Part shown: positions 1 to 64,000 of the stretch, one piece after another
Layout of the letters: each line of letters starts with the position of its first letter
Position numbering within the stretch: the stretch's first letter is position 1
Source of the DNA: Deltaproteobacteria bacterium TL4
GTDB lineage: Bacteria > SAR324 > NAC60-12
Direction of reading: 5' to 3'
Length of the DNA stretch: 64,000 nt
Assembly (NCBI GenBank): GCA_051382335.1
Contig: JBBCAX010000033.1
Coordinates: forward strand, 49,123-113,122
Made by a program: the position numbers and the translations under genes
Notes under the pieces: generated by a model
Database searches by the model: none
Told to the model about the DNA's origin: nothing
What the model saw: the letters and a program-made list of their open reading frames with translations, nothing else

Positions 1-458
1 CAACTTTACTACTTTCAGGGACTGGAGGCAGTTCTGGTTTTACTGGTTTTACTTGCTGCGGAGGTTCTGGCTCGGGAAGAGGTATGTTTCTTTGCAGTCG
101 AGATGGTGTATTGGAAAGATTCAGTGCACTTTGGCTGAGAAGCAAAGCCGATTGTGCCCAACTCGCTCCATTCCACAGTAAGGCTATGGCAAGTAATAGT
201 AACCGTATCCGATTCATACATCCCTGTTAACTAGTTATCGCACATGATATTGAGACGAGTTTTGCTGGAGTATATTCTGAGGATCCTTCAACGTCACAGA
301 TCAGAATACTAACTGATGCTCTTCATAAAATAAAGGAGGCACCCTTTCATAACCCACACCAATTGTCCAGATAAAAAGGCTCTCAAAATAGAGTAAATTT
401 AATCGGATTTCTCTCTGATTTGATTTGACGATTGTCTCATTTCATAGCAGAGTGAACC

Positions 459-851
459 TTGTCTCCCCGATCCTTCATTAATCAACAATCAAACAAAGTT
501 TCTATGTGGATTAGAGATTTATCTATCCTGTGTTCATCCTCCTCAGAAAAAGTTTTTGAAATCTTACTCCGTTATGTGATTCAAACGGGAAAACCTACAC
601 AGTCTCAAGTTCCTATTGAAAAAACAAATCCATTTTACATCGCACTACCGGAGGAATTACTCCTGATTCTTACCACTGAAACTTCAACCCCAAATGGGGC
701 AAATTTAAAACTGCGTATTCAACCTTATAACCTTCCTGATGAAATGGATCAAAAGCAAGTACTCAACACTTTTCCCGAACGTCTCATTCACTATCTAGAC
801 GAAAAGCAACCGGAGTGGGAGTTGACACTGCACCCTTTGTCTCACCCTTGA
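459..851 (+). CDS. hypothetical protein
   Basis: 130-aa ORF with no recognisable motifs. Its 3' end overlaps the kdsB stop by a few nt on the opposite strand. Confidence 0.25.
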   Translation: MSPRSFINQQSNKVSMWIRDLSILCSSSSEKVFEILLRYVIQTGKPTQSQVPIEKTNPFYIALPEELLLILTTETSTPNGANLKLRIQPYNLPDEMDQKQVLNTFPERLIHYLDEKQPEWELTLHPLSHP

Positions 852-1591
852 ATCTTTTTAAAAACCGCTTCTGCTCTTTCCAAATCTTTGGGACAATCTA
901 CTCCTACCCCTTCATTTTGAGCTTTGACGCAAAGTATGGTTTCTCCATGCTCTAAAATTCGAAGCTGCTCTAACTCTTCAGACTGTTCCAAAAGCGAACG
1001 ATTCCATCGATGAAACTCTAATAAAAAGGATTTTTTGTAAAGATACACGCCGATATGTTTCCATCGTGTTGTTTGAAAGCCCCTGGAATAGGGAAGAGGA
1101 GAACGTGAGAAATACAGAGCTTCTTTTTGCTGATTAAAAACCACTTTGACAATATTAGGATCCAAAAAATGTTGTTCCTCCAAGATGGGAATTGTCAGCG
1201 TCGCGACTTTAGCGTTACCATGAGCCATTGTGCTTTGAATCAGTGTTTCCAAATCATCAGGATTAATCAAAGGTTCATCTCCTTGGACATTAAGAACCCA
1301 TTCACAGGACAAGTTAGCAATTGCTTCAAGCACTCGATCCGTCCCTGTCGCATGATCGGATCGAGTCATCACAACCTCACCGCCAAAGGACTGAACGACT
1401 CTATAGATTCGATCATCGTCGGTTGCGATAACTACTCGATCTACCGAGGCAACTTTGTGGACTCTTTCATAAACGTGTTGAATCATGGGCTTGCCCGCAA
1501 TCAAAACCAAAGGTTTACCAGGAAAACGACTGGATTGATATCGTGCGGGGATGACTGCAATAACATTCAAAGGTGCTGTTGTTTGCTGCAT
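842..1591 (-). CDS. kdsB: 3-deoxy-manno-octulosonate cytidylyltransferase (CMP-KDO synthetase)
   Basis: The 249-aa ORF has full-length KdsB family features: N-terminal IAVIPARYQSSRFPGKPL nucleotide-binding loop, a central GTDR motif and the DEP motif. Its length is typical for KdsB. Confidence 0.9.
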   Translation of the reverse strand: MQQTTAPLNVIAVIPARYQSSRFPGKPLVLIAGKPMIQHVYERVHKVASVDRVVIATDDDRIYRVVQSFGGEVVMTRSDHATGTDRVLEAIANLSCEWVLNVQGDEPLINPDDLETLIQSTMAHGNAKVATLTIPILEEQHFLDPNIVKVVFNQQKEALYFSRSPLPYSRGFQTTRWKHIGVYLYKKSFLLEFHRWNRSLLEQSEELEQLRILEHGETILCVKAQNEGVGVDCPKDLERAEAVFKKIQG

Positions 1592-1864
1592 TTCTACCTC
1601 ATTAGAAACGTAAATGGTTACTCAAAAGTTATTAATTTTCGGGTCATCGTCTTTGAACCACAAACATTGGAAATTCCATGATATGTAGTGACTCTAGTCC
1701 TTTTTTTAAAACGAAAAAGAGTGAATTTGTATTGACCTTCAAATCCTTCATGATTTTTTTTATAAAAACTATTGAATGTCAGTTCAAAAATCGTTAGTAA
1801 AGAACATGAGGCCGTGTGTGACTGCCTTCTCTTGATTCAGAATCTGTGATAAGTCTAAACTCAA

Positions 1865-2155
1865 ATGGAGAAACCTGTGGATTCAGAGATTCTAGTACGG
1901 GACGTTTCCCTAAAGCACATCATTAATAGAAACGAAGAACGTGTTGGTCGTCTGATGCCTAGGGTTCTGGATGAGTTTCCCGGCAGGAATTTTTCTGATA
2001 TCGATATTGAAGATATCTATGCCTTAACCTTAAACCGTCTGACTCCCCGCTATGTTCAGTTTGGCAGCTTAATCGAACATGAAGACCTTACAGACGAACG
2101 TATACAGGATCAGATTCGAAACGCAATCAGAATTGTTACAACGCATCCTCGATAG
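1865..2155 (+). CDS. ComFB-like (late competence development) family protein
   Basis: 96-aa ORF. The motif IYALTLNRLTPRYV matches the conserved ALALNhLPPrYV core of ComFB family proteins. It lacks the Cys cluster, as in non-Bacillus ComFB-like c-di-NMP binders. Confidence 0.5.
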   Translation: MEKPVDSEILVRDVSLKHIINRNEERVGRLMPRVLDEFPGRNFSDIDIEDIYALTLNRLTPRYVQFGSLIEHEDLTDERIQDQIRNAIRIVTTHPR

Positions 2156-2323
2156 TTTCATTGCTCATGTTCTCCTAGATGTGCACCTTCTTTGCATTCC
2201 TTAATTGAATTGACGGGTTTTTGCTTCAAAAGGAAAAAAATAAATTCATAAACCATGGTTTTGGCTCCTTTAGAAGAAAATATTTCCACCCTCGTCGGAT
2301 AGAAACTACTTCCAGGATCGGTT

Positions 2324-2551
2324 ATGAGTGACCTCGCCAAAGAAATGCAAGAAGTCATCGAAGCACTTCAACTTGAAAATGCGATTGACGAACAAAATGA
2401 AAGAGCACGAGATGGTCTTGGTGCCGCGAAGCTTGATCCATTTCGTGCGGAATATCGCAGAGGGGTGATGTATGGCCTGCAAAAAATGAAGCGAGTATTA
2501 ATCGTACACGCCATGAGACAGAATAAGCCTTACCCTCCTCCAAAGGAATAA
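2324..2551 (+). CDS. hypothetical protein
   Basis: 75-aa ORF, charged and helical, no motifs. Confidence 0.25.
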   Translation: MSDLAKEMQEVIEALQLENAIDEQNERARDGLGAAKLDPFRAEYRRGVMYGLQKMKRVLIVHAMRQNKPYPPPKE

Positions 2552-2806
2552 TGCATCATTTTCTTGCAGTTTCCACAATTCCTTACTACAAAACCACCAT
2601 CTCATTTCCGAAACAATACCATCCAAATGAAGCATTAAAATGGAAATCGCTCAAATAAACGGAACTTAAAGTTCTTTTTTAGGAGGTGATAGAACATAAA
2701 TGTTATTTGATATCAATATTTTATTTAAATGGCCCACTTACTGCTAAACGCAAATCTCTAGAATGTTATGAGACTTAATTCTTTTTTTGACAACGGAGGT
2801 ACTAGC

Positions 2807-3190
2807 ATGAAGGATATTTTAGCAAAACTACAGGAAGAGAAGCATAAAATAATGCAACAATTACAAACTAATGGACTCTCCAGTGAAGAGCATGATGTCG
2901 GAGATGACATTGATAACTCAGTTGAAGAGCAAACATACCGACTGCGGGATCTTTTAGGTGACAGGGAAAGAGCCAAACTGGAACAAATCAATGATGCCTT
3001 ACGACGCTTTGAATCGGGAGAATATGGCTATTGTGATGAGTGCGGTGATCCTATTGCTCCGAAGCGTCTTAAGGCTCTTCCTTTTGCACGAATGTGCGTA
3101 GAGTGCCAACAACAAACGGAACGACAATACTATCAAGGCAGTTTATTACATAATAATCGAGGTTACTATCTTGAAGAAAACGACCAATAG
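2807..3190 (+). CDS. DksA/TraR family C4-type zinc-finger protein
   Basis: It has an N-terminal coiled-coil and a C-terminal CDECGDPIAPKRL...CVECQ four-Cys zinc finger typical of DksA/TraR. Start placed at ATG 2807, preceded by a GGAGG Shine-Dalgarno (the ORF track begins at 2768). Confidence 0.75.
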   Translation: MKDILAKLQEEKHKIMQQLQTNGLSSEEHDVGDDIDNSVEEQTYRLRDLLGDRERAKLEQINDALRRFESGEYGYCDECGDPIAPKRLKALPFARMCVECQQQTERQYYQGSLLHNNRGYYLEENDQ

Positions 3191-3229
3191 GACTATAGTC
3201 ATGGTGATGCAACAATAATTGGGAACACT

Positions 3230-4669
3230 TTGCAAAAAGTCCAAACTATGAAATCTATTCTTGTTATCTCGCAATCATCATCGTCACAAGAAATACACCA
3301 GGCGTTATTTGCAAAGTACCGTATTGATGTAGCCTCTAGCTTTCAGGAATGTTTTCAAAAATATTCGCAAAATCGTTATGAATTTGCCTTCCTTGAATTA
3401 ACCCTGTTGCAAGAAAATTTTTCAGAATATACCCTCGACAACTGCAGAAAAGCACTTCAACCCCTCAGACGAGTTTTTCCAGCCTCCCAAATTATCGTGA
3501 TTTCCAGACAGGATCAGCTGAGAGACGCTGTGTTTGTCCTTAAAGCTGGTGCGAGTAATTACCTCACGACACCAATCAACGCTGATGAGCTTAAGCACGT
3601 CATTGAAAGCACCAATGAGGCGATTCGTATTAGGTCTGAATTGGATTATCTTCGGGATCAGTTTTGGCAAAGAGACTCGCTCCAAATCATCCGAACCAAT
3701 AATGCTGTCATGAAAAAAGTATTTCAGCAGATACGTTCTGTGGCTCCTACTAAAACAACGGTGTTATTGCTAGGAGAGACGGGAGTAGGGAAGGGTATAA
3801 TTGCTAAACTGCTTCATCATCACAGTGAACGTCAAAATAATCCGTTCATTCATGTCCATTGTGGTGCCATGCCTGACACTCTGCTCGAAAGTGAATTGTT
3901 TGGACACGAAAAAGGTGCGTTTACCGGGGCGGTGAAAAGAAAACTGGGGCGCTTTGAAATTGCAAAAGGGGGAACCATTTTTTTGGACGAAATCAACACC
4001 ATTACTCCTGCGGCACAAATTAAATTATTACAAGTTTTGCAGGATAAAATATTTCAACGTGTGGGGGGGGAACACTTTATTGAATCCGATATTCGTGCCA
4101 TTATCGCCTCTAACCAGGATTTGCGCAAAATGAGTGAAGCCGGAGAATTTCGGAGTGATTTATATTATCGCTTGAGTGTGTTTCCTATTGAAATTCCGCC
4201 TTTAAGGGAACGTCCTGAAGATATTCTGATTTTGGCCAATACGTTTCTTGACAAACTCAATCAACTCTATTTTAAAGAGATCTATGATTTCCATCCTCTG
4301 GTAATAGAAGCACTGCAGAAATACCTGTGGCCTGGTAATATTCGGGAATTGGAGAACCTCATGGAGCGGGCTTACATTTTAGAAACATCTTCTGTCTTAA
4401 CTCCTGAAAGCTTTCCTCAGGAATTGTTTAATTCAGATCTTCCTAAGGCTAAAGTGCTTTTGGATACCTCCTTGTCTTTGGCGGAAATGAGACAACTCAA
4501 CCTGGAGTACATCGAACGACAGTATCTGAAAGAACTGTTGGCCCGCCATCAAGGAAAGATCAATCATACCGCTGAAGCTGCCGGGATTAGCACCCGCCAA
4601 CTTCATAAATTACTCACAAAATACAAAATTCGTAAAGAAGAATTCAAAAATGTCACGTTCCATATATAG
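3230..4669 (+). CDS. sigma-54-dependent transcriptional activator (NtrC/Fis family) with atypical receiver
   Basis: It has an AAA+ sigma-54 interaction domain (GETGVGKGIIAKLLHH Walker A, ESELFGHEKGAFTGA GAFTGA motif) and a C-terminal Fis-type HTH. The N-terminal receiver-like domain lacks the acidic pocket and the phospho-Asp position (FLELTL where D is expected). Confidence 0.85.
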   Translation: MQKVQTMKSILVISQSSSSQEIHQALFAKYRIDVASSFQECFQKYSQNRYEFAFLELTLLQENFSEYTLDNCRKALQPLRRVFPASQIIVISRQDQLRDAVFVLKAGASNYLTTPINADELKHVIESTNEAIRIRSELDYLRDQFWQRDSLQIIRTNNAVMKKVFQQIRSVAPTKTTVLLLGETGVGKGIIAKLLHHHSERQNNPFIHVHCGAMPDTLLESELFGHEKGAFTGAVKRKLGRFEIAKGGTIFLDEINTITPAAQIKLLQVLQDKIFQRVGGEHFIESDIRAIIASNQDLRKMSEAGEFRSDLYYRLSVFPIEIPPLRERPEDILILANTFLDKLNQLYFKEIYDFHPLVIEALQKYLWPGNIRELENLMERAYILETSSVLTPESFPQELFNSDLPKAKVLLDTSLSLAEMRQLNLEYIERQYLKELLARHQGKINHTAEAAGISTRQLHKLLTKYKIRKEEFKNVTFHI

Positions 4670-5065
4670 TGGGAATTCCAAGTTCCGAATGGGCTTTACT
4701 GTAGTACTTATGAGTTCCGATTTTAGAATACCTTTCATTACTTTAACTAGCTCATCACCAGCAATACTTCTGCCATTTAAAATTTATGGGAGCGAAATTG
4801 CAAAATAACCCCCGCAATTACAGTATTTTTCAAATAACTCCTCATGCTAATCTTCCGAAAATCCTCTCTGTCTGTTTTATTATTTGAAATATTTGTCCTG
4901 AAATAGTGCCCACCTTGGCGACTTTCTATAAAAACAGAATCTACGGTTCTTTTTTAATTACATTAAAAATTAACTCATTCAATTAAATCAGCATGATAAA
5001 AGATGGCATATTAGTTGAGACATCATCAGTATATGATCATGTGAGTCATTCATTCTTTAACCCTA

Positions 5066-5347
5066 ATGATAGCTATGGAAACAGAAGTACGTCAAGAATC
5101 GGTTTTGGAAATTACAGGAATCATCATCCCTAATGATTGGGGGGCACAAAATGCGGTGACCTCCATTGTGATGTGTACTCCGGGCGAGAAGGAATACCTG
5201 ATTGAGCAAAATTCACAAGGACAAGAATTACTGGAATACATTCGCCGTATGAAGAGAGCAAAGGTTAAACTCAAAGGCAACCTGAAAAAAGATAAATATG
5301 GAAAAAACCTGGTGCAGGTGAGCAAATACAAAGTTCTGGAATGGTGA
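5066..5347 (+). CDS. hypothetical small protein
   Basis: 93-aa ORF, Lys-rich C-terminus. No homology recognised. Confidence 0.3.
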   Translation: MIAMETEVRQESVLEITGIIIPNDWGAQNAVTSIVMCTPGEKEYLIEQNSQGQELLEYIRRMKRAKVKLKGNLKKDKYGKNLVQVSKYKVLEW

Positions 5348-5523
5348 ATATTGGAGTTTTCGAACAATAGTTCTGCATGAAAGTAACGGGATCGTGTGGC
5401 TCGTGTTTACGGGATAAAACCCGATGTTTTAGGATATTAGCGTTTATCTGTGGCGTTCCCACGCAAGGCATGGGAACGATATAAAATTCCAGTTCAAACC
5501 CAGTCTATAGACGAAAGGCTGGA

Positions 5524-8500
5524 CTAGTACCGACCTGAAGGCAGGGAATGAAAACCTGGAACAAGGTCTGTATCATTGTTGTCGTTTTCTCCTGAATCCG
5601 CAGCATACGTCCAGGTATAGACCTCCCGATTTCCTGTCACATCAATTGTATTACCAAGAGCATCCACCACACCGGTTACGATAATGGTATTGGCTGGTCC
5701 TTTGGTAACAGCTACAGTCTGATCTGTGGTCGCAACCTCAGTTCCCGCAGTGTAAGCGTAGGTAATCGCCGCACCAGTAGCATTTCCTCCAGTCAACGGA
5801 GGCTCTGCAGCCGTTCCTGCTTTGATTAAGGCAATGGAGACTTTAACGTATTCTCCAGTAACCGCTGGGGTTTGAGTTGAATCGGCATCCGCAATATCGT
5901 TAGCCGCTCCTACAGTAATTGTTTTGATTTTATAACCGGAAGGAATTGGTGTAAAATTGGTTGGATTCGCAACCGAACCTATATCTGTGATCGTTGTCTC
6001 ATTGTTAGTTGTGTTGATCTCAAACGAATTCGCATCTGAATCCAGGCCAACCGCTTTATTTGTGGTAAAGAAGTAGACCTCTACCGTCAAGGTTGGATTA
6101 GCGGCTGTATAGGTATCACCAAAAATTCGCTTAAGATCCCCTTTTTTGATAAAATGGCGAGCTGTCACATTAGTCATCGCTGTAGTGGTCGTTCCCTTTG
6201 TGTCATCTTGTTGAAGATTTGCTGTCGTTACAACGAAATCTTTTAAGGAAATTCCCCCAAATCCATCCATCACCGGATTCACTCCGATGATTCTATTATT
6301 TTGACCTGCATCAGCGGTAGCGGTAATGGTCGTCGCACCATCTGAATCATAATCAACGGTCCCTACAAAATTTCTGGCCAAGGTTAGGGTTGCGCGTGTA
6401 CTTGAATTACAAACCACGGATCGGATCTTAAAGGTTGAACCATCTGCGCTGCTTGTAGTGCCGGGAGTTCCAGCCAAGGTTGCCGCACCTGTTGAACTCC
6501 CTGTATTATACGTGATGGCATAATTTGCGGGATTACAAATGGAAGTGGCATAATCATCGCCATACAAATCTACAGAGTTATTCATGGCTTCTGTATAGTT
6601 GACTACGACTGTGGCTGGGCTCAAAATCATTTCATCATCTGTCGCGAAGTCAGCTCCAGTTTCGGTGATCGTTATTGGCGCAGCATTTGTGGTTTCTGTT
6701 AAACGAGGTCCAACCTCATCGATCTTACCAGCTAATCCTGCACCATAGGCATTCAAATAGGTCCCATTATCACTACCGTTCAAAACAGTAGCACCACTCG
6801 CGTCATTAGCCACTGTGTTAGCTCCGGCGATATTATTAGTACCATCGTACAAGCTCACAGTAGGAGCCAAGTCCGCAACCGTTGTATTCGCCACCAGCGT
6901 TTCGCCCGTCGCGCTTGTTAACTGCGCTGATACATCATTTACATAAATACGAACCTTGGTTTTGGTGTCTGTTTCATAAGCATACGCAGTATTAACTCCA
7001 TTGTTTTGCAACTGCGTAAACCCGATGACTCCTGCCACTAACTTGGGATGATTCGCATTCACCGTTAAGCCCCCAGCCAACGCTAAACCACCAACAATTG
7101 TGGTTACATTCACGGGTTCTGTAAACGTAACTTCCACATAATCTTCAGTGGTACTTACTGTAACGGTTTGCGCTAAGGGAGGAATCCCATCTACCAGATA
7201 TCCGACCTTGTGAGTGGACGTTATCGTATTGCCATGAAGATCGGTGATTCCCGTTAGCTGAATTCCCAGTCCTGTTCTTACGTTGAAGACATTATCCAAT
7301 CCCAACGTAATAGCCTGATATTTGGATTTGGCTGTAGCTTCAGAGTCATTGTTTAAGTCAAGTCCGGGCCAACTACTGAATGAGGTAGCTGTTCCATAAT
7401 TGACACTGGTATTTCCAAGACCTGAAGCCATGTTTTTTCCATCAAGCGCTGTGATTGCTGGAACTTTGGTACCTGCGGCAGAAGCGGGATCAGCTCCATA
7501 ATAAAGAGTTGCCTCCGTACTTGTTAAACTGGTATTTTCAAAAGCGTTGTTCACCATCACCAACGTGATATTATCCGATTTTCCATCGTTATTGGCATCC
7601 ACATTCACTGTAGCTTTAGCAAGTGGTTCTGAGGTCTTAATCGTAATATTATACTTAGTGGACTGATCATTGGTACGGAATGAATCACGAGCGGCAGTTA
7701 AAGAGTCACTTCCTTGACTATTCGTGTTATCACTGTAGCTCTCTACAGAGCTGATATCCACTGTGTTGCCATCGGAATCCAAAGTCACTCTGGCAAATGG
7801 ATAGTTACGGGTGGCAGCCGTCAGATTCGCTGGTCCAATTCTCGGAGGTGTATTGTCTTTGACACGTACTGTTGTGGATTGGGTCCCTTCCAAACCATTG
7901 ATGTCAATAGGTCCGACTTTTACGTCCATCTGCATCAAGGTCCAACCGTCGCCGGAAGCATCGGTTGCATCTTCCAAGCTATAGGTTGCAAACGCGCCTT
8001 CTGTGTCATTATCTTCCAAACCCGCGTTTGTCGCATTATCGTCCCATGTATCCCAAAAATTAGTCCCAGTCCATGACATTTCGCTTGGAGGATCGTAGCT
8101 TAGTTTGGTTTCACCAATTTCCACAAAAGGACCAATGGTTCTTGTTGAAGATTCTTGTATTTCCAGCCCTTGTCCCCAGACACGGTATGCGTAAGCGCCA
8201 ACAACCGGTGTCCAATCAACATGAACTTTAACCGTTGGTTCCAACAGTGTCGCTGCTGCGGTATCTGCACTGCTGGCTACCACGGTTGGAGCGACAAAGG
8301 TCGGAGTTTCTGCCGCGATAGTGAAGTCTAGAATACCAGCATTAGCGACTGCGGGAGCACCAGAACACGTGAGACTCGTATCAAAACTCAGAGCGTCAAC
8401 GGGTTCTCCTGCCGTACCATTATCCTTTCCAGAGGGACACGTAAAAGCCCCATTCCCATCTAAATCAACCCAACCTTTGTAGGAGTTTCCTGCTTTATCC

Positions 8501-10059
8501 TTGATTAGAACCCCCTGAGTGTTAGTGGTTAAATCGATTTTGTATCGAAATCCAGCCTCTAAAGGCACTTGAGGAGTAATTACCACAGTATTGATGACGC
8601 CCGAAACTGCTTCAAAAGAAATTTTCGCAGACACCTCTTGTGGATTATCAAAATCGTCAGTGGTGTAATCACCCCCCGCAAAATCTGCTTTTTGAATCAC
8701 ATCTTTGAGGAATACGTTATCAATATACGGCATTAATGCTTCATTGAAACGTACTTTGATACTTGTCGGAGCGGTTGTCGTCATGAAACCATCGGTGCTG
8801 GCTGTATCCATTGTTCCATTGCTTGTTAAAACAGCCGTCACATAAGGCATGATCACGTCCTGGATCGCCGTTACTCTAGGTAGGAAAATCGCTCCTGCTT
8901 GTGCGGCTCCTGGGAATACTCCATTATTGAACATTCCTAAAGAATAATTTCTTCGAGGTTCAATCGCCGTGGCACTGTCATAGGTTTTGGTTTGATAGCC
9001 TGTGGCCGAAATACTGATAGCATTTATTTTATCCCATGTTCCATCACAACCCAGATCCGCGGCAACCAAACCTGTAAGGGTAAATCTTCCATTTTCATCT
9101 GTTGTTACCGTTATAGGTGGAACAGAAAAAGTGTTCATGATGACGGTATCCCCGTTCGCTGTTTTATCGGAAGACACATTTTTTTCTGGCGCATGAATCA
9201 CACAATTGTACTCGTTGACCAGGTTGGTTCCCGCCGTGACACCTACTGCGGCATCAACAGTTTCCAAATTAACAACCGCTCCCGCAATAGGTTGGGCTGT
9301 TTCCGCATCGACAATCACCCCTGTAAGCGTTGAGGAATAGTCTGGAATAATGAAGTCATAGTTATCGGTTCCAGCTTCAATGGGAATATCAGTTGTAAAA
9401 TCTGTGGTTGATCCCTCTGGGGATGAGATGGTTGGAAGTGTTTTAGCCACGGTTCCCACAACTGCGTTTCGGATCACCGCTGTAATGGCAGACACCCCCG
9501 TTCCTATTTTTACAACGATGGTATAAGTCCCTCTAATTTTATCGGACCCACTCCAATAACCGTTGCCATCGCCATCATACCAACGAGAAGGTTCAAGGTT
9601 ACAGAAGAAATAGATCCCTAACGCATTGGTCGTTGCGGTTCGTATCGCACCTGAAGACGCAAGCGATACAATGGCTCCTTCGATGGAGTTTCCGCTTTGA
9701 TCCACAACAGAACCCTGAATGTCGAATCCTGTCGCGGCGGTACTGGTCTCAGCGCAAATTGCTTCAACCCCTGCAAAGCCGTCTTTTCCATCTTTTCCAT
9801 CTGCTCCATTTACTCCCGCAGCGCCTGCCGCACCTGCTGCACCATTGGTTCCAGGTGCTCCATCCACGCCATTCGTTCCTGCTGCCCCATTAGCTCCCGC
9901 AGCGCCTATTTCACCTGGAGCACCTTTCATTCCAGGCTTTCCATCGTCCCCTTTCAACGACTCACAGCCACCCCAAGCCAAGGCCAGAATAGCAACAAGT
10001 ACCATCATTGATAAACTCAATGAACAAAACCTCGTTGATTTCTTCTTATTCCCTATCAT
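5524..10059 (-). CDS. giant secreted surface protein with N-terminal collagen-like (Gly-X-Y) repeats and Thr/Ser-rich Ig-like/carboxypeptidase-regulatory-like region
   Basis: 1511-aa ORF with a signal peptide (MIGNKKKSTRFCSLSLSMMVLVAILALAWGG). It carries about 20 consecutive GXY triplets (GKPGMKGAPGEIGAAGANGAAGTNG...GKDGKDGFAG). The rest is a long T/S/N/G/A-rich low-complexity region. Confidence 0.8.
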   Translation of the reverse strand: MIGNKKKSTRFCSLSLSMMVLVAILALAWGGCESLKGDDGKPGMKGAPGEIGAAGANGAAGTNGVDGAPGTNGAAGAAGAAGVNGADGKDGKDGFAGVEAICAETSTAATGFDIQGSVVDQSGNSIEGAIVSLASSGAIRTATTNALGIYFFCNLEPSRWYDGDGNGYWSGSDKIRGTYTIVVKIGTGVSAITAVIRNAVVGTVAKTLPTISSPEGSTTDFTTDIPIEAGTDNYDFIIPDYSSTLTGVIVDAETAQPIAGAVVNLETVDAAVGVTAGTNLVNEYNCVIHAPEKNVSSDKTANGDTVIMNTFSVPPITVTTDENGRFTLTGLVAADLGCDGTWDKINAISISATGYQTKTYDSATAIEPRRNYSLGMFNNGVFPGAAQAGAIFLPRVTAIQDVIMPYVTAVLTSNGTMDTASTDGFMTTTAPTSIKVRFNEALMPYIDNVFLKDVIQKADFAGGDYTTDDFDNPQEVSAKISFEAVSGVINTVVITPQVPLEAGFRYKIDLTTNTQGVLIKDKAGNSYKGWVDLDGNGAFTCPSGKDNGTAGEPVDALSFDTSLTCSGAPAVANAGILDFTIAAETPTFVAPTVVASSADTAAATLLEPTVKVHVDWTPVVGAYAYRVWGQGLEIQESSTRTIGPFVEIGETKLSYDPPSEMSWTGTNFWDTWDDNATNAGLEDNDTEGAFATYSLEDATDASGDGWTLMQMDVKVGPIDINGLEGTQSTTVRVKDNTPPRIGPANLTAATRNYPFARVTLDSDGNTVDISSVESYSDNTNSQGSDSLTAARDSFRTNDQSTKYNITIKTSEPLAKATVNVDANNDGKSDNITLVMVNNAFENTSLTSTEATLYYGADPASAAGTKVPAITALDGKNMASGLGNTSVNYGTATSFSSWPGLDLNNDSEATAKSKYQAITLGLDNVFNVRTGLGIQLTGITDLHGNTITSTHKVGYLVDGIPPLAQTVTVSTTEDYVEVTFTEPVNVTTIVGGLALAGGLTVNANHPKLVAGVIGFTQLQNNGVNTAYAYETDTKTKVRIYVNDVSAQLTSATGETLVANTTVADLAPTVSLYDGTNNIAGANTVANDASGATVLNGSDNGTYLNAYGAGLAGKIDEVGPRLTETTNAAPITITETGADFATDDEMILSPATVVVNYTEAMNNSVDLYGDDYATSICNPANYAITYNTGSSTGAATLAGTPGTTSSADGSTFKIRSVVCNSSTRATLTLARNFVGTVDYDSDGATTITATADAGQNNRIIGVNPVMDGFGGISLKDFVVTTANLQQDDTKGTTTTAMTNVTARHFIKKGDLKRIFGDTYTAANPTLTVEVYFFTTNKAVGLDSDANSFEINTTNNETTITDIGSVANPTNFTPIPSGYKIKTITVGAANDIADADSTQTPAVTGEYVKVSIALIKAGTAAEPPLTGGNATGAAITYAYTAGTEVATTDQTVAVTKGPANTIIVTGVVDALGNTIDVTGNREVYTWTYAADSGENDNNDTDLVPGFHSLPSGRY

Positions 10060-10376
10060 TTCTTTTCTCCAAGATATGTTTTCTCCAACCGTTTCAACGG
10101 ATGAAAATTAACGTTAACGGATACAGATGATTCGACACATGACCCTAGTATTTTTTGAGCAATAAAAAACATTCATCAGAATGTCAAATTCTTTTTCTAA
10201 AACAAAATCAAAAATAACTTGAAACCCTCATTGATTCTCAATACTAACAATAAAAGGCCATTGTCTAGCTAAAAATACGAACAAAAAAATCCTTGTCTTT
10301 GGAGTTTTTTCCTCGTTAATAGAATTAGGGTATGGATTTTACCCACATTCTCACGGCATGTAATTTAGTGTTTCAG

Positions 10377-10453
10377 AAAAGTATTTTGGGCTGGGAGCGC
10401 AGGCGTCCCGCCTGCTTTTGCGGGCAGGATGCCCGTATTCCCAGGAAAAACTT
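10377..10453. repeat. palindromic dispersed repeat element, copy A (~75 bp)
   Basis: Imperfect palindrome with GGCGTCCCGCCTGCTTTTGCGGGCAGGATGCC at its core. It shares about 85% identity with the copies at 10481-10554 and 20314-20386. Confidence 0.8.
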
Positions 10454-10480
10454 ATCTGAAAGTCTATAGTTGTCCAGATA

Positions 10481-10554
10481 AATTTCTGTTGGGAACGCAG
10501 GCGTCCCGCCTGCTTTTGCGGGCAAGATGCCTGCGTTCCCAGGACAAAACTTTT
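10481..10554. repeat. palindromic dispersed repeat element, copy B
   Basis: GGGAACGCAGGC / GCCTGCGTTCCC perfect 12-bp outer arms flank the inner CCCGC-loop-GCGGG hairpin. This is the best-preserved copy. Confidence 0.85.
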
Positions 10555-10597
10555 CTGGAGAAGTAGACACACGATCCCTAGCAACGAGATTCATGGA

Positions 10598-11546
10598 ATG
10601 TGTACAATTCGTCTGGGTTTATTAGGGCTGATTTTTGTAATCAGTCTTGTTGCCACCATTTTCGCTCAAGAGGAACCGGTAAGCGAAGGTAAAGGGGAAG
10701 GTCAAATTTGTGCCCTTTTCAAGCCAGGTGTCGAATGTCCAGGTGAAGCGGGTCTTTCACAGGCAGAAGCCGTTGCTTTGGCATCCCTCATGCGAAACGC
10801 TGAATTTGGGGTAGGTGAAGTCCTGGGCGCTTCGGATGAAGAGGGGGGGGGGAAGTGGGGACGATAAAGGCAAAAAAGGAGGAGCGGGAACCACTACCGG
10901 CAGTGTTGGAACCAACTTTGGTTATTCAGAAAGCGTCCAACTCTTTATGTTTCCGTTCTCCTATTCGCTAACGCAGACAATCCAAATTTCCGCTAATTTT
11001 CCATTCATTCGCGTGGAAAACGTCGAAGGAATGGGGAATCCTTCTGTATCTATGAAAGTATTTTATTCCTTCTTTGGTTTTTCAGCGTTGACTTCCGTGA
11101 CTTCCAAACTTCCCGTTGGTGATGAAGAACTCGGCGCGCGTCAAGACACCAATGATTATGTCTTTAGTCAAACGCTCCTTAGGGACATGGGCTTTTCCCG
11201 AATTTTTGGTAATTATACTTATATGTACATTCCTCAAGGCGAAAGCGACATTGATGTTGGCGATGTTTCTATGGGGATGTTGGGGCTGGATATGCCCTTG
11301 CCCTTGGGAGACAAGATTAATGTTTATGGTGCTCTTTTTTCAAGCCAGAACTTTGCTGATAAAAACGGGGATGGAAATCGGATTTGGGATACCCAGCAGA
11401 TTACGATGGATACCACGTTCGGTTTGGTATTTCGCGACATTAACTTAAGGACAGGGATTACAGTTCCTGTTTATACCTATTCCAAGCAAATAGAACACTC
11501 GGATCGTAGTCCTCTTTTTGACGTTGGATTTCGCTTTTCATTGTAA
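10598..11546 (+). pseudogene. outer-membrane beta-barrel protein gene interrupted by a frameshift at a G10 homopolymer (possibly phase-variable)
   Basis: ORF 10598-10867 encodes a signal peptide (MCTIRLGLLGLIFVISLVATIFAQ) and runs into ...EEGGGKWGR*. ORF 10815-11546 is in the +1 frame; it continues GGSGDDKGKK... and ends in a beta-barrel-like C-terminus (...FDVGFRFSL). The two frames meet at GGGGGGGGGG (10843-10852). Confidence 0.55.
10843..10852. repeat. poly-G homopolymeric tract (10 G)
   Basis: Counted directly from the sequence: gaaGAGGGGGGGGGGAAGTGGGG. Confidence 0.9.
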
Positions 11547-11615
11547 GGGTCGTTTGCTAGCGTTAGTTTAATTTTAGTCAAAAACATAAAAAACATAGTC
11601 CATATTGAGGTTTCT

Positions 11616-14600
11616 ATGAAGATAAAAGCGTACACGATTTTGCAATTCTTGTTCTTGTTATTCCTGAGTGCACTCTTCGTTTCAAGTTGTGGAGAAGACA
11701 AAAAAGAGAGGCCCAATGATGGGGCTGTCGACAGCCGTATTACTTTTGAACTCCGTTGGCCTGATACTTCCAGTAGTTCAGCAACTGCGTCGCAATACCG
11801 GATTTTTCCCATTCCTTCTAACGTGGATACCGTTCGGATGGTGGTATTAAACGCGGCAGGAGAGATAGCCCGGAGCGGTGCTGGAGATCTTTTGGAAAAA
11901 GATTTTGATTCAAATACAGGTGTAGGTTTTGTGGAGGGCGTTCCCGCTGGTGAGGGCTACACAGTACGTTTTGTCGCCTTTGACTCTCAATCTTTTCCAA
12001 GATATCGTGCCGCTCGCGAAGAGGTGACGGTTGTCGCAAACACCACCACCAAGCTGGGAACGATTGATATGGATGTGGCCCACGTGAACTCTTCCGCGGT
12101 AGTTACTAAAACTGTACAACCCGGAGAGCAATGTCCCTTTGGTGGAGTGCAAATTGAGATGGGGATTGATAGGGATGGCAGTGGTACTCTGGATGAAAAG
12201 GAAGTTACCAAATTCGAGGTGGTCTGTAATGGAATCAGAGGGCCAGTCGGAGCCAGTGGCGCAATTGGAGTCTCTACCCTGCTCAATATTGAAGAGATCC
12301 TCACAGACGATACTGAATGCGGAATACTGCACGGTAAAAAAATTGAGTATGGAAAAGACGATAATAACAATGGTATTCTGGAACCCGTGGAAGTGGATAC
12401 CACTTCCTACATTTGTAACGCAACGGCTCCCGGGCTGAGCATCAATAGAAGAAGTTTGTTTACCAACGAACTGGGAGCTTCAGACGGTTTTACGCTTCGC
12501 CTCAATTCAAAACCCACCAATGATGTGATCGTCAAGATCGAAAATTCCAATAGTAGCGAGGTAAAAGTATTTCCGGATCAAGTGGTTGTGACTCCAGATA
12601 ACTGGCAGGACAGTCAACCGGTAACGGTTACTGGCGTCAGAAATACAACAACCACCCAGGACCAAATCGTGCAATTGACTCTGAGCTTTGAGAGTGAAGA
12701 TGTGGTTTACAAGAAACTTGACCCGCTCAACGTCTCAGTCACTAATGTTCATATTGAACCTCCCGCAAAAGAATTTTCTTCCCACAATGAGCTGGTTTCA
12801 ACGCTGGCCGGTTCTTTCACGGAGGATGACATTAAATTATTTGATGGAATCGTCAGGGGAGTGAATAACGGATACTACGACAACACCCTATATTTGTTTG
12901 CCACTGATTCCAACAATCACATTGTTTACAGAATTAACATCAATACCCATGTTATTGAAGTTTATGTGGGTAAAAAAGGATTTTCAGGAAATGGGGTTGG
13001 GAGCGCTACCAATTCCCGGTTTAAAAACCCAAGAGGAATCACCATCGATAGCAGTACCGGGTTTTTATATGTGGTGGACTCCGGAAACGGAAGGATTATC
13101 AGGATTGATACCGATACTCCCACCGCCGGTACGACTGCCCTTGTAAATATGTCTGGTTCTCTGAATGAGCCTTGGGGCATCACGCTTAGGCAAGGCACCC
13201 TTAATATTACTGAAATTGGTGCTCATCGTGTGAGGACACTTTCCACAGCCGGAGGATCTCTTGGAGTCCTTGCAGGGGATGCTGTTGGTTATGCCGATGG
13301 TTCTGGAGGATCAGCCCGTTTTAACAAACCCAAGGGAATCCACTTTGATGGAACTAACTTTTTTGTGGCGGACTCTGGAAATCATGCTATCCGACAAATT
13401 ACTCTAGCTGGCGTTGTCACTACCGTTGCCGGAATAGGAACGACTGCGGGTGCCAAAGATGGTGACCGTGCTACAGCTCTGTTTGACACCCCTGTCGGAA
13501 TCACTGGTGATAGTACCTACCTTTATGTTTCCGCACAAGGGCAATATCCGCTGCGTAAAATCGAGAAAGGCAAAGGCGCAACTTCCACGTTAGTCCAATT
13601 TCAAGGCAGTTTAGATGGCGGCTCAAGTATCGCGAGGTTTAATGATCCATCGGCAATTTTGTGTGACGATAATACTCTGTATATCAGTACCTCCAATAGA
13701 TTTCGCAAGCTGGATCTCATTCAGGGAACAATCATCACCATGATTGGAAGATCCTCCACCAATGGTTCCGGTACCTCAGCCCGTTTTGACCGGCCTGTTA
13801 ACCTTGTCGCTGGTCCCAATGGCAAGATTATATACATTACGGACTATTACAATCACACGATCCGAACCATGAACCTCACCTCAAATGCGGTAGGTACCTT
13901 GGCTGGGGTTGCCGGAAAGGCAAGTACTACAGAGGCGGCTGTGGCACCTGGAAATCTCTTTTTTCCATGGGGCCTTACGTCAGATGGTACGTATCTTTAT
14001 GTGACTGAACCCAAAAGTCATACGATTCGCAGAGTCAGCATTGATACCGGTGTCACAAAAACCATTGGTGGTACCGCTTTTACCCACGGATCCTCTGAGG
14101 GAATTGGGACCACAGCCTTATTTAATACACCTTATGGCATTGCCACCGATCTGAAAAACCTGTATGTTGCCGATTCGGAAAACCACGTGATCCGGAAAAT
14201 GGATCTCCAAACGTTTCGTGTGAGTATCTTTGCTGGGGATCTCGGCACACCAGGATCATCTGGTGGCGTTTCGTCCGCCCAATTCAATCAACCTAAGGCT
14301 CTCACTAGCGATGGCGTCAACCTCTATGTCATCGATCAAAATGGAATCCGAATAGTGGAAATGTCATCAGGCAAAGTGAGTACAATTTCTGGAACTTCTG
14401 GTTTGAAGAACAGTCTTGGTCTTTCCTCAGACGGAATCAATCTTTATGTGAGTGATACTGATCATCATCAAGTTCAAAAAGTGGTGATTAAAACAGGGGC
14501 TATTGCTATTTTGGCAGGCAATAATAGTGAGGCCCTGAATACGGACACGGTTTGGGATTTAACCTATACTCCTATGATTACAACGCCCGCACGGTTTCAT

Positions 14601-14711
14601 ACACCAGCGGGGATTCTCTTTGGTGATCTTTTCGGAACAGATAAAGAAGAAATTTTTCTGGTTGATGCCGTTGCGGGAACACTTCGGAAAATGGCTCAGC
14701 AAAACAACTAA
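11616..14711 (+). CDS. NHL-repeat beta-propeller lipoprotein
   Basis: It has a lipoprotein signal with lipobox (LFVSSC). It has multiple NHL repeats (YVVDSGNGRIIRID, VADSGNHAIRQI, YVTEPKSHTIRRV, YVADSENHVIRKMD, YVSDTDHHQVQKV). 1031 aa. Confidence 0.85.
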   Translation: MKIKAYTILQFLFLLFLSALFVSSCGEDKKERPNDGAVDSRITFELRWPDTSSSSATASQYRIFPIPSNVDTVRMVVLNAAGEIARSGAGDLLEKDFDSNTGVGFVEGVPAGEGYTVRFVAFDSQSFPRYRAAREEVTVVANTTTKLGTIDMDVAHVNSSAVVTKTVQPGEQCPFGGVQIEMGIDRDGSGTLDEKEVTKFEVVCNGIRGPVGASGAIGVSTLLNIEEILTDDTECGILHGKKIEYGKDDNNNGILEPVEVDTTSYICNATAPGLSINRRSLFTNELGASDGFTLRLNSKPTNDVIVKIENSNSSEVKVFPDQVVVTPDNWQDSQPVTVTGVRNTTTTQDQIVQLTLSFESEDVVYKKLDPLNVSVTNVHIEPPAKEFSSHNELVSTLAGSFTEDDIKLFDGIVRGVNNGYYDNTLYLFATDSNNHIVYRININTHVIEVYVGKKGFSGNGVGSATNSRFKNPRGITIDSSTGFLYVVDSGNGRIIRIDTDTPTAGTTALVNMSGSLNEPWGITLRQGTLNITEIGAHRVRTLSTAGGSLGVLAGDAVGYADGSGGSARFNKPKGIHFDGTNFFVADSGNHAIRQITLAGVVTTVAGIGTTAGAKDGDRATALFDTPVGITGDSTYLYVSAQGQYPLRKIEKGKGATSTLVQFQGSLDGGSSIARFNDPSAILCDDNTLYISTSNRFRKLDLIQGTIITMIGRSSTNGSGTSARFDRPVNLVAGPNGKIIYITDYYNHTIRTMNLTSNAVGTLAGVAGKASTTEAAVAPGNLFFPWGLTSDGTYLYVTEPKSHTIRRVSIDTGVTKTIGGTAFTHGSSEGIGTTALFNTPYGIATDLKNLYVADSENHVIRKMDLQTFRVSIFAGDLGTPGSSGGVSSAQFNQPKALTSDGVNLYVIDQNGIRIVEMSSGKVSTISGTSGLKNSLGLSSDGINLYVSDTDHHQVQKVVIKTGAIAILAGNNSEALNTDTVWDLTYTPMITTPARFHTPAGILFGDLFGTDKEEIFLVDAVAGTLRKMAQQNN

Positions 14712-14858
14712 GAGACGTTTTAAAACGTCTAGGCCAAAACGTTTAGCTTTTGTTTTTTATTCCAATTGAGTATTCCTCTCCATTCACTTCTCGAAAGTGT
14801 GAAAAATAGGGCATGCTGATAGGCTTTAGGCGATGATCGGCATGTCTGGCTTTTAGTC

Positions 14859-17339
14859 TTGATACATCCTTCTTTCTTTCCCTTATCTATGAACATGACT
14901 CCTCTTGATTCGTTTTCATTTCGTAATATTCGTCGCTCTCCCTTATTAATTCCCGGTCTGCTCTTTATTACGGTGAATTTATGGTATGATTACACATTTT
15001 ATCATGTGAATACCTCCAAGCTATTGTTTGTTTGTGGTGGTGTCACTTTATTATTTCTGCTGAGCGATATCCTTGCCTTTAGAAAATATAATAAAGGCGC
15101 AAAGGACAAAAAACACTGGTTGGTGATGGGAATCGTCGCTTTCCCTCTTTTGGGGATGCTGCCCGGATTCATGTTGCATGGAGGAAAGTTCAACTATTAT
15201 TTGCCGATTGAGGTTTCCAGCACACTTATCTTAATTTTGTGGGTTGGCTATTTATTCAAACGAACTCAATCAAGTTTGGATCTCGAAGTTTTTGTGTTTG
15301 CACTCAGCCTCACTTCGATTTATTGTTCCCTCTGGGCTTTCTTGGAAAAAACGGGATATCATCCAAAATATACTCAAGCCATTGATCGTGTTGCCGCAAC
15401 TCATGGGAATACTAATTATTTTTCTGGATTTTTAATCCTCTTACTTCCTTTGTTTTTGGCACGGGGCCTTCCCCTTTATGAACCATCGAAAGGCAACTGT
15501 TTTAGGCAGCGCTTGGTTTATAGCAAATTCCAGGGGTACTATTTGTTGACTTTTTGCTTAGGAGTCCTGTCGTTGTATTGGGCTTCAAGCCGAGCAGCGA
15601 TTGCTGGTTTTGGAATGAGTCTCCTGGTCTTTATTTTTCTGTACTTGCATTTTTTCTTCGCTTCAGGTGTTAAAAAAACCTTAGTCCTGACAGGAATTAT
15701 TATTTTGATCATCGGAGCCGGTTTTATTGGAGTGGTTTTCCTTGAAAAAGGGCTACTTTTCTCAAAAATTAATGAACTGACGATGACTTCGGAGTGGGAA
15801 GAACGCTTTGTTTCCTGGAGACCGGCTATTGCCTCCATTCGGGAAGCTCCGTGGTTTGGGTATGGTCCCGGAAGTTCCTACAATTTATTTTTCCAATTTG
15901 TAGAACCGATGACGCGAATACGGCTGGACTTCAGGCGGTTTAATCATGTCCATCTGGAACTGCTTGAAATCATGCAGGAAGGTGGCGTTTTAAGTTTAGC
16001 GGGATTTCTGTTTTTATGGGGAATTGTTTACTGGAAGTTACTAAAAATCATCTTTAATTCCCAGGGGCATCGTTTTTTTAAATTGATGGCCATTGGCGTC
16101 TTTTGTGGGACACTGGCTCATCATGGTCAAAGTTTTTTTTCAGTGGCTTCCCGGATGATGGTCGTCAAATTGCCCTTATATAGCATGATCGGTTTAAGTT
16201 TTATCCTGGATTATTTGCAAAAATCTCAGGACATTGCTGAAAAAAAAGACGATCTCTCCCAAGCCATTACTTGGAAAAAGCATGTATTCGCTAACCTTGT
16301 TCCTACGCTTTGTCTCCTTACAATTTGTTGGGGACTTTTAATCCCTTGGGCTCAAGCCATGTATCATTACACTGAAGTTCATGCGCAAGCGCGGAATTTG
16401 CGGGATCTAACGTTTAAGCTGGAAAAGCTGATGAAAACGCAACCTAATATTTACGGATTGCAAAAATTGGCCAAATTGCAGTTTCAAACAAAACGTCCTG
16501 ATCTGGATAAAATCTGGGTTATGGCGGATGCGTTGATTCCTCATTATGATATGATGGATTATTTCAGGGCGCTGTATTTTTATGAACAAGGGGCCCTGGA
16601 GACCGCTTATCGCTTAGCAAAAGAAGCACAGGCTCGCGATATTTATAATGACGATATTATCGAAATGGTCGCGCATTTTGCTGCCATAAAAAAAGATGGA
16701 CCTGAATTTTCGCGGCAGTTGGAATTGATGATCGAGAAAATACTCCTTTATGAGGATATTCTCAGGGATCATGATCCAGCTAAGGTGACCTCCACTCTGG
16801 TTGAGATGGCTCCTGACTCCTTTGAAATGATCCAAAAAGGCGATTCAGTCCAAATGACGTGGAGGCAGGATTTGATTGAGAGTCTCATGCTTGGGGTGGG
16901 AAGTCGCGAACCCCAATCCATTGCTGGTTATGAAGAAAGAAAACGGTTTCGACAATTATTAAAACAACAACTGGGAAGATCCCATTTTTTTCAGCTGACT
17001 TATCGTCAAGAGTTCAGTCCCGCAGAAAAGGCGGGTTATCAAAATAATTGGATTAAACTCAATGAATTGGATGAGGATTATGCTTCAAAGTCAAAGCAGA
17101 ATGAGCTCAGGCATCGTTACGAAATAGCGCAAGTCCCTTCAGAAAATATAAAACAGCTCAAGGAACAATACCTCAAACAAACGAAAATTTTTGAAGAACA
17201 GTATCAAGAAAAGCGAAAATCCTATAGGGAGCTCCTCATGAAAAACACGTATTGGGAAGAATTTCAAACACATATAAGTATTCTGAAAAAAATTCTGCTG
17301 ACGATTGATGGCTGGGTTAAGATTGACCCTCGGGAATAA
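14859..17339 (+). CDS. O-antigen ligase (Wzy_C) domain membrane protein with a C-terminal soluble helical/TPR-like domain; candidate O-oligosaccharyltransferase
   Basis: It has about 10 predicted TM helices. The Wzy_C signature is [24 protein letters not shown]...[24 protein letters not shown]. About 370 aa of charged helical C-terminal extension follows. Confidence 0.7.
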
Positions 17340-17367
17340 TTTTTTAATGGTGTTTTCAGAGCATTGT

Positions 17368-19203
17368 ATGATGACAGAAATAAAAAACCCGGTATCTCCC
17401 AAAACCATATTGAGGAACGTGTTTGGTTATTCGGAGTTCCGGGGAAAGCAGGAAGAGATCATTCATCATCTCCTTTGCGGAAAAGACGCTTTGGTCCTCA
17501 TGCCGACAGGAGGAGGAAAGTCCCTATGTTATCAGATTCCTTCAATGATTCGACCTGGAACAGGAATCGTTGTTTCGCCTTTAATTGCTTTGATGCAAGA
17601 CCAAGTGAGTGCAATGTATCAACTTGGAGTCAGAGCCGCGTATATCAATTCCTCACTTTCTTATGCTCAGGTTTGCGCGGTTGAAAACCGGATGCGTGCC
17701 GGAGAACTCGACCTCTTATATGTGGCGCCTGAACGTTTGTTAACATCAAGGTTCATCCGCTTATTGGAATCTAACCCTATTGCCTTATTTGCCATTGACG
17801 AAGCTCATTGTGTCTCGCAATGGGGACATGATTTTCGTCCTGAGTACATTCAGCTTACCCTGTTAAAAGAACGTTTTCCCCATGTTCCCCGCATCGCCTT
17901 AACCGCTACAGCGGATGAAATAACCCGGAAGGAAATTGTGGAAAAATTGGGGCTGGAACAAGCAGTCCCCTTTATTTCAAGTTTTGATCGGCCCAACATT
18001 TTTTATCGGGTGGTTCTTAAAGACAGCGCCAAACTGCAACTTTTGAATTTTATAAAAGGAGAACATGAGGGCGATGCGGGAATTGTTTATTGTTTGAGTC
18101 GGAATAAGGTGGAAGCGACAGCGGAGTGGCTTGCGGGAAAAGGCTACAAAGCCTACCCGTATCATGCGGGCTTAAGCGCTCAAGTTCGTTATGAAAATCA
18201 ACAACGTTTTTTACAGGAAGACGGGATTATCATTGTGGCGACGATTGCTTTTGGAATGGGGATTGATAAACCCGATGTGAGATTTGTCGCTCACTTGGAT
18301 ATTCCCAAAAGCATTGAAGGATACTATCAAGAAACCGGAAGAGCTGGTCGAGATGGCGAAAAAGCCGATGCTTGGATGGCTTATAGCTTAAATGATGTGC
18401 TCATGCTCAAAAGAATGCTGGCGGAATCTGAGGCCGAAGAAAAATATAAACAAATCGAACAAGGTAAATTAGAGGCCATGCTAGGTTTTTGTGAAACGAT
18501 CTTATGTCGGAGACAAGTATTACTCAAATATTTTGGCGAAAATCTTGCGAAACCTTGCGGCCATTGTGACACCTGTTTGGATTTGCCAGAGACTTGGGAG
18601 GGCACTCTTGCTGCCCAAAAAGCAATGTCCTGCGTGTTTCACACCCAACAGCGTTTTGGCGCGAATCATTTGATTGATGTCTTGATAGGAAAAGAGGATG
18701 AGCGCATTCGAAAATGGGGACATCATCAAACCTCAACCTATGGGATAGGAAAAGAGCTTTCTTTCGGAGAATGGAAGTCTGTTTATCGGCAATTGGTTGC
18801 CGCGGATCTTCTGAGTTTGGATCTGGAAGGGCATGGAGGCTTAAGGTTAACCTCAAAATCCCGACCTGTGCTAAAAGGAGAGCAGAAAATTTTCTTTCGT
18901 AAAGATCCTAATCCTTCTAAAAAAGAAAGCAAACCTTTGAAGCAAAGCACCAAAGCCTTGCTGTTAGGACCTCCTGAATTGAATGAGCTTTGGACTGTGT
19001 TGAGGGAATTACGTAACGAAATTGCAAAAGACCAGGGTGTTCCCGCGTATGTGATTTTTCACAACTCAACGTTACAGGAGATGGCGGAGATCCACCCACA
19101 AACTCTAGCGCAGTTAGGACGTATTTCAGGGGTTGGAGTGACCAAACTGAAACGCTATGGTGAGCGATTTTTAGAAGTGTTGAAGAATCATCCAAAAGCT
19201 TGA
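17368..19203 (+). CDS. recQ: ATP-dependent DNA helicase RecQ
   Basis: It has [14 protein letters not shown], the Walker [15 protein letters not shown], the DEAH box ([16 protein letters not shown]), an RQC zinc-binding Cys cluster (CGHCDTC) and a C-terminal HRDC. Start set at the ATG aligned with the E. coli RecQ N-terminus. Confidence 0.9.
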
Positions 19204-19227
19204 GATGGGCGTTTGTTGTTTTAAGAC

Positions 19228-19929
19228 TTAAACTTTCTTGGTACGTTCTCTCAGGATTCCCTTTAAAGCTTCCCGTTGACTGAGTCCTGAAAGAGGGTCG
19301 TGATACGATTCAACAAATTGCTCCACCCATGTTGGATTGGTATAAGCGTAATCCCGCAAAACCCAACCGATCGCTTTACGAATAAAAAATTCTTTTTCAT
19401 GCATTAACATCAGAATCGTTTCTTCCAATAATTCAAGATGGGTTCGCTCTTTATGACGAAGATGAGCCAGAAGCGAGGTGCGGCGCATCCAAAAATTATT
19501 CGATGTTCGCCATTCAAGCAGTTTCTTTTCATGGTTCCTGTTATTTAAAACAAGCTGACTGACCAGGTTGCCTGCCAACAAATCAACAGTGTCCCAATTC
19601 GTCGCGCTTTTTAATAAGTCTTCATACAGCTTTATGGCCTCATCGGTTCGAAAACATTTGTAATGTTGAGCGATCATTAAAGCAAAATACATTTCTTCAC
19701 GACTTTCCCCCTCCCAGAGTTCATGAATGATCTCCTCATATTCCTCATAGGATTGAATGTTGAACAAGACTTTGGCCTTTTTAAAGATTTCTTTCCTGGT
19801 TGGCGTTTGTACTCCATAAAACTTTTGATCTGTTTTCATATAAGCCTGCATTCCTGTGGCTTTTTCCGGATCAGCGGCTCGTTTTAAAGCCTCTTGAAGA
19901 TAAACAACAATCGGGTATGGCTCTGTCAT
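19228..19929 (-). CDS. DNA alkylation repair protein (AlkD/AlkC-like HEAT-repeat glycosylase family)
   Basis: 233-aa protein. The N-terminal ...ATGMQAYMKTDQKFYGVQTPTRKEIFK matches the conserved YMKS.m.FyGV..P motif of the DNA_alkylation family. Confidence 0.7.
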   Translation of the reverse strand: MTEPYPIVVYLQEALKRAADPEKATGMQAYMKTDQKFYGVQTPTRKEIFKKAKVLFNIQSYEEYEEIIHELWEGESREEMYFALMIAQHYKCFRTDEAIKLYEDLLKSATNWDTVDLLAGNLVSQLVLNNRNHEKKLLEWRTSNNFWMRRTSLLAHLRHKERTHLELLEETILMLMHEKEFFIRKAIGWVLRDYAYTNPTWVEQFVESYHDPLSGLSQREALKGILRERTKKV

Positions 19930-20313
19930 CGTATTCCTTTGTTTCTAAGATCTTACTCACAAGATGGTTCTCAGCAGTTTGATTGATTTTTTAACGGTTG
20001 CGATTGATTCTTTAATGATGTTTTCTTCAAATTTCAACTTGCTGTAAATTTTCCTGTGATAGTAGAGTTTATGCGGCAATACTTTCAGGAAACCAGAGTT
20101 GCTGCCATTGATGGTTCAGTTCAACGGTTTTGAGAATAGCTAAGGCTTTGCTACCCTTTGGAATCCAACTATTATCATCGGGAAACTTCACTGATGCGCG
20201 TAAATAGAAAACTCACTGGAGGAACATAAATCCCGAACACCTATGTACCGGTATATTTATTTCGTATTTGTATCGTTTTTACAAACCAAATATACCGGTA
20301 TAGTGCTCAAGAT

Positions 20314-20386
20314 AAGTTTTGTCCTGGGAACGCGGGCGTCCCGCCCACTTTTGCGGGCAAGATGCCGCGCTCCCGGGGAAAAACTT
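20314..20386. repeat. palindromic dispersed repeat element, copy C
   Basis: AAGTTTTGTCCTGGGAACGCGGGCGTCCCGCCCACTTTTGCGGGCAAGATGCCGCGCTCCCGGGGAAAAACTT. The outer arms AAGTTTTGTCCTGGG / CCCGGGGAAAAACTT are inverted. Confidence 0.8.
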
Positions 20387-20429
20387 TCCTGGACAGCTAT
20401 ATATAATAAGGTTAGGAGGAAAAAGGTCC

Positions 20430-20750
20430 ATGGATCATTCTAAGAGTGCAGATCAGATTAAACGCAACAAAACTCAGACTGAAATTAGAAAAGCTCATCA
20501 TCAAACCATGCAACGCTATCGCTCCAAACAACTCATTCAAAAAAAGAGGATTGAGGCATGGATTGAACAACCCCAGTGTTTGGAAATTCTCAAAACACAA
20601 GCAGGACTCAATCAAATTCAAGTGATTAATCAGATCCTGCTCCTTGTTTCTGATGGCGTGAGTCGAGAATTCTTTAAAACGCCACAACAAGCAAAGACAA
20701 ATGCTGAGTGTATGATGAACCAATTAGTCGAAGTTTTTCAAAAATTATAA
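20430..20750 (+). CDS. hypothetical protein
   Basis: ORF 20319-20750 trimmed to the ATG at 20430, which is preceded by AGGAGG. The upstream part of the ORF reads through palindromic repeat copy C. Confidence 0.3.
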   Translation: MDHSKSADQIKRNKTQTEIRKAHHQTMQRYRSKQLIQKKRIEAWIEQPQCLEILKTQAGLNQIQVINQILLLVSDGVSREFFKTPQQAKTNAECMMNQLVEVFQKL

Positions 20751-21066
20751 TTTTTTCTCAATATGAAACTCTTGAGTTCGGAAAAACATAAACAATTTTT
20801 GAGAAATCAGACTCTGTGGGGAGATGTCCCAATATCTTGAATTCGTTCCAATGAATCAAGAATTTTTTCTAACGGAGGGGGTGCGTTTTTCGGCTGCCAC
20901 AGGGGTGCACTTTTCCCTTGCCATAATCATTCGGTTAGAGCATAACAAAATTGAAAAATGAGGAAGACCTCTTTCAAAATATTTTTTGTGCAACAACGCC
21001 ACCCTGATCTGAAAGTATCCTTAAGAGGCTAGTATAGTTAATGGCTTTAAAATCATAGTTTTATTT

Positions 21067-21312
21067 TTGATTATGGCAGGTTGCAGTGCTAGTGGTTATC
21101 ACTACGATAGCAATGCTTTAAATAGTGGAACTGGTATGCATTTACCTTTTCCTAATTTTACTGGGTCTGGTGAATTTTACATGTGTAGGTGGCGATCACC
21201 AGATGGATACGAGAGAGCGGATGAGTTTGGTTCTGTTGAGGAGTGCAACCAGCGCCTTTTTGATAAGTACAAGAAGGAAATAAACTGTAACTGTCGACTC
21301 GAAAAACGGTGA
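21067..21312 (+). CDS. hypothetical small Cys-containing protein
   Basis: 81-aa ORF with a TTG start. It lies in an AT-rich, gene-poor stretch, so the call is doubtful. Confidence 0.2.
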   Translation: MIMAGCSASGYHYDSNALNSGTGMHLPFPNFTGSGEFYMCRWRSPDGYERADEFGSVEECNQRLFDKYKKEINCNCRLEKR

Positions 21313-21846
21313 ATCGCTTTTTGTGTAATGAGACCCATCTATGGGGTTTTTAGAACTCTGCTGGGATGATGAAACTGAATATCATCCGGTGTCCCGTAAT
21401 TGATCCGTATTTACTGCCTTATAATTAAGGCTGTCTCTCTTGATCTCAAAGCAATTTTTTACTTTTAAAAAGAAGCTGTAAACTTTACCGATTTTTTGTG
21501 TTTTTATCTTTGAAGTATTCGGTTGTAGAATTGAAATGACTTGTTTTTGTGGAGTAAGAATCGTTTCTTGTTTTGAGGGAGAGGGCGATTGTTCAGAGAT
21601 TTCGCGAGGCTTTCGATACTGATCAGCCAACATTTTTCTTTTCGCATGTGCGGATTTTCCCAAGTTTTTCTGCCGCTAATCACTAGGATCTGTCGCTTTG
21701 GTGTGAAGCATGGCCTGGTAAATCACCGAGGGGGTGGTGGGTGCTGCTATTGCGGCAGCGACCAAAATAAAGGTGGTAAATCCGCTTTTATTATGAAGGC
21801 CTTGCCTGGCCTTTAATTTGCCAAAGGTGGATTCAAGGCTTTCGAG

Positions 21847-21999
21847 CTGTGCAGGTGGTTTGAAAATTAACCACGAAAAACACGAAAAACACGAAATAAA
21901 TGATTTTTTAATAAATGAATTCCTCCGTGAAACCCTATTTTGCAGGTTTTATTTCGTGTTTTTAGTGTTTTTCGTGGTTAAAAAAAGGTACCTGCACAG
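21847..21999. repeat. MITE-like element: ~52-bp terminal inverted repeats around a ~47-bp centre
   Basis: The left arm is CTGTGCAGGTGGTTTGAAAATTAACCACGAAAAACACGAAAAACACGAAATAAA. The right arm is TTTATTTCGTGTTTTTAGTGTTTTTCGTGGTTAAAAAAAGGTACCTGCACAG, which is its near-exact reverse complement. The 9-bp unit CACGAAAAA is tandemly tripled inside each arm. Confidence 0.7.
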
Positions 22000-22021
22000 G
22001 TGGCAATTATTTACTTAAATG

Positions 22022-22056
22022 TGGTTGGGGTAAGGAGACTCGAACTCCTGACCTCT
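22022..22056 (-). other. 3' tRNA gene fragment (variable loop + T-arm + acceptor 3' half + CCA), att-site-like remnant
   Basis: The minus-strand sense reads AGGTC-AGGAG-TTCGAGT-CTCCT-TACCCCA-A-CCA. That is a canonical 5-bp T-stem, 7-nt T-loop (TTCGAGT), 7-nt acceptor 3' half, discriminator and CCA. There is no matching 5' half (TGGGGTA) or anticodon arm upstream. Confidence 0.5.
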
Positions 22057-22074
22057 TCTTACCGAAAGTCGTTG

Positions 22075-23850
22075 ATGATGAACATACTGAACAATATAAG
22101 GGTAAAGACGTATCCATTGATTGGAGTGCTGTTACTTCTCCTCCACAGTTCCCTCCTATTTGCTCAAGGCGCCAATGATTGGGTAACGGTCAAGGATCAT
22201 GTGGTAGAAGTGGATACTCAAGGATGGATGTTTCCTGTCGAAATTGCTTTTGTCCCTAATCCTGGATCTCACCCTAAGGATCCCTTGTACTACGTGACTG
22301 AACTCAGAGGAACCATCAAAGTGGTGACCAACGATCGTACGATTCATACCTATGCCGAACATGTCAACGCTTACCGTCCTCCTTCAGAACTTCCCAATAC
22401 CAACGCTGAAATGGGGTTAACCGGCTTATGCCTGGATCCTGTTCATGGTTATCTTTTTGCCACCACGATCTATCCGAACAAGGGGTTGGTTTATAACAAG
22501 ATTGTTCGTTTTGAGCATGAAACGAATGAGTTTGCGCTCACACCTAAAACGTTTATTGAGTTCACTCGGATCTTTGAACAGGACGAATCGGGGCCTTCTC
22601 ACCAAATTGGAACTTGCGCGATTAACAGTCAAGGTCAGTTGTTTGTCGGTGTTGGCGACGGTCATACCGCATATAAATCTCAAGGCTTAGACAATCCCAA
22701 TGGCAAACTCTTAAGAATGAATCTCGATTTTTCCGCGCCTAAAGATAATCCTTTTTATAATTCGCTCAATCCCGATTCGGTGACCAACTATATTTACGCT
22801 TATGGTTTACGTAACCCTTATGGCGTCACTCTGGGTGAAAGGGATACCGTTTATGTTACCGATAATGGTCCGGATTGGGATCGGATGATTGAAGTGACGC
22901 CTGGGAAAAATTATTTATGGGATGGAGATAATCGAAGTATGATCAGTGACGGTTTCTGGGATTGGCACGGTTCTGTTGGACCTGCGGGGTTAAGCTACAT
23001 TGGAAAATCAGCCAGGTTTCCTTATTGGGAAGATCGCTTGCTGGTGGCTCAAGGCGGAACCATTGGAGAGCTGGGACCCAGCAAAAATGGTAAAATCACG
23101 ATTAATAGTTTCAAGGTCAAACCCGGAATGGGCTTACAGCAACGTCCCGAAACCTTAGTTTGGTTCCGAGGCAATTATCAGCAACTCTTGGTTCCCGTTG
23201 TGCTTGGACCGGATGGCATTTATTTTTCCGGATTCTTTCCGAACGCTCAGGGCGAGACCTATATTTTGAAGATCATTCGTCGGGAAGGTGCCATTTCAGA
23301 GGAAAGGACACTTTCTGGCGCGCAAATTTATGAACAAAAAGGCTGTGCTGGCTGTCATAAAATCAATGCTATTGGTGGAAGCATGGGGCCTGCGTTGGAC
23401 GGGTTAGTGGAACGTTTGAAGCAAAAACTCTTTTCAAAAGAATACGAAGCTCAATTGGTTGAAGTCGATAAAGTTACAACCAAACCCCATGTTGATTACC
23501 AAAAACAACGACAAACGCTACGAGGCTTGAAAGGCGATGAAAAAATCAAGGTTTGGCTTCATTATCACTTAACGGAACCTCGGTTTGATGTCTTGCTCTC
23601 CCAAATGCCAAATCTCCCCTTGAGTGATTACGAACGAGCTCAGATGGTACAATATCTAATGACCTTGAAAAACGCCCAACGCTCAAGATTAACACCGATG
23701 CAAGAATGGCATCGGCAGTTTAAAGCCTGGTGGGATACTGATTATAACGCCCGTCCTACCGTTGGTTTCGTTGTAGGATGCCTTTTTGTTTTGTGTGTTC
23801 AGCTTTTCGTCCGTAAAATTCGAAAACGCTTCCGATTTTCGCGGAACTAA
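22075..23850 (+). CDS. PQQ-dependent sugar (glucose/sorbosone) dehydrogenase beta-propeller fused to a C-terminal cytochrome c domain
   Basis: It has a signal peptide (MMNILNNIRVKTYPLIGVLLLLLHSSLLFAQG). The GSDH-family motifs are DNPNGKLLRMN...DNPF and YAYGLRNPYG. The C-terminus has CAGCH heme-binding (CxxCH). The start is set downstream of the tRNA fragment. Confidence 0.75.
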   Translation: MMNILNNIRVKTYPLIGVLLLLLHSSLLFAQGANDWVTVKDHVVEVDTQGWMFPVEIAFVPNPGSHPKDPLYYVTELRGTIKVVTNDRTIHTYAEHVNAYRPPSELPNTNAEMGLTGLCLDPVHGYLFATTIYPNKGLVYNKIVRFEHETNEFALTPKTFIEFTRIFEQDESGPSHQIGTCAINSQGQLFVGVGDGHTAYKSQGLDNPNGKLLRMNLDFSAPKDNPFYNSLNPDSVTNYIYAYGLRNPYGVTLGERDTVYVTDNGPDWDRMIEVTPGKNYLWDGDNRSMISDGFWDWHGSVGPAGLSYIGKSARFPYWEDRLLVAQGGTIGELGPSKNGKITINSFKVKPGMGLQQRPETLVWFRGNYQQLLVPVVLGPDGIYFSGFFPNAQGETYILKIIRREGAISEERTLSGAQIYEQKGCAGCHKINAIGGSMGPALDGLVERLKQKLFSKEYEAQLVEVDKVTTKPHVDYQKQRQTLRGLKGDEKIKVWLHYHLTEPRFDVLLSQMPNLPLSDYERAQMVQYLMTLKNAQRSRLTPMQEWHRQFKAWWDTDYNARPTVGFVVGCLFVLCVQLFVRKIRKRFRFSRN

Positions 23851-23969
23851 CGGTTTTACGGGTTTGAAAGCTTCTTTGAATCGACATTGAAAACAGTGGT
23901 CTCCTAATCGAGTAACGTTTGAAATTAAGTAATAGACGTGTTATCCCTGATAAGCGTAAGGAGGTGGAT

Positions 23970-24182
23970 ATGTTGGCGATACGATTACCGGATGAAATTG
24001 ATCAGCGTTTAAGTACTTTAGCAAATAAAACAGGTCGTACAAAAACGTATTGTGCTAAAGAAGCAATTTTGAAATATTTGGAAGAAATGGAAGAGACTTA
24101 TATCGCCATTGAAAGATTGGAAACACCAGAAAAGCGATGGACACTCGGAGAATTGGAGCAAGAACGTGATTTGGAGTGTTGA
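23970..24182 (+). CDS. relB: type II antitoxin, RelB/DinJ (ribbon-helix-helix) family
   Basis: MLAIRLPDEIDQRLSTLANKTGRTKTYCAKEAILKYLEEMEE is a typical RHH antitoxin sequence. It has an AGGAGGTGG Shine-Dalgarno before the ATG at 23970. It overlaps the downstream toxin gene. Confidence 0.7.
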   Translation: MLAIRLPDEIDQRLSTLANKTGRTKTYCAKEAILKYLEEMEETYIAIERLETPEKRWTLGELEQERDLEC

Positions 24183-24453
24183 ATTTGACGATCGTGCACG
24201 TCGAGAACTCCGGAAACTTGATAAACAGGCTCAACAAGAGATTCTAAGTTACCTAAGGGAAAAAATAGCCACATCAGAAGATGTTAAACGTTTTGGGAAG
24301 CCTTTAGTTGCCGATAAACAAGGATTGTGGCGTTACCGCATTAGTGATTATCGGATCATTTGTAGAATAGAAAATGAGCAACTTGTTGTTTTGGTTGTCA
24401 GGGTAGGACATCGAAAAAATGTTTATGAGAACAAGCTTAATGATTCGATCTAA
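24166..24453 (+). CDS. relE: type II toxin, RelE/ParE family mRNA interferase
   Basis: VIWSVEFDDRARRELRKLDKQAQQEI...GKPLVADKQGLWRYRISDYRIICRIENEQLVVLVVRVGHRKNVY matches the RelE/YoeB fold signature. The GTG start overlaps the antitoxin stop. Confidence 0.75.
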   Translation: MIWSVEFDDRARRELRKLDKQAQQEILSYLREKIATSEDVKRFGKPLVADKQGLWRYRISDYRIICRIENEQLVVLVVRVGHRKNVYENKLNDSI

Positions 24454-24595
24454 AATTTGTTTGGTCTTTACCTTCTGTCGATTTTTTCCAATCCTTGGCA
24501 TGAAGCAACATCCTACATTGTCATTTCAAAAATAAAAAACAGGCCCCGTTTTGATGTCAAGGCGTCGTCCCTCTCAAAATTAGGAGAAATTCATC

Positions 24596-27313
24596 ATGAG
24601 CACCATAACCCAAACCATGAATATTCATGGGATGACCTGTAGTTCTTGTGCTGTTAACATAGAACGAACCGTGAACAAGCTTCAGGGAATCCAGGAGGCC
24701 AATGTTAATTTTGCGACAGAACAACTCCGAGTAACCTTCAATACCGAGGAGATGTCTTCAGAAACGATCATTGAAGCCATTTCCAGCGCCGGGTATAACG
24801 CGGAGATTCCTCAAGAAGGGACGTCCTTGATGTTTACGGTAACAGGGATGACCTGTGCTTCATGTGTCCGGCATGTAGAACAGGCGTTAACTCAACTTGA
24901 CGGTGTGATTGCGGCCAATGTCAATTTAGCAAGTGAACGTGTTCGCATTGATTATCATCCGGCTCAGGTTCGAGTGGATGATCTGAAACAAGCGGTGAGT
25001 CAGGCAGGGTATCAGTTGATTGAGATGCTTGCTGAAAACCAGGGTCGTGAAGAAATTCGACGTGAGCGGGAATTGAAGCTTCTTTTAGCCAAGTTATCAA
25101 TTTCAATGATATTTGCGATTCCGTTAGTGTTCATTGCCATGTCAGAAATGCTCGGAATTTCCTTACCCTCTTTCATCAACCCTGATACAAATCCATTAAA
25201 CTATGCTTTAATTCAGTTGGCGTTAATCCTTCCTATCCTGGGAGCCGGCTTTCATTTTTACACAAAAGGTTTTGGCACCTTGTTTCGTTTACATCCGAAT
25301 ATGGATTCATTGATTGCGGTGGGAACCTCTGCTGCCGTAGGGTCCAGTGCCTGGAATACCTTGCAGATTTTCAAGGGGCATTCTGAATTGGTAATGAGTT
25401 TGTATTATGAAACTGCGGGAGTGATCATTGCGCTGATCCTGCTTGGAAAATATATGGAATCTGTGAGTAAAAGCAGAACCTCAGGCGCTATCAAAGAGTT
25501 GATGGGACTGCAACCCAAAACGGCGCTGATCTTGGAAGACGGAAAGGAGCGGGAAGTTGCTATTGAAGAGGTGCGGGTTGGAGACATACTGTTGGTGAAG
25601 CCGGGTGAAAGGATCCCGGTTGACGGCGTTATTTTGGAAGGTAGAACCTCCGTTGATGAGTCTATGCTCACTGGAGAAAGTCTGCCTGTGGAGAAGAGCC
25701 GGGGCGATTCAGTGACTGGCGCAAGCATGAATCAAAATGGAGCCATTCAGTTCAGTGCGACTCATGTCGGTAAGGATACCGCTTTAGCTCAGATTATTAA
25801 ACTCGTTGAAGAGGCCCAGGGAAGTAAAGCGCCTATCGCGCGAATGGCGGATGTGATTTCCAGTTATTTTGTCCCTGTGGTCATGGCCATTGCTGTCCTC
25901 ACTGGCTTGGCCTGGTATTTTTTCAGTACCATGCCTGCTACCTTTGCGTTAATGATTTTCGTTTCGGTTTTAGTGATTGCCTGTCCCTGTGCCTTGGGAC
26001 TCGCGACACCAACTGCAATTATGGTGGGGACAGGGTGCGGAGCCTCTTTAGGAATTCTGATTAAAGGAGGAGAACCGCTTGAAGTGGCCAGCCGTATAAA
26101 AACCGTTGTTTTTGATAAAACCGGCACCCTGACAGAAGGCAAACCCAGGGTTACCGATATTCTGGCTTTTCATGCTCAGAATGCAGAAGAATTACTCAGC
26201 CTTGCGGCATCGGCAGAGCAAGGTTCCGAACATGCTTTAGGAGCAGCCATTCTTGAAGAAGCTCAGCAACGAGGACTGTCCTTGAAAAAAAGCACGGACT
26301 TCCAAGCGGTTCCAGGACAGGGAATTCAGGTGACGATTGGAGAACATGGAGTGATCCTGGGAAATCTAAAAATGATGCAGCAGCATCAGATCTTACAAGA
26401 AGAACATCCTGAAACTGAGCGGCTCGCGAAAGAGGGCAAAACCCCTATGTACCTTGTCGTAGACGGTGTGTTTGTCGGGATTATAGCTGTGGCCGATGTG
26501 GTAAAATCAGACAGCGCGGTTGCCATCGCGAAGTTACATGAAATGGGAATCAGGACCGTTATGTTGACCGGAGATAATCAACAGACAGCACAAGCTATTG
26601 CAAAACAAGTGGGCATTGACCACGTAGTTGCCCAAGTTCTGCCAGGAGAAAAATCCGCAAAAATCAAAGCGCTACAAAACAATGGTGAAAAGGTTGCGAT
26701 GGTAGGAGATGGAATCAACGATGCGCCTGCTTTAATACAAGCTGACTTGGGAATCGCAATCGGGTCAGGAACCGATGTCGCCATGGAATCGGCCCAGATT
26801 GTTTTAATGAAAAATAGCTTGCTGGGTGTTGTGACCGCGATTCAATTAAGCAGGGCGACACTCCGAAATATCAAGCAAAACCTGTTTTGGGCGTTTGCTT
26901 ACAATAGTGCGGGAATTCCCATTGCCGCAGGGGTACTCTTTTTATTTGGAGGGCCGACCTTAAATCCAATGATTGCCGCGGCAGCAATGGCGATGAGTTC
27001 CGTTTCTGTGGTGAGCAACGCACTGCGGTTAAGACGGTTTCAACCGGAATCCTTTTCTGTTCCGCTGCATTCACTCTCTTCATCTTTAACTAAGGAGCTT
27101 CTTATGAAAAAAGTAATAAGTATTAATGGCATGACATGTAAAAATTGCGCGAGGCATGTTACCGAAGCATTGAATAAATTGGATAATATCACTTCCGTTG
27201 TGGTGAATCTGGATCAAAAAAATGCCGTTGTTGAATCCAGTGCGGATATAAATAATACTGTATTGACTGCCGCCGTCACCAATGCCGGGTACACGGTAAC
27301 AGGGATTCGATAA
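24596..27313 (+). CDS. copA: copper-translocating P1B-type ATPase with two N-terminal and one C-terminal heavy-metal-associated (HMA) domains
   Basis: It has [12 protein letters not shown] and [15 protein letters not shown] motifs, a CPC ion-transduction motif ([12 protein letters not shown]), DKTGTLT phosphorylation site, the TGES actuator motif and [10 protein letters not shown]. The C-terminal 69 aa form a third HMA ([11 protein letters not shown]). Confidence 0.9.
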
Positions 27314-27348
27314 AGAATGCAGGTTGGATTAAAAAACACTTACGGCAG

Positions 27349-27369
27349 CAGCGCCTTATTACGGCGCTG
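27349..27369. terminator. stem-loop between convergent copA and FadL-like genes (possible bidirectional terminator)
   Basis: CAGCGCC-ttattac-GGCGCTG is a 7-bp perfect stem. A T6 run lies about 12 nt away on the minus strand, and there is no U tract on the plus strand, so this is weak. Confidence 0.3.
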
Positions 27370-27411
27370 AAAACAGATTACGGTGACAACCCATGGAAAC
27401 CTCAGGGACTG

Positions 27412-28941
27412 CTAATACATTCGATGATAGGTAAACATACCGAAAGCGGCAAATCCTCTATAAATTCCTGTCAATGGGGTTTCATAGATTCCATATTGTT
27501 TGGTGTTTTGCTGTCCATCAAGATCCGAGAACTTCCACAAGGCGGCTCCCAAGCTAACACTTTCAATATCGGAGAACGCATATTCTATGGCACCTCCAAC
27601 GGTCCACATGCCTCCAAGAGGAACTAGAGGAGAAACATACTCGGGTGTATTCGGATCCCCTTCTTTTGAGAAACCACCTCGTAAGATAATTCTTTCATTC
27701 ATGTGGAACGCTCCTCCAAATCCCCAGGTCAGCGTATCGACGAACCCGGTTTCAATGGGAATTTGATCTCCACTATCATAACCCGCAAGAATGAGTGCTC
27801 CACTAGGCGTATCGAGATCTACTGTAATGCCGCTAAACACGGAATATCCCATTTGTGTCAGCCTAAACTCCACTTCATATTTCGGGTGATCCGGATCGTC
27901 TTTCCAACCAAAACCTGTCTCCAAGTGCCAAGGAAACGTCAGACTAACCTTGGCGACGGAGTCTCTCAAGTACAGATTTTCCAACGCGGAAATACTGGCA
28001 ATCTTTCCCACGCTTCGCAACGCCCATAACAAACTTTCTCCTTCAGGTGTGACAAAAAACTGAATTTCGCCATCCATGTTTACTGGAATGGCTGTATTAT
28101 AATTCGCGGCAAAAAACAGAGAGCCCAGACTTCCCAAGTCGGTACTTCCCAGATAAGAACCATTGAAGTTATAAGAAAAGCCATGCGCCTGTACTACAAT
28201 CTTGTCATTCAGCTTAATAACCGGAGCTTTGGATAAAATATTCATGACCCCCTGTGACTGTAAAACAGACAAGGCGTCCTCATCACTAATATTGGTCGCC
28301 AGAGGTCCTATGATCTGCTTTCCAAAAGATACCAATTCCTGCATGTAGATGGGATTGGTTTGCTCCATGGTGACACCGTTACGTCGGTAGTTCATCACAT
28401 CAGCGTACAAGGTGATGCCTACAGCGACAGAATGGTTTTCATTAAGCTCATAAGCCGCGCTAAAGTTGCCTCCAAGGGCGGCAAGCAGTACGTCTTGAAT
28501 GAGACCATTTCCTGCCCATTCCCGATCAAATTTCAAGGCTGCGGCAAAACGGGGTTTAAAAGAAAAACCATAAGCCATGTCCTCTTTAACGTAGGCGTAA
28601 TGAAACATAGGCAGAGGCAGGGGTTCAATGTATGTTTTTTCATTTTCAACAGGGCCAACCACCTCGTTACCATTGCTATCATAAGTGACTTCTTGACCTT
28701 CCCATTCTACTTGAAATATGGCCAGCGCTCCACCTGCACTGATATGCGTTCCCGGTTGCAAGCGCATCATTCCCGCTGGATTGACAGAGTTTATTTCCGC
28801 ATGACTGGGCATCGTCATGATGGCGTTGGCCTGTCCAAACTGGTTTGCGCTATAGACGGGGGTATAAGGGCCTGCTCCATAAAGAGAAAAAGGAATCAAG
28901 GCCAATAACAGTACTAGTCCTAAACAATTGGAACGTTGCAT
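27412..28941 (-). CDS. outer-membrane transport protein, FadL/OmpP1/TodX family
   Basis: It has a signal peptide and an NPAG(M) hatch motif near the N-terminus (INSVNPAGMMRL), as in FadL. The 509-aa size and aromatic C-terminus fit a beta-barrel. Confidence 0.65.
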   Translation of the reverse strand: MQRSNCLGLVLLLALIPFSLYGAGPYTPVYSANQFGQANAIMTMPSHAEINSVNPAGMMRLQPGTHISAGGALAIFQVEWEGQEVTYDSNGNEVVGPVENEKTYIEPLPLPMFHYAYVKEDMAYGFSFKPRFAAALKFDREWAGNGLIQDVLLAALGGNFSAAYELNENHSVAVGITLYADVMNYRRNGVTMEQTNPIYMQELVSFGKQIIGPLATNISDEDALSVLQSQGVMNILSKAPVIKLNDKIVVQAHGFSYNFNGSYLGSTDLGSLGSLFFAANYNTAIPVNMDGEIQFFVTPEGESLLWALRSVGKIASISALENLYLRDSVAKVSLTFPWHLETGFGWKDDPDHPKYEVEFRLTQMGYSVFSGITVDLDTPSGALILAGYDSGDQIPIETGFVDTLTWGFGGAFHMNERIILRGGFSKEGDPNTPEYVSPLVPLGGMWTVGGAIEYAFSDIESVSLGAALWKFSDLDGQQNTKQYGIYETPLTGIYRGFAAFGMFTYHRMY

Positions 28942-29175
28942 AGATGCTCCATCAGAAAGTGGTGAATTATTATAAGGGTCTGTATTCCTCTTAAGCGCTA
29001 CAACAGTTAAGTGTCAAGATAATGCCGGCTTTTTATCGTAAGAAAGTTGCTCAACAAGTTGTCCCCTCTTTTCTAAATACCCAATTTTTTCTCAATGGTG
29101 TGGCGAAGTGGAATCAAAGGAAGGCGTATGCCGGGTTGCTGAAACAGGCTCGTAAGTCAGGAATGGACTCTTTGA

Positions 29176-30465
29176 TTATGAAAACTTTATTTTGAAGGAA
29201 GTGCCCTTTGCTCTGTCTATCTCGATTGTCCCCTTGAGTTGGTCTGTTAAAATATTGACTAATTGTAACCCCAATGCCTCAGTTTCCCGGATGTCCAAGT
29301 CTTGAGGCAATCCCATCCCATTATCACTGACCAAAAGAGTGTATAGTCCTTCATTATCTTGAAAAAAGCTTATCTGGACTGTTCCTTTTTCTCCTTCTTT
29401 GAATGCGTGTTTAAACACGTTGGACAGTAACTCGTTGATGATCAAACCACAGGGAATGGCCTTTTGAATGTCTAAAGAAACTTCCAAAACTTTTTTGGTG
29501 ATCGTAATTCGCTCTGGAACTGAAATATAAGAGGCCAGTAAGGCATTGGTTAACTCGTTGATAAATTGATTAAAATCGATCTTGGAAAAATCAGAGGTTT
29601 TATAAAGTTTTTCATGAATGAGTACCATGGTCTGGATACGATTCTGCGTTTCAAGGAATAATTCAACATCATTGCGATTTTTTACTTTGGGGATCTGCAG
29701 TTTGAGAAAAGCCGCAACCATCGCCATATTATTTTTTACTCGATGATGAACTTCCTGCAACAGCACTTCTTTTTCTTTGAGCGAATTTTGGAGTCTCTGT
29801 TCTGCACGCCTGCGTTCCTCAATTTCCTGATGGAGTTTCTCATTGGTTATTTTTAGTTCGCTGGTCCTTTCTTCTACGCGAATTTCCAATTGATCATGGG
29901 CTTTTTGTAATTCCTCATGGGCTTTTTGAAGTGCATCCTTAGTTTGCGTTAATAGTCGGTTCGTCGCTTCATATTGCTGGGCCTTATGGGTTGTCATTCC
30001 TAATTTTTCACTCAAAATCATTGCAAAAAGCCGATATAAAATATCTTTTAATTCTTTTGAATCAGAATCGGAATATTGACCGATATCCTGAGCCTGTAGA
30101 CTGAATAAATCGACAAAGCCGTTGGCAACAACCGTAGCAGAACAGGTTTTTTCGCTGATGACACTCATTTCTCCAAAAATATCACCGATCCGCTTGAGTG
30201 TTAAAATCAGTTCTCCTGAGGCATAGATGGAGACTTCTCCCCGCGTTAGAAAAAAAACTCTATCGTTAAACTGACCTTCTGATAAAATCTTATCGCCATC
30301 CGAGTATCGGTGTATTTTTACCAAGGGGATTAGGGATTTTAATCGCTCTTGATCTAGATGACCAAAGAGCCTTGAACGGCTTAAATAGGTTAAAACTTCC
30401 CTGTTTTCTTCAAACAAATGTTGATCCATTTCATTTTTCATAAGCCCGTTAGCAAGGAGAGACAT
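29176..30465 (-). CDS. cytoplasmic sensor histidine kinase with N-terminal cNMP-binding domain (HisKA_2/HWE-type H-box + HATPase_c)
   Basis: The cNMP-binding fold is FGHLDQERLKSLIPLVKIHRYSDGDKILSEGQ...GEVSIY...FGEMSVI. A coiled coil follows, then the H-box HHRVKNNMAMVAAFL and the ATPase G-boxes (DNGMGLP, GLGLQLV). Confidence 0.8.
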   Translation of the reverse strand: MSLLANGLMKNEMDQHLFEENREVLTYLSRSRLFGHLDQERLKSLIPLVKIHRYSDGDKILSEGQFNDRVFFLTRGEVSIYASGELILTLKRIGDIFGEMSVISEKTCSATVVANGFVDLFSLQAQDIGQYSDSDSKELKDILYRLFAMILSEKLGMTTHKAQQYEATNRLLTQTKDALQKAHEELQKAHDQLEIRVEERTSELKITNEKLHQEIEERRRAEQRLQNSLKEKEVLLQEVHHRVKNNMAMVAAFLKLQIPKVKNRNDVELFLETQNRIQTMVLIHEKLYKTSDFSKIDFNQFINELTNALLASYISVPERITITKKVLEVSLDIQKAIPCGLIINELLSNVFKHAFKEGEKGTVQISFFQDNEGLYTLLVSDNGMGLPQDLDIRETEALGLQLVNILTDQLKGTIEIDRAKGTSFKIKFS

Positions 30466-30474
30466 TGAAAATCT

Positions 30475-30891
30475 TTATAAAACCACTTCTGCCAAGCAAG
30501 GCAGTTCCTCTGGTTCATAGACATCGTTTTGCAGGGGTTGGAAGATCCATAAGTGCAAACCCTGTCTGATATTGGCAAGAGCATGAAACTGCGCAGCAAA
30601 TCCCAGCCCATTGGGCTTGCGTACTTGAATCTTTCCAATTTGATGACCTTCCTCTAAAAGAGCTTCCCACGTTTCCTGGACTTCCTGTTTATTTTCTTTG
30701 AAGATAAAGTTTTCCAACTTCAACTCCAAAAGATACTCTCTGGAAACTCCTAATAATGTAAAGGCTTCTGGATTAGCATCAACAATATTTTTTTCATCAT
30801 CCAGCAGTAAAACAGCATCATGGGGAGAGATAAAGAAAGTTCGGCCGTGTTCTTCGGCACTAAATTCAATTTCTAAGACGGCCGTTCTCAT
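30475..30891 (-). CDS. PAS domain protein (same frame as the downstream kinase, separated by one TAA)
   Basis: 138 aa. The PAS fold is DAVLLLDDEKNIVDANPEAFTLLGVSREYLLELKLENF. Its stop (minus-strand TAA; plus-strand TTA at 30475-30477) is only 3 codons upstream of the kinase ATG, in the same frame. Confidence 0.6.
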   Translation of the reverse strand: MRTAVLEIEFSAEEHGRTFFISPHDAVLLLDDEKNIVDANPEAFTLLGVSREYLLELKLENFIFKENKQEVQETWEALLEEGHQIGKIQVRKPNGLGFAAQFHALANIRQGLHLWIFQPLQNDVYEPEELPCLAEVVL

Positions 30892-30905
30892 ACGCCGCGT
30901 TCTCC

Positions 30906-30967
30906 ATAAATAGTTATTCGAGGGACATTTCCCTTGATAAATAGTTATTCGAGGGACATTTCCCTTG
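30906..30967. repeat. perfect 31-bp tandem direct duplication (ATAAATAGTTATTCGAGGGACATTTCCCTTG x2)
   Basis: Read directly from the sequence. It lies between the response-regulator gene and the PAS/kinase genes on the same strand. Confidence 0.9.
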
Positions 30968-31111
30968 TGAATTTTGAGTTAAACCCATGCAATTCAGAAT
31001 TCACATTCTTATATAGAAAGTCAAACGTATCATAAATAGAAACAAATGAATATTCGCTATTTACTCGTAAATTACTACGAAGAATCTACGTATATTTTCA
31101 GAACAGAAATA

Positions 31112-31846
31112 CTATTTATTGGTGTTCAATATTGCATAACGAAGAAGTTGATTGCTGCTCGAGAATTTTAGTTTTTTCATAATATTCGAACGATGCGTTT
31201 CAGCGGTTCGCGTACTGATACTTAATTGAGTAGCAATATCTTTTATGGAGTATCCAAGGGCAATGAGTTCAAAAATTTCTGTTTCGCGTGAAGTTAAGGA
31301 CTGCAAAGAGTGATGTTCTCTTTGAGTACGAACCTCATATTGCTCCAAAAGTTCTTCAACTTTGTTGGATATGTATGCATCCAAATTTTCCTGGAGCGTT
31401 TCTTTTTTTTCCAGGTATTTTATTTCTTTGTCCTTATAAAGAGCCATTTCAATCGTTGCCTGCAATTCTTCTGTTTTTACAGGTTTTACCAAGTATCCAA
31501 AGGGGGAGGTCAATTTGGCTCGGTCTAACAACTCAGGACTGGTATAGGCGGTCAGGTAAATGATTGGAATTTTAAATTGAGAATGTAAATAATTTGCGGT
31601 TTCAATTCCATCCATCTCTCCTTCCAAAGCAATGTCCATCAAAATTAAATCTGGACGACTTGTCATCGTTTTCTGAATAGCCAACTCACCCGATTTTGCA
31701 ACATCAACTATGTGATACCCTAACCATTTTAACTCATTTTTTAAGCTCAGAGCTAAAACGCCTTCATCTTCCACAATCAAAATACTTGCTTCGACTGGTT
31801 TTTTCGGGTTTTCTGAGAACAGTTCCACTACATTTTCATTCGGCAT
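31112..31846 (-). CDS. two-component response regulator, receiver + LuxR/FixJ-type HTH
   Basis: The receiver is LIVEDEGV...LILMDIAL...YLTAY (D, D and K positions present). The C-terminal LuxR HTH is LTSRETEIFELIALGYSIKDIATQLSISTRTAETHRSNIMKKL. Confidence 0.85.
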   Translation of the reverse strand: MPNENVVELFSENPKKPVEASILIVEDEGVLALSLKNELKWLGYHIVDVAKSGELAIQKTMTSRPDLILMDIALEGEMDGIETANYLHSQFKIPIIYLTAYTSPELLDRAKLTSPFGYLVKPVKTEELQATIEMALYKDKEIKYLEKKETLQENLDAYISNKVEELLEQYEVRTQREHHSLQSLTSRETEIFELIALGYSIKDIATQLSISTRTAETHRSNIMKKLKFSSSNQLLRYAILNTNK

Positions 31847-32130
31847 AAAATTCTGTTGGTCTCTACAAATTACGGAGGTGTTATAAAAGGTACCCTTTTG
31901 TTATAAGAGCAGGAGGAGCGAAACATAACTTTCCTCCAAAAGGACATCATGGAATCAATAGATACCGAATTAAATGTATTTTGTCCATGCCCAAAAAGGG
32001 GGCAAGTCTTGATTTGAGTTTGTTTGACGAGTGCAACCGTTAGATTTCGTAGTAAAAATCGCCATTTTTATCCTAATCCGGAGAAAAAAAAGGCAAGGCC
32101 ATTGAGAACGGAACAGGAAAGGGGTATCCT

Positions 32131-35100
32131 TTAGGAAAGAGTGTGGATGCTGTTTTTTTGTTGGCAATGTTCCATAAATTTTTTAAAACAGAGATTGCTT
32201 TTTAAAGCTTCTTCGGAGTGTGCGATGTTGTAAAAAAAGACAGAGCTTCCCACGACGACAAGTTTCTTTTTCGCTCGTGTGATCACCACGTTAAAACGGT
32301 TGGGATTGTTAAGAAATTCCCCTTCAATCTGATCCAAATCTGATACGGTAAAGCCAAACAAAATCACGTCTCGTTCCGCGCCTTGGATCCGCTCAACCGT
32401 ATCAATCAAAGGTCTCTGGAAATGATGCTCCTCCATCAGGGGTTGAAGTTTTTCAAGGATTGCATTGTTTTGTGCCCGATGGGGGGTGATGATTGCGATT
32501 TGCTCAGGAGATACCTCATATTCCATGATTAAGGTTTTCGTAAACTCTACCAGCAGTTCCATTTCCGGAACACATTTTTGCCCAGACCCCCTGTGATCCA
32601 GTAAAACCAAACTCACCGGTTGAGCCGGGTTTAAAATGGGACCGTAGGGGTCCGTCAGTTGAAATCGGGATAGTTTCAAACGTGAATTCTGATTAGAGAG
32701 GTGAGGATACAAGGCTCCCTCATACCAGGTCTGACTTGGAAACTCACAGAGTTCTTTATTCATCCGATAAGTCACATTTAAGCGTGATTGGAGGGGCGCA
32801 TCATAGTGTTTCATCAAATGGGCCAGGATGGAGTCTTTTAGATACACTTGCTCTTTTTCTGCGTCATATCTTCCTATTACAATCGGTGGTAATTGATTCA
32901 CATCTCCAAGGAACAGAAAATTACCTTTACCGTACAGCAAACTCAATAACGCTTGAGGGACTAGAACCTGTGAGGCTTCATCAAAAATAACCCAGTCAAA
33001 CACAGGGGGGAAATCTCCGTCTTTTCCTTCAAATAACTGATAAAGTCCAAAACCTGTTGCTCCCAAAATGGCGTAAGGGTGTTCTGCTAATTCGTTGACA
33101 TCGTTCAGTAGTTGTACGGTTCTGTCACCGAACGGCTGAGGGGAATCTTCACTCCAACGTCCCCATTTAAAGCAAGGCGCGGGAAATTCCCGCAGCGAAT
33201 GTTGATTGAGGAGTTGAAGAACCTTTCGCAGAACCTGGTCAATAGCCTGATGAGTAAGAGCACTGACCACGATACGCATGGGGCGATTGTTTTGCTGGGC
33301 ATGCAGAACCAACGCAATTAAAATCCATCCCAAAAGGTGTGTTTTCCCAGTTCCAGGAGGTCCTTCAATCAAACTCAAACGATATTGAAAGGCTTGTTTT
33401 AAGGCTTGTTGTTGCGTCTCATTGAGTCCTGAAATCTGACTAAATCTCTTCAACCATTGTTCTGCCCAGGTTAAAGCGTCTTCATCCTGCTTGAAAGACC
33501 ATCCTCCAGATAATAAATGAAACAAGGGGTGATTGTGATCCTCTGACAAAACGATTTGTACTCCATGAAATAATTTATTCGTATTCCAATCCGTTAGATC
33601 TTCTTCCAGGGAATAACCCGCGTTTTTATTTAAGTTTATTTTTCCTTGACGAGACCGTAAGCAAATCTGATTTTGACTTCGATCATAATTTTCAAGAATG
33701 ACGGGTATTCCCTTTTGAAGATCACTCAAGGAAAGAGGCGCGAGTTTGAGAAAATCCCCTTCTCGAAACTTGGAACTCCTGTTGGGGCCCTTGATCCTGA
33801 AGAGGTACAAAAACCGTCCTTCCTCATCAAGGACCATTTTCTCGAACTCTAATGGTCCGAGAGAACGGAACCGTTCAACACGTTCTTGAAATGAAAGTTT
33901 CTGTAATTGCAAGATATCGTCTTCCCGTAAACGTTTTTCATTCTCAATAAAATTCAGGTAGGCGTCTTTGAGTCCCCTCGTTGGATCAAGGTTCGGAGAA
34001 GAATCCTGCTGATTCCATTCACTGCGCAGATGTGGCGATAACCACTTCCAGACGGCCAACAGCACCTGGAGGCGTTGTTTCAACGTTACTTCCATTGCCT
34101 GACGTGTTTTCTCGTCAGGATCGTTCGCTATTGAGCCATTCGACCATGAGTCTTGATGGAACAGGCTCTCCGGAGGAAGTTGATTGAGCGAAATTCCTGT
34201 AACTCGACTCAAGGCGTACAGGGTCATTTCCCCTGGAATCGGGAAGTCAAAATGGGAAAAAATGAGGTGTGAAAGAGAGGTACTGTGCTGGCGTTGAGGA
34301 TTCCACAGGAAAGACAACTCGGAATCCACAAAAATGTTTTGGAACGATAACCAATCGCTTTCTCTAAAATAGAAAAGATGAGGGGTCTGTCCCTCAGATC
34401 TTCCCTTGTCCCACACCTTGATCAATTGAGGAATAAAGGTTTTTCGAAAGTGAGAAGACTGTTCTTCATCGAAAAACAACCAGGTTTGATTCTGGAGAAC
34501 CGTTCCCGTATTATCGGTCACACACCACCCCAAACCACAACTTTTTCTGGAAAGAGGGTCTTCTAAAGTCTGAATGAAAAGGCTCAACGACAGATTGGCG
34601 GGAAAGAGACGAGTTACCGGTTCCCTCAAATAAAATTGCCCGGTTTGTAACGATTTTGTTTTTGCCATCAACCGTTCACGCTGGTTGGGTGACAAGCCAT
34701 CATCAATGGAGTCAGAGGTTTGTTCCTTTGAAAAATAGGACTCCACTTGCGTCAAGGAATGCAAGTGCTGAAGTCTGATTTTTTCCAAAATACCTGCGGT
34801 GATTCCTGGCAAAAACAGAATCTCTTGCTCCCCTAAGGAGTGATGATAACAATAATCGAACCAAGGACATGACGTACAAGGAACCTCCAAACGATAGGGC
34901 GCTTTTTGCGGAAGTTGCAACAGCGTATTCCGAATGTTTTCCCAAAGCGCGGGGAATGAGGCCCAAAAGGGGGCAAGCTCGAATTCATGGAGGATCGCTT
35001 CACTTCCAGACTCTTGGGAAGGGGTCATTAAAAACCCTGTAGAGGAAATTTGCAGGGGTTCGGAAAAGACCCCTCGCGCGTTGAGTTCTCGCATGAGAAA

Positions 35101-37989
35101 GGAGTAAAACCCTACTTGCCATTTTTGACTGTATTGAGGGGTTTGGCTCCTTTTGATATCCCCAATTTGCAAAACGGGCAGGTTTTCTTTCATCGTAAGT
35201 TGAATCAAATCAGGGATTCCAACTCCGTCCAGCCGTAATGCAGGGTGAACGCTCAACAAGGACGGAAGTAACATCACCGCATGTGAGAGTATGAACGTTT
35301 GAGAGGGTTCCTGCCGGATTTGTTGGATGCAATGTCTTAGGTATTTCAGCGAGGCTTGAAATCGTTCTTCCAGGGACATCCTCTCTCCTGAGGAGTGATA
35401 CTCTTCAATGGTGACCATTTGATCGCAATCGCTTTTCAAATGTTCCAAAACGTTTTGCTCAAATTGCTTCCCCAACTCCATGCGGAGTAACTCCAGCTCA
35501 TTATCGACCGGTGTTGATCTCGCGGGAGCCTGTTCCGTTGGTAAAAAGCAAAAGGACAACCACCGCTCACATTGTTGTTTCCGGAAGTAATCACCAATGA
35601 GGGTTCCTGTGATGGAACGGGGACGATAAGCGAAGGTGTCAGGCCACTTAAAAGAACGGTCTTCTTGCGTTTTCCAGCGTTGCTTTTCCTCCTCCAATAG
35701 AAAGGCTGCGGCTGTTTTTTCTTTGAGAGCCACCACGGTTTGATCTTTTTGAGGCTCTTGAATTTTGAGCCAGCCCAATTCACCCGAAACCCCTTCAGAC
35801 GAAGCACTGAGGTATTGATCAAAAGTTGTTGCTAATCGAGCGTCATATAGAAAATCAGTAACTTCATCCAGTAAAACGTCTAACGGTAAAAAAGTAGAAA
35901 ACGCATTAAGTGGAAATAAAGCGCAGAGTATTTTGAGGTGTGGGGCTGCCCAATTCCGAAACGCTTTTTTGCTGGTGGGAAGCGGGAGCCCTTGAAAGTT
36001 AACAAGATGCGAACATTCTATGCCTGTCTCATCTCCGGCAATGCTAAAGTCTTCCTGTTTTGCCAAGGGACTTCCCTCAAGGATCCTTTGCAGAATCATA
36101 TTTCCGATTGCGCCGATAAAGGTGTGATAACGATAAAGTCCGGTGAGACTTCTTCCCAAACGCATTCCATTGGCAAGCGGCAGGGTTTGCTTAAATTGTT
36201 CCCGCTCAATTTCCAACAAACGACGTGTACGGCTAAAGAGTCCCCATTCACTTTCCTCTCCTTTGGTAAGGTCTGATTCCAGAAAGTATTGAATGGCTTG
36301 CGCGACCTCATAAGATACCCGGGATCCTGCTCCCAACCAGAAAATCTCTTTTGAACCGATTTGAGTCGCAGGCAAGGCTAGCACTTTATTTTCTTCACCC
36401 TCAATAATTTCAATAATTTGAAGGCGTTTTCCCGCCAATTGAACACAATCGTTGACTTCCAATTGCTTCACAACCGATTTAGGTAAATCCGCAAGGGATT
36501 CCTTTTCCATTTCCAGGAGGTATTCTTCTTCGGTTTCAGGAAAGTTACTCCAAATTTTCCGCTCCAGATAATAATCACGATAACGCCAACTGCCTTGAAA
36601 TAAACCACGTACTGTTTTTTCACGGATCCATCCTTGTTTGCTCATGTGCGAAAAAATCAAGGGTAACTCCGAGTGTTGGTCAGGAAACAGTTGTTGTAAA
36701 GATTGCAAGGAGAGTTGTTTTTTTTCATAGAGGCAGGAAAGGCTTTGTTGTATCAAAACACTTGGAAGTTGTTTCGTTGAGGGGTGTTCAATCCGCCCCT
36801 CTCTGGCTAATTTCAATAATCCCAGAAAACGCAAAAGTTGTCGCTCCGGTTGGGGGCCCCTACAAATTCCCCAGAAATGAACATTGTTTTGGCGGCGATT
36901 TGCCCGTCCAATGCGCTGCAGAAAATTCATTACAGATTCAGGTGGTTCATAAAGCAGAACGCCATCAACGTTCCCGATATCAATCCCTAATTCCAAGGTA
37001 CTGGTTGCAATACAGAGCGCGTGTGTTCGTTTTCGAAACCGTTCCTCCACGCCTCTTCGTGCTTGGGATTTCAAGTTGGAGTAATGAAGCTCGGTAACGC
37101 CCATGAACGAGCCTGATTGATTCAGAATGGCTAATAAACGGTCACAGGTTCCACGATTATTGGCAAAAATCAGGATTTTTTGATAGCCCCAGGTTTGATA
37201 ACAATCCTCCAAAAGCGCAACCAGCTCTCGTTCATCATTTTTGAGAGAGACGATGTGAGGAATGATATTTCGTTGGGTCAGAGAACAGCATCGAAAAGTA
37301 TTTGGTTGGAAGTTAAAAAAACGGATCACTCCCTCGATATCTTCAATCGTTGCGGAAAGTGCGATTTTTTGCAAAGGACGGTTTATTCGGCATTCCAAAC
37401 GTCTCAGCAGAAAACTGAGTTGTTTCCCCCGGTAGGTTTCGAAAAAGGTATGAACCTCGTCAATAATAACCATCCGGATTTGCTTCGTGTAGGACCGCAT
37501 ATCGGCATTATTGCTGCCAAGAACAACATCCAGCGATTCTGGCGTGGTTAGCAACACATCAGGGTTTCCGCCGCCAGTCCGCTTTACATCACCGGTGCGA
37601 AGTCCGAGAGAAAGCTCCAAACGAGCTAGTGTCGGGGCGAGCCTTCTCTCCAGATCCATTGCCAACGCACGGGTCGGAATGAGGTAAAGAATTTTATTTT
37701 TCTGTTGGGAACAGATGAGTTGTTCCACACAAGGGGCAAGAACCGCCTCTGTTTTGCCGGAACCTGTCGCTGCTTGCAAGATCACATCCCGGCCTTCCAA
37801 CAGGGGGGCAATCACTTCGATTTGAACCGAAGAAAGTTGCGTGAAGGTGCCGTAAAAAGCACGATAAGTATTGGGGAGCAGGAGCAGAGGAGAGGCAAAA
37901 TGGCTCATTAAAATTCGTCTGTAAATAATAACACAACAAGTCGACAGAAATTGGTTGAAGCAAATAGAGGGGTGGCCCGACTTCACCAA
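32131..37989 (-). CDS. 1952-aa tripartite helicase-nuclease-helicase: N-terminal SF2 DExH helicase (Lhr/Hel308-like), central Cas4/Dna2-type PD-(D/E)xK nuclease with 4-Cys FeS motif, C-terminal SF1B (Dna2/Upf1-like) helicase
   Basis: The SF2 part has Walker A AATGSGKT (aa 73-80), DEVH (aa 177-180) and motif VI QRIGRANRR (aa 358-366). The nuclease has C807, D927 (GIPDL), D944-I-K946 and C1038-x2-C1041-x5-C1047. The SF1B part has Walker A GPPGTGKT (aa 1543-1550), VIFDEASQ (aa 1667-1674), the GDVNQLPP motif and VVITRAKKKL near the C-terminus. Confidence 0.8.
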   Translation of the reverse strand: MVKSGHPSICFNQFLSTCCVIIYRRILMSHFASPLLLLPNTYRAFYGTFTQLSSVQIEVIAPLLEGRDVILQAATGSGKTEAVLAPCVEQLICSQQKNKILYLIPTRALAMDLERRLAPTLARLELSLGLRTGDVKRTGGGNPDVLLTTPESLDVVLGSNNADMRSYTKQIRMVIIDEVHTFFETYRGKQLSFLLRRLECRINRPLQKIALSATIEDIEGVIRFFNFQPNTFRCCSLTQRNIIPHIVSLKNDERELVALLEDCYQTWGYQKILIFANNRGTCDRLLAILNQSGSFMGVTELHYSNLKSQARRGVEERFRKRTHALCIATSTLELGIDIGNVDGVLLYEPPESVMNFLQRIGRANRRQNNVHFWGICRGPQPERQLLRFLGLLKLAREGRIEHPSTKQLPSVLIQQSLSCLYEKKQLSLQSLQQLFPDQHSELPLIFSHMSKQGWIREKTVRGLFQGSWRYRDYYLERKIWSNFPETEEEYLLEMEKESLADLPKSVVKQLEVNDCVQLAGKRLQIIEIIEGEENKVLALPATQIGSKEIFWLGAGSRVSYEVAQAIQYFLESDLTKGEESEWGLFSRTRRLLEIEREQFKQTLPLANGMRLGRSLTGLYRYHTFIGAIGNMILQRILEGSPLAKQEDFSIAGDETGIECSHLVNFQGLPLPTSKKAFRNWAAPHLKILCALFPLNAFSTFLPLDVLLDEVTDFLYDARLATTFDQYLSASSEGVSGELGWLKIQEPQKDQTVVALKEKTAAAFLLEEEKQRWKTQEDRSFKWPDTFAYRPRSITGTLIGDYFRKQQCERWLSFCFLPTEQAPARSTPVDNELELLRMELGKQFEQNVLEHLKSDCDQMVTIEEYHSSGERMSLEERFQASLKYLRHCIQQIRQEPSQTFILSHAVMLLPSLLSVHPALRLDGVGIPDLIQLTMKENLPVLQIGDIKRSQTPQYSQKWQVGFYSFLMRELNARGVFSEPLQISSTGFLMTPSQESGSEAILHEFELAPFWASFPALWENIRNTLLQLPQKAPYRLEVPCTSCPWFDYCYHHSLGEQEILFLPGITAGILEKIRLQHLHSLTQVESYFSKEQTSDSIDDGLSPNQRERLMAKTKSLQTGQFYLREPVTRLFPANLSLSLFIQTLEDPLSRKSCGLGWCVTDNTGTVLQNQTWLFFDEEQSSHFRKTFIPQLIKVWDKGRSEGQTPHLFYFRESDWLSFQNIFVDSELSFLWNPQRQHSTSLSHLIFSHFDFPIPGEMTLYALSRVTGISLNQLPPESLFHQDSWSNGSIANDPDEKTRQAMEVTLKQRLQVLLAVWKWLSPHLRSEWNQQDSSPNLDPTRGLKDAYLNFIENEKRLREDDILQLQKLSFQERVERFRSLGPLEFEKMVLDEEGRFLYLFRIKGPNRSSKFREGDFLKLAPLSLSDLQKGIPVILENYDRSQNQICLRSRQGKINLNKNAGYSLEEDLTDWNTNKLFHGVQIVLSEDHNHPLFHLLSGGWSFKQDEDALTWAEQWLKRFSQISGLNETQQQALKQAFQYRLSLIEGPPGTGKTHLLGWILIALVLHAQQNNRPMRIVVSALTHQAIDQVLRKVLQLLNQHSLREFPAPCFKWGRWSEDSPQPFGDRTVQLLNDVNELAEHPYAILGATGFGLYQLFEGKDGDFPPVFDWVIFDEASQVLVPQALLSLLYGKGNFLFLGDVNQLPPIVIGRYDAEKEQVYLKDSILAHLMKHYDAPLQSRLNVTYRMNKELCEFPSQTWYEGALYPHLSNQNSRLKLSRFQLTDPYGPILNPAQPVSLVLLDHRGSGQKCVPEMELLVEFTKTLIMEYEVSPEQIAIITPHRAQNNAILEKLQPLMEEHHFQRPLIDTVERIQGAERDVILFGFTVSDLDQIEGEFLNNPNRFNVVITRAKKKLVVVGSSVFFYNIAHSEEALKSNLCFKKFMEHCQQKNSIHTLS

Positions 37990-38289
37990 CTTTTATTCCA
38001 GCACCCTTTAAAGTCAAGGTATAAGCGTGGCACAAGAGGTCAATCACTCTCTTCGGATCAAAAACTGGTCATTACGTGATCGCTTATATTGTGGACTGCT
38101 GACACCATTTTTTCGACTCATTGGAAACAAATTTTTCACACCCTTTTCCTTTCCTGAAAAAAAAAAACTAAAAAAGTGTCAGAAAATTCTTTTTTTTACT
38201 TCCTTTTCTGAAAATTTTGAGATAAATGGCTTTATATGAGATGAGATTTTTAACTTAGGGGAGTTATTTACTTTATTTAAAAAATAGGA

Positions 38290-41200
38290 ATGGTCATTAT
38301 GGAAAGATTTTTCGTAAAAATCGTACTAATTCTACTCAGTTTGCTAATCCCTCTTTGGTTTGTTGCTTGTGAGGGCAAAAAGAATGACTCGACAGATCCC
38401 AAAAATGCTGCTGAGGCGACTGGTGTCATTACTGGGATTATCAAAGATACCTCGACGAATAAACCCCTGAAAGGTGTCGTGATCTCTGCGGTGGCTGGAG
38501 AGGCTACTTTTACCGCGGAATCTGCCATCGATGGTAGCTTTATTCTGGAAATAAAACCGGTTCAAAGGACGGATGGTTATGATGTTCAGTTTTCCAAAGA
38601 GGGGTATGAAGCGGCTACAAAATCTGCGGTTTTCGATCTGCCAAATTTGCGGGTGGAGTTGGGAACGGTACTCTTGACTCCGGTCAGCACTGAGAAGACT
38701 CCCTCTGGCAAAATTATTGGTCTTGTCAAGGATTCAGCTACCATTAAAGGTATAGCTGGAGTCAAAGTCTCCGTAGATGTTAAAGGGACCATCGTCACTA
38801 CCGATACTGACTTAACGGGTGCCTTCACACTAGAGGTGAAGGGAGCACAGGCAGGAGAAGGTTATAGTGTGCAATTCTCAAAAGATGGATATCAGAATGC
38901 GACAAGAGCCGCCAGCTTTGATCAAAAATTGGAAGTGGATTTGGACGTTGTTTCTCTAACCCCGTCCACAACAAGTGTCACTTCAGGGGGTACCACTTCA
39001 GGGGGTACCACTTCAGGAGGGACTACTTCAGGAGGGACTACTTCAGGGGGGACTACTTCAGGGGGGACTACTTCAGGAGGGACTACTTCAGGAGGGACCA
39101 CTTCAGGGGGGACTACTTCAGGAGGGACTACTTCAGGAGGAGACGCTTCGGAAGATGTCATCGAACCCACAATCAAGACAGGTGTGATCCAGGGGACAAT
39201 TAAGGATAACTCGGGTAGTCCACTGAAAGAGGTACAAATATTTTTAAGTATTGGAACTTCCACACTTAATATGAAATCGGGAGTCGATGGTACTTTTTCC
39301 ATGAGTGTTGAAGGCGTTCAAGAAAATGAAAATTACAAAATTGCCTTTAGTAAAGAAGGCTATGAAAAAAATTCACAGGTGATCAGTTTTGATACCTCCG
39401 ATTTGAAAGTCGACATGGCAACGGTTTCCTTGACTAACGAGGATATCACACCTGTAGAAACGCACGCAGGTCAACTGACCGGGATTGTTAAAGATGTTGT
39501 TTCTGGAAATCCCCTGGAAGGGGCAAAAATATATGTATTTGTCAATGATCTCTATTACGCTGCGTCGGGAGTTGATGGCGCGTTCGCACTGGAATTAAAT
39601 GGAATCCAGGATGCCGCGGCTTCTGCGATTCTGATTAAAAAAACAGGATATCAAGACTTCAGTAATACGATCCTTTTTGCCTCACCCACTTATAATTTGG
39701 AAATGGGAGTTGTTTCCTTATCTCCAGTTCAGGTGGTAGCCGAAAAGAAAATTGTGGGTACGGTCATTGACAGTTTTTCCGCTTCCGGTTTGGCCAATGT
39801 CTTGGTAACCGTTCAAGATTCAAAGTCAGCAACCAAGACGGCTCTTACCAACGAGAATGGGGAATTCAGTATTTCTGGAAAAGATTTTTATCTGGAGAGT
39901 TCTTATACACTGAGTCTGACCAAAACCAATTATGTCGAACGTTCTGATGTCAGCGTAACGATCAGCGGGGATACAAACCTCATTGATAAAAGTATTGTTC
40001 GACTTTATAAGCAAGCTGGAAAAATTAGTGGCGATATCAAGGATGAGGCTACAGGTACTCCTCTAAAAGATACGGTTGTAACCGCTACGGACAGCCTGGG
40101 CGCTGAAGTCTCGGCAACGACAGACGCACAGGGGCACTTCACACTGGCAAGCGATTACTTCCTTTTGGGAGAAACTTATCAGGTTGTTGTTTCCGGAGGT
40201 TCTGATTTTCACCCTACGCAAACCAGTGTTAAGATTTCTACAACGTCGGATCAATCGCCGAATCTCATTAGTGAGGTTACGCTTTTGAAACCTGTCAGTG
40301 TATCCGGAATCGTCAAAGACACTAACGGAAATCCCATTTCTAATCTTAAGGTAACTGTTGAGGGACTTCCGGATGAGGTCATCACGGATGGTGAGGGCAA
40401 GTTCACGCTTTCTGGGACAAGCTATCTGAGAAACACGGCCTATAAACTGACATTTACGAAAGAAGGTTATACTTCTGAAACAGTAACCTCCTCACTCCTT
40501 GGTACTGGGGTAAACATCATGGGTGATATCCAACTTGCGGCTGAAGTCACAACGCCTCCCGTGGAACAACCCTCTTCTGGCTGGAGGAGCCTTTCCGGAA
40601 AAGTCGTTGATTACTGGAAAGATGCGATAGGTTTGAGTCCGACCGCGCTTCAGGATGCCACTGTGAAAGTGACAGACGATGGCACTGCCATCCGTTCTGA
40701 TCTAACCGATGCGAATGGAAGTTTTGAAATCAGTGGAAATTTTACTGTCGCAAAAAATTATACGCTGACTATTAGCAAAAGTGGTTTTACCGGAACTCAG
40801 GAAATGGAGCTAAAATCGGAGGTAACAATGGGCAACGCTCCTTATACATCAGGAACATTCGCCCTCTATCCTCTTGGTGTGTTTACTAAACTCAAACGAT
40901 CCACGGATAGTAGTTCAACTGAACTCAATTTGAATCAACAGTTGAAACAGACTTATGAAAAATTTCTCACCGGCAAAACAGGTTTTACCTTATCGGCCCG
41001 GGATGATAACGATCTGAATAAGGCCAACACCTTCTATATCCATCTGGATGACAGTTCTTTTCCCTCTTCATTACCCAGTGGTTTGGGCAAGCATTCCAAT
41101 TACCTGGCAGTGGGCGGAGCCCAGAAAAAAGGTGCCTTGACGGAAGGCCTCGGCAGTGACTCCCGAATTACAAATACTCAATGGGAAGGAACTACCACAA

Positions 41201-41763
41201 ACTGGGGTTTGAAGAATTTTGTATTGTATCACTTTTATGCGGCTCAGGCTGGGACTTATACCATTGAAACTACCAGTTCCACCGATACTGTTCTGATTCT
41301 CTATGATGCCTCAGGTACTAAAAAGATTGAAGATGACAATAGCGGTACCGACAAAAACGCAAAAATAACCTATACGGTGCAATCTTCTGACTCAGGTAGT
41401 TGGTATTTTGTCCAGGTTAAAGGCGCGAATGACAGTACTTTTGGTCTTTTCGAGATCCAGGTATCAGGACCTGAACTTTCAGCTCAGATAACCACTTTGC
41501 CGCAAACGTGGGATACCACTACTGCCGATAAAGGAATTGTCCTTTCCTGGTATGATCAGGCTTATCATAAGCTTTATATTGCCGCTCCTGATGAAAGCGT
41601 TTCTTCCGGTTCTATTACGATCAGCCATTTTGGTGCTATTGGAAAAATTGTCCGAGGGCAATTCCCCAAAGAGGGTTCTGATGGCGTCATGCGAGCGGTA
41701 GACGACAGTGGGGCAACCGTTGAGATTCAAAAAGGTTATTTCAACATTCTAAGAAGCGAGTAG
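38290..41763 (+). CDS. surface lipoprotein with ~12 carboxypeptidase-regulatory-like (CarboxypepD_reg/Cna-B-like) repeats, a (GGTTS)n linker and a C-terminal PPC (pre-peptidase C-terminal) domain
   Basis: It has a lipobox (LWFVAC). There are about 12 repeated modules of roughly 90 aa (G.I.G.VKD..T..PL.GV.V...G....T...G.F.L), each ending in Y.V.FSKEGY-type strands. The C-terminal domain has PPC-like features ([17 protein letters not shown]...WYFVQVKG). Confidence 0.7.
38984..39141 (+). repeat. 15-bp in-frame tandem repeat (~10 units) encoding (GGTTS)n
   Basis: The units GGTACCACTTCAGGG / GGGACTACTTCAGGA repeat head-to-tail. The minus-strand ORF here translating to (PPEVV)n is antisense noise. 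Confidence 0.85.
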
Positions 41764-41767
41764 AGAC

Positions 41768-42439
41768 ATGAAACATAAAACATTCCCGAAGATAGTTCCT
41801 GTTTTCTTGATGGTGTTCATGATTGGTGGCATATTATTCTCATTAAGCGCTGATCCAGGCCAGTTAGGAACAGGACAACTAAAATTCAAAATTGGTGAAA
41901 AAGATTATTTATTCCTGAACGCACAGGGAACTGTTGAGACAAAAGCGGGTCAAAAGGTTATTACCGTCGGTCTGAAGGATGCTCAACAGAAAACAAAATT
42001 ATACATTACGGCTTTCCTTGCGGATGAAGCTTTGGAAAACCATCTCAGCACCCAGTATCATGAAATCTCCTTGATGTTCAAGGATCCTGATGCTTCTATT
42101 TTTGTGATGCCCGCTGTGCGTCTGGCAAGACAAACCAGTTTCCTCTATGCACAAAAAGTAGGAACAGGCAGAAACATACGCTATGTAAGAACAGCTCCTG
42201 ATTGGGCGAATATGTCTAGAAAAGAGCGGCTTGACACGGGTAAAGGGGTGATTCGTCGCAAGCAAATGGAAGATACCGCTTTCTTTCTGAATTTATATCC
42301 AACCTTGAAAAATGGACAACTCGTGGAACTAAAGGGGGTATTTTCCGGAGTGGTAAAACAGAAAAACAGTACCACCCAGGCAATGCAAAACACCACAATC
42401 AATGATGGCGAATTCCGCGTTATTGTTCAGCAGTATTAA
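41768..42439 (+). CDS. hypothetical secreted protein
   Basis: 223 aa with an N-terminal signal/TM. It starts 4 bp after the upstream lipoprotein gene, so it is probably co-transcribed. Confidence 0.4.
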   Translation: MKHKTFPKIVPVFLMVFMIGGILFSLSADPGQLGTGQLKFKIGEKDYLFLNAQGTVETKAGQKVITVGLKDAQQKTKLYITAFLADEALENHLSTQYHEISLMFKDPDASIFVMPAVRLARQTSFLYAQKVGTGRNIRYVRTAPDWANMSRKERLDTGKGVIRRKQMEDTAFFLNLYPTLKNGQLVELKGVFSGVVKQKNSTTQAMQNTTINDGEFRVIVQQY

Positions 42440-42486
42440 GTTTACTTTGTTGAGGTTTTTGACCCTATTTTTAAGAAGGTGTAAAA

Positions 42487-43974
42487 ATGAAAAAATGGAA
42501 CTATAGACGCATAATAATTTTCGGTTTTTTTATGATGATTCCTTTCAGTATTTATTCCTATACTGACAACACTCATCAGAATTTTTCGGAAGACGCTCTC
42601 ATTTTTATGGAAACAGAGGGTTCCAATCAGATGCGTTGGGTGGCTGATTATTACAAGGCCAAAGCGGGTGGGCGCTATACAGGGGTCTGTGAGAACAAAT
42701 CGGATGAGACGAATCCTCTCGAATCTGCCAATGCCGGTCCGGAATGCGGAGCCATTGGTATTGCTCGGGTGGGTGGCGTAAAGCCTGATTATTTCCGTGA
42801 TGTGTTCTGGGATGATTTTACGATCTTTCATTGGAACATTCCCAATCCTTTTTATAGAAACAATTTCACCTCCTGGTCCCATTTTATTAATCTCTTGCAA
42901 AAAGCGGATGAGGGACATGATATCGTTACCAACAACTATAACGATTATGATGGTTATTCTTATAATAACTCTTTTGGTTTTCCTTCAATGGGACTCGATT
43001 ATGCTGTTGCTTCTGGAATGAATAACGCATGGATGACCATTGATCTGCCCCATTGTACCCATAGCAGATGTGCCGAGAGATATTCGATTGTCCCCAATCC
43101 CAATCCTGCGGTAGACTATAAGCAAAACCGTGCGACAACGTCTTTGGGGACACCTCAAACTGAGAAGAAATCAGGGGGTGGCAATGGCACGAATTATAAT
43201 TGTTTTAGCGATTCATCTCTAGGGAATTGTCCTGATTCCGGTTATAGCAAAACCTGTAAATCTGCCAACTGCGGATGGTTTAGCTGTAGTGGGCCAAAGA
43301 GTGGGGGGCCTTTCCAAATTCCAGGTGACAACATTCATTGTGGAAAAGGCAAGAGTTGCAGTGACAGTGATGGAGAGTGTGGTCCGGGACAAGGTAACCC
43401 CTCTGTGAGTGACGAGGACTGGGTCATCTATGAGCCGGCTGACAATGCGGGAACCTTCTTTTATAATGAGTTTTTTCTGGAAGGAGGTACCAGTCGAAAC
43501 ACCCAGTTGGATATTGCTGCCGTTGCGGGACGGTATTATTCAATCCAGGGAAATGAGCTGATTCATGTGTTTGCGCCTTTACACTGGGCAGCGGATTCCG
43601 GAGTACAGCCTCACATCTGGGCCACGCTTGGCTATAACCATTCAGAGACGGAAACATGGATTGATGAACAGTATGGCAAACGGAAAGTGGGAGGGAACGA
43701 TGTGAGTAAAAACTACGAAAATTACGACCATGTGAAAGCTTATCTTGCCTCACGACAGAATCACTACGAAGGTATTGAGCTGGATGATCTTTTTATGGAA
43801 CAGGCCTTTCTGACTTATCACCTCCGATTGCGAAATGGCCATGATACCCAAAGTAACTCTGACGATGCCTCCAACAGAAACTATTATATCTGGGCCGTCC
43901 CTAATGTCATCACGACGGAAGCTCTGATTATTGAAAAGGGTGTGATGGATTTGAGAAAATATAAGGGTAACTAA
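42487..43974 (+). CDS. hypothetical secreted Cys-rich protein, possibly zinc-dependent phospholipase C / S1-P1 nuclease-like fold
   Basis: It has a signal peptide. After cleavage the N-terminus has a TH....A motif, then DVFWDDF, which resembles the HFWDPD zinc-ligand region of Zn-PLC. The central part is a Cys/Gly-rich module (NCFSDSSLGNCPDSGYSKTCKSANCGWFSCSG...). Confidence 0.35.
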   Translation: MKKWNYRRIIIFGFFMMIPFSIYSYTDNTHQNFSEDALIFMETEGSNQMRWVADYYKAKAGGRYTGVCENKSDETNPLESANAGPECGAIGIARVGGVKPDYFRDVFWDDFTIFHWNIPNPFYRNNFTSWSHFINLLQKADEGHDIVTNNYNDYDGYSYNNSFGFPSMGLDYAVASGMNNAWMTIDLPHCTHSRCAERYSIVPNPNPAVDYKQNRATTSLGTPQTEKKSGGGNGTNYNCFSDSSLGNCPDSGYSKTCKSANCGWFSCSGPKSGGPFQIPGDNIHCGKGKSCSDSDGECGPGQGNPSVSDEDWVIYEPADNAGTFFYNEFFLEGGTSRNTQLDIAAVAGRYYSIQGNELIHVFAPLHWAADSGVQPHIWATLGYNHSETETWIDEQYGKRKVGGNDVSKNYENYDHVKAYLASRQNHYEGIELDDLFMEQAFLTYHLRLRNGHDTQSNSDDASNRNYYIWAVPNVITTEALIIEKGVMDLRKYKGN

Positions 43975-43985
43975 ATAAGATCTAT

Positions 43986-44041
43986 GGGTTCAGAGTTCAA
44001 CGCTAAGATCGGTGAGCTCTGAATCTTGAACCCCTGAACCC
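43986..44041. terminator. imperfect hairpin with reiterated CTGAACC motifs downstream of the 38290-43974 gene string
   Basis: GGGTTCAGAGTTCAA pairs with TTGAACCCCTGAACCC (one bulge). There is no U tract, so it is only a possible terminator or protein-binding element. Confidence 0.3.
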
Positions 44042-44062
44042 TTAACCTCTGAACCATCACTC

Positions 44063-45376
44063 ATGACCGCCCAATTCAAAAAAGTGCGGGTCGTCTCCGG
44101 ACTCGCCCTGATGACCTTATTGCTCCTCATCGCCCTCTTTTTTTTTCTCAAGTTATCCGAACCAGAACCCGTTTTGACCTTTCGAGGCGGAAGCATTTCT
44201 CAGAATACTTACCATTTTCTTCATCAAACCGAGTATGCCCATCTGAATGATGATGAATTAATTCAAAAATTAAAGGATCGAGAAGTTCAGGGAGCTTTGG
44301 CGACCAAACAAGGTTTGAAGGATAACAAAATGTATCACTGGGCTTTAAATTTAAGAAGAAGAAGCCGATTGAGCCGGGGGGCTCATTTAATTTGGAGAAA
44401 CTTGGATCCCGCCCATTCAGATGAAAATTTTGAGTATGATCAGATTTGGAAGGACTTGAAATTCGAGATAAATCTGGATCACCTCTCTGAGCAAATTACT
44501 CAGTATGTGGACAAAAATGAAATTAATCCCCGTTTGAAAATCGATCCTGAGGACTTGATCGCAGGGCGTTGGAGTGAGGGGGAAATTACCTTGGCTATGT
44601 TGAAAAAGGAGATGTTGAGTGAAGAATGGGAACGGATGCTGACTTTTGCGCCTGTTCCTCGCAAACAGGAATTGAGCGCTGCACTGAAAACCGTGACTGA
44701 TTTTTTTCTCTACAGTAAAGCGATCAAGCGGTTCCGGGCGGTTGAAGAAGAGCTGATTCGTCAGGATCACAATCACGTCGCTGCCATTTATCTCCCTGCC
44801 CGTTATGGTCAATCGGCGGGTGCTTTTCCGGTGGACCCCATTCAGATTGAGTTTAAGTCCACAGAATTATTTGATCATTTTTTCAAAATCAAAGAGAGCT
44901 TAAAAAGAATTAATTGGGTCAAATGTCGTTATGTCGTGGTTAACGATTCAACAACCGCCGAACTTGTTTATGAACGGCTGAGAAATGGGGATCCCTTTTT
45001 ATCACTGGCCGAAATCTATGCCATCAATAAAGATTATCTTCAGACGGCTGGTGAAATAAATCAGATCTACCGGGTTGATCCCAAATATGGTTTGGAGCGG
45101 GATCATCTTCGTCCCTATATTGAACGTGTGATACTCTACATGGCAAAGGAAGAAATACGGTTGCCAAAGCCGCTTCCCCTGGATAAAGGTTACCTTGTCG
45201 CGGATCTTTTGAAGATAGAAAAAGAGAATGAGGAACTCCAATTTAAAGACTTTCGGATCATGGTCAAACTGGATCTTCAGAAAGAATTATTGGCACGTCA
45301 GTTTCCCATTGATTTGCAGGATATGCGACAGGAACTCAATTTTCAGCAATTTGAAATAAAACCGATACCTCAATAA
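44063..45376 (+). CDS. membrane-anchored parvulin-type peptidyl-prolyl isomerase-like protein (SurA/PrsA/PpiD-like)
   Basis: It has an N-terminal TM anchor. The parvulin-like segment CRYVVVNDSTTAELVYERLRNGDPFLSLAEIYAINKDYLQTAGEI fits the HIL....A..i...l..G..F..lA..yS pattern of PpiC domains. Confidence 0.45.
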   Translation: MTAQFKKVRVVSGLALMTLLLLIALFFFLKLSEPEPVLTFRGGSISQNTYHFLHQTEYAHLNDDELIQKLKDREVQGALATKQGLKDNKMYHWALNLRRRSRLSRGAHLIWRNLDPAHSDENFEYDQIWKDLKFEINLDHLSEQITQYVDKNEINPRLKIDPEDLIAGRWSEGEITLAMLKKEMLSEEWERMLTFAPVPRKQELSAALKTVTDFFLYSKAIKRFRAVEEELIRQDHNHVAAIYLPARYGQSAGAFPVDPIQIEFKSTELFDHFFKIKESLKRINWVKCRYVVVNDSTTAELVYERLRNGDPFLSLAEIYAINKDYLQTAGEINQIYRVDPKYGLERDHLRPYIERVILYMAKEEIRLPKPLPLDKGYLVADLLKIEKENEELQFKDFRIMVKLDLQKELLARQFPIDLQDMRQELNFQQFEIKPIPQ

Positions 45377-45434
45377 AAAAGATTTGATGAAAGCCTGACC
45401 GAAACAGGTTTCCAGGGAAACGAGAAGCCATTTT

Positions 45435-47417
45435 TTAGAACTTGAAGCGATGGACTAAATTGGTCAGACTCGTAGAAAGTTCGCCCATCACATGAGAAAC
45501 CTTTTCCTGTTCTGTGATGACCTTGTCCATATCCTGAAGTAAGATTGAGTTTTCGTTACTAATATTGGTTAGGCGATCCATAGAGTCCACAATATTGCGA
45601 ATACTATCTCTTTGTTCTTGCGTTGAAGAAGAGATGCCGTGAATAATCCCTGCGACTTTTTGTGTTTTTTGAATAATTTTCTGCAGGGTTCCATGGACAT
45701 TCTGAGCCGCTTCCTGTCCTCGGTTGATACGGAGGTTGGATTCTTCAATAATTCTTGAAATCTCACTGGTTGATTCTCCAGAACGTTCCGCCAGTCGACG
45801 TACTTCATCAGCGACCACAGCAAATCCCTTTCCCTGTTCTCCGGCTTTGGCGGCTTCAATCGCGGCATTGAGTGAGAGCAAGTTGGTTTGGTTGGATATT
45901 TCTCCAATGGTGGTAATGATATTATTCATTTGATCCGCACTATCCGCAATCAGTTCCATGCCTCTCAACATGTCTTTGACCGCAGTATTTGCTTGCTCGG
46001 CTTCATTGCTGGTTTCTGTCATAACGCCAGAGGCTTGCTGTGCATTGTTGGCAATAGCTCCAACGGAATCTCGTATTTCTGTAGTCACATCTGAGGTTTG
46101 TTGAATGGCGGCAACTTGCTCCCCCGCACCCTGGGTAATCCGATGTGCCGTTTTCGCAATTTCCTTCAGGGCTCTTTCCAAATTATGCCCAACCGCTGAA
46201 ACTTGCGTTGCTTGTTTATCGACGGATTTGATGATGCCATGAAGTTGTTCTATAAAGCGATTAAAATACTCTGTGATCTTTCCCAGTTCTCCAGAGTCTC
46301 GAATATGAAGTCGAGAGCGTAAATCGCCTTCACCTTCAATGAGTTGGTGAAAAGCATTGCTAATAGAACGTAGCTTTTTAACCGCTTTCTGCATCAGGAA
46401 AACGCAAAGAACAATCAAGATCATGAGAGAAATCCCAATTACCGTAATTTGTGAGATGGCGAAATGGATCAATCCTTCAAATAACTCATACCGTTTGTCT
46501 ACAACAATGAGCTGCAATCCAAATTCAGGCAACATACGGGAGCTATACACCCAATCCGCATACTCACCAAAGTTAACGTCATCCGCTTCAATCACATGCT
46601 TATAAATGGCGGGAGCCAAAAGTTTATCCGGAGCCTGGTTTTGAAAAACCGCCTTTGTGACGTTGAGCCCCGTAAACGCAATGACCTTATTTTTTCTTTT
46701 GTCCGTTTTCTCTCCATTCCTAAAAAACACCTCTTCTTTAAATAAACTCTCCCGTTCAATCAGCAGGGCGTACCCACTCTCCCCAAGTTGCATTTCTGAA
46801 ATAATTTTGGTCAGTTCCCCAATACTGATGTCAACAGAAGCAACCCCTACAAATTTACCCTCACTCCTGATGGGAACACTGACGCGTTTCATAATCATAT
46901 TTTCTGAGTTTTCATTGGCATAGGCACGAGTCCATATCGGTTTATCCAATTCTTTAGGTGCGTTATACCAACTCCAGGTATGGTAGTCATAAGCATCAGA
47001 ACTCAAAATCCATTCAAATTTGATTTCTCGCTCAGGAGAAGTGGTATAACCTTGAGACATCGCATAATTTTTATTATCAAACCACCCAGGCTCAAACGCA
47101 AAGGCCGCACCATAAATAGAGGGGTTGCTGACTACAAGATGCTTTGTAAAAAGCCCAATTTTTTCCATACCTTGAGCATTAAAATCTGCAGCGGCTAAGG
47201 CCGTAATCTGGGGAATCCCCTGTTGTGCCTGGAAATAGGTGGAAATGCGTGTGCTTAAGGTGTCTACATTCTTGGAAAAGTTCTCTTTGATACTCGTTTT
47301 CAAAATTCTGCTAATGGAAGAATATCCCGCTACTCCTGAGCCAATAAGCGCAATGGTGCTGATGCAAACCAGTAATATCAATATGGCACGAATGGACAAT
47401 CGTTCTAATATTTTCAT
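45435..47417 (-). CDS. methyl-accepting chemotaxis protein with periplasmic Cache-like sensor, HAMP and MCP signalling domain
   Basis: It has two TM helices flanking a ~300-aa periplasmic domain, a HAMP domain, and the highly conserved MCP tip ([35 protein letters not shown]). Confidence 0.9.
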
Positions 47418-48058
47418 GCAATTCTCCTTATTCCTCTATTCTCTGACAAACATTTAAAAAACTGTGATTTTTATGTGCACAAGCTTGCACAATCCAGACC
47501 TAACTTTTCGTCAAACCCCCAACCCAATGCGAGAAAATAATAACTTCAGTGCCTCAGCTTTCAGGTTTGCGCTGGGAACAGGAAGGTTTAAAACCTATCT
47601 ACTCCTTTTCACACAAAACGTAAAGCAATCCTAGTATCCATTATTGACATCTTCTCTTATAAAAAGCTATGGGTAAATATGATGTGGAATTTAAATGCCA
47701 TTTCATTGTTGGGCTTCTAAAGAGTTGTTCTTGCCAAAATAGAAAAAGAAGGAAAGACTTTCGATTAAAACAAGTAATAGAAATTTTTCATTAAAGAAAA
47801 TGTTCGTAAGAATTTTTGAAACCATAATTGTTCTCGTTTGCCTAATATTTTGTAATCATGGACTTAAGATAGTTGACGACTGCTTATTCAAACTCAACCA
47901 GAGGCTACAATGAAAACTATAGAAATCTTCTTGTCGCTCAGGACTCAACTCCCGCCAGTCCACATCCCTCCACGCCAAAGTCTGTAACAATGGTTCAGAC
48001 TTTTTCCTCAAGCGATGTTTCGCTTCAGGGTTTGAAGATTTTGGGCTTTCAAGGCCAG

Positions 48059-48796
48059 CTAGGTGGCCTGTGAAAGAGCCTGAAGCGGATGAAATAAATC
48101 GGGGGCATGATGTGCCGACAAGCCTTGGGTGATGTGGTTTAACAACCCTTTTCCTTCATCACTTCCCACCTGAATCACCTCCACCGGCATTCCCTTCATG
48201 GCCTTTGAGAGTTCCTCCGTCCCTGTTTTTCCTTCACGATGGGGCGCATAGGTTTCCAAAACGATATAATTCGAGACCGCTTCCAGTCCCACTAGACAGA
48301 GTTGATCCTCATGAAAGGTTTCATCCTCTAACATCGTAATCCGCTTGGGACTCATCCCCGCTGATAAGCGAGCCCCTTCTTCCTTCTGATAATGACGAAT
48401 CAACTCCGCCACTTCCTGCCCAAACGAGCTTTGACTCCCGTGAGAGGAACCCACAAAGGACGAACTTTGACTTAACTCCAAAAAATGGCAGAGGACATCG
48501 ATTCCACAATGGCCATTTTGTGAAAAACAAAGGTGGGCCGCCAAAACAACTCCTTTGAGAAACTCAAATCCGACTGTACTTTCAAAAAATGCCACCACTT
48601 CAGGCGGTTGCTTGATCTTTTGTCTTCGTTCATCCCAGTGTCGTACCGTACTTCGAGGTACTCCAATAGCTTGAGATGCGTTTTCCTGCGTCATTCCGGA
48701 TTGCCTTATCTGACGATAGTTCTCCAAATGGACAATACCGGATTCTCGACTGGAGTGTGTTACACTGTTTGTTGCTGGGGTTGGATTGGATGACAT
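48059..48796 (-). CDS. HTH-containing transposase-like protein, probably a truncated IS remnant
   Basis: The N-terminal HTH (HLENYRQIRQSGMTQENASQAIGVPRSTVRHW) resembles the IstA-type/HTH_Tnp N-terminal domains of transposases. The 245-aa ORF lacks a complete DDE core and is followed by ~540 bp with no ORF. Family not assigned. Confidence 0.3.
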   Translation of the reverse strand: MSSNPTPATNSVTHSSRESGIVHLENYRQIRQSGMTQENASQAIGVPRSTVRHWDERRQKIKQPPEVVAFFESTVGFEFLKGVVLAAHLCFSQNGHCGIDVLCHFLELSQSSSFVGSSHGSQSSFGQEVAELIRHYQKEEGARLSAGMSPKRITMLEDETFHEDQLCLVGLEAVSNYIVLETYAPHREGKTGTEELSKAMKGMPVEVIQVGSDEGKGLLNHITQGLSAHHAPDLFHPLQALSQAT

Positions 48797-48920
48797 CGGA
48801 ATTCCTCATAGAGAAAAGTGGAAAAATTCCTTCCTTTTTTCAAATTCCTTCCTGTTTGTCTATCCTTGGATTGCCTCCATTTTGGCGAAACGATGACTAT
48901 GGCCCTGAAGGCCTTCAATT

Positions 48921-50414
48921 TCAGCTCAACGATTGATAGGCAAGATTGAGTCCTTCAATCAGATCCATGGCGCTCATGTAGGGAGACGTGAGTTTATCTT
49001 TCAAACAGTCCGCGGATAAACCGTGCAGATAAACCCCGGCTAATGCGGCTTGAAGCGGATCACAACCTTGAGCCAGGAAACCGCCAATGATCCCGCTCAA
49101 TACATCCCCTGAGCCTCCTGTTGCCATGCCTTCATTTCCTGTTGGATTAATAAACACACTTCCCTCAGGGCTGGCAACCAAACTATTGGCCCCTTTCAGT
49201 AAAAGAACAACCTCCCACTCTTCCGCATATTGACGTGCGGTTTCAATTCGACGATTTTGAATTTCTGCGGTATTCAAGCCGCAAAGTCTCGATAATTCTT
49301 TGGGGTGAGGCGTAATCACCGTGGGCCCCTTTCGCTTTTTTAAGAGAGCGGCGTTGATATTATTTAGGCCATCGGCATCCAGCAAAATAGGCTTTTCTGT
49401 GTTAAGGATCAATTCTCGAATGAAAGGACCGGTTTTCGCATGTTGCCCCACGCCACATCCCACAACAGCGGCATCTCTTAATTGAAGCTGAGCCAGAACA
49501 AAGGGAAGCTGAGCTTGGGAAAAGTGTTTACTTTTCCCAGAAGGAACCAGAGTCATGATTTCAGGAGGTTGGCAGGGTAAGGCGTCTCGCAGACAAGCAG
49601 GCACACAGGCGGAAACCAGGCCTGTTCCATTTTTCAAGGCCGCATAGCTTGCCATCGTGGCCGCACCGCCCATGCCCGCAGAGCCGCAAACTGTCAGTAA
49701 ATGCCCGAACGACCCTTTATGAGCGCTTGCGGAACGTTTGGGGAGAAGTTGGCGAATGAAAGGATGATTCAATAAATAAACTGATTTTTCAGAAGGTTCC
49801 CAATATTTTGGAATAGAAATATCGGGTATTTCTATTTTCCCCGCATATTCTGCCCCTGGATATTGATGACAGCCTTGTTTTCCTACTTGAAAGCTCACAG
49901 TCAGGTCACAGCATGTCGCGATTCCCATAATTCGGCTATCGTCAGAATGGACACCAGACGGAATATCAACCGCGACACGAATCGCGGTCAATTGATTGAT
50001 GGTTTCAATCCACTCCCGATAGATCCCTTCAATCTCGCGCTCTAATCCGGTCCCAAAGATAGCGTCAATGAGAATATCAGCCTCCGCCATGAGGGACTGC
50101 GCTTCCTTTCCCGGATAGGAGAGACTTGCTCCGAAATGGGACCATAGTTTTTGATTCAACTGCGCGTCCTCAGACCTCGCCGGTCCTGTTTCTATCACAG
50201 TAACCTGATAGCCTCTATTCTTCAACAGCCTCGCGATGGCGTATCCGTCACCTCCATTATTGCCTTTCCCGCAACAGACCACAATCGTAGCCTCAGGTTT
50301 TTCCCTTAGATAATGGTGTTCCACAGAATCCGCAACACTCCTGGCTGCGTTCTCCATGAGCACGATTCCTGGAATGCCTAAATCCTGAATGGCTCTTCGA
50401 TCCATTTCTTGCAT
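48921..50414 (-). CDS. nnr: bifunctional NAD(P)H-hydrate repair enzyme Nnr (YjeF_N epimerase + ADP-dependent dehydratase)
   Basis: The YjeF_N domain has CGKGNNGGDGYAIAR. The C-terminal carbohydrate-kinase-like domain has GSAGMGGAATMASYAALKNGTGLV and GGSGDVLSG. The start is placed at the MQEMD ATG; the ORF could extend to 50558. Confidence 0.85.
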   Translation of the reverse strand: MQEMDRRAIQDLGIPGIVLMENAARSVADSVEHHYLREKPEATIVVCCGKGNNGGDGYAIARLLKNRGYQVTVIETGPARSEDAQLNQKLWSHFGASLSYPGKEAQSLMAEADILIDAIFGTGLEREIEGIYREWIETINQLTAIRVAVDIPSGVHSDDSRIMGIATCCDLTVSFQVGKQGCHQYPGAEYAGKIEIPDISIPKYWEPSEKSVYLLNHPFIRQLLPKRSASAHKGSFGHLLTVCGSAGMGGAATMASYAALKNGTGLVSACVPACLRDALPCQPPEIMTLVPSGKSKHFSQAQLPFVLAQLQLRDAAVVGCGVGQHAKTGPFIRELILNTEKPILLDADGLNNINAALLKKRKGPTVITPHPKELSRLCGLNTAEIQNRRIETARQYAEEWEVVLLLKGANSLVASPEGSVFINPTGNEGMATGGSGDVLSGIIGGFLAQGCDPLQAALAGVYLHGLSADCLKDKLTSPYMSAMDLIEGLNLAYQSLS

Positions 50415-50681
50415 GGATTTTGCGGTACATAAACGAGTTAAAAGATGAAGATAATTTTTAATCTGAAACGTCTGTTTGATCGGCATGGCCTGTAATTCAT
50501 GAAGTTGTTGCGTGTGCTTCTTGTTGAAGCAATTTACTGTATTATAGAGGAGGAACACTTCCTTATCAATATTTTAATTGGACTCTCAGCGGATGCAAAT
50601 AATGCTGGTTCAGCAGGGTTCTTACTTTATGATGATTGCGGCACAAAACGATGGGACAAGCTCAATCCGAGGCTTGGTCGC

Positions 50682-51977
50682 TTAGAAAGTGGTTTGATAC
50701 GACAGATGGCCTCCATCCCAAAAATTACCCAGTAAATCATCCATATTCCAGCTCGTCGTCAGCAACAAATAATCACTCCTTGTATAACGGTATTCCCAGC
50801 TAATCCGAAGTTTAGACTCCAAAGAATGCCCCTCTGTATCTTTTTTGACATTGGTTATAAAATCCTGGAGTTCCTTTGAATCCCCGTTGTATAAGCCAAA
50901 CTCCCAGGAAGCGTTTTCCGTATAAGCCCTTAAAAGAAGGAGATACAATTGCAGCGTCTGATAATAATAATCAAGACTCTGATGCTCATTGGAAAGATTT
51001 CTCAGGGTATTTTGAATACGATCATACTGGATTCCCACAGTGAGATGTGATTTGGAAGTGAGTTGATCCAACCAGTATATATCCGCAGAGTGGTATGACA
51101 TCTCCTGCTTACTGTTATTGGCACCCTCATCCGTATTCGGGGTCAATCGGGCTTTTTTAAAGTCGAACCCCTGGTAAGAGAAACCGAATAAACGCTGGGC
51201 TGAGAGAAAGCAGTCCAAAATTATTTTTCCTTCCTGCCCTTCATGAGTGAATGAAGTGTTTTGTTCGGGAAACTTCATACTTAAGGGATGGTCCCTCCTC
51301 CAGGAAAAACGTCCCTGCACCCTATTCGGAAGACGAAACGCCCCTTCTAACCGAGTCTCTCTGGGTTCTTGAATATAATAGGAATCATCATAAAAATTCT
51401 TTTCATTATAAAATACATCCTGATTCAATTGTGAGAATTTCAAGTAATGCCATCGGGAATCGCCAATAATAAAACCTCCCCCCAGATCCGCATCCCGTTT
51501 GTCATAAGCGGGGGTACCCATTGCGAAAAAAGCCAAAGGTTCCCAAAAATGAAATTCAATTTCTACAAGCTGCCGCATAGGTTTGATGGCATAAAATTCA
51601 TTCTGCCACAGTTTTAACTCAACAGTCACCCACTCGGAAAGCTTGCGGCGCCATTTCATTTCCATTGAGACATACAGTAAATCCACACCCAAACTGCCGC
51701 CAGAACCTCTCCAACCACTATCACTTTCGTACCAAAGGTCCTCCATTTCTTTTCGAAATTGATAGGCTTTCAAATCGAGAAAATTTTCTCGTTTAAAATC
51801 AATCAGATTGATTGTCCGGTCATTATCAAAAGCCCACGTCCTCTGTGAAAGAGATAAAAAAGCCATAACCATAATAATCCACATCGCATAACAAAGAAAC
51901 CAACTGATTTTTATAAATATTATGCTATCATCCTGAGTGTTGGAATCATGCATGGTAACCTTCTGGATGTAATTCAC
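50682..51977 (-). CDS. hypothetical outer-membrane beta-barrel-like protein
   Basis: 431 aa with an N-terminal hydrophobic segment, alternating amphipathic strands and a C-terminal ...YQTTF aromatic terminus. Confidence 0.35.
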   Translation of the reverse strand: MNYIQKVTMHDSNTQDDSIIFIKISWFLCYAMWIIMVMAFLSLSQRTWAFDNDRTINLIDFKRENFLDLKAYQFRKEMEDLWYESDSGWRGSGGSLGVDLLYVSMEMKWRRKLSEWVTVELKLWQNEFYAIKPMRQLVEIEFHFWEPLAFFAMGTPAYDKRDADLGGGFIIGDSRWHYLKFSQLNQDVFYNEKNFYDDSYYIQEPRETRLEGAFRLPNRVQGRFSWRRDHPLSMKFPEQNTSFTHEGQEGKIILDCFLSAQRLFGFSYQGFDFKKARLTPNTDEGANNSKQEMSYHSADIYWLDQLTSKSHLTVGIQYDRIQNTLRNLSNEHQSLDYYYQTLQLYLLLLRAYTENASWEFGLYNGDSKELQDFITNVKKDTEGHSLESKLRISWEYRYTRSDYLLLTTSWNMDDLLGNFWDGGHLSYQTTF

Positions 51978-52101
51978 GAAGAAACGTCTACTAAAATTAG
52001 TGAAATTATGGCAGATAACAGGAATAAAGAAAAGACAATGGTAACCTTTATGTCTTTGTGACTTAACGTCGTTACCATAATCATGGAATTCAGGATTTGA
52101 T

Positions 52102-52644
52102 GTGAGAGAAGATCCGATGGCTCTTGGAATAAATCAGTTGACACCAAAGAAGATGAGGAAATGGCTCTTGATCGTGAGCAGTTTTTTTGTTGCGACGTTC
52201 GCACAGGGTTCCCGAGACCCCTTGTCGGATTTTTTTCCAACCTTGGATGGGGGAAAATTTAGTTTCAGTCAACTTAAAAATTACCCCGTCCTGCTGATTG
52301 TCGGCCCTCATCAGGATTTAGCTAAATCGGCTACAGAGTTGTATAATACGTTGTTCCCTCAATATCCTGAAAAAATCTTTTTACTCCTCTCACCGAATTA
52401 TTCTTTTTATATCCCAAAGACGCTTGTCTTAACGTTAATGGAAATCGAGGTCCCTGAACAGGCAAAAAAGCATGTTATTTTAGATTGGACACGAGAACTG
52501 GCAAAATATTTTTTTGTTCATGGCAGCGAATTCCCGATGGTTTTCCTTTTGGAAGACAGAGGCGTAACCTTGGGAAGATATCGGTATACCACGGTCAAAG
52601 ACGCAGTAGAATTTGTTTCTGAAACTTTAGCAGATCAATTATGA
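52102..52644 (+). CDS. hypothetical secreted protein
   Basis: 180 aa with a signal peptide (MRKWLLIVSSFFVATFAQG). Confidence 0.35.
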   Translation: MREDPMALGINQLTPKKMRKWLLIVSSFFVATFAQGSRDPLSDFFPTLDGGKFSFSQLKNYPVLLIVGPHQDLAKSATELYNTLFPQYPEKIFLLLSPNYSFYIPKTLVLTLMEIEVPEQAKKHVILDWTRELAKYFFVHGSEFPMVFLLEDRGVTLGRYRYTTVKDAVEFVSETLADQL

Positions 52645-52807
52645 ATGCGATAGAGAGTTTCCTTTATATGGGCTTACGGATTAAACGGATGATAGGGTTG
52701 TTATTGAGGAAAAGGCGATCCCCTTATTTTGAACTCCTTTTTAATCGAGTCGATCCGTGTAATTCTGTGAGCTATTTTTTTAAAAAGCCATCACTGACGA
52801 GGTCCTT

Positions 52808-55063
52808 ATGGAAGTGATTGAATTTTCAAAGTTGATTCATTTTTTAAAACACCCCTCCCGTCAAGTAAAAATGTGGGCAGCCTTTCAACTGGGTGAATAT
52901 TGGCAAGAGCGAATAGAGGACTTTGCCGGGATCTTATTGGATTCAGAAATAATGGAAATCAAGGAATCCGCGATTTATCTGATTGGTCGTTATCGGTTGC
53001 AACAATATGCGTTCCCCATCTTTAGGATCTTCAACCAGGCGAATACCCCCCTGAAACAAGCTTGCGCCACCACGCTTGCGGAAATTCAATATGAAAACAT
53101 CGAACAGCCCTTATGGGATTGGTTCCAAACGTTAAGTGAACACAAAGAACTAAAAAACTCAGATCTCCAATGCGCGGCCCGTAGCCTTTTACTTTATGAT
53201 TCCAAGGCCTGTTGGTGGAAAATTGAAAAGATCCTGCCACAACACTATGAGAGTCATCTGAAATCCCTCACTATTTTTGGAGCACTTTGCGATGCGACCC
53301 ATCAGGGAGATCAGATTAAAGCACTAACCCGGCATTATATCTATTATCGGAAAAATTTTACTGACCCTCAGTTTTTTCAACACCTGGCCTCAGTTCTTGA
53401 AAACCCGGAAATCATAGAACATGTCTGTAACCGAATGGGATTTGGCTATTCCATTCGACTGTTGTATCAGGAGTGTTTGAATCTGTTGGGATGGAATGTG
53501 ACACCGGAAGCCATTAGTCTTTTAAATGAAATTGACACTTGTCGAGGCGGAAATGAAACAGAAAAAATCCCTGCGAAACTCTTGGCCTTGATCCATAGCT
53601 TAAGTGCTGATTCCAACGACTCTCAAGAACGAACATTTTTAGAATGTTTTAATGACATTATTGAATCCGGATGGGATGAAACTATTTTAAAAATTCAAGA
53701 ACAGGAAACTTATTTCTTGCTAGCGTTACCTCTCACTTATTTTATCAAACAGTCTGAAAAGGAATGCCTTGAATCGGCTTTGGAACATTTTCTGCGAATA
53801 GCTCGCATTTATCACTCCTCCCTGCTGCGATTCGATTTCATGAATAAAATCATCAATCTTCTCCACACGCTTTCCCAGAAAGGACCCATTCCTTCAATAC
53901 CCGTAACATCCACGATCAACGATTTCCCCAAAGACGCGCTCTGGAAACTGGCCACTCAACGGCTTGAAACTACCGATTATCCGTTTCCTTCCGCCTTACC
54001 GAAACCTTGGAAATACGAAATCCCTTTTGTTCTTCCCAAGCTTGCTGAGATTTATAAAAAGGATTTTGATCATTTGGTAATTTCAGCGCAACACGAACAC
54101 ATTGACTATGCGCTTGAATTATTTACCAAAAAATCGGATCCAGCGGTGATTGAGATGATGCTCAAACATTTCCCTTTATTGATTAATCAGCATTTTCATT
54201 TGTTTGTTGACTTTATAGAACAAATTCCAGACGAAAGATTCATTGAAAGACTCAAACAGCATTATCGTGAAGGAGAAGCCGAAATTGCCCAACTCATTGG
54301 GCTGATTTGCACGCTGCATGAAATTGAAAACACGCTTCAACCCCAGTTTTTTCAAGATCACCCCCATGAGTTAGGGCCTTTTGTACGCATCTTGTGCCCT
54401 GAATGTCAGGCGTCATACCGCTATGTGATCTCAGTCCTCTATTTTGATAAAGAATTAATGGAGCAACGCCGATTTTTTACCAATAATGACTTATGGACTT
54501 CCAATGTCTTGAACTGCAAGAATTGTAATGCCATCTTACCCTTACAGGTTGATAAGAGTTTTCTTTCCAATTTATACGCGGAAGTCCTTACCGCTCAGTT
54601 GCTTCAGTTGAATGAAGAAGAAAAAAAATTAATGGAACCTTTTAAACCTCTGGTTTTTCCACGATATTTTGGGAAAAAAACCAATCCCGCTATTTTTTTG
54701 AAAAAAGTTGAAGCGGATTTGAGAGGAGATCGGTTATCAATACTTGAACGGAGTGAGTTATTGTTAGAATCAGGGAAACTCTATCTTGCGTTGGAACGTC
54801 TGGAGGACGCACAGGAAGCCTTCCGCCAAAGTATCAAACTGGTGGGTAATCAACCTCATTCCCTTTTTCATCTGGGCGTCATTGCGTATAGACAAAAAAA
54901 TATCTATGATGCCCGTTTATTCTTTTCCCGCTTGATCAGCATCAGTGCTCCTGAAGATTTTGCCTTGGAGGAAGAAAATCTCTATCAGTTGGCACAACAT
55001 TACCTGGAAATCTTGAATCGACGGGATTTTAAACGTTCCTCCTTCAAGCTAGTACAATCATAG
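52808..55063 (+). CDS. hypothetical HEAT/TPR-repeat protein with an internal zinc-ribbon (CPEC...CKNC)
   Basis: 751 aa. N-terminal HEAT-like (PBS-lyase type) repeats (HPSRQVKMWAAFQLGEY), four Cys in CxxC...CxxC, and C-terminal TPR-like helices. Confidence 0.45.
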   Translation: MEVIEFSKLIHFLKHPSRQVKMWAAFQLGEYWQERIEDFAGILLDSEIMEIKESAIYLIGRYRLQQYAFPIFRIFNQANTPLKQACATTLAEIQYENIEQPLWDWFQTLSEHKELKNSDLQCAARSLLLYDSKACWWKIEKILPQHYESHLKSLTIFGALCDATHQGDQIKALTRHYIYYRKNFTDPQFFQHLASVLENPEIIEHVCNRMGFGYSIRLLYQECLNLLGWNVTPEAISLLNEIDTCRGGNETEKIPAKLLALIHSLSADSNDSQERTFLECFNDIIESGWDETILKIQEQETYFLLALPLTYFIKQSEKECLESALEHFLRIARIYHSSLLRFDFMNKIINLLHTLSQKGPIPSIPVTSTINDFPKDALWKLATQRLETTDYPFPSALPKPWKYEIPFVLPKLAEIYKKDFDHLVISAQHEHIDYALELFTKKSDPAVIEMMLKHFPLLINQHFHLFVDFIEQIPDERFIERLKQHYREGEAEIAQLIGLICTLHEIENTLQPQFFQDHPHELGPFVRILCPECQASYRYVISVLYFDKELMEQRRFFTNNDLWTSNVLNCKNCNAILPLQVDKSFLSNLYAEVLTAQLLQLNEEEKKLMEPFKPLVFPRYFGKKTNPAIFLKKVEADLRGDRLSILERSELLLESGKLYLALERLEDAQEAFRQSIKLVGNQPHSLFHLGVIAYRQKNIYDARLFFSRLISISAPEDFALEEENLYQLAQHYLEILNRRDFKRSSFKLVQS

Positions 55064-55065
55064 GA

Positions 55066-56268
55066 CTAAGGAATCACTTTGAGGGTTTGAAGTTTTTTAA
55101 ATAACTGGAGATACATCGCTTTACTATCTTTTGTTTCTTCAAATCCCGCTTTTCTCGCTTTATCCATGGAATAAGGACAATCCCAATCAATCATCATAAA
55201 AACATCCAAACAGGTTTTCGGCATCAAATCGGTAATGGCGTTCTCTCTAAGGGCATATTTGTTGACCATTTCAGGCCAAAGGGTTCCATTTTTTTCTATA
55301 ATAGCGTCCGTTGAAACGCCATAGTCCTTCAATTGAACCTCCATCTGGAAATAGTTTCCAAATTCAGGCCACAAATCCGACCATTTGGCGGTATCGCCAT
55401 TAACAGCGTTAAACACCTCATTTCGCGCGGCAGGAGTGATGGCACTCCAGACCAGTTGTTGTGCCAACAAATCCGCACAAGAATTATCAACCGCGGTTTC
55501 ATAAGTATCCAGGCTCCCGGGAAAAATCAGGGGGCGTCCGAGCTCTTTCATTACAGCAGCATAGGACGCAATCGAGGTTGCCAAGTTAAAAGGTGACTTT
55601 TCAGAATAACCAATAATGGTTGAGGGACGTAATACAGACCATGTCCAAGGTCCTGAACGCTCAGCGATATGATCCTCAACCTGGTAATACCAACTTTCAA
55701 TGTCAAGTCGGGGAAAGTCTTCACGGAAGGGAACTTCATAATCATACACACCAGGTGCCATAAAAACACTGCCATAATACCGTCCTCCCGTCAACGCGGC
55801 AACGTGTTGAAGCTTATGAGTCGGTTGAGTTACCGCATCAATCACACTCTTGAACAATTTCAAATTGATCCCCTGATCTCCCAACCCCACCGCATTGGCA
55901 TACGCTTGGAAGAACGCTTTTTCCGAGATCTTTCGCAGCAGCGGGGCCACTTTTTGAACCGCGTCCTGAAGGTGATGCATCATTCGTAAGCCAAGATCTG
56001 ACTGGGGAAACCAATCATATTTTGCCCTGAAAATATGGGCTGTATAAAAAACATGCGTAATGCAATACTTTTCCAATTTTGAAATCAGCTCTTCCGTGTT
56101 TAAAGCATCCGCTTGAATATAAGTCACCTGTTGAAATACAGGATGAGTTGGACAGGGCTGATTGGATAAAGCCAAAACCTCCCATTCCTGAAGTTTTGAT
56201 AAATGATGAACTACCGCACTTCCCGCAACCCCTGTCGCCCCCACGACTAACGCTGTTTTCTTTTCCAT
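55066..56268 (-). CDS. NAD(P)-dependent SDR-family oxidoreductase (progesterone-5-beta-reductase/VEP1-like extended SDR)
   Basis: It has a Rossmann GxxGxxG (VVGATGVAGSAVVHHL). The 400-aa length and overall pattern fit the SDR75U/enone-reductase family. Confidence 0.6.
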   Translation of the reverse strand: MEKKTALVVGATGVAGSAVVHHLSKLQEWEVLALSNQPCPTHPVFQQVTYIQADALNTEELISKLEKYCITHVFYTAHIFRAKYDWFPQSDLGLRMMHHLQDAVQKVAPLLRKISEKAFFQAYANAVGLGDQGINLKLFKSVIDAVTQPTHKLQHVAALTGGRYYGSVFMAPGVYDYEVPFREDFPRLDIESWYYQVEDHIAERSGPWTWSVLRPSTIIGYSEKSPFNLATSIASYAAVMKELGRPLIFPGSLDTYETAVDNSCADLLAQQLVWSAITPAARNEVFNAVNGDTAKWSDLWPEFGNYFQMEVQLKDYGVSTDAIIEKNGTLWPEMVNKYALRENAITDLMPKTCLDVFMMIDWDCPYSMDKARKAGFEETKDSKAMYLQLFKKLQTLKVIP

Positions 56269-56481
56269 GAATCCTGTTTTTTAAAATGCTACAATCATGC
56301 CGGATTGTCACCCCCGACTCCACCCTAAACCTCATGATTATTCACCAGAATCGCAAGCTTTAAACATCCATAAAGCTCAAGAATGAACGGATTCTACGGC
56401 TTTAATGAAGTGAGTGCCCATTTTGCGCTTAATTCGCCATTATAGACGTTCATTTAAATAAATTCATTTCAATCTAACCTA

Positions 56482-56558
56482 GACTGTGGAGTACCAAAGC
56501 TTACTTTGGCCAAATCCAAAGAAAGGCCTTTGCCTTTCTGGCCAAAGCAAGCTTTGGC
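56482..56558. repeat. 25-bp near-perfect inverted repeat pair (GGAGTACCAAAGCTTACTTTGGCCA ... TGGCCAAAGCAAGCTTTGGCACTCC) with palindromic spacer
   Basis: Read directly from the sequence. It lies in the divergent intergenic region between the SDR gene and the lipoprotein gene at 56660. Confidence 0.8.
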
Positions 56559-56659
56559 ACTCCTGAAACAGCGTTGTTTAAACGGATCACGCAACAGGAT
56601 GAGTTTTCTGAATATATTTAAATGAACATCTATAGTTTTAAAATTAAGCCTTTAAGAAA

Positions 56660-57574
56660 TTGACTTTTAGCGTTAGATCCTGTTGTATATGCGCCCATAT
56701 AATGAGTTCTCAACAACTTGACCCTTTGTCCCAATCAACGTGTGTCTCTATCATGAAAACTGCTAATAACACCCTTTATGTATTCCTCACTGCGATTTTG
56801 CTTTCCATAATTTTGTCTGGTTGCGGCAATGCCCTGGAAGGAACCACTGACAAAGTTCCTGAGCAAGTGGTATGGCATGATACAGCTAGGGATCATTATC
56901 TAGTCATTAAAAAAGATCAGACTTATGTCATGAAAAGATGCAGTGTCAACAACGGTTACGTCGATATCGAGGGCTTTACAGGAAAAATTTCTGGTGATTC
57001 GTTGATTTACAATGGTGAATCTTATAACATAATTGAAACTGAAGACACGCTAACTATTGTGATTGATGATTCTTCAGCCAGTAGCTCCATCAACTTGGAG
57101 TATGTAAAAGAAACCGAGGTGCCTAAACTATGCACAGGAGACGCAGTCGACATTGGAACGGTGACCCCCTCAGAACCTATAGTCAATGAAAAAAATGAGT
57201 TGGAGTTTGAGTCTATTGAGGTGTTATATCGACTTAACGGTTTAGAAAAGGGAGAAATCAGCATAGGCTTTAATGTGGACCCTGGTTCCCCTGGAATCGT
57301 CAAATTGTTTGCGGAGAAGATCGTGGAGCCAGGGACAGCTTCTGCCGTATTTTATGAGAAACTCTTAGTTGAACTCAAAACTGACGTCAGTAATGAGAGT
57401 ACCACAGACAAACTTGATGTCAGTAACGTGAATTTTAAAGTTTTCGCAAACCTTTCACAATTCAATCATCCTGCGGCTTGGACCCCCTTGGCCTCAGTCT
57501 TTAAAACCATTGCCTTGAAAAGGGCAGAAGTAGATGCTTCCAGTGACAGCTCTCCAAAGAGATCTTGGGAATGA
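56660..57574 (+). CDS. hypothetical lipoprotein
   Basis: It has a signal peptide with lipobox (SIILSGC). 304 aa. Confidence 0.45.
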   Translation: MTFSVRSCCICAHIMSSQQLDPLSQSTCVSIMKTANNTLYVFLTAILLSIILSGCGNALEGTTDKVPEQVVWHDTARDHYLVIKKDQTYVMKRCSVNNGYVDIEGFTGKISGDSLIYNGESYNIIETEDTLTIVIDDSSASSSINLEYVKETEVPKLCTGDAVDIGTVTPSEPIVNEKNELEFESIEVLYRLNGLEKGEISIGFNVDPGSPGIVKLFAEKIVEPGTASAVFYEKLLVELKTDVSNESTTDKLDVSNVNFKVFANLSQFNHPAAWTPLASVFKTIALKRAEVDASSDSSPKRSWE

Positions 57575-60500
57575 TTATTCCTTAGGTGACGAAAAATTGC
57601 AGGTAAGTTGAATGGTACCAGAATCCAGATCTCCATCCTTACAAGCTAAGCCTGTGTCAAAGTTCCAGTTAATGGGTTCTGCTGGAGTGAGTTTTGTGAA
57701 ATCAGGAACCCTATAGGAATTACTACAATAATTACTTCCAGCCCAATGTGGAATCCCATTTTCCGCTGTGACCTCGACATTTTTGTGTAAAAGGGTCCCT
57801 CCAACGGAGATTTCAGCAATTCCCTCATTCTCTCCATAGCGGGCGAGCATACAAAGGTTTAAAATACCCTGAGGATTCGTCTTCTCATCAAAAGTATAAC
57901 CCTTATAGGCCAAATAGCCATCGTTCTCAGCCTGTAAAATAAAGCCATCGAGCATAAAAAAACGCTCGCATTCCGTTTCGCATTTTTCAATACGTTCGAC
58001 ACACGCCGCATCGCAAGCTGAAGTTTGGAGACTGGCACACTCTGTCTCGCATCTGTTAGTTTGAAGCTCAGGACAGGTCTTCTGTAAATTTGACCGATCA
58101 CAACAGGCTCCCCCCAATGTTGTGATGACACTCCCGCATAAATTGTTTGAAACCTTAACATCAGCAAGCTTAAAACTAAGGCCATCACTCATCTCTCCGC
58201 CCTCATTCCCGGTATAGACGAGCCAATAGTCAGCATGTTCAGGGATGGGGATATCTTCCAGTTTTGCGACAAGTTCTTGATCTTTTTTAAATTCTCTAAA
58301 CAAGAGGGGTTCCTCATTCATAGCCTTCAACTTAAGGCCATCCTGCTCCCCCCAATACACCTTATAATAGGTAATGATTGACTCGTCATTTGCTTTGGTT
58401 AAGCTCAGTGTCCCAGTGAGTATTCCCTGTTTCGGATTTTCATCCTCAAAACTTATACCCGCCGCTTTTTCAGAGGGAGGATAATTGTCAATAATCCTCT
58501 TAGCTAAATACCCCTCGGATTCGCCAGCATCGTTTGCTTTATATATTAAAAAATAAACGGCACTTTCAATAGATTCATTGTTTAGTGAGACTACTGGATT
58601 TTCTTTGGATACCGATTTAATCTCTTTTATTTTGCGTTCCTCACTATCACCCCAATAAAAATTATACATTGTTACCTGAGTGTCCTTCTCCATTTTACTA
58701 AGTGCTAATTCACCTGTGATGACACCTTTGTCAGAGTTTATATCCTTAAATACTATTTCAAGCGTGTCGGCATCCTTGATTACAACAGGTTTACTGGCAT
58801 CCTTGATTGGCAAAGAAAAAGGCTTCAGTCCTTCACCCCCCTCAAGGTTAGCCGAATAAACCAAGAAATGCGTTGCTCCTTCAGGTATTGTTGCGTCAGT
58901 TAACTTAAAATCAGGTTTACCGTCCTTTTCGAATCTTTGAATGGCGGGTATATTTTTAATTATTTCCATGCCATTTCCCTCATCCCGCGGCTTTCCCCAG
59001 TAAAGAAGGTAATATTCAATTTTGTTGTCTGTTCCTGGGGTAAGCACCATATTTCCTGATAACTTTCCACCATTCGGATCACCATCCGTAAATGTGAGGT
59101 TTTTAGCCAGACCCGTCGGAGGAGTTCCCAAAGCTGTTCTGACCCAATATCGTTGGCTTACAGCCATCTCTCCCTTTATATTTTCCTGGCTTGGAAAAGA
59201 CGCGATAAATTGAATGAGATGATATCCTTGCTTACTCTCAATACCAAAGTTTTCAATAGCAAGGAGTACTTCTAGTCCTTCGTTGTCATTGCTGAGGGTT
59301 CCTTTGTCAAGGAAATCCAATGTACGCTTTAAATCATCCTTGAGATCCATAGTAATATCATCGACTTTAACATACAAAGCGAGATCCTTTAAACCGTCTT
59401 TGCTCAATGCGGTATTAAACCTCAAAGGAAACTGAATAGATTCTTTTCTCGCTAAGGGCGTAATTGGAACAAACACGTTTTCCTTTTCTTGAAGAGAAAT
59501 CGAACTTCCGGCTTGAGGGACTCCAACCCAAACCGCCTCCTTTTGATTTTTATTTATCGCCTTAACGCTTACAATATTAGCGCCAGGAGGAATAAATACA
59601 GGACAGTTAAAGGCTCCCGATGCAGCCTTAAAAGCATACTGCTCTATCCCATTTTTACCCACAATATTATTCACCTCAACCAGTAACGTATTGCCATCAA
59701 ATTGGGAAAGAGTCCCCTTAATCCACGCATTAACCAGCTTTACTAATGAAACCGAACCTTCACCATTTTGTGAAAGGCTTGAAGAACAACCTGAGGTTTC
59801 ACCGTAGAGACTGGGATTTTCCAAAACAAAGGAACTCACCTCAATTGCTGGCTGTAAGTTCGGATCAACAGTCTCTTGTAACGATAATATGAGTTGGGGC
59901 AAATTTTCCAGTTTCCCGTTACTTAAAAATTCAACCTGATGCTGTGCTTCGTAACGAAGCGAAGCCGTGACTGAAAAAACAACTGAATGCGAGGCGGGAA
60001 CATTTTCAAAGCGAAAATTGCCTTTGGAATCACTCACTGTCGAACTGCGAGATCCGCCAACATCAAAAGAGATGTTGATGTCACGATAATCGGAAGGAGT
60101 CGAATTTTCCAATTGGATTGTACCTTTAACAGTAGCGGCAGGTTCATGATAATATTCCTTGCTGATCCATGAGGTCACATAGCTTCCCCGGGCATTGGAA
60201 ACAAGCTTTAAGCGGAAGCGGTTTGAGCCTGATTTCAAAGGAATAGGAAGATCAATGCTGCCATCAGCTTCGATAAAATCACTAATCGATATCGGTATGG
60301 TTAACTCATTCCAAAACAACTGCAAGTCTCCCATACTCTTATCAAAAGCAACGTTTTGGGAAATCTGGTCATAATAATAATGTTCATAAACAACGCCCTT
60401 TATTCTTCCCAAACCTTCCTCATCATTAAAAAAATACAAGGCCGCTATAAAAGGAGCGATTTCACTGGCTGTTTTTTGATTCACAAAATTTTCATCATTC

Positions 60501-62752
60501 CTGTTTTGGGGTGTTTTTTTGACAAGAACAAGAGGTTTTAAGTCAAGAAGAGTACTATCCTTGGAATAATAGTTCATCAAAGGGTGCCATTCCCGTTTAT
60601 CCTTCAATTCATACCCCTCTTTTTCAACTTTTATTTGCAGGTAAGGAAACATGCGGGGATCTATTTCATCAAAAGCAAAATTATTGGTATTCCCGTACCG
60701 TTCATCCGTACAAGCAAAGACATAGGTCGCCTCCTGTTGAAAAAAGTCGCTATTGCACGTTCCATCCTCAGTACATAAACTCGGTTTAGTCATTGCGTCA
60801 AAAGGATTGCTCTGACAAAAACGACTCATTTCGGTCAGAGTTTGTGTGGCATAAGTTTGTGGATTGGAGGCATTCCATACAAAAGAATTATGCTTAATGT
60901 TTACAAAACCTTCCAGGACTTCATTCCAGGTTTCTCGCTCCTTAGCTTCAAAGGTTATTCGAGGATGTTTCACAGTGACCTGAATTAGAGCGGTTTGCAA
61001 GCCTTGAATCATTGCGTTTTTCAAATAATGGCCCTCATTAAACCCAGTATTTGACCCCAAAGAGGAGAACAATTCCGCCTTATTGAACAAGCTCTTGTTA
61101 TCGACTATAATGTTTTTCACAGACCATTCATATTGGGCACTTTGATGAAACCCTGCCTTGATTAAATTGTTTTTTTTATCTCTGATTAAATTCAAATTCC
61201 AGGGAGAATCAAATTGAACTGGGTTCGGAGGCAAAAGTGCTCCTGTCATTTCCAGTTGATCGAGACTTAACATCCCTGGAACACGGAGAGTTACTTTGGC
61301 TCCTTCAACTAATTTCCCCGTATCACTATTTTCAGTAACTCTTCCGCGAATCATGCCCGCTCTATGTATTATTTTTTGTAAAGAAATTGGTTTTACCGAA
61401 TTCTCTTTAAAGATACTTGAAGCCAAACCTGAGACCCGTGTTCTATAACCAGGAGCTATGATTTCAAAAAAAGCTTTTACTTCTGCTGTTGCGAAGACAG
61501 CCTCAAAAGCTCCCTGATCATCCGGACGATAAGGGATGCCATCCAGTAATACCATGACATCAGACTTTATTACCGATTCAGAATCAACGTCTTGAACTGA
61601 AAACTTGGAATTTTTGTGCGCAAAACCTGAGGCATTTTCAATTACAATGAAGAGTTCCGACGGCAAATGAGCCAAATCCTCTTGTTGTTGCGCAATGGAG
61701 ATGGGCACCAAACTACACACACCTTCATTTCCATTTAATTCTTTAAATGCTTCATCCTTACAAAAGGCTTCACCCGTGAGGATCTTAATTACGGCGTCTT
61801 CTACATTGCTCGTATAAAAATAACTGGCCTCAGCATCTGACTCTGGAGTTAAAGACTTCCATTTTTCGGTGCTCTGATCGTAATGATACACGGAAAGTCT
61901 CAGATGTTCAGTCTCATCTTTCTTAAAGATTGTTGACACCTCAGCAAACTCGAAACCACGAAACAAACGGGTTAGGCCAAACTCAATACTTCCCTCAAAC
62001 CCTAGTGTTTCCAAGGGGATAACGTCATGCTTGCTGTTAGTTGCGACAATCCCTATTCCAGCAACCACTCTTGCTCCCGTTGAAAGCACACTCTTCTTAA
62101 ATTCATCCAAAGCTTTTGAATCCTGGATGATGCCCATGTGTGACAGAGGTTGTACTTGTAAATAAACATCTTCAGAAAGCTGCTTGGTTTCAAGTTTCAA
62201 CCGGAGGGATCTTTGAGAATCAATTAATATTTGAGAACGGGGAGTGGAAATCTGAGTTCTTAAAGGGATAAACGTCCGTACTGGATCCAATGTTATTAAA
62301 TAATAAAAACTAAAGTTATCCTTGGATGGCTTGGAGAAAGAGGCGCTTTTAAAACGGGGATTATAATAGCGTCCAGGGGGATTCACCCACAATACGGCTA
62401 ACTCCTTTGTTCCTTGTAACGCGATATAAATATTGCTTAAAGGCTCGGAACCATCTGAATAAACACCGCCTTTACAAACGGATTTATTCCCAGCTTGACC
62501 TTCAATACATTGAGCTAATTCAAATTTTCCATTACTCAAGGTAAAGGTAGAGGCTAAGAGTCTCATCTCTGTGGACAGTGCGCTATCAGTTGAGGCCTCA
62601 GCTTCAATTGAACTGCCATCGTTGCGGGAGTGATCATAGGAAAGGTTTCTGCAACTACTTAAGATGATCCCGGCAATTAACGCAATAACAATCCTTAGAA
62701 TCCACTTTCGAGCCATAAACTTCTTTTGAGTAGCTGAGGACAACACAACCAA
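57575..62752 (-). CDS. giant (1725 aa) surface lipoprotein with repeated ~100-aa beta-sandwich modules and Cys-rich C-terminal domain
   Basis: It has a lipobox (IILSSC). Repeated modules are marked by YYLLYWGKPRDEGNG / YNFYWGDSEERKIKE / YYKVYWGEQDGLK. The C-terminus has about 20 Cys (CCDRSNLQKTCPELQTNRCETECASLQTSACDAAC...). Confidence 0.75.
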   Translation of the reverse strand: MVVLSSATQKKFMARKWILRIVIALIAGIILSSCRNLSYDHSRNDGSSIEAEASTDSALSTEMRLLASTFTLSNGKFELAQCIEGQAGNKSVCKGGVYSDGSEPLSNIYIALQGTKELAVLWVNPPGRYYNPRFKSASFSKPSKDNFSFYYLITLDPVRTFIPLRTQISTPRSQILIDSQRSLRLKLETKQLSEDVYLQVQPLSHMGIIQDSKALDEFKKSVLSTGARVVAGIGIVATNSKHDVIPLETLGFEGSIEFGLTRLFRGFEFAEVSTIFKKDETEHLRLSVYHYDQSTEKWKSLTPESDAEASYFYTSNVEDAVIKILTGEAFCKDEAFKELNGNEGVCSLVPISIAQQQEDLAHLPSELFIVIENASGFAHKNSKFSVQDVDSESVIKSDVMVLLDGIPYRPDDQGAFEAVFATAEVKAFFEIIAPGYRTRVSGLASSIFKENSVKPISLQKIIHRAGMIRGRVTENSDTGKLVEGAKVTLRVPGMLSLDQLEMTGALLPPNPVQFDSPWNLNLIRDKKNNLIKAGFHQSAQYEWSVKNIIVDNKSLFNKAELFSSLGSNTGFNEGHYLKNAMIQGLQTALIQVTVKHPRITFEAKERETWNEVLEGFVNIKHNSFVWNASNPQTYATQTLTEMSRFCQSNPFDAMTKPSLCTEDGTCNSDFFQQEATYVFACTDERYGNTNNFAFDEIDPRMFPYLQIKVEKEGYELKDKREWHPLMNYYSKDSTLLDLKPLVLVKKTPQNRNDENFVNQKTASEIAPFIAALYFFNDEEGLGRIKGVVYEHYYYDQISQNVAFDKSMGDLQLFWNELTIPISISDFIEADGSIDLPIPLKSGSNRFRLKLVSNARGSYVTSWISKEYYHEPAATVKGTIQLENSTPSDYRDINISFDVGGSRSSTVSDSKGNFRFENVPASHSVVFSVTASLRYEAQHQVEFLSNGKLENLPQLILSLQETVDPNLQPAIEVSSFVLENPSLYGETSGCSSSLSQNGEGSVSLVKLVNAWIKGTLSQFDGNTLLVEVNNIVGKNGIEQYAFKAASGAFNCPVFIPPGANIVSVKAINKNQKEAVWVGVPQAGSSISLQEKENVFVPITPLARKESIQFPLRFNTALSKDGLKDLALYVKVDDITMDLKDDLKRTLDFLDKGTLSNDNEGLEVLLAIENFGIESKQGYHLIQFIASFPSQENIKGEMAVSQRYWVRTALGTPPTGLAKNLTFTDGDPNGGKLSGNMVLTPGTDNKIEYYLLYWGKPRDEGNGMEIIKNIPAIQRFEKDGKPDFKLTDATIPEGATHFLVYSANLEGGEGLKPFSLPIKDASKPVVIKDADTLEIVFKDINSDKGVITGELALSKMEKDTQVTMYNFYWGDSEERKIKEIKSVSKENPVVSLNNESIESAVYFLIYKANDAGESEGYLAKRIIDNYPPSEKAAGISFEDENPKQGILTGTLSLTKANDESIITYYKVYWGEQDGLKLKAMNEEPLLFREFKKDQELVAKLEDIPIPEHADYWLVYTGNEGGEMSDGLSFKLADVKVSNNLCGSVITTLGGACCDRSNLQKTCPELQTNRCETECASLQTSACDAACVERIEKCETECERFFMLDGFILQAENDGYLAYKGYTFDEKTNPQGILNLCMLARYGENEGIAEISVGGTLLHKNVEVTAENGIPHWAGSNYCSNSYRVPDFTKLTPAEPINWNFDTGLACKDGDLDSGTIQLTCNFSSPKE

Positions 62753-62760
62753 GTTTTAAG

Positions 62761-63957
62761 TTAATATTTGGTACAATCCGCTTCACGTATGATTCTTTGT
62801 GCCTCAGGAAACAAATTTTGGGTACATTCTTTGAGAGACGTTTCGGCAAAAACCACATCCACACGTCGATTCACTTTTCTCGCGTTATTCAACGCCGCCC
62901 CGCTTTTGCCCTCTATAGAAACCATAGGTTGAGTATAGGCAAAACCAATCGTGGAAATCCGCAGGGGATCGTAACCCAACTGATTCATCATCAACCAAGC
63001 CACAGTAGTGGCACGATCTGCGCTTAATTCCCAGTTTCTGCCCATGCCGCCATCACGAAAGGGCACATCATCGGTATGCCCTTCAACACGAATGGAATCA
63101 TTCGCAAGCTCTTCAAAAACTTTAATTTTCCCTAAAAAAGCTTTTAATGACTCCAGCTTATCCTCTCTTATCGTCGCGCTGCCACTGGCAAACAGGAAGT
63201 CCTCAGGTAACGTCAAGATACACCGGCGTTTGGTCGATATTAATTTAAAACCACCGAATTCAGCGCTGTTGTTGTTCAAAAAATTTTCAATTCCAGAACA
63301 GTCTTTGGTTTTTATCGTGTCGGAAAAAGTAATCTTGTGAGTTTTTCCTTCATACACCACCGCATTTAAAAGTTCCTGCTCTTTCATGGAAATTTCCAAA
63401 GTTTTTTTCCCCTGGATGTTCAGCACATCAATCAAGAGAATTCCTTCCTGTTTCCCTTGAGGAATCACAATTTTCGGTTCGCTCGTCAGTCTGTAGTCAC
63501 TCCCCGGTTGAGCTGTGCCTTTTAACTCCAGCGGGATCTCCACATCCAAGCCACTTGGTTCACTCAAGATGGCCGAAATCGCAATTTTTTCCTTGGACCG
63601 TACATCACTTTCCTCCTGACGAAACTTCACTACAGGAATCTCATCATCATCATCAATCACCAGGGTCTGCGACATGATCAATCCGCCCAAGATCCGATCA
63701 TCAAAGATTTGAGCTCCTTCTTTTACTTGGGGTCGGCCCAAACTAACGCGAATTTCTTCCCGACGTTCATTAAGTTTATCATTAATGAGACACAGGACCA
63801 CTTCCACCGTGTTCTGTTTAGGCGCAAAAACCACCTCTTGTTTGTCTCTGACATAATCAACCCCAATCATGACACTCTCTGGCGATATGCCTTGTCCTGG
63901 CTTGCACTGGGAATGGACACCACCGTTGACCGCATTGCCTTCAAAGATTAGAGGCAC
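62761..63957 (-). CDS. Calx-beta repeat + OmpA/MotB peptidoglycan-binding domain protein (N-terminus may extend beyond window)
   Basis: The C-terminal OmpA_C is VEGHTDDVPF...NWELSADRATTVAWLMMNQLGYDP...NRRVDVVF. Two upstream Calx-beta-like segments are present (TAQPGSDYRLTSEPKIVIPQGKQEGILLIDV). It lies 8 bp upstream of the giant lipoprotein gene on the same strand. Confidence 0.65.
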   Translation of the reverse strand: MPLIFEGNAVNGGVHSQCKPGQGISPESVMIGVDYVRDKQEVVFAPKQNTVEVVLCLINDKLNERREEIRVSLGRPQVKEGAQIFDDRILGGLIMSQTLVIDDDDEIPVVKFRQEESDVRSKEKIAISAILSEPSGLDVEIPLELKGTAQPGSDYRLTSEPKIVIPQGKQEGILLIDVLNIQGKKTLEISMKEQELLNAVVYEGKTHKITFSDTIKTKDCSGIENFLNNNSAEFGGFKLISTKRRCILTLPEDFLFASGSATIREDKLESLKAFLGKIKVFEELANDSIRVEGHTDDVPFRDGGMGRNWELSADRATTVAWLMMNQLGYDPLRISTIGFAYTQPMVSIEGKSGAALNNARKVNRRVDVVFAETSLKECTQNLFPEAQRIIREADCTKY

Positions 63958-64000
63958 AACGACAGAATTGGAAACAGTACGAGTGAGCGTGATTCTTAAC

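Follow-up and report, generated by a model that had tools for sequence, protein, structure and literature searches.

The closest described systems are the REPINs, in which two inverted REPs form a hairpin (89 bp in one example) with conserved ends and variable spacers. Tandem arrays are their commonest higher-order arrangement, and it has been proposed that they are mobilised by a single-copy RAYT (PMC3337134, PMC3116915, PMC5581495). The REPs of Pseudomonas, GTGGGAGGGGGCTTGC and similar sequences, consist of GTGGGAG followed by a GC palindrome (PMC3116915, Table 1). Tagged REPs have been catalogued in over 80 species from 8 phyla, among them PVC bacteria and all proteobacterial divisions (Di Nocera et al. 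2013; PMC3733652). In these GTAG REPs the stem measures 6-9 bp and the loop 3-5 nt, and one end carries a conserved motif that is unpaired, for which the degenerate forms GYAG, GYRG, GTRG, GTMG and GTGG have been listed. In some families the partners of a dimer are only 1-5 bp apart, e.g. in GTAG-17 of Opitutus terrae, and in GTAG-15 of Anabaena variabilis the dimers are nested in a longer AT-rich palindrome, the outer one starting TATAG. Heterodimers, as well as dimers that are tandemly reiterated together with flanking DNA, have also been described (PMC3733652).

The window analysed here is the whole 64-kb stretch of DNA from Deltaproteobacteria bacterium TL4. Sequence reading combined with repeat finding yielded three GC-rich palindromes of about 100 nt each:

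10366 to 10466, plus strand: copy 1, TAGTG...GTCTA, the most degenerate of the three; hairpin of -41.9 kcal/mol, z -5.1
10467 to 10565, plus strand: copy 2, the best-paired hairpin of the three; -46.8 kcal/mol, z -7.1
20301 to 20399, plus strand: copy 3; hairpin of -44.1 kcal/mol, z -5.1

All three share a single orientation. Copies 1 and 2 are arranged head-to-tail with a period of 98 nt and abut at CTATAG. A TA is found on either side of copy 3 (20299-20300 and 20400-20401); copy 1 is flanked by TT and TA and copy 2 by TA and GA, and the TA itself belongs to the palindrome. The 22-nt core GTCCCGCCNNCTTTTGCGGGCA matches the window at three places, all on the plus strand, where 0.00 are expected even if as many as 3 mismatches are tolerated, and neither nhmmer with a profile of the three copies nor blastn with a word size of 7 detected a fourth or degenerate copy within the 64 kb. 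An earlier note on this DNA had proposed three related repeats, two in tandem and one distant, which is borne out far beyond chance, and the core that it quoted, GGCGTCCCGCC-(TG/CA)-CTTTTGCGGGCA(A/G)GATGCC, is correct together with the nested arms. The repeat length of about 75 bp given there has to be extended, since the homology spans about 99-101 nt, with the palindrome reaching the TAGTG...(C)TA ends. The copies diverge from each other by 10-28%; their central 32 nt are near-invariant and the outer arms less conserved. A GC-rich core of about 55 nt stands out from the window, which averages 40-47% GC.

Both loci lie between divergent genes. Copies 1 and 2 occupy the spacer 10060-10597, with a minus-strand gene to the left that encodes a collagen-repeat protein of 1511 aa (Pfam Collagen and CarboxypepD_reg, in agreement with its earlier description as collagen-like) and a plus-strand ORF with an N-terminal signal peptide to the right, starting at 10598. 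Neither this ORF nor the overlapping ORF 10815-11546 has a Pfam or NCBIfam match, which leaves the former label of the downstream gene, 'OMP', unsupported. The spacer of copy 3, 19930-20429, has on one side a minus-strand DNA alkylation repair gene of the AlkD type (Pfam, E 1e-64) and on the other an ORF of 106 aa with no family match. The closest AlkD homologue outside TL4 is 63% identical, and several homologues come from SAR324 MAGs. The neighbourhood of the nearest AlkD relative differs, and its 20 kb share no repeat family with the window, containing a single TGGGAGC-type hairpin only.

Two more ORFs had been called across copies 1 and 2:

10351 to 10584, minus strand: spurious ORF, the repeat read in one frame
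10373 to 10594, minus strand: spurious ORF, the repeat read in a different frame

These ORFs, which contain peptides such as QAGRLRSQ, RRDACAP and NAGILPAKAGGTPAFP, appear because all six frames of the element are almost free of stops. Neither the ORFs themselves nor any homologues of them are present in a collection of 5.8 billion proteins, and their earlier interpretation as artefacts of the repeat holds, as both are the same element in different frames.

Each copy is composed of two inverted units of about 25 nt that are separated by a gap of 4 nt, with the layout [YTGGGARC + hairpin] TTTT [hairpin + GYTCCCRG] and the heptamers pointing outward. A unit comprises YTGGGARC, a GC stem of 6-7 bp, a loop of 3-5 nt and the return stem. 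Inverted arms rich in AT (AAGTTTTGTCC ... GGACAAAACTT) enclose the pair of units. When the minus strand is read, each copy shows a perfect GC stem of 5-7 bp with G(C/T)TCCCA behind it. In detail, the units are:

10391 to 10415, minus strand: left unit of copy 1, GCAGGCG-GGA-CGCCTGC followed by GCTCCCAG
10420 to 10445, plus strand: right unit of copy 1, GCGGGCA-GGA-TGCCCGT followed by ATTCCCAGG; 27-28 of 31 nt identical to metagenome units (see below)
10489 to 10513, minus strand: left unit of copy 2, GCAGGCG-GGA-CGCCTGC-GTTCCCAA
10518 to 10543, plus strand: right unit of copy 2, GCGGGCA-AGA-TGCCTGC-GTTCCCAGG; 29 of 31 nt identical to locus L006 and 28 of 31 to L008
20324 to 20348, minus strand: left unit of copy 3, GTGGGCG-GGA-CGCCCGC-GTTCCCAG; one stem pair is changed from A-T to G-C relative to copies 1 and 2
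20353 to 20377, plus strand: right unit of copy 3, GCGGGCAAGATGCC-GCGCTCCCGGG; 29 of 32 nt identical to locus L050

The right arm has the general form GCGGGCA-AGA-TGCC(T/C)GC followed by GTTCCCAGG. The left unit differs from the right one in its loop, GTCCC as against the complement of AAGAT, and in one position of the stem. Because these differences between left and right are identical in all copies, the doublet as a whole must be regarded as the unit of copying. The tag reads CTGG in four of the six arms, TTGG in one and CCGG in one. A canonical GTAG or GTRG tag is absent, and YTGGGARC fits none of the published degenerate forms (PMC3733652).

The window element consists of short imperfect palindromes in the size range of REPs (20-40 nt), and these are joined as inverted doublets into a long hairpin with the tags outward, i.e. 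in the HH arrangement. Instead of the one long hairpin, the roughly 100 nt of a copy may also form two small ones. We therefore consider the three elements to be copies of a REP-doublet (REPIN-like) repeat family, to which we assign a probability of roughly 60%. The former description as 'REP/BIME-like' is thereby supported and can be refined to an inverted-unit doublet, the architecture of REPINs and HH dimers.

With the REPINs (Bertels & Rainey 2011) the window element shares inverted imperfect palindromes that form a hairpin of about 90-110 nt, the extragenic position, the copying of the doublet rather than of the single unit, and the tandem repetition of doublets. The unit also resembles the Pseudomonas sequence GTGGGAGGGGGCTTGC in that a GC palindrome comes after a 5' tag rich in G. 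There are, however, several differences. The spacer between the units is typically 34-110 nt in REPINs and 4 nt here, the extra AT-rich inverted arms outside the units are peculiar to the window element, and the tag is YTGG instead of GTGG or GTAG. In addition, conservation among the window copies is highest in the centre, whereas classic REPINs consist of conserved REPs around a long variable spacer, and the host is not a gamma-proteobacterium but the uncultured 'Deltaproteobacteria bacterium TL4', whose relatives include SAR324 MAGs.

The likeness to the HH dimers of GTAG-tagged REPs extends to tags on the outside, partners close together, nesting in an AT-rich palindrome and the combination of two different units. 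The YTGG tag lies outside the GTAG forms, and it is by this tag that the element is set apart. Every peculiarity of the window element has a published precedent, and the one defining feature that it lacks is a GTAG-type tag.

The BIMEs of E. coli are likewise mosaics of inverted REPs, often tandem and intergenic. Unlike in the window element, Y and Z REPs alternate in them and are joined by defined linker motifs, and BIMEs are mostly situated between convergent or co-oriented genes, whereas the window copies lie in divergent spacers. No E. coli-type REP was found in the window, and the element has no sequence similarity to BIMEs. Correia/NEMIS elements of Neisseria and ERIC sequences are non-coding intergenic inverted-repeat elements of about 100-150 nt, and in this they are like the window element; elements of this type can alter the expression or the mRNA processing of neighbouring genes. 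Correia elements, which have a TA at the insertion site, carry 26-bp TIRs around a non-palindromic interior, whereas the window element is one whole hairpin of REP-like units. Neither Correia/NEMIS nor ERIC elements are known to have any sequence similarity to it.

Further copies in the TL4 genome were searched for at the protein level, using the six frames of copy 2 (208 aa) as a query against the collection of 5.8 billion proteins. The single match, P0121, is the 'hypothetical protein WDW89_19775 [Deltaproteobacteria bacterium TL4]', which is encoded on another contig of 41,268 nt. Its C-terminus, RCPEKFFLGVLASCPQKQAGRLRSQQKFWTSI, corresponds to a full copy of the element with both arms, read in the minus-0 frame. 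Over approximately its first 105 residues, P0121 matches the C-terminus of transposases of the ISKra4 family (NCBIfam NF033572, profile positions 307-410 of 422, E 9e-9), and the fourth copy starts about 90 nt past the natural end of this transposase fragment. The TL4 genome thus holds at least 4 copies on at least 2 contigs, which is a weak lower bound since a protein-based search catches only copies that were annotated as ORFs. REP/REPIN families typically number tens to hundreds of copies in a genome, most of them extragenic. That these three are the only copies, the outcome which the earlier note had counted against its own reading, does not apply. The fourth copy also bears on the statement that every copy lies in a divergent intergenic region, which is true for both window loci but not for this copy, located 3' of the transposase fragment. 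Of the intergenic DNA in the window, about 37% is in divergent spacers (tally of the ORF list), so that two loci give a p of about 0.13; a bias towards divergent intergenic regions is not significant and, on two independent loci, not statistically meaningful.

A REP/REPIN family would be expected to have a cognate single-copy RAYT (Y1/HUH transposase) with the same REPs on either side of its gene. The 29 ORFs of the window include neither a RAYT (Y1_Tnp) nor any other transposase according to Pfam, and a tblastn search with E. coli RayT against the window and loci L001-L060 gave nothing below an E value of 0.04. The full core has no match in GTDB species genomes, JGI metagenomes or IMG/VR, none of which includes the TL4 assembly, and the plasmid and phage collections contained no match either (blastn, distant mode).

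As a member of a REP-doublet family, the element would be a non-coding, non-autonomous piece of DNA that is copied as a doublet and that spreads, or formerly spread, as a single-stranded hairpin with the help of a transposase supplied in trans. This enzyme would most likely be a REP-associated tyrosine (HUH/Y1) transposase from another part of the genome, although the DDE (ISKra4-family) transposase fragment beside the fourth copy would also allow for a different one. In permissive intergenic spacers insertions would survive, and the pair of copies 1 and 2 may have arisen by local tandem reiteration. Should the flanking genes be affected at all, this would be a side effect, e.g. of a very stable hairpin in the 5' leader if it is transcribed. 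Both the mobility in TL4 and the type of transposase are inferred. Because the copies are 10-28% diverged, mobile activity, if any, is not recent.

Related units exist outside TL4. The right half-core CTTTTGCGGGCARGATGCC has 52 matches in metagenomes, about 20 of which belong to one unrelated conserved sequence (AATTGATCCAGG...TTAACTTATTAGCACG) and were discarded. Twelve of the 52 continue with CGCGNTCCC, i.e. CGCG(N)TCCC, where the window copies continue with (C/T)GCGTTCCCAGG; a match to eight specified bases is expected by chance in less than 1 in 10,000 matches. The related loci (L006, L008, L010, L011/L062, L024, L029, L030/L051 and L050) are on contigs of 51-68% GC, and their units are identical to the right units of the window in 27-29 of 31 nt. 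They are arranged in inverted pairs whose G(N)TCCCAGG tails point outward, and in which conserved ends of about 30 nt surround unrelated spacers. At L006 and L029, which come from one sample, the ends are identical while the spacers, of about 55 nt, differ, and several variants of the unit are present at L030/L051.

One of these loci, L011 (same contig as L063; matches L062), comes from a planctomycete of the Gemmataceae: a helicase encoded on the contig shares 84-90% identity with proteins of Planctomycetaceae/Gemmataceae MAGs and 77% with that of Gemmata. Two convergent genes are separated there by a segment of 374 nt, and the inverted units of L062 (12224-12246 and 12533-12555) are each 20 nt away from its borders, on the inside. 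A relative that is 85% identical lacks the segment, and its two genes overlap. Judged from these sequences, such a difference in presence and absence would be of the kind expected of a mobile element.

The metagenome and Gemmataceae elements resemble the right unit of the window in the CTTTT lead-in, the GCGGGC-ARGAT-GCC(C/T)GC hairpin and the G(N)TCCCAGG tail, and share with the window copies the outward orientation of the tails in inverted pairs. They differ in having spacers of about 55 to 290 nt instead of 4 nt and identical units within a pair, whereas the left unit of the window has a different loop and stem, and in being hosted by another phylum with a much higher GC content than TL4. 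A search of 8 million papers for the unit sequences as text strings found none, and the elements have apparently not been described before. We only tentatively suggest, and regard as doubtful, that the unit of about 31 nt (CTTTTGCGGGCARGATGCCYGCGYTCCCAGG) represents one family that is present nearly unchanged in TL4 (43% GC), in Gemmataceae (60-68% GC) and in other metagenomic bacteria. REPIN-RAYT systems have been characterised as lineage-specific and inherited vertically. A nearly identical unit in different phyla would then point either to a horizontal transfer of the REP/transposase system between them or to a strong convergent constraint exerted by a conserved partner that recognises the hairpin. 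If true, this would be a widespread and apparently undescribed class of REPs, which would also explain the recurrent 'junk' peptides AGKMPALP, QAGRLRSQ and RRDACAP in hypothetical proteins.

The alternative that survives best, although we consider it unlikely, is a MITE derived from a DDE-type IS, for example of the ISKra4 family or an IS630-like one that inserts at TA. The arms would then be fused terminal inverted repeats that were moved in trans by the transposase of the IS. The TAGTG...CTA ends of the palindrome, the TA on both sides of copy 3, the CTATAG at the junction of copies 1 and 2 and the position of the fourth copy shortly behind the ISKra4-family fragment are all consistent with such an origin. 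However, the TA flank is clean at copy 3 only, where it is itself part of the palindrome, and the complementarity runs through the whole element up to a loop of 4 nt, whereas fused IS ends would pair at their termini only. The conservation peaks in the centre rather than at the ends, and the copy in P0121 has both arms and is not a single IS end. A search for a parent IS with an 18-mer of the outer arm, AAGTTTTGTCCTGGGAAC, gave 5 matches in 185,579 species genomes (TL4 not among these), and as IS ends these matches were rejected as chance hits lacking the partner arm and the core. The window is also without a transposase of its own, and the planctomycete relatives, with unrelated spacers between their conserved ends, do not look like deletion derivatives of one IS.

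It is very improbable that the element is a cis-acting structured RNA or an sRNA, i.e. a transcribed hairpin that controls mRNA stability or translation, either as the 5' leader of the genes that begin on the plus strand at 10598 and 20430 or as a stand-alone transcript. Such a role would agree with the common orientation of the three window copies, all of which have a plus-strand start codon 32-35 nt downstream of their end, and with the great stability of the hairpins. Each copy folds as a long RNA hairpin on both strands, with z scores from -4.2 to -7.7, but the minus strand (-36.2 kcal/mol for copy 1, -46.9 for copy 2 and -47.6 for copy 3) folds as well or better in copies 2 and 3, and the three copies show no consistent strand preference in folding energy. 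RNAalifold predicts a long hairpin of 22 consensus pairs for the three copies, and in these three sequences none of the 22 pairs has a compensatory double change, the covariation term being 0.01. On the plus strand G-U cells outnumber A-C mismatch cells by 9 to 3, yet most of the G-U cells represent differences that are common by descent rather than independent events. The claim that the differences between copies partly preserve the pairing is accordingly true for one-sided G-U changes, but not in the sense of compensatory double changes. An alternative fold into two small local hairpins is equally good (97.6% paired over the three copies), and it contains the sole double change, from A-T to G-C in a local hairpin of copy 3, which is indistinguishable from shuffles (165 of 500, with three sequences).

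Several other observations speak against an RNA. No Rfam 15 family matched the window at the gathering score, and at E<=10 there were only generic miRNA-precursor-like hairpin matches far under the threshold. Promoter-like sites were not found on any repeat nor terminator-like sites at any copy, and around both loci either kind occurs at background frequency. The downstream genes are unrelated to each other and without family matches, and the fourth copy lies 3' of an ORF of opposite orientation and is read through by it. With no Rfam family, zero covariation and no consistent strand preference, the small structured RNA that the earlier note had considered finds no support.

Less probable still is a DNA site for a host protein (a nucleoid-associated protein, gyrase or a regulator) that would act as an operator or insulator and be kept by selection instead of transposition. 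The location of both window loci in divergent promoter regions and the nearly invariant centre of the copies would fit this function. In general, the BIMEs of E. coli bind gyrase, IHF and Pol I, and the near-identity of units across phyla could reflect a conserved binding partner. However, two loci do not amount to a significant bias of context, the context of the fourth copy is a different one, and a tandem of elements of 100 nt is far bigger than an operator. Moreover, the planctomycete relatives separate the 3' ends of two convergent genes, and a close relative does without them. For none of these three alternatives, MITE, RNA or protein site, is there positive evidence beyond position.

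Other candidates were rejected: an integron attC site (RYYYAAC ... GTTRRRY), because the arms TGGGAAC ... GTTCCCA have purines where pyrimidines are required and the flanking genes are divergent and of housekeeping type, not cassettes; an intrinsic (bidirectional) terminator, because no terminator-like site was called and both neighbours face the copies with their 5' ends, whereas a terminator is a GC-rich hairpin with a T-run directly behind it at the 3' end of a gene; and, by eye, a sigma-54 promoter (GG-N10-GC spacing present, but a -12 element of CCGC and not TTGC), an ECF sigma promoter (GGAAC present, no CGT at the right spacing) and a sigma-70 promoter at the junction of copy 3 (TATAAT at 20402-20407, no usable -35).

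We found no paper on MITE repeats in SAR324 and none on Deltaproteobacteria bacterium TL4. The element is an ordinary feature and not a new regulatory RNA; it is probably a further member of the REP/REPIN class, from a lineage that has been sampled little. For the annotation of this genome it follows from the REP-doublet reading that the two spurious ORFs are to be removed and that the conspicuous GC-rich palindrome in the two promoter regions would be selfish or relic repeat DNA and not a regulator. For the biology of repeats it would add a REP-doublet family from a poorly sampled lineage which is unusually compact, with a gap of 4 nt and an AT-rich outer palindrome, and the link to planctomycetes, if it is genome-wide, bears on the question whether inheritance of REP/REPIN systems is strictly vertical.

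REP-like units, each a short tag with a GC-rich hairpin, were also found in other contigs. In the contig of a Gemmataceae planctomycete (L062), two inverted units bound a segment that separates a helicase gene from a GDPD gene; a junk ORF of 29 aa is called within it:

L062 12204-12577: 374 nt, delimited by two REP-like units in inverted orientation

This segment is missing in an 85%-identical relative (L065 12195-12200), where the helicase and GDPD genes overlap. Related units occur at L051 and L030: in a metagenomic contig of 62% GC, an intergenic region of about 650 nt (L051 2150-2800) is full of variants of a hairpin followed by GCTCCC, with the loops GGA, AGA and AGGG, and the contig also carries a duplicated segment with 'ccgtgttcattcgtgta(a/c)tccgtggttaatcggttga'. 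The REP-like repeats here form a dense mosaic.

The nearest relative of TL4 that could be obtained (locus L058, AlkD 63% identical) showed no repeat family within 20 kb, and a single hairpin was seen there:

L058 14667-14700: lone intergenic hairpin, GTTGGGAGCAGG-GAGGCTC-CTGCTCCCAG, with a TGGGAGC-type tag

The window itself contains further repeated sequences, of which an inverted one is situated just upstream of a glucose/sorbosone dehydrogenase-cytochrome c gene (start 22000):

21867-21981: inverted repeat with 34-nt arms, 97% complementary, 47 nt between them

Each arm consists of three direct 9-nt units (ACGAAAAAC). A related stretch (20255-20280) is found within a small inverted repeat, CCGGTATATTT...AAATATACCGG (20249-20298), immediately 5' of copy 3 of the palindromic repeat. 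As the two together bracket a block of small ORFs (20430-21816), an operator or iteron set is suggested.

Two tandem repeats were also observed. A 31-nt unit (ATAAATAGTTATTCGAGGGACATTTCCCTTG) is perfectly duplicated at 30906-30967, in the spacer between a PAS-domain gene and a response-regulator gene, and at least 11 tandem 15-nt units (ACTTCAGGGGGGACT) at 38950-39174, inside a 1157-aa ORF (38290-41763), code for a short Thr/Ser/Gly-rich peptide repeat.

A frameshifted OMP gene had been proposed earlier for the following pair of ORFs:

10598-10867, plus strand: ORF with a signal peptide
10815-11546, plus strand: ORF overlapping the former in a different frame

A secreted protein that is frameshifted or mis-assembled would fit this overlap in different frames; the designation as OMP is unsupported, as the ORFs in 10598-11546 had no family match in Pfam or NCBIfam.

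On another TL4 contig, part of the hypothetical protein WDW89_19775 (P0121) corresponds to the C-terminal end of an ISKra4-family transposase, present as a fragment (NCBIfam, E 9e-9). Its frame continues past this fragment through about 90 nt of non-homologous sequence and then reads a full, fourth copy of the palindromic repeat. Either the repeat adjoins what is left of an IS, or the arrangement hints at the mobilising element.

Follow-up and report, generated by a model that had tools for sequence, protein, structure and literature searches.

The window analysed here is a 64-kb stretch of DNA from Deltaproteobacteria bacterium TL4, a strain on which a literature search found no publications. 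At 10598-11546 (plus strand) it carries what is almost certainly a single gene for a FapF/COG4313-like outer-membrane channel, whose frame is broken by one extra G in a run encoding three glycines. The features of this outer-membrane protein (OMP) locus are:

10385-10450 and 10483-10548 (+): two copies of a REP-like palindrome of 66 nt, within the 540 nt that precede the OMP gene
10598-10867 (+): 5' open reading frame (ORF) as read with ten G, 89 aa, with signal peptide (residues 1-23), Cys38/Cys47 motif and helix (residues 55-77)
10709-10738 (+): Cys38-x8-Cys47-Pro motif (QICALFKPGVECP), invariant in eight full-length homologue N-termini
10843-10852 (+): G10 homopolymer, in frame as G9 or G12 and then encoding Gly83-85 of a linker predicted to be disordered
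10845-11546 (+): 3' part of the gene in the +1 frame, comprising the remainder of the linker and the barrel, with the stop at 11544-11546
10899-11543 (+): predicted 12-stranded outer-membrane beta-barrel domain, FapF/COG4313-like, residues 101-315 of the fused protein, predicted all-beta with pLDDT >90
11616-14711 (+): downstream lipoprotein gene, 1031 aa, with lipobox VSSC, DUF7151 and NHL repeats

Upstream, a divergent gene codes for a collagen-repeat protein of 1511 aa; on the other side, the lipoprotein gene begins 70 nt past the OMP stop and is followed by a gene for a Wzy_C protein. The two REP/MITE-like imperfect palindromes of 66 nt stand in tandem, 98 nt apart and 86% identical, with zero matches expected by chance, and a related palindrome core lies at about 20332-20359. 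An Rfam search of 9800-11800 returned only sub-threshold chance matches, located on these palindromes, and a promoter and terminator scan near the OMP gene gave nothing above shuffled expectation.

In the N-terminal frame the ten consecutive G are read as GAG GGG GGG GGG A, and the 89-aa ORF terminates four codons past them, at a TAA (10865-10867). A 243-aa ORF in the +1 frame (10815-11546) starts 28 nt 5' of the tract. Both frames are open simultaneously only across 10815-10864, and the G run is the sole homopolymer within this overlap. A preliminary description of the locus had reported two ORFs overlapping at G10, and it is right in coordinates, frames and peptide ends. It had further proposed that nine or twelve G would restore one protein of ~315 aa; in silico, G9 indeed gives a continuous product of 315 aa and G12 one of 316 aa, G10 gives 89 aa, and G11 leads to a stop after ~129 aa. 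A change in tract length would thus toggle between a full-length and a shortened product. The rest of the gene is intact: neither half has another stop or indel, and every family motif is kept. G10 lies inside the reading frame in the 5' third of the gene, and it is the longest G/C run of the window.

Neither Pfam nor NCBIfam has a match for the fused protein, even at E ≤ 10. A word-indexed protein search with it found a single relative, a paralogue, and the same type of search with a 43-sequence profile added nothing new, being flooded by low-complexity linker words. Scanned exhaustively with HMMER, 1.84 billion representatives yielded 53 homologues. The full-length ones (P0003-P0013; 278-588 aa) are each encoded by one ORF and have a layout identical to that of the fused protein: behind the signal peptide come the motif 'G-x-x-C-I-x7-C-P' and a low-complexity linker, acidic or rich in Lys, and the chain closes with a C-terminal domain of ~215 aa that terminates in an aromatic-x-hydrophobic beta-signal. 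Both halves of the split gene match these single-ORF proteins, which bears out the earlier proposal that the ORF with the signal peptide and the ORF with the barrel are one gene. When the N-terminal ORF was aligned with the N-termini of eight homologues, no column but those of Cys38 and Cys47 (numbered in the window ORF) was invariant, and the short 89-aa ORF is therefore the authentic N-terminus. After the paralogue, the next relatives come from metagenome-assembled genomes (MAGs) of the SAR324 cluster and from MAGs labelled 'Deltaproteobacteria', the full-length ones mostly from SAR324 MAGs.

The paralogue (WDW89_17045; MGK5093704.1) is 44% identical and is located on another contig of the same genome. 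Its reading frame runs into the end of a 53-kb contig 8 codons before the homologous EEGGG, hence the annotation 'partial'. The window itself holds no second paralogue. At the tract the G9 product has EEGGGSGD and the paralogue EEGGGEGD, a match that gives homology support to the G9 frame as well as to the number of glycines, three, and that upholds the +1 frame relation described earlier. Judged from this sequence comparison, G9 is the likely ancestral state of the tract. In the public annotation of the source genome only the last 164 codons have been called, as a 164-aa 'hypothetical protein' (WDW89_02440, 11053-11546) that starts at an internal Met of the barrel; its NCBI record (MGK5090858.1, Deltaproteobacteria bacterium TL4, contig of 126,890 bp) is identical to the last 164 residues of the fused protein. 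The annotation hence covers only the C-terminal fragment, and the N-terminal ORF and the frameshift are missing from it. As it stands it is wrong, and the locus should be recorded as a 315-aa gene or as a frameshifted pseudogene.

We predicted the structure of the fused protein with AlphaFold2 and a 43-sequence alignment, which gave a mean pLDDT of 83.9; with a 2-sequence alignment the pLDDT was 33 and the model useless. In the predicted model, a signal helix (residues 1-21) is followed by a poorly defined region around the Cys motif, a helix at 55-77 (block-mean pLDDT roughly 70-85), a disordered linker at 78-100 (pLDDT <50 at 84-96) and, with no helix predicted in between, the barrel. The fold is that of a 12-stranded outer-membrane barrel, in line with the earlier assignment of the C-terminal ORF to an outer-membrane beta-barrel. 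Going by this model, one Gly more or fewer at Gly83-85 in the disordered linker should be harmless.

A family profile (A3) matched FapF chains with E values of 5e-13 to 2e-12, and PF13557 was matched by 3 of 43 family members; the window protein by itself matches nothing. Both traits of the FapF/COG4313 channel class, a 12-stranded transmembrane barrel fold and profile similarity, are present, the fold as predicted. FapF is described as starting with a helical coiled-coil, from which 42 residues of disordered linker lead to a plug helix and the 12-stranded barrel; the structure closest to it is COG4313 (PMC5557850). In its predicted order of helix, linker and barrel the family resembles FapF, the Pseudomonas amyloid-secretion channel (PDB 5o65; PMC5557850), but only about 14% of the sequence is identical, the model has no plug helix between linker and barrel, and the N-terminal Cys-x8-Cys is not described for FapF. 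Gene context differs as well: FapF belongs to an operon, fapABCDEF, that also encodes amyloid subunits, whereas the window gene has no fapA-E nearby and neighbours an NHL-repeat lipoprotein. COG4313 channels, represented by the COG4313/PF13557 (Phenol_MetA_deg) channel Pput2725 (PDB 4rl8), lack the N-terminal extension of Cys motif, helix and linker.

The lipoprotein neighbour recurs. A homologue of its gene adjoins the OMP gene in five further loci, giving six distinct loci with the window, all from SAR324-like genomes and metagenomes and with neither family annotated. The partner genes of the other loci are:

L001, 8181-9677: adjacent gene sharing other domains with the lipoprotein (NHL and repeat regions)
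L005, 7783-8343: the ~130-aa N-terminal domain of the lipoprotein recurs
L006, 2167-4296: adjacent gene sharing other domains with the lipoprotein (NHL and repeat regions)
L055, 1978-2985: the ~130-aa N-terminal domain recurs
L056, 4304-5311: the ~130-aa N-terminal domain recurs more weakly

This recurrent gene order points to a conserved module of channel and lipoprotein, and we infer that the channel may export or anchor the lipoprotein.

Homopolymers of at least 7 nt number 52 in the 64-kb window. G10 is the only one on a frame junction. Another 40 homopolymers (7-9 nt), including G8, T9 and several A8 and T8, lie inside long ORFs, and none of them breaks the frame; the assembly is therefore not generally indel-prone, unlike an unpolished long-read assembly. 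The only other long G run is the G8 (4063-4070), in frame in an intact sigma-54 activator gene (3230-4669), where it encodes a conserved RVGG (GTG GGG GGG GAA); the genome thus tolerates incidental G runs at Gly-Gly sites. GGG accounts for only 19% of Gly codons, and at the four other sites in long ORFs that encode Gly-Gly-Gly G runs are avoided; both speak for some peculiarity of the tract. By chance, a G/C run of at least 10 should occur about 0.08 times in 64 kb and about six times in 5 Mb; it was seen in 14 of 300 third-order simulations. For runs of at least 9, the Markov expectation is about 12-13 per strand base in 5 Mb.

Other repeats were noted in the window. An A11 (38157-38167) and a T8 (38190-38197) lie in a 300-nt divergent intergenic region, ~100-130 nt upstream of a gene (38290-41763) for a 1157-aa CarboxypepD_reg/PEGA surface protein, and are possibly simple sequence repeats (SSRs) of the promoter-spacer type. 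Within that gene, at 38980-39140, a 15-nt unit (ACTTCAGGAGGGACT) is repeated 10.7 times with 93% identity, and this in-frame pentapeptide array could vary in copy number. A T9 (44138-44146) is situated in frame, ~25 codons into a 437-aa ORF (44063-45376) without a Pfam match, and a perfect 31-nt tandem duplication (30906-30967) occupies the intergenic region between a histidine-kinase gene (29176-30465) and a LuxR-type response-regulator gene (31112-31846).

Phasome prediction uses a cut-off of 7 G/C, the modal lengths of known switches are 9G and 10G, and one origin route named for such loci is that 'three consecutive glycines become 9Gs' (PMC6321876). By its length and position, G10 falls within these in-silico criteria (PMC6321876). 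The phase-variation switch put forward in the preliminary description, which had named a homopolymer sequencing error as an equal option, is plausible. Several properties are likewise found in poly-G/C SSR contingency loci of Campylobacter, Neisseria, Haemophilus and Helicobacter: an intragenic run of 9-10 G in the 5' third of a gene for a surface or outer-membrane protein, a one-base change that toggles between the full-length product and an early stop, and in-frame lengths that alter a single Gly in a disordered segment. Those loci, however, belong to host-adapted pathogens, whereas TL4 is a free-living, SAR324-related environmental deltaproteobacterium; no genome-wide set of tracts is evident here, the 64 kb holding one G10 and one incidental G8; and the window tract is missing from homologues and known from one sequence. 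A comparison of tract lengths in orthologues, suggested in the preliminary description, found no G/C run of at least 7 in any of six homologue genes, the linkers of which carry only A6-A8 runs from Lys codons (for one homologue, three independent assemblies agree on the A8). The family thus does not conserve the tract, which across the six homologue genes and the 64-kb window is neither maintained nor enriched beyond chance.

The split gene at a slippage-prone tract is genuine. The explanation we favour, which we hold tentatively and rate as falling just short of probable, is that it represents a slipped-strand OFF variant of a hypermutable tract, making the gene de facto phase-variable whether or not the tract was selected for that role. 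The ancestral linker codons would have been GAG-GGG-GGG-GGA (E-G-G-G), which already contain a run of 9 G. The extra G would be real and the product of slipped-strand mispairing; with 10 G the frame would be lost and the stop four codons on would leave an 89-aa secreted stub without a barrel, the OFF state. A G9/G10 run is intrinsically hypermutable, and the gene should therefore toggle far above the point-mutation rate, with the population moving between ON (G9, G12) and OFF (G10, G11). In the ON state the product would be a secreted outer-membrane channel of ~315 aa, functionally paired with the downstream NHL-repeat lipoprotein, in which a small Cys-x8-Cys motif of the disulfide type, a periplasmic helix and a disordered Gly/Lys/Asp linker precede the barrel. 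The locus is not demonstrably an evolved contingency locus: the absence of a G/C tract in relatives and the chance expectation of G10 argue against an evolved switch.

We also searched for a second reading of the tract. No same-species sequence was found in genome contigs or metagenome contigs by protein patterns and by DNA flanks with a variable gap; in genome contigs neither approach brought up any relative, and in metagenome contigs the protein patterns matched nothing. Of the 48 loci that the DNA flanks matched in metagenomes, each was an unrelated chance match or belonged to another gene; none had a tblastn match or a G run in the gap. The protein cluster of the window gene has a single member. 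The tract is thus read from one sequence only, from which a real OFF state and a one-base sequencing error are indistinguishable. A homopolymer-length error is a possibility to be taken seriously, albeit a somewhat unlikely one: the surplus G would then be an artefact of sequencing, assembly or polishing, and the real locus would be an intact, expressed gene with a G9 (or G12) tract. Correcting one base restores a full-length, perfectly family-like protein with no other defect, the assembly is a draft (with contigs of 127 kb and 53 kb), and G10, as the longest G/C run in the window, is its likeliest miscall site; the 40 other homopolymers in long ORFs, all in frame, mildly argue against a sequencing error.

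Unlikely, in our estimation, is a recent pseudogene, in which a three-glycine linker happened on a G run and slippage broke the gene without any selected switching. The lack of a G/C tract in relatives, the G10 within whole-genome chance expectation and the G8 in an ordinary regulator gene would all fit this account, and the 44%-identical paralogue in the same genome may cover the function. Yet neither half has acquired a further stop or indel and the family motifs are intact, so any inactivation would be very recent; a G10 would, moreover, revert at high frequency, which blurs the distinction between a pseudogene and an OFF phase.

In bacteria, it is on A/T runs, not G runs, that efficient transcriptional slippage has been documented. 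Programmed recoding, in which G10 is fixed and the full-length protein arises through +1 ribosomal frameshifting or transcriptional slippage, was rejected as very improbable: a +1 shift on GGG-GGG-GGG-A would yield exactly the G9 product EEGGGSGD, but the homologues of full length are all single ORFs and so do not conserve the frameshift, the shift site is followed directly by AAG and not by a slow codon or a stop (the stop comes four codons on), the sequence has no obvious stimulator, and the record of slippage on A/T runs counts against it.

Returning to the slipped-strand OFF variant, a bolder extension of it, which we consider quite unlikely, would be a two-gene surface module of the SAR324 lineage that pairs a 12-stranded channel of FapF type, bearing Cys-x8-Cys in its periplasmic head, with a cognate NHL/Ig-domain lipoprotein and is under poly-G phase-variable control in a free-living environmental bacterium. 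The channel would then act as a dedicated exporter or anchor of the lipoprotein, and the G tract would gate the display of a large surface protein, e.g. against phage or grazers.

The mechanism would be a textbook one; what is new is the lineage of the host and, together with its gene pair, the uncharacterised family of proteins. The family, newly defined here, has about 50 members and no Pfam or NCBIfam model, and the conserved pair provides a lead for surface-lipoprotein export or anchoring. If G10 is real and variable, it would be a case of SSR phase variation in a little-known environmental lineage related to SAR324 rather than in a host-adapted pathogen, and would mark a surface structure of that lineage as being under fluctuating selection.

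Follow-up and report, generated by a model that had tools for sequence, protein, structure and literature searches.

Described Wzy_C enzymes

Members of the WaaL/PglL superfamily are inner-membrane enzymes that transfer a ready-made glycan, on the periplasmic side, from undecaprenyl-pyrophosphate to an acceptor. The Pfam Wzy_C family also takes in polymerases, which differ from strain to strain and are encoded within glycan clusters. Coding of the O-antigen ligase gene waaL beside LPS-core or O-antigen genes is typical of enterics and not universal. Glycoengineers now rely on the protein O-oligosaccharyltransferases (O-OTases) PglL, PglS and TfpM; TfpM and TfpO have neither a PglL_A nor a Wzy_C_2 domain.

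In the O-OTase PglL of Neisseria, residues R224, R298 and H349 have been equated with R215, R288 and H338 of E. coli WaaL and their roles described (PMC3643930), and the presence of PglL_A (PF15864) and Wzy_C_2 (PF11846) alongside Wzy_C is the published marker of PglL and PglS (PMC3643930, PMC12645811). C-terminal TPR motifs have been reported in PglL and in WsfB, a predicted S-layer protein O-OTase of Paenibacillus alvei for which a large surface protein is the proposed acceptor (PMC2943079). General O-OTases are typically unlinked to their substrates (PMC12645811).

Here we analyzed a Wzy_C gene in a stretch of 64,000 nucleotides (the window) from Deltaproteobacteria bacterium TL4, and found its product to be an uncharacterised variant of this known enzyme class. 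An initial annotation had interpreted it as an O-OTase that glycosylates Ser/Thr-rich surface proteins encoded around it, which is plausible in outline and partly supported by the results below. Our own preference, held tentatively and at somewhat less than an even chance, is for a broad protein O-OTase with an undecaprenyl-pyrophosphate-linked glycan donor and a TPR-like domain that docks protein acceptors.

The gene and its probable transcription unit

The open frame of the initial annotation was confirmed over all 826 codons, and the following features delimit it:

14713..14730, plus strand, palindromic hairpin directly after the stop codon of the upstream NHL-repeat gene, a weak terminator-like element
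14859..17339, plus strand, whole open reading frame as first noted, with a TTG start
17347..19203, plus strand, recQ

Translation most likely begins not at the TTG codon but at ATG 14889 (816 aa) or ATG 14895 (814 aa). The shorter form equals NCBI protein P0001, entered there as 'O-antigen ligase family protein [Deltaproteobacteria bacterium TL4]'. The reading frame is preceded by intergenic DNA of about 150 nt. Since the likely start of recQ lies only 8-30 nt past the stop codon of the Wzy_C gene, the two genes in the window are probably read as one transcript. Scanning for sigma-54 promoters gave a single match, not above chance, and scans for sigma-70 promoters and terminators returned site counts about equal to those of shuffled sequence.

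A WaaL-like membrane core with an invariant Arg/Arg/His set

Residues are numbered on the 816-aa form, and the core comprises the following features:

14889..16226, plus strand, 12-helix WaaL-like membrane core, aa 1-446
15549..16010, plus strand, Pfam Wzy_C match, aa 221-374, including a large periplasmic loop (aa ~287-356)
15591..15593, plus strand, Arg235, invariant in the family, aligned with PglL R224
15804..15806, plus strand, Arg306, invariant in the family, aligned with PglL R298
15951..15953, plus strand, His355, within an invariant N-H-x-H-x-E motif, aligned with PglL H349

The Wzy_C signature was recovered as Pfam PF04932 well above chance (50.8 bits against a cut-off of 31.7, E 2.1e-13), and all 13 family members matched the same profile. 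No NCBIfam profile exceeded its threshold (IctB reached 16.8 bits against a cut-off of 366). An AlphaFold model (pLDDT 82.4, pTM 0.79), for which an alignment of 13 homologues (A1) was the input, shows 12 helices folded as in WaaL and a periplasmic loop that is itself helical, in line with the Wzy_C/WaaL-fold superfamily, and the 12-helix core ends near aa 446. In the family profile alignments R235, R306 and H355 coincide with the catalytic Arg/Arg/His of WaaL and PglL; because all three are also invariant, the protein is predicted from its sequence to be a catalytically intact, active enzyme.

WaaL was the sole significant structural match to the predicted fold. The Cupriavidus metallidurans enzyme (PDB 7TPG/7TPJ) has the same Wzy_C motif, with Arg/Arg/His at equivalent positions. 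These resemblances, together with the NCBI name, speak for the main rival to an O-OTase, namely that the protein is the lineage's WaaL-like ligase of O-antigen (or another glycan) to lipid A-core, its TPR-like domain contacting the LPS-transport or chain-length machinery. We consider this possible but somewhat unlikely. Identity to WaaL is only 11-15%, and the typical WaaL has about 400 aa, 12 transmembrane helices and no extra domain: the 7TPG chain (403 residues) is without a periplasmic TPR-type domain, whereas the protein studied here, at 814-816 aa, has one helix more and a C-terminal domain of 325 aa.

Against the family profile, WaaL 7TPG scored only 18.6 bits and the 610-aa chain 9RMK, labelled 'Oligosaccharyltransferase', 18.4 bits, both marginal; a single-sequence search of the PDB gave noise only. 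We infer that 9RMK is PglL, since its residue numbering fits R224/R298/H349. With scores so nearly equal, sequence does not separate WaaL from PglL function. None of the 13 members gave a match to PglL_A or Wzy_C_2, even at E <= 10. Their absence is in keeping with a ligase and excludes membership of PglL/PglS, while O-OTase function stays compatible with it, since TfpO and TfpM are likewise without these domains. Both the missing domains and a similarity to PglL no greater than that to WaaL count against an O-OTase.

An additional helix and a TPR-like C-terminal domain

Behind the core we distinguished three further features:

16227..16361, plus strand, Lys/Asp-rich linker (aa 447-457) and 13th membrane helix (aa 458 to ~491)
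16362..17336, plus strand, family-specific C-terminal domain, aa 492-816 (325 aa)
16398..16751, plus strand, about four TPR-like helical repeats, aa 504-621

The soluble C-terminal extension of ~370 aa described in the initial annotation is real, but it opens with a membrane helix before the 325-aa domain is reached. The linker is short, charged and of low pLDDT, and is probably cytoplasmic. The AlphaFold model continues with a long 13th helix (aa 458-500), whose residues W481, P486 and W487 are fully or almost fully conserved in the family, and then with the folded domain, where a small sheet and a helical bundle complete the structure past the TPR-like repeats. Nine helices precede the catalytic periplasmic loop and four follow it. 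A count of these 13 helices from the 12-TM, N-in/C-in architecture of WaaL would put both the C-terminal domain and the catalytic loop on the periplasmic side of the membrane. We infer this membrane topology, as we do the donor and the acceptor. Across the 13 members the C-terminal domain drew no Pfam match, not even to the TPR families, and its TPR likeness is one of fold only.

Several described proteins resemble this architecture. PglL likewise has a Wzy_C core with Arg/Arg/His, is longer than WaaL and is encoded away from LPS genes; its C-terminal periplasmic region carries a reported TPR motif (PMC2943079) and is unrelated in sequence to the domain described here, and PglL and PglS differ from our protein by their PglL_A and Wzy_C_2 domains. 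WsfB has the same order of a Wzy_C core and a C-terminal TPR-type domain (PMC2943079), a likeness of architecture that rests on published descriptions and on TPR recognition at fold level. The wsfB gene lies inside an S-layer glycan cluster with glycosyltransferases and its target, whereas the gene in the window has no such cluster around it.

By analogy with these enzymes, a periplasmic TPR-like domain points with moderate strength to a protein acceptor or a protein partner. If the enzyme is an O-OTase, it would take a ready-made glycan from undecaprenyl-pyrophosphate on the periplasmic side and transfer it onto an acceptor, with the C-terminal domain docking either protein acceptors or a partner protein, and its specificity would be broad and of a housekeeping type. 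The Ser/Thr/Ala-rich linkers of surface lipoproteins, such as those encoded nearby, may then be among its substrates, but not owing to adjacency. LPS-assembly or polysaccharide-export proteins could just as well be the partners that a TPR-like domain docks, and this counts against the O-OTase reading.

A small family centered on SAR324-type bacteria

A full-length search of 5.8 billion proteins returned only 13 relatives. When 1.84 billion cluster representatives were searched with a C-terminal-domain profile, 118 matched, nearly all of them proteins of ~700-820 aa with the domain at about aa 480-800, behind a Wzy_C core; the shorter ones may be fragments. Because nearly all matches share length and match position, the domain appears confined to the Wzy_C-core architecture of one rare family, referred to below as Wzy_C-long. 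Scanning species-representative genomes yielded 21 loci, those with a taxonomic label belonging to SAR324, Candidatus Lambdaproteobacteria, Deltaproteobacteria, Pseudomonadota, Desulfobulbia and Spirochaetia. The family is thus small and distinct and is centered on SAR324-type bacteria.

A search with a profile of the membrane core alone reached beyond the family to Wzy_C proteins that are 720-750 aa long and have canonical TPR repeats (E 1e-13 to 1e-7); JGI calls one of them 'O-antigen ligase/TPR repeat protein'. As these are its closest outside relatives, we regard the protein from the window as a divergent offshoot of a wider Wzy_C-TPR class that is itself uncharacterised. In three of them (P0129, P0130 and P0135, 'O-antigen ligase/TPR repeat') the Wzy_C core is followed by C-terminal helical repeats as in our protein, with 22-28% identity over part of the core. 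Their TPRs are canonical and recognised by Pfam, whereas the domain described here is not and carries the extra sheet and helical bundle. We found no functional studies of strain TL4, of a SAR324 O-antigen ligase or of Wzy_C-TPR proteins in the literature, and no experimental work on the Wzy_C-long family or the wider Wzy_C-TPR class.

The closest relative sampled is P0002 (40% identity, locus L008). Strain TL4 itself carries two paralogues, the copy in the window and the 545-aa P0003, and another family genome carries a tandem pair of Wzy_C-long genes; such duplication argues against the lineage's O-antigen ligase. In a neighbor-joining tree the protein from the window pairs with P0002, P0003 is their outgroup, and all three stand apart from the mainstream SAR324 clade. 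Two metagenome scans gave no further members of the TL4 lineage.

Giant lipoproteins and other genes in the window

The following genes of the window bear on the acceptor:

842-1591, kdsB (CMP-Kdo synthetase), the only LPS gene in the window
5524..10059, minus strand, 1511-aa collagen-repeat lipoprotein, candidate neighbor or substrate (Pfam collagen E 8.7e-9)
11616..14711, plus strand, 1031-aa NHL-repeat lipoprotein, immediately upstream of the Wzy_C gene
38290-41763, 1157-aa lipoprotein with seven CarboxypepD_reg domains and a (TSGGT)x11 linker

The claim that no LPS-core genes are near holds for about 13 kb to either side of the gene but stops at kdsB, which lies 13 kb away and shows that the organism makes Kdo-containing LPS, a point in favor of a ligase. 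Apart from this distant gene, the linkage to LPS-core or O-antigen genes known for WaaL was not found. No initiating transferase, glycosyltransferase or flippase gene lies near the Wzy_C gene in the window, and the absence of glycan-assembly genes there counts against an O-OTase. No pilin gene was identified among the annotated ORFs of the window, and the arrangement known for TfpO/PilO and TfpM, whose genes lie beside their pilin substrate and are co-oriented with it, is not seen.

Three giant Ser/Thr-rich proteins with long low-complexity tracts had been described as flanking the gene and were taken to be its substrates. All three proteins are present, but the 1511-aa and NHL proteins are without long low-complexity tracts: their S+T content is 19-20%, with a bias toward Ser/Thr/Ala/Gly, and in the 1511-aa protein the collagen repeat is short and a lipoprotein signal is likely. 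Searching for homologues with the C-terminal 500 aa of the 1511-aa protein returned none, probably owing to an overload of the word filter by its biased composition. The third, noted as a (GGTTS)n lipoprotein, lies 21 kb away. Giant lipoproteins (n=4) occupy 16.3 kb of the window; with 25% of the window encoding them, nearness to one is weak evidence.

Substrate linkage as in TfpO, PglS and TfpM would make the protein an O-glycosyltransferase devoted to the giant lipoproteins encoded next to it, chiefly the 1511-aa protein. The neighbors are indeed Ser/Thr/Ala-rich lipoproteins, and in L008 an orthologue of the 1511-aa protein is encoded directly upstream of P0002, despite an inversion and gene gain or loss between the two genomes. 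This orthologue aligns with the 1511-aa protein to the very C-terminus (44% identity), with a common ...NREVYTWTY...PGFHSL..RY end. The position of the window copy and P0002 apart from the mainstream SAR324 clade would also be compatible with a specialised duplicate. The genes nonetheless belong to separate transcription units: the 1511-aa gene of the window lies on the strand opposite to the Wzy_C gene, with a 243-aa ORF and the NHL gene in between, and in L008 a terminator-like hairpin with a T-run follows the orthologue. The NHL gene is not found in L008, most family members have no giant neighbor, and the share of the window given to giant lipoproteins again weighs against a pair. Downstream of the Wzy_C gene, L008 has an RNase H-like gene and recQ (71-73% identity). 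The adjacency in L008 and in the window is real. As it is seen in two genomes only, both of which keep recQ beside the gene, inherited gene order fits it as well as a functional link does; the neighborhood in the window looks inherited and not functional, and we judge a dedicated enzyme-substrate pair improbable.

Genomic neighborhood in relatives

Sixteen of the 21 species genomes, and further metagenome contigs, share a conserved block of RNase T/MshE, Wzy_C-long, FliP and FliQ. One side of the Wzy_C gene carries MurJ, signal peptidase, DUF218, a cyclase-like protein, an MshE-type ATPase and RNase T; the other carries FliP and FliQ and then convergent N_methyl pseudopilin-like genes and a lytic transglycosylase. 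No giant surface protein is encoded in this block in these 16 genomes, so adjacency to giant proteins is not a family trait. Among all loci examined, a giant Ser/Thr-rich surface protein adjoins the gene only in the TL4 lineage. The gene-neighborhood argument by which the initial annotation had assigned substrates is not supported by these data.

An LPS-core cluster around the gene in relatives, which the initial annotation had named among the findings that would speak against it, occurs at no locus examined, nor does an O-antigen or EPS cluster beside a Wzy_C-long gene. The genes of two outgroup Wzy_C-TPR proteins also lie among housekeeping genes, without an LPS or O-antigen cluster. In favor of a WaaL-like ligase, a single conserved housekeeping position across SAR324 is what a core envelope function would lead one to expect; against it, at the loci examined the gene is never beside LPS-core or O-antigen genes.

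A Wzy-type polymerase, or another processor of lipid-linked glycans for exopolysaccharide or an envelope polymer, would use the TPR-like domain as a scaffold to export machinery or as a link to the pilus and flagellar genes that neighbor it in SAR324. Inclusion of polymerases in Pfam Wzy_C agrees with this, as does the gene order shared with the MshE ATPase, pseudopilin genes and fliPQ and kept among relatives. TPR domains are also common in polysaccharide export scaffolds according to a reference cited in PMC2943079. Polymerases are expected in variable clusters with Wzx and Wzz/PCP, whereas the family loci are conserved housekeeping neighborhoods in which no Wzx, Wzz or glycosyltransferase gene adjoins the family gene at any locus. 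The Arg/Arg/His set also fits the chemistry of a ligase or an O-OTase. On balance we find a polymerase or another role of this kind quite unlikely.

A broad O-OTase fits the conserved housekeeping position across SAR324, because general O-OTases are typically unlinked to their substrates (PMC12645811). Protein O-glycosylation would then reach a globally abundant, mostly uncultured marine phylum, and acceptor recognition may be modular by way of the TPR-like domain, which would be of interest to glycoengineers. If the protein is instead the lineage's O-antigen ligase, it would be an unremarkable envelope enzyme with an accessory domain still to be explained; under either reading gene neighborhood cannot assign the substrate. 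A further conjecture, which we hold to be unlikely, is that the family constitutes an unrecognised fifth O-OTase class beside PglL, PglS, TfpO and TfpM, with built-in TPR-like acceptor docking and a general O-glycosylation role across SAR324, the TL4 duplicate being specialised for giant collagen-repeat lipoproteins.

Other family members have varied neighbors, among them PBP1, a TMEM260-like GT-C enzyme with an MtrC-like cytochrome, a tandem duplicate, FlaA, EF-P with EpmA, or acetyl-CoA hydrolase. We considered a pilin O-OTase role for the SAR324 members, given their MshE ATPase and N_methyl genes, and rejected it: the two N_methyl genes are convergent and lie 1.3-2.6 kb away beyond fliPQ, not in a pilin-then-OTase order, and the arrangement is absent from the window. 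A link to flagellin glycosylation through fliPQ, and through FlaA in one spirochaete-like genome, was likewise set aside, because the neighbors differ among lineages and because known flagellin glycosylation does not, to our knowledge, use Wzy_C enzymes.

Gene block around the Wzy_C gene

In SAR324-type genomes the long Wzy_C gene is part of a conserved, recurrent gene block, which we describe from one related locus (L006:1-17200) and which has equivalents in loci L001, L002, L011-L021 and L025-L030. Its parts are arranged as follows:

First side of the Wzy_C gene: MurJ, S26 peptidase, DUF218, a cyclase-like 566-aa protein, MshE-type ATPase and RNase T, in that order
Centre: the Wzy_C gene, then FliP and FliQ
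After FliQ: a 175-aa protein, then two N_methyl pseudopilin-like genes, then a lytic transglycosylase

In the stretches of SAR324-type genomes that carry this block, fliP and fliQ have no further flagellar export genes beside them.

Other loci of family members

In L017, which comes from one MAG, the family member is flanked by a TMEM260-like gene and a cytochrome gene (locus coordinates 3347-5524 and 8428-11286). Directly before it is encoded a 725-aa TMEM260-like (DUF2723) homologue of a GT-C protein O-mannosyltransferase, so that two putative protein-glycosylating enzymes are adjacent in this locus, and after it an MtrC-like multihaem outer-membrane cytochrome. The long Wzy_C gene is duplicated in tandem (794 and 787 aa) in L022:7410-12361, a pair carried by a complete 1.6-Mb MAG chromosome. 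A FlaA flagellar sheath gene, divergently oriented, adjoins the family member of L023, a locus with the label Spirochaetia. One further member, P0105 (1393 aa), is a protein annotated in a mussel genome assembly (Potamilus streckersoni); it probably reflects bacterial contamination or a mis-fused gene model.

Other genes of the window

Giant lipoproteins are unusually abundant in the window, where they take up about 25% of the bases. The following genes were listed besides the 1511-aa and NHL lipoprotein genes:

842-1591, -: kdsB (CMP-Kdo synthetase)
10815-11546, +: 243-aa ORF (putative gene) with a GTG start and a Gly/Lys-rich N-terminus, between the 1511-aa and NHL genes
32131-37989, -: 1952-aa protein, N-terminal DEAD/ResIII helicase and C-terminal AAA_11/AAA_12 (Upf1-like) helicase
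within 38290-45376, +: 1157-aa lipoprotein that has a (TSGGT)x11 linker besides its seven CarboxypepD_reg domains, then three ORFs of 223, 495 and 437 aa in the same direction
within 57575-63957, -: 1725-aa lipoprotein, downstream of the gene for an OmpA/Calx-beta protein

The three ORFs have no Pfam match, and together with the preceding lipoprotein gene they may form a surface-structure operon. The only Pfam match of the 1725-aa lipoprotein is one CarboxypepD_reg domain. The putative 243-aa gene has no Pfam match, and no counterpart of it occurs in L008, the locus of the closest Wzy_C homologue. The 64-kb window contains no LPS gene other than kdsB, whose presence indicates that the organism makes Kdo-containing LPS. 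The combination of two helicases in one 1952-aa protein is an unusual architecture.
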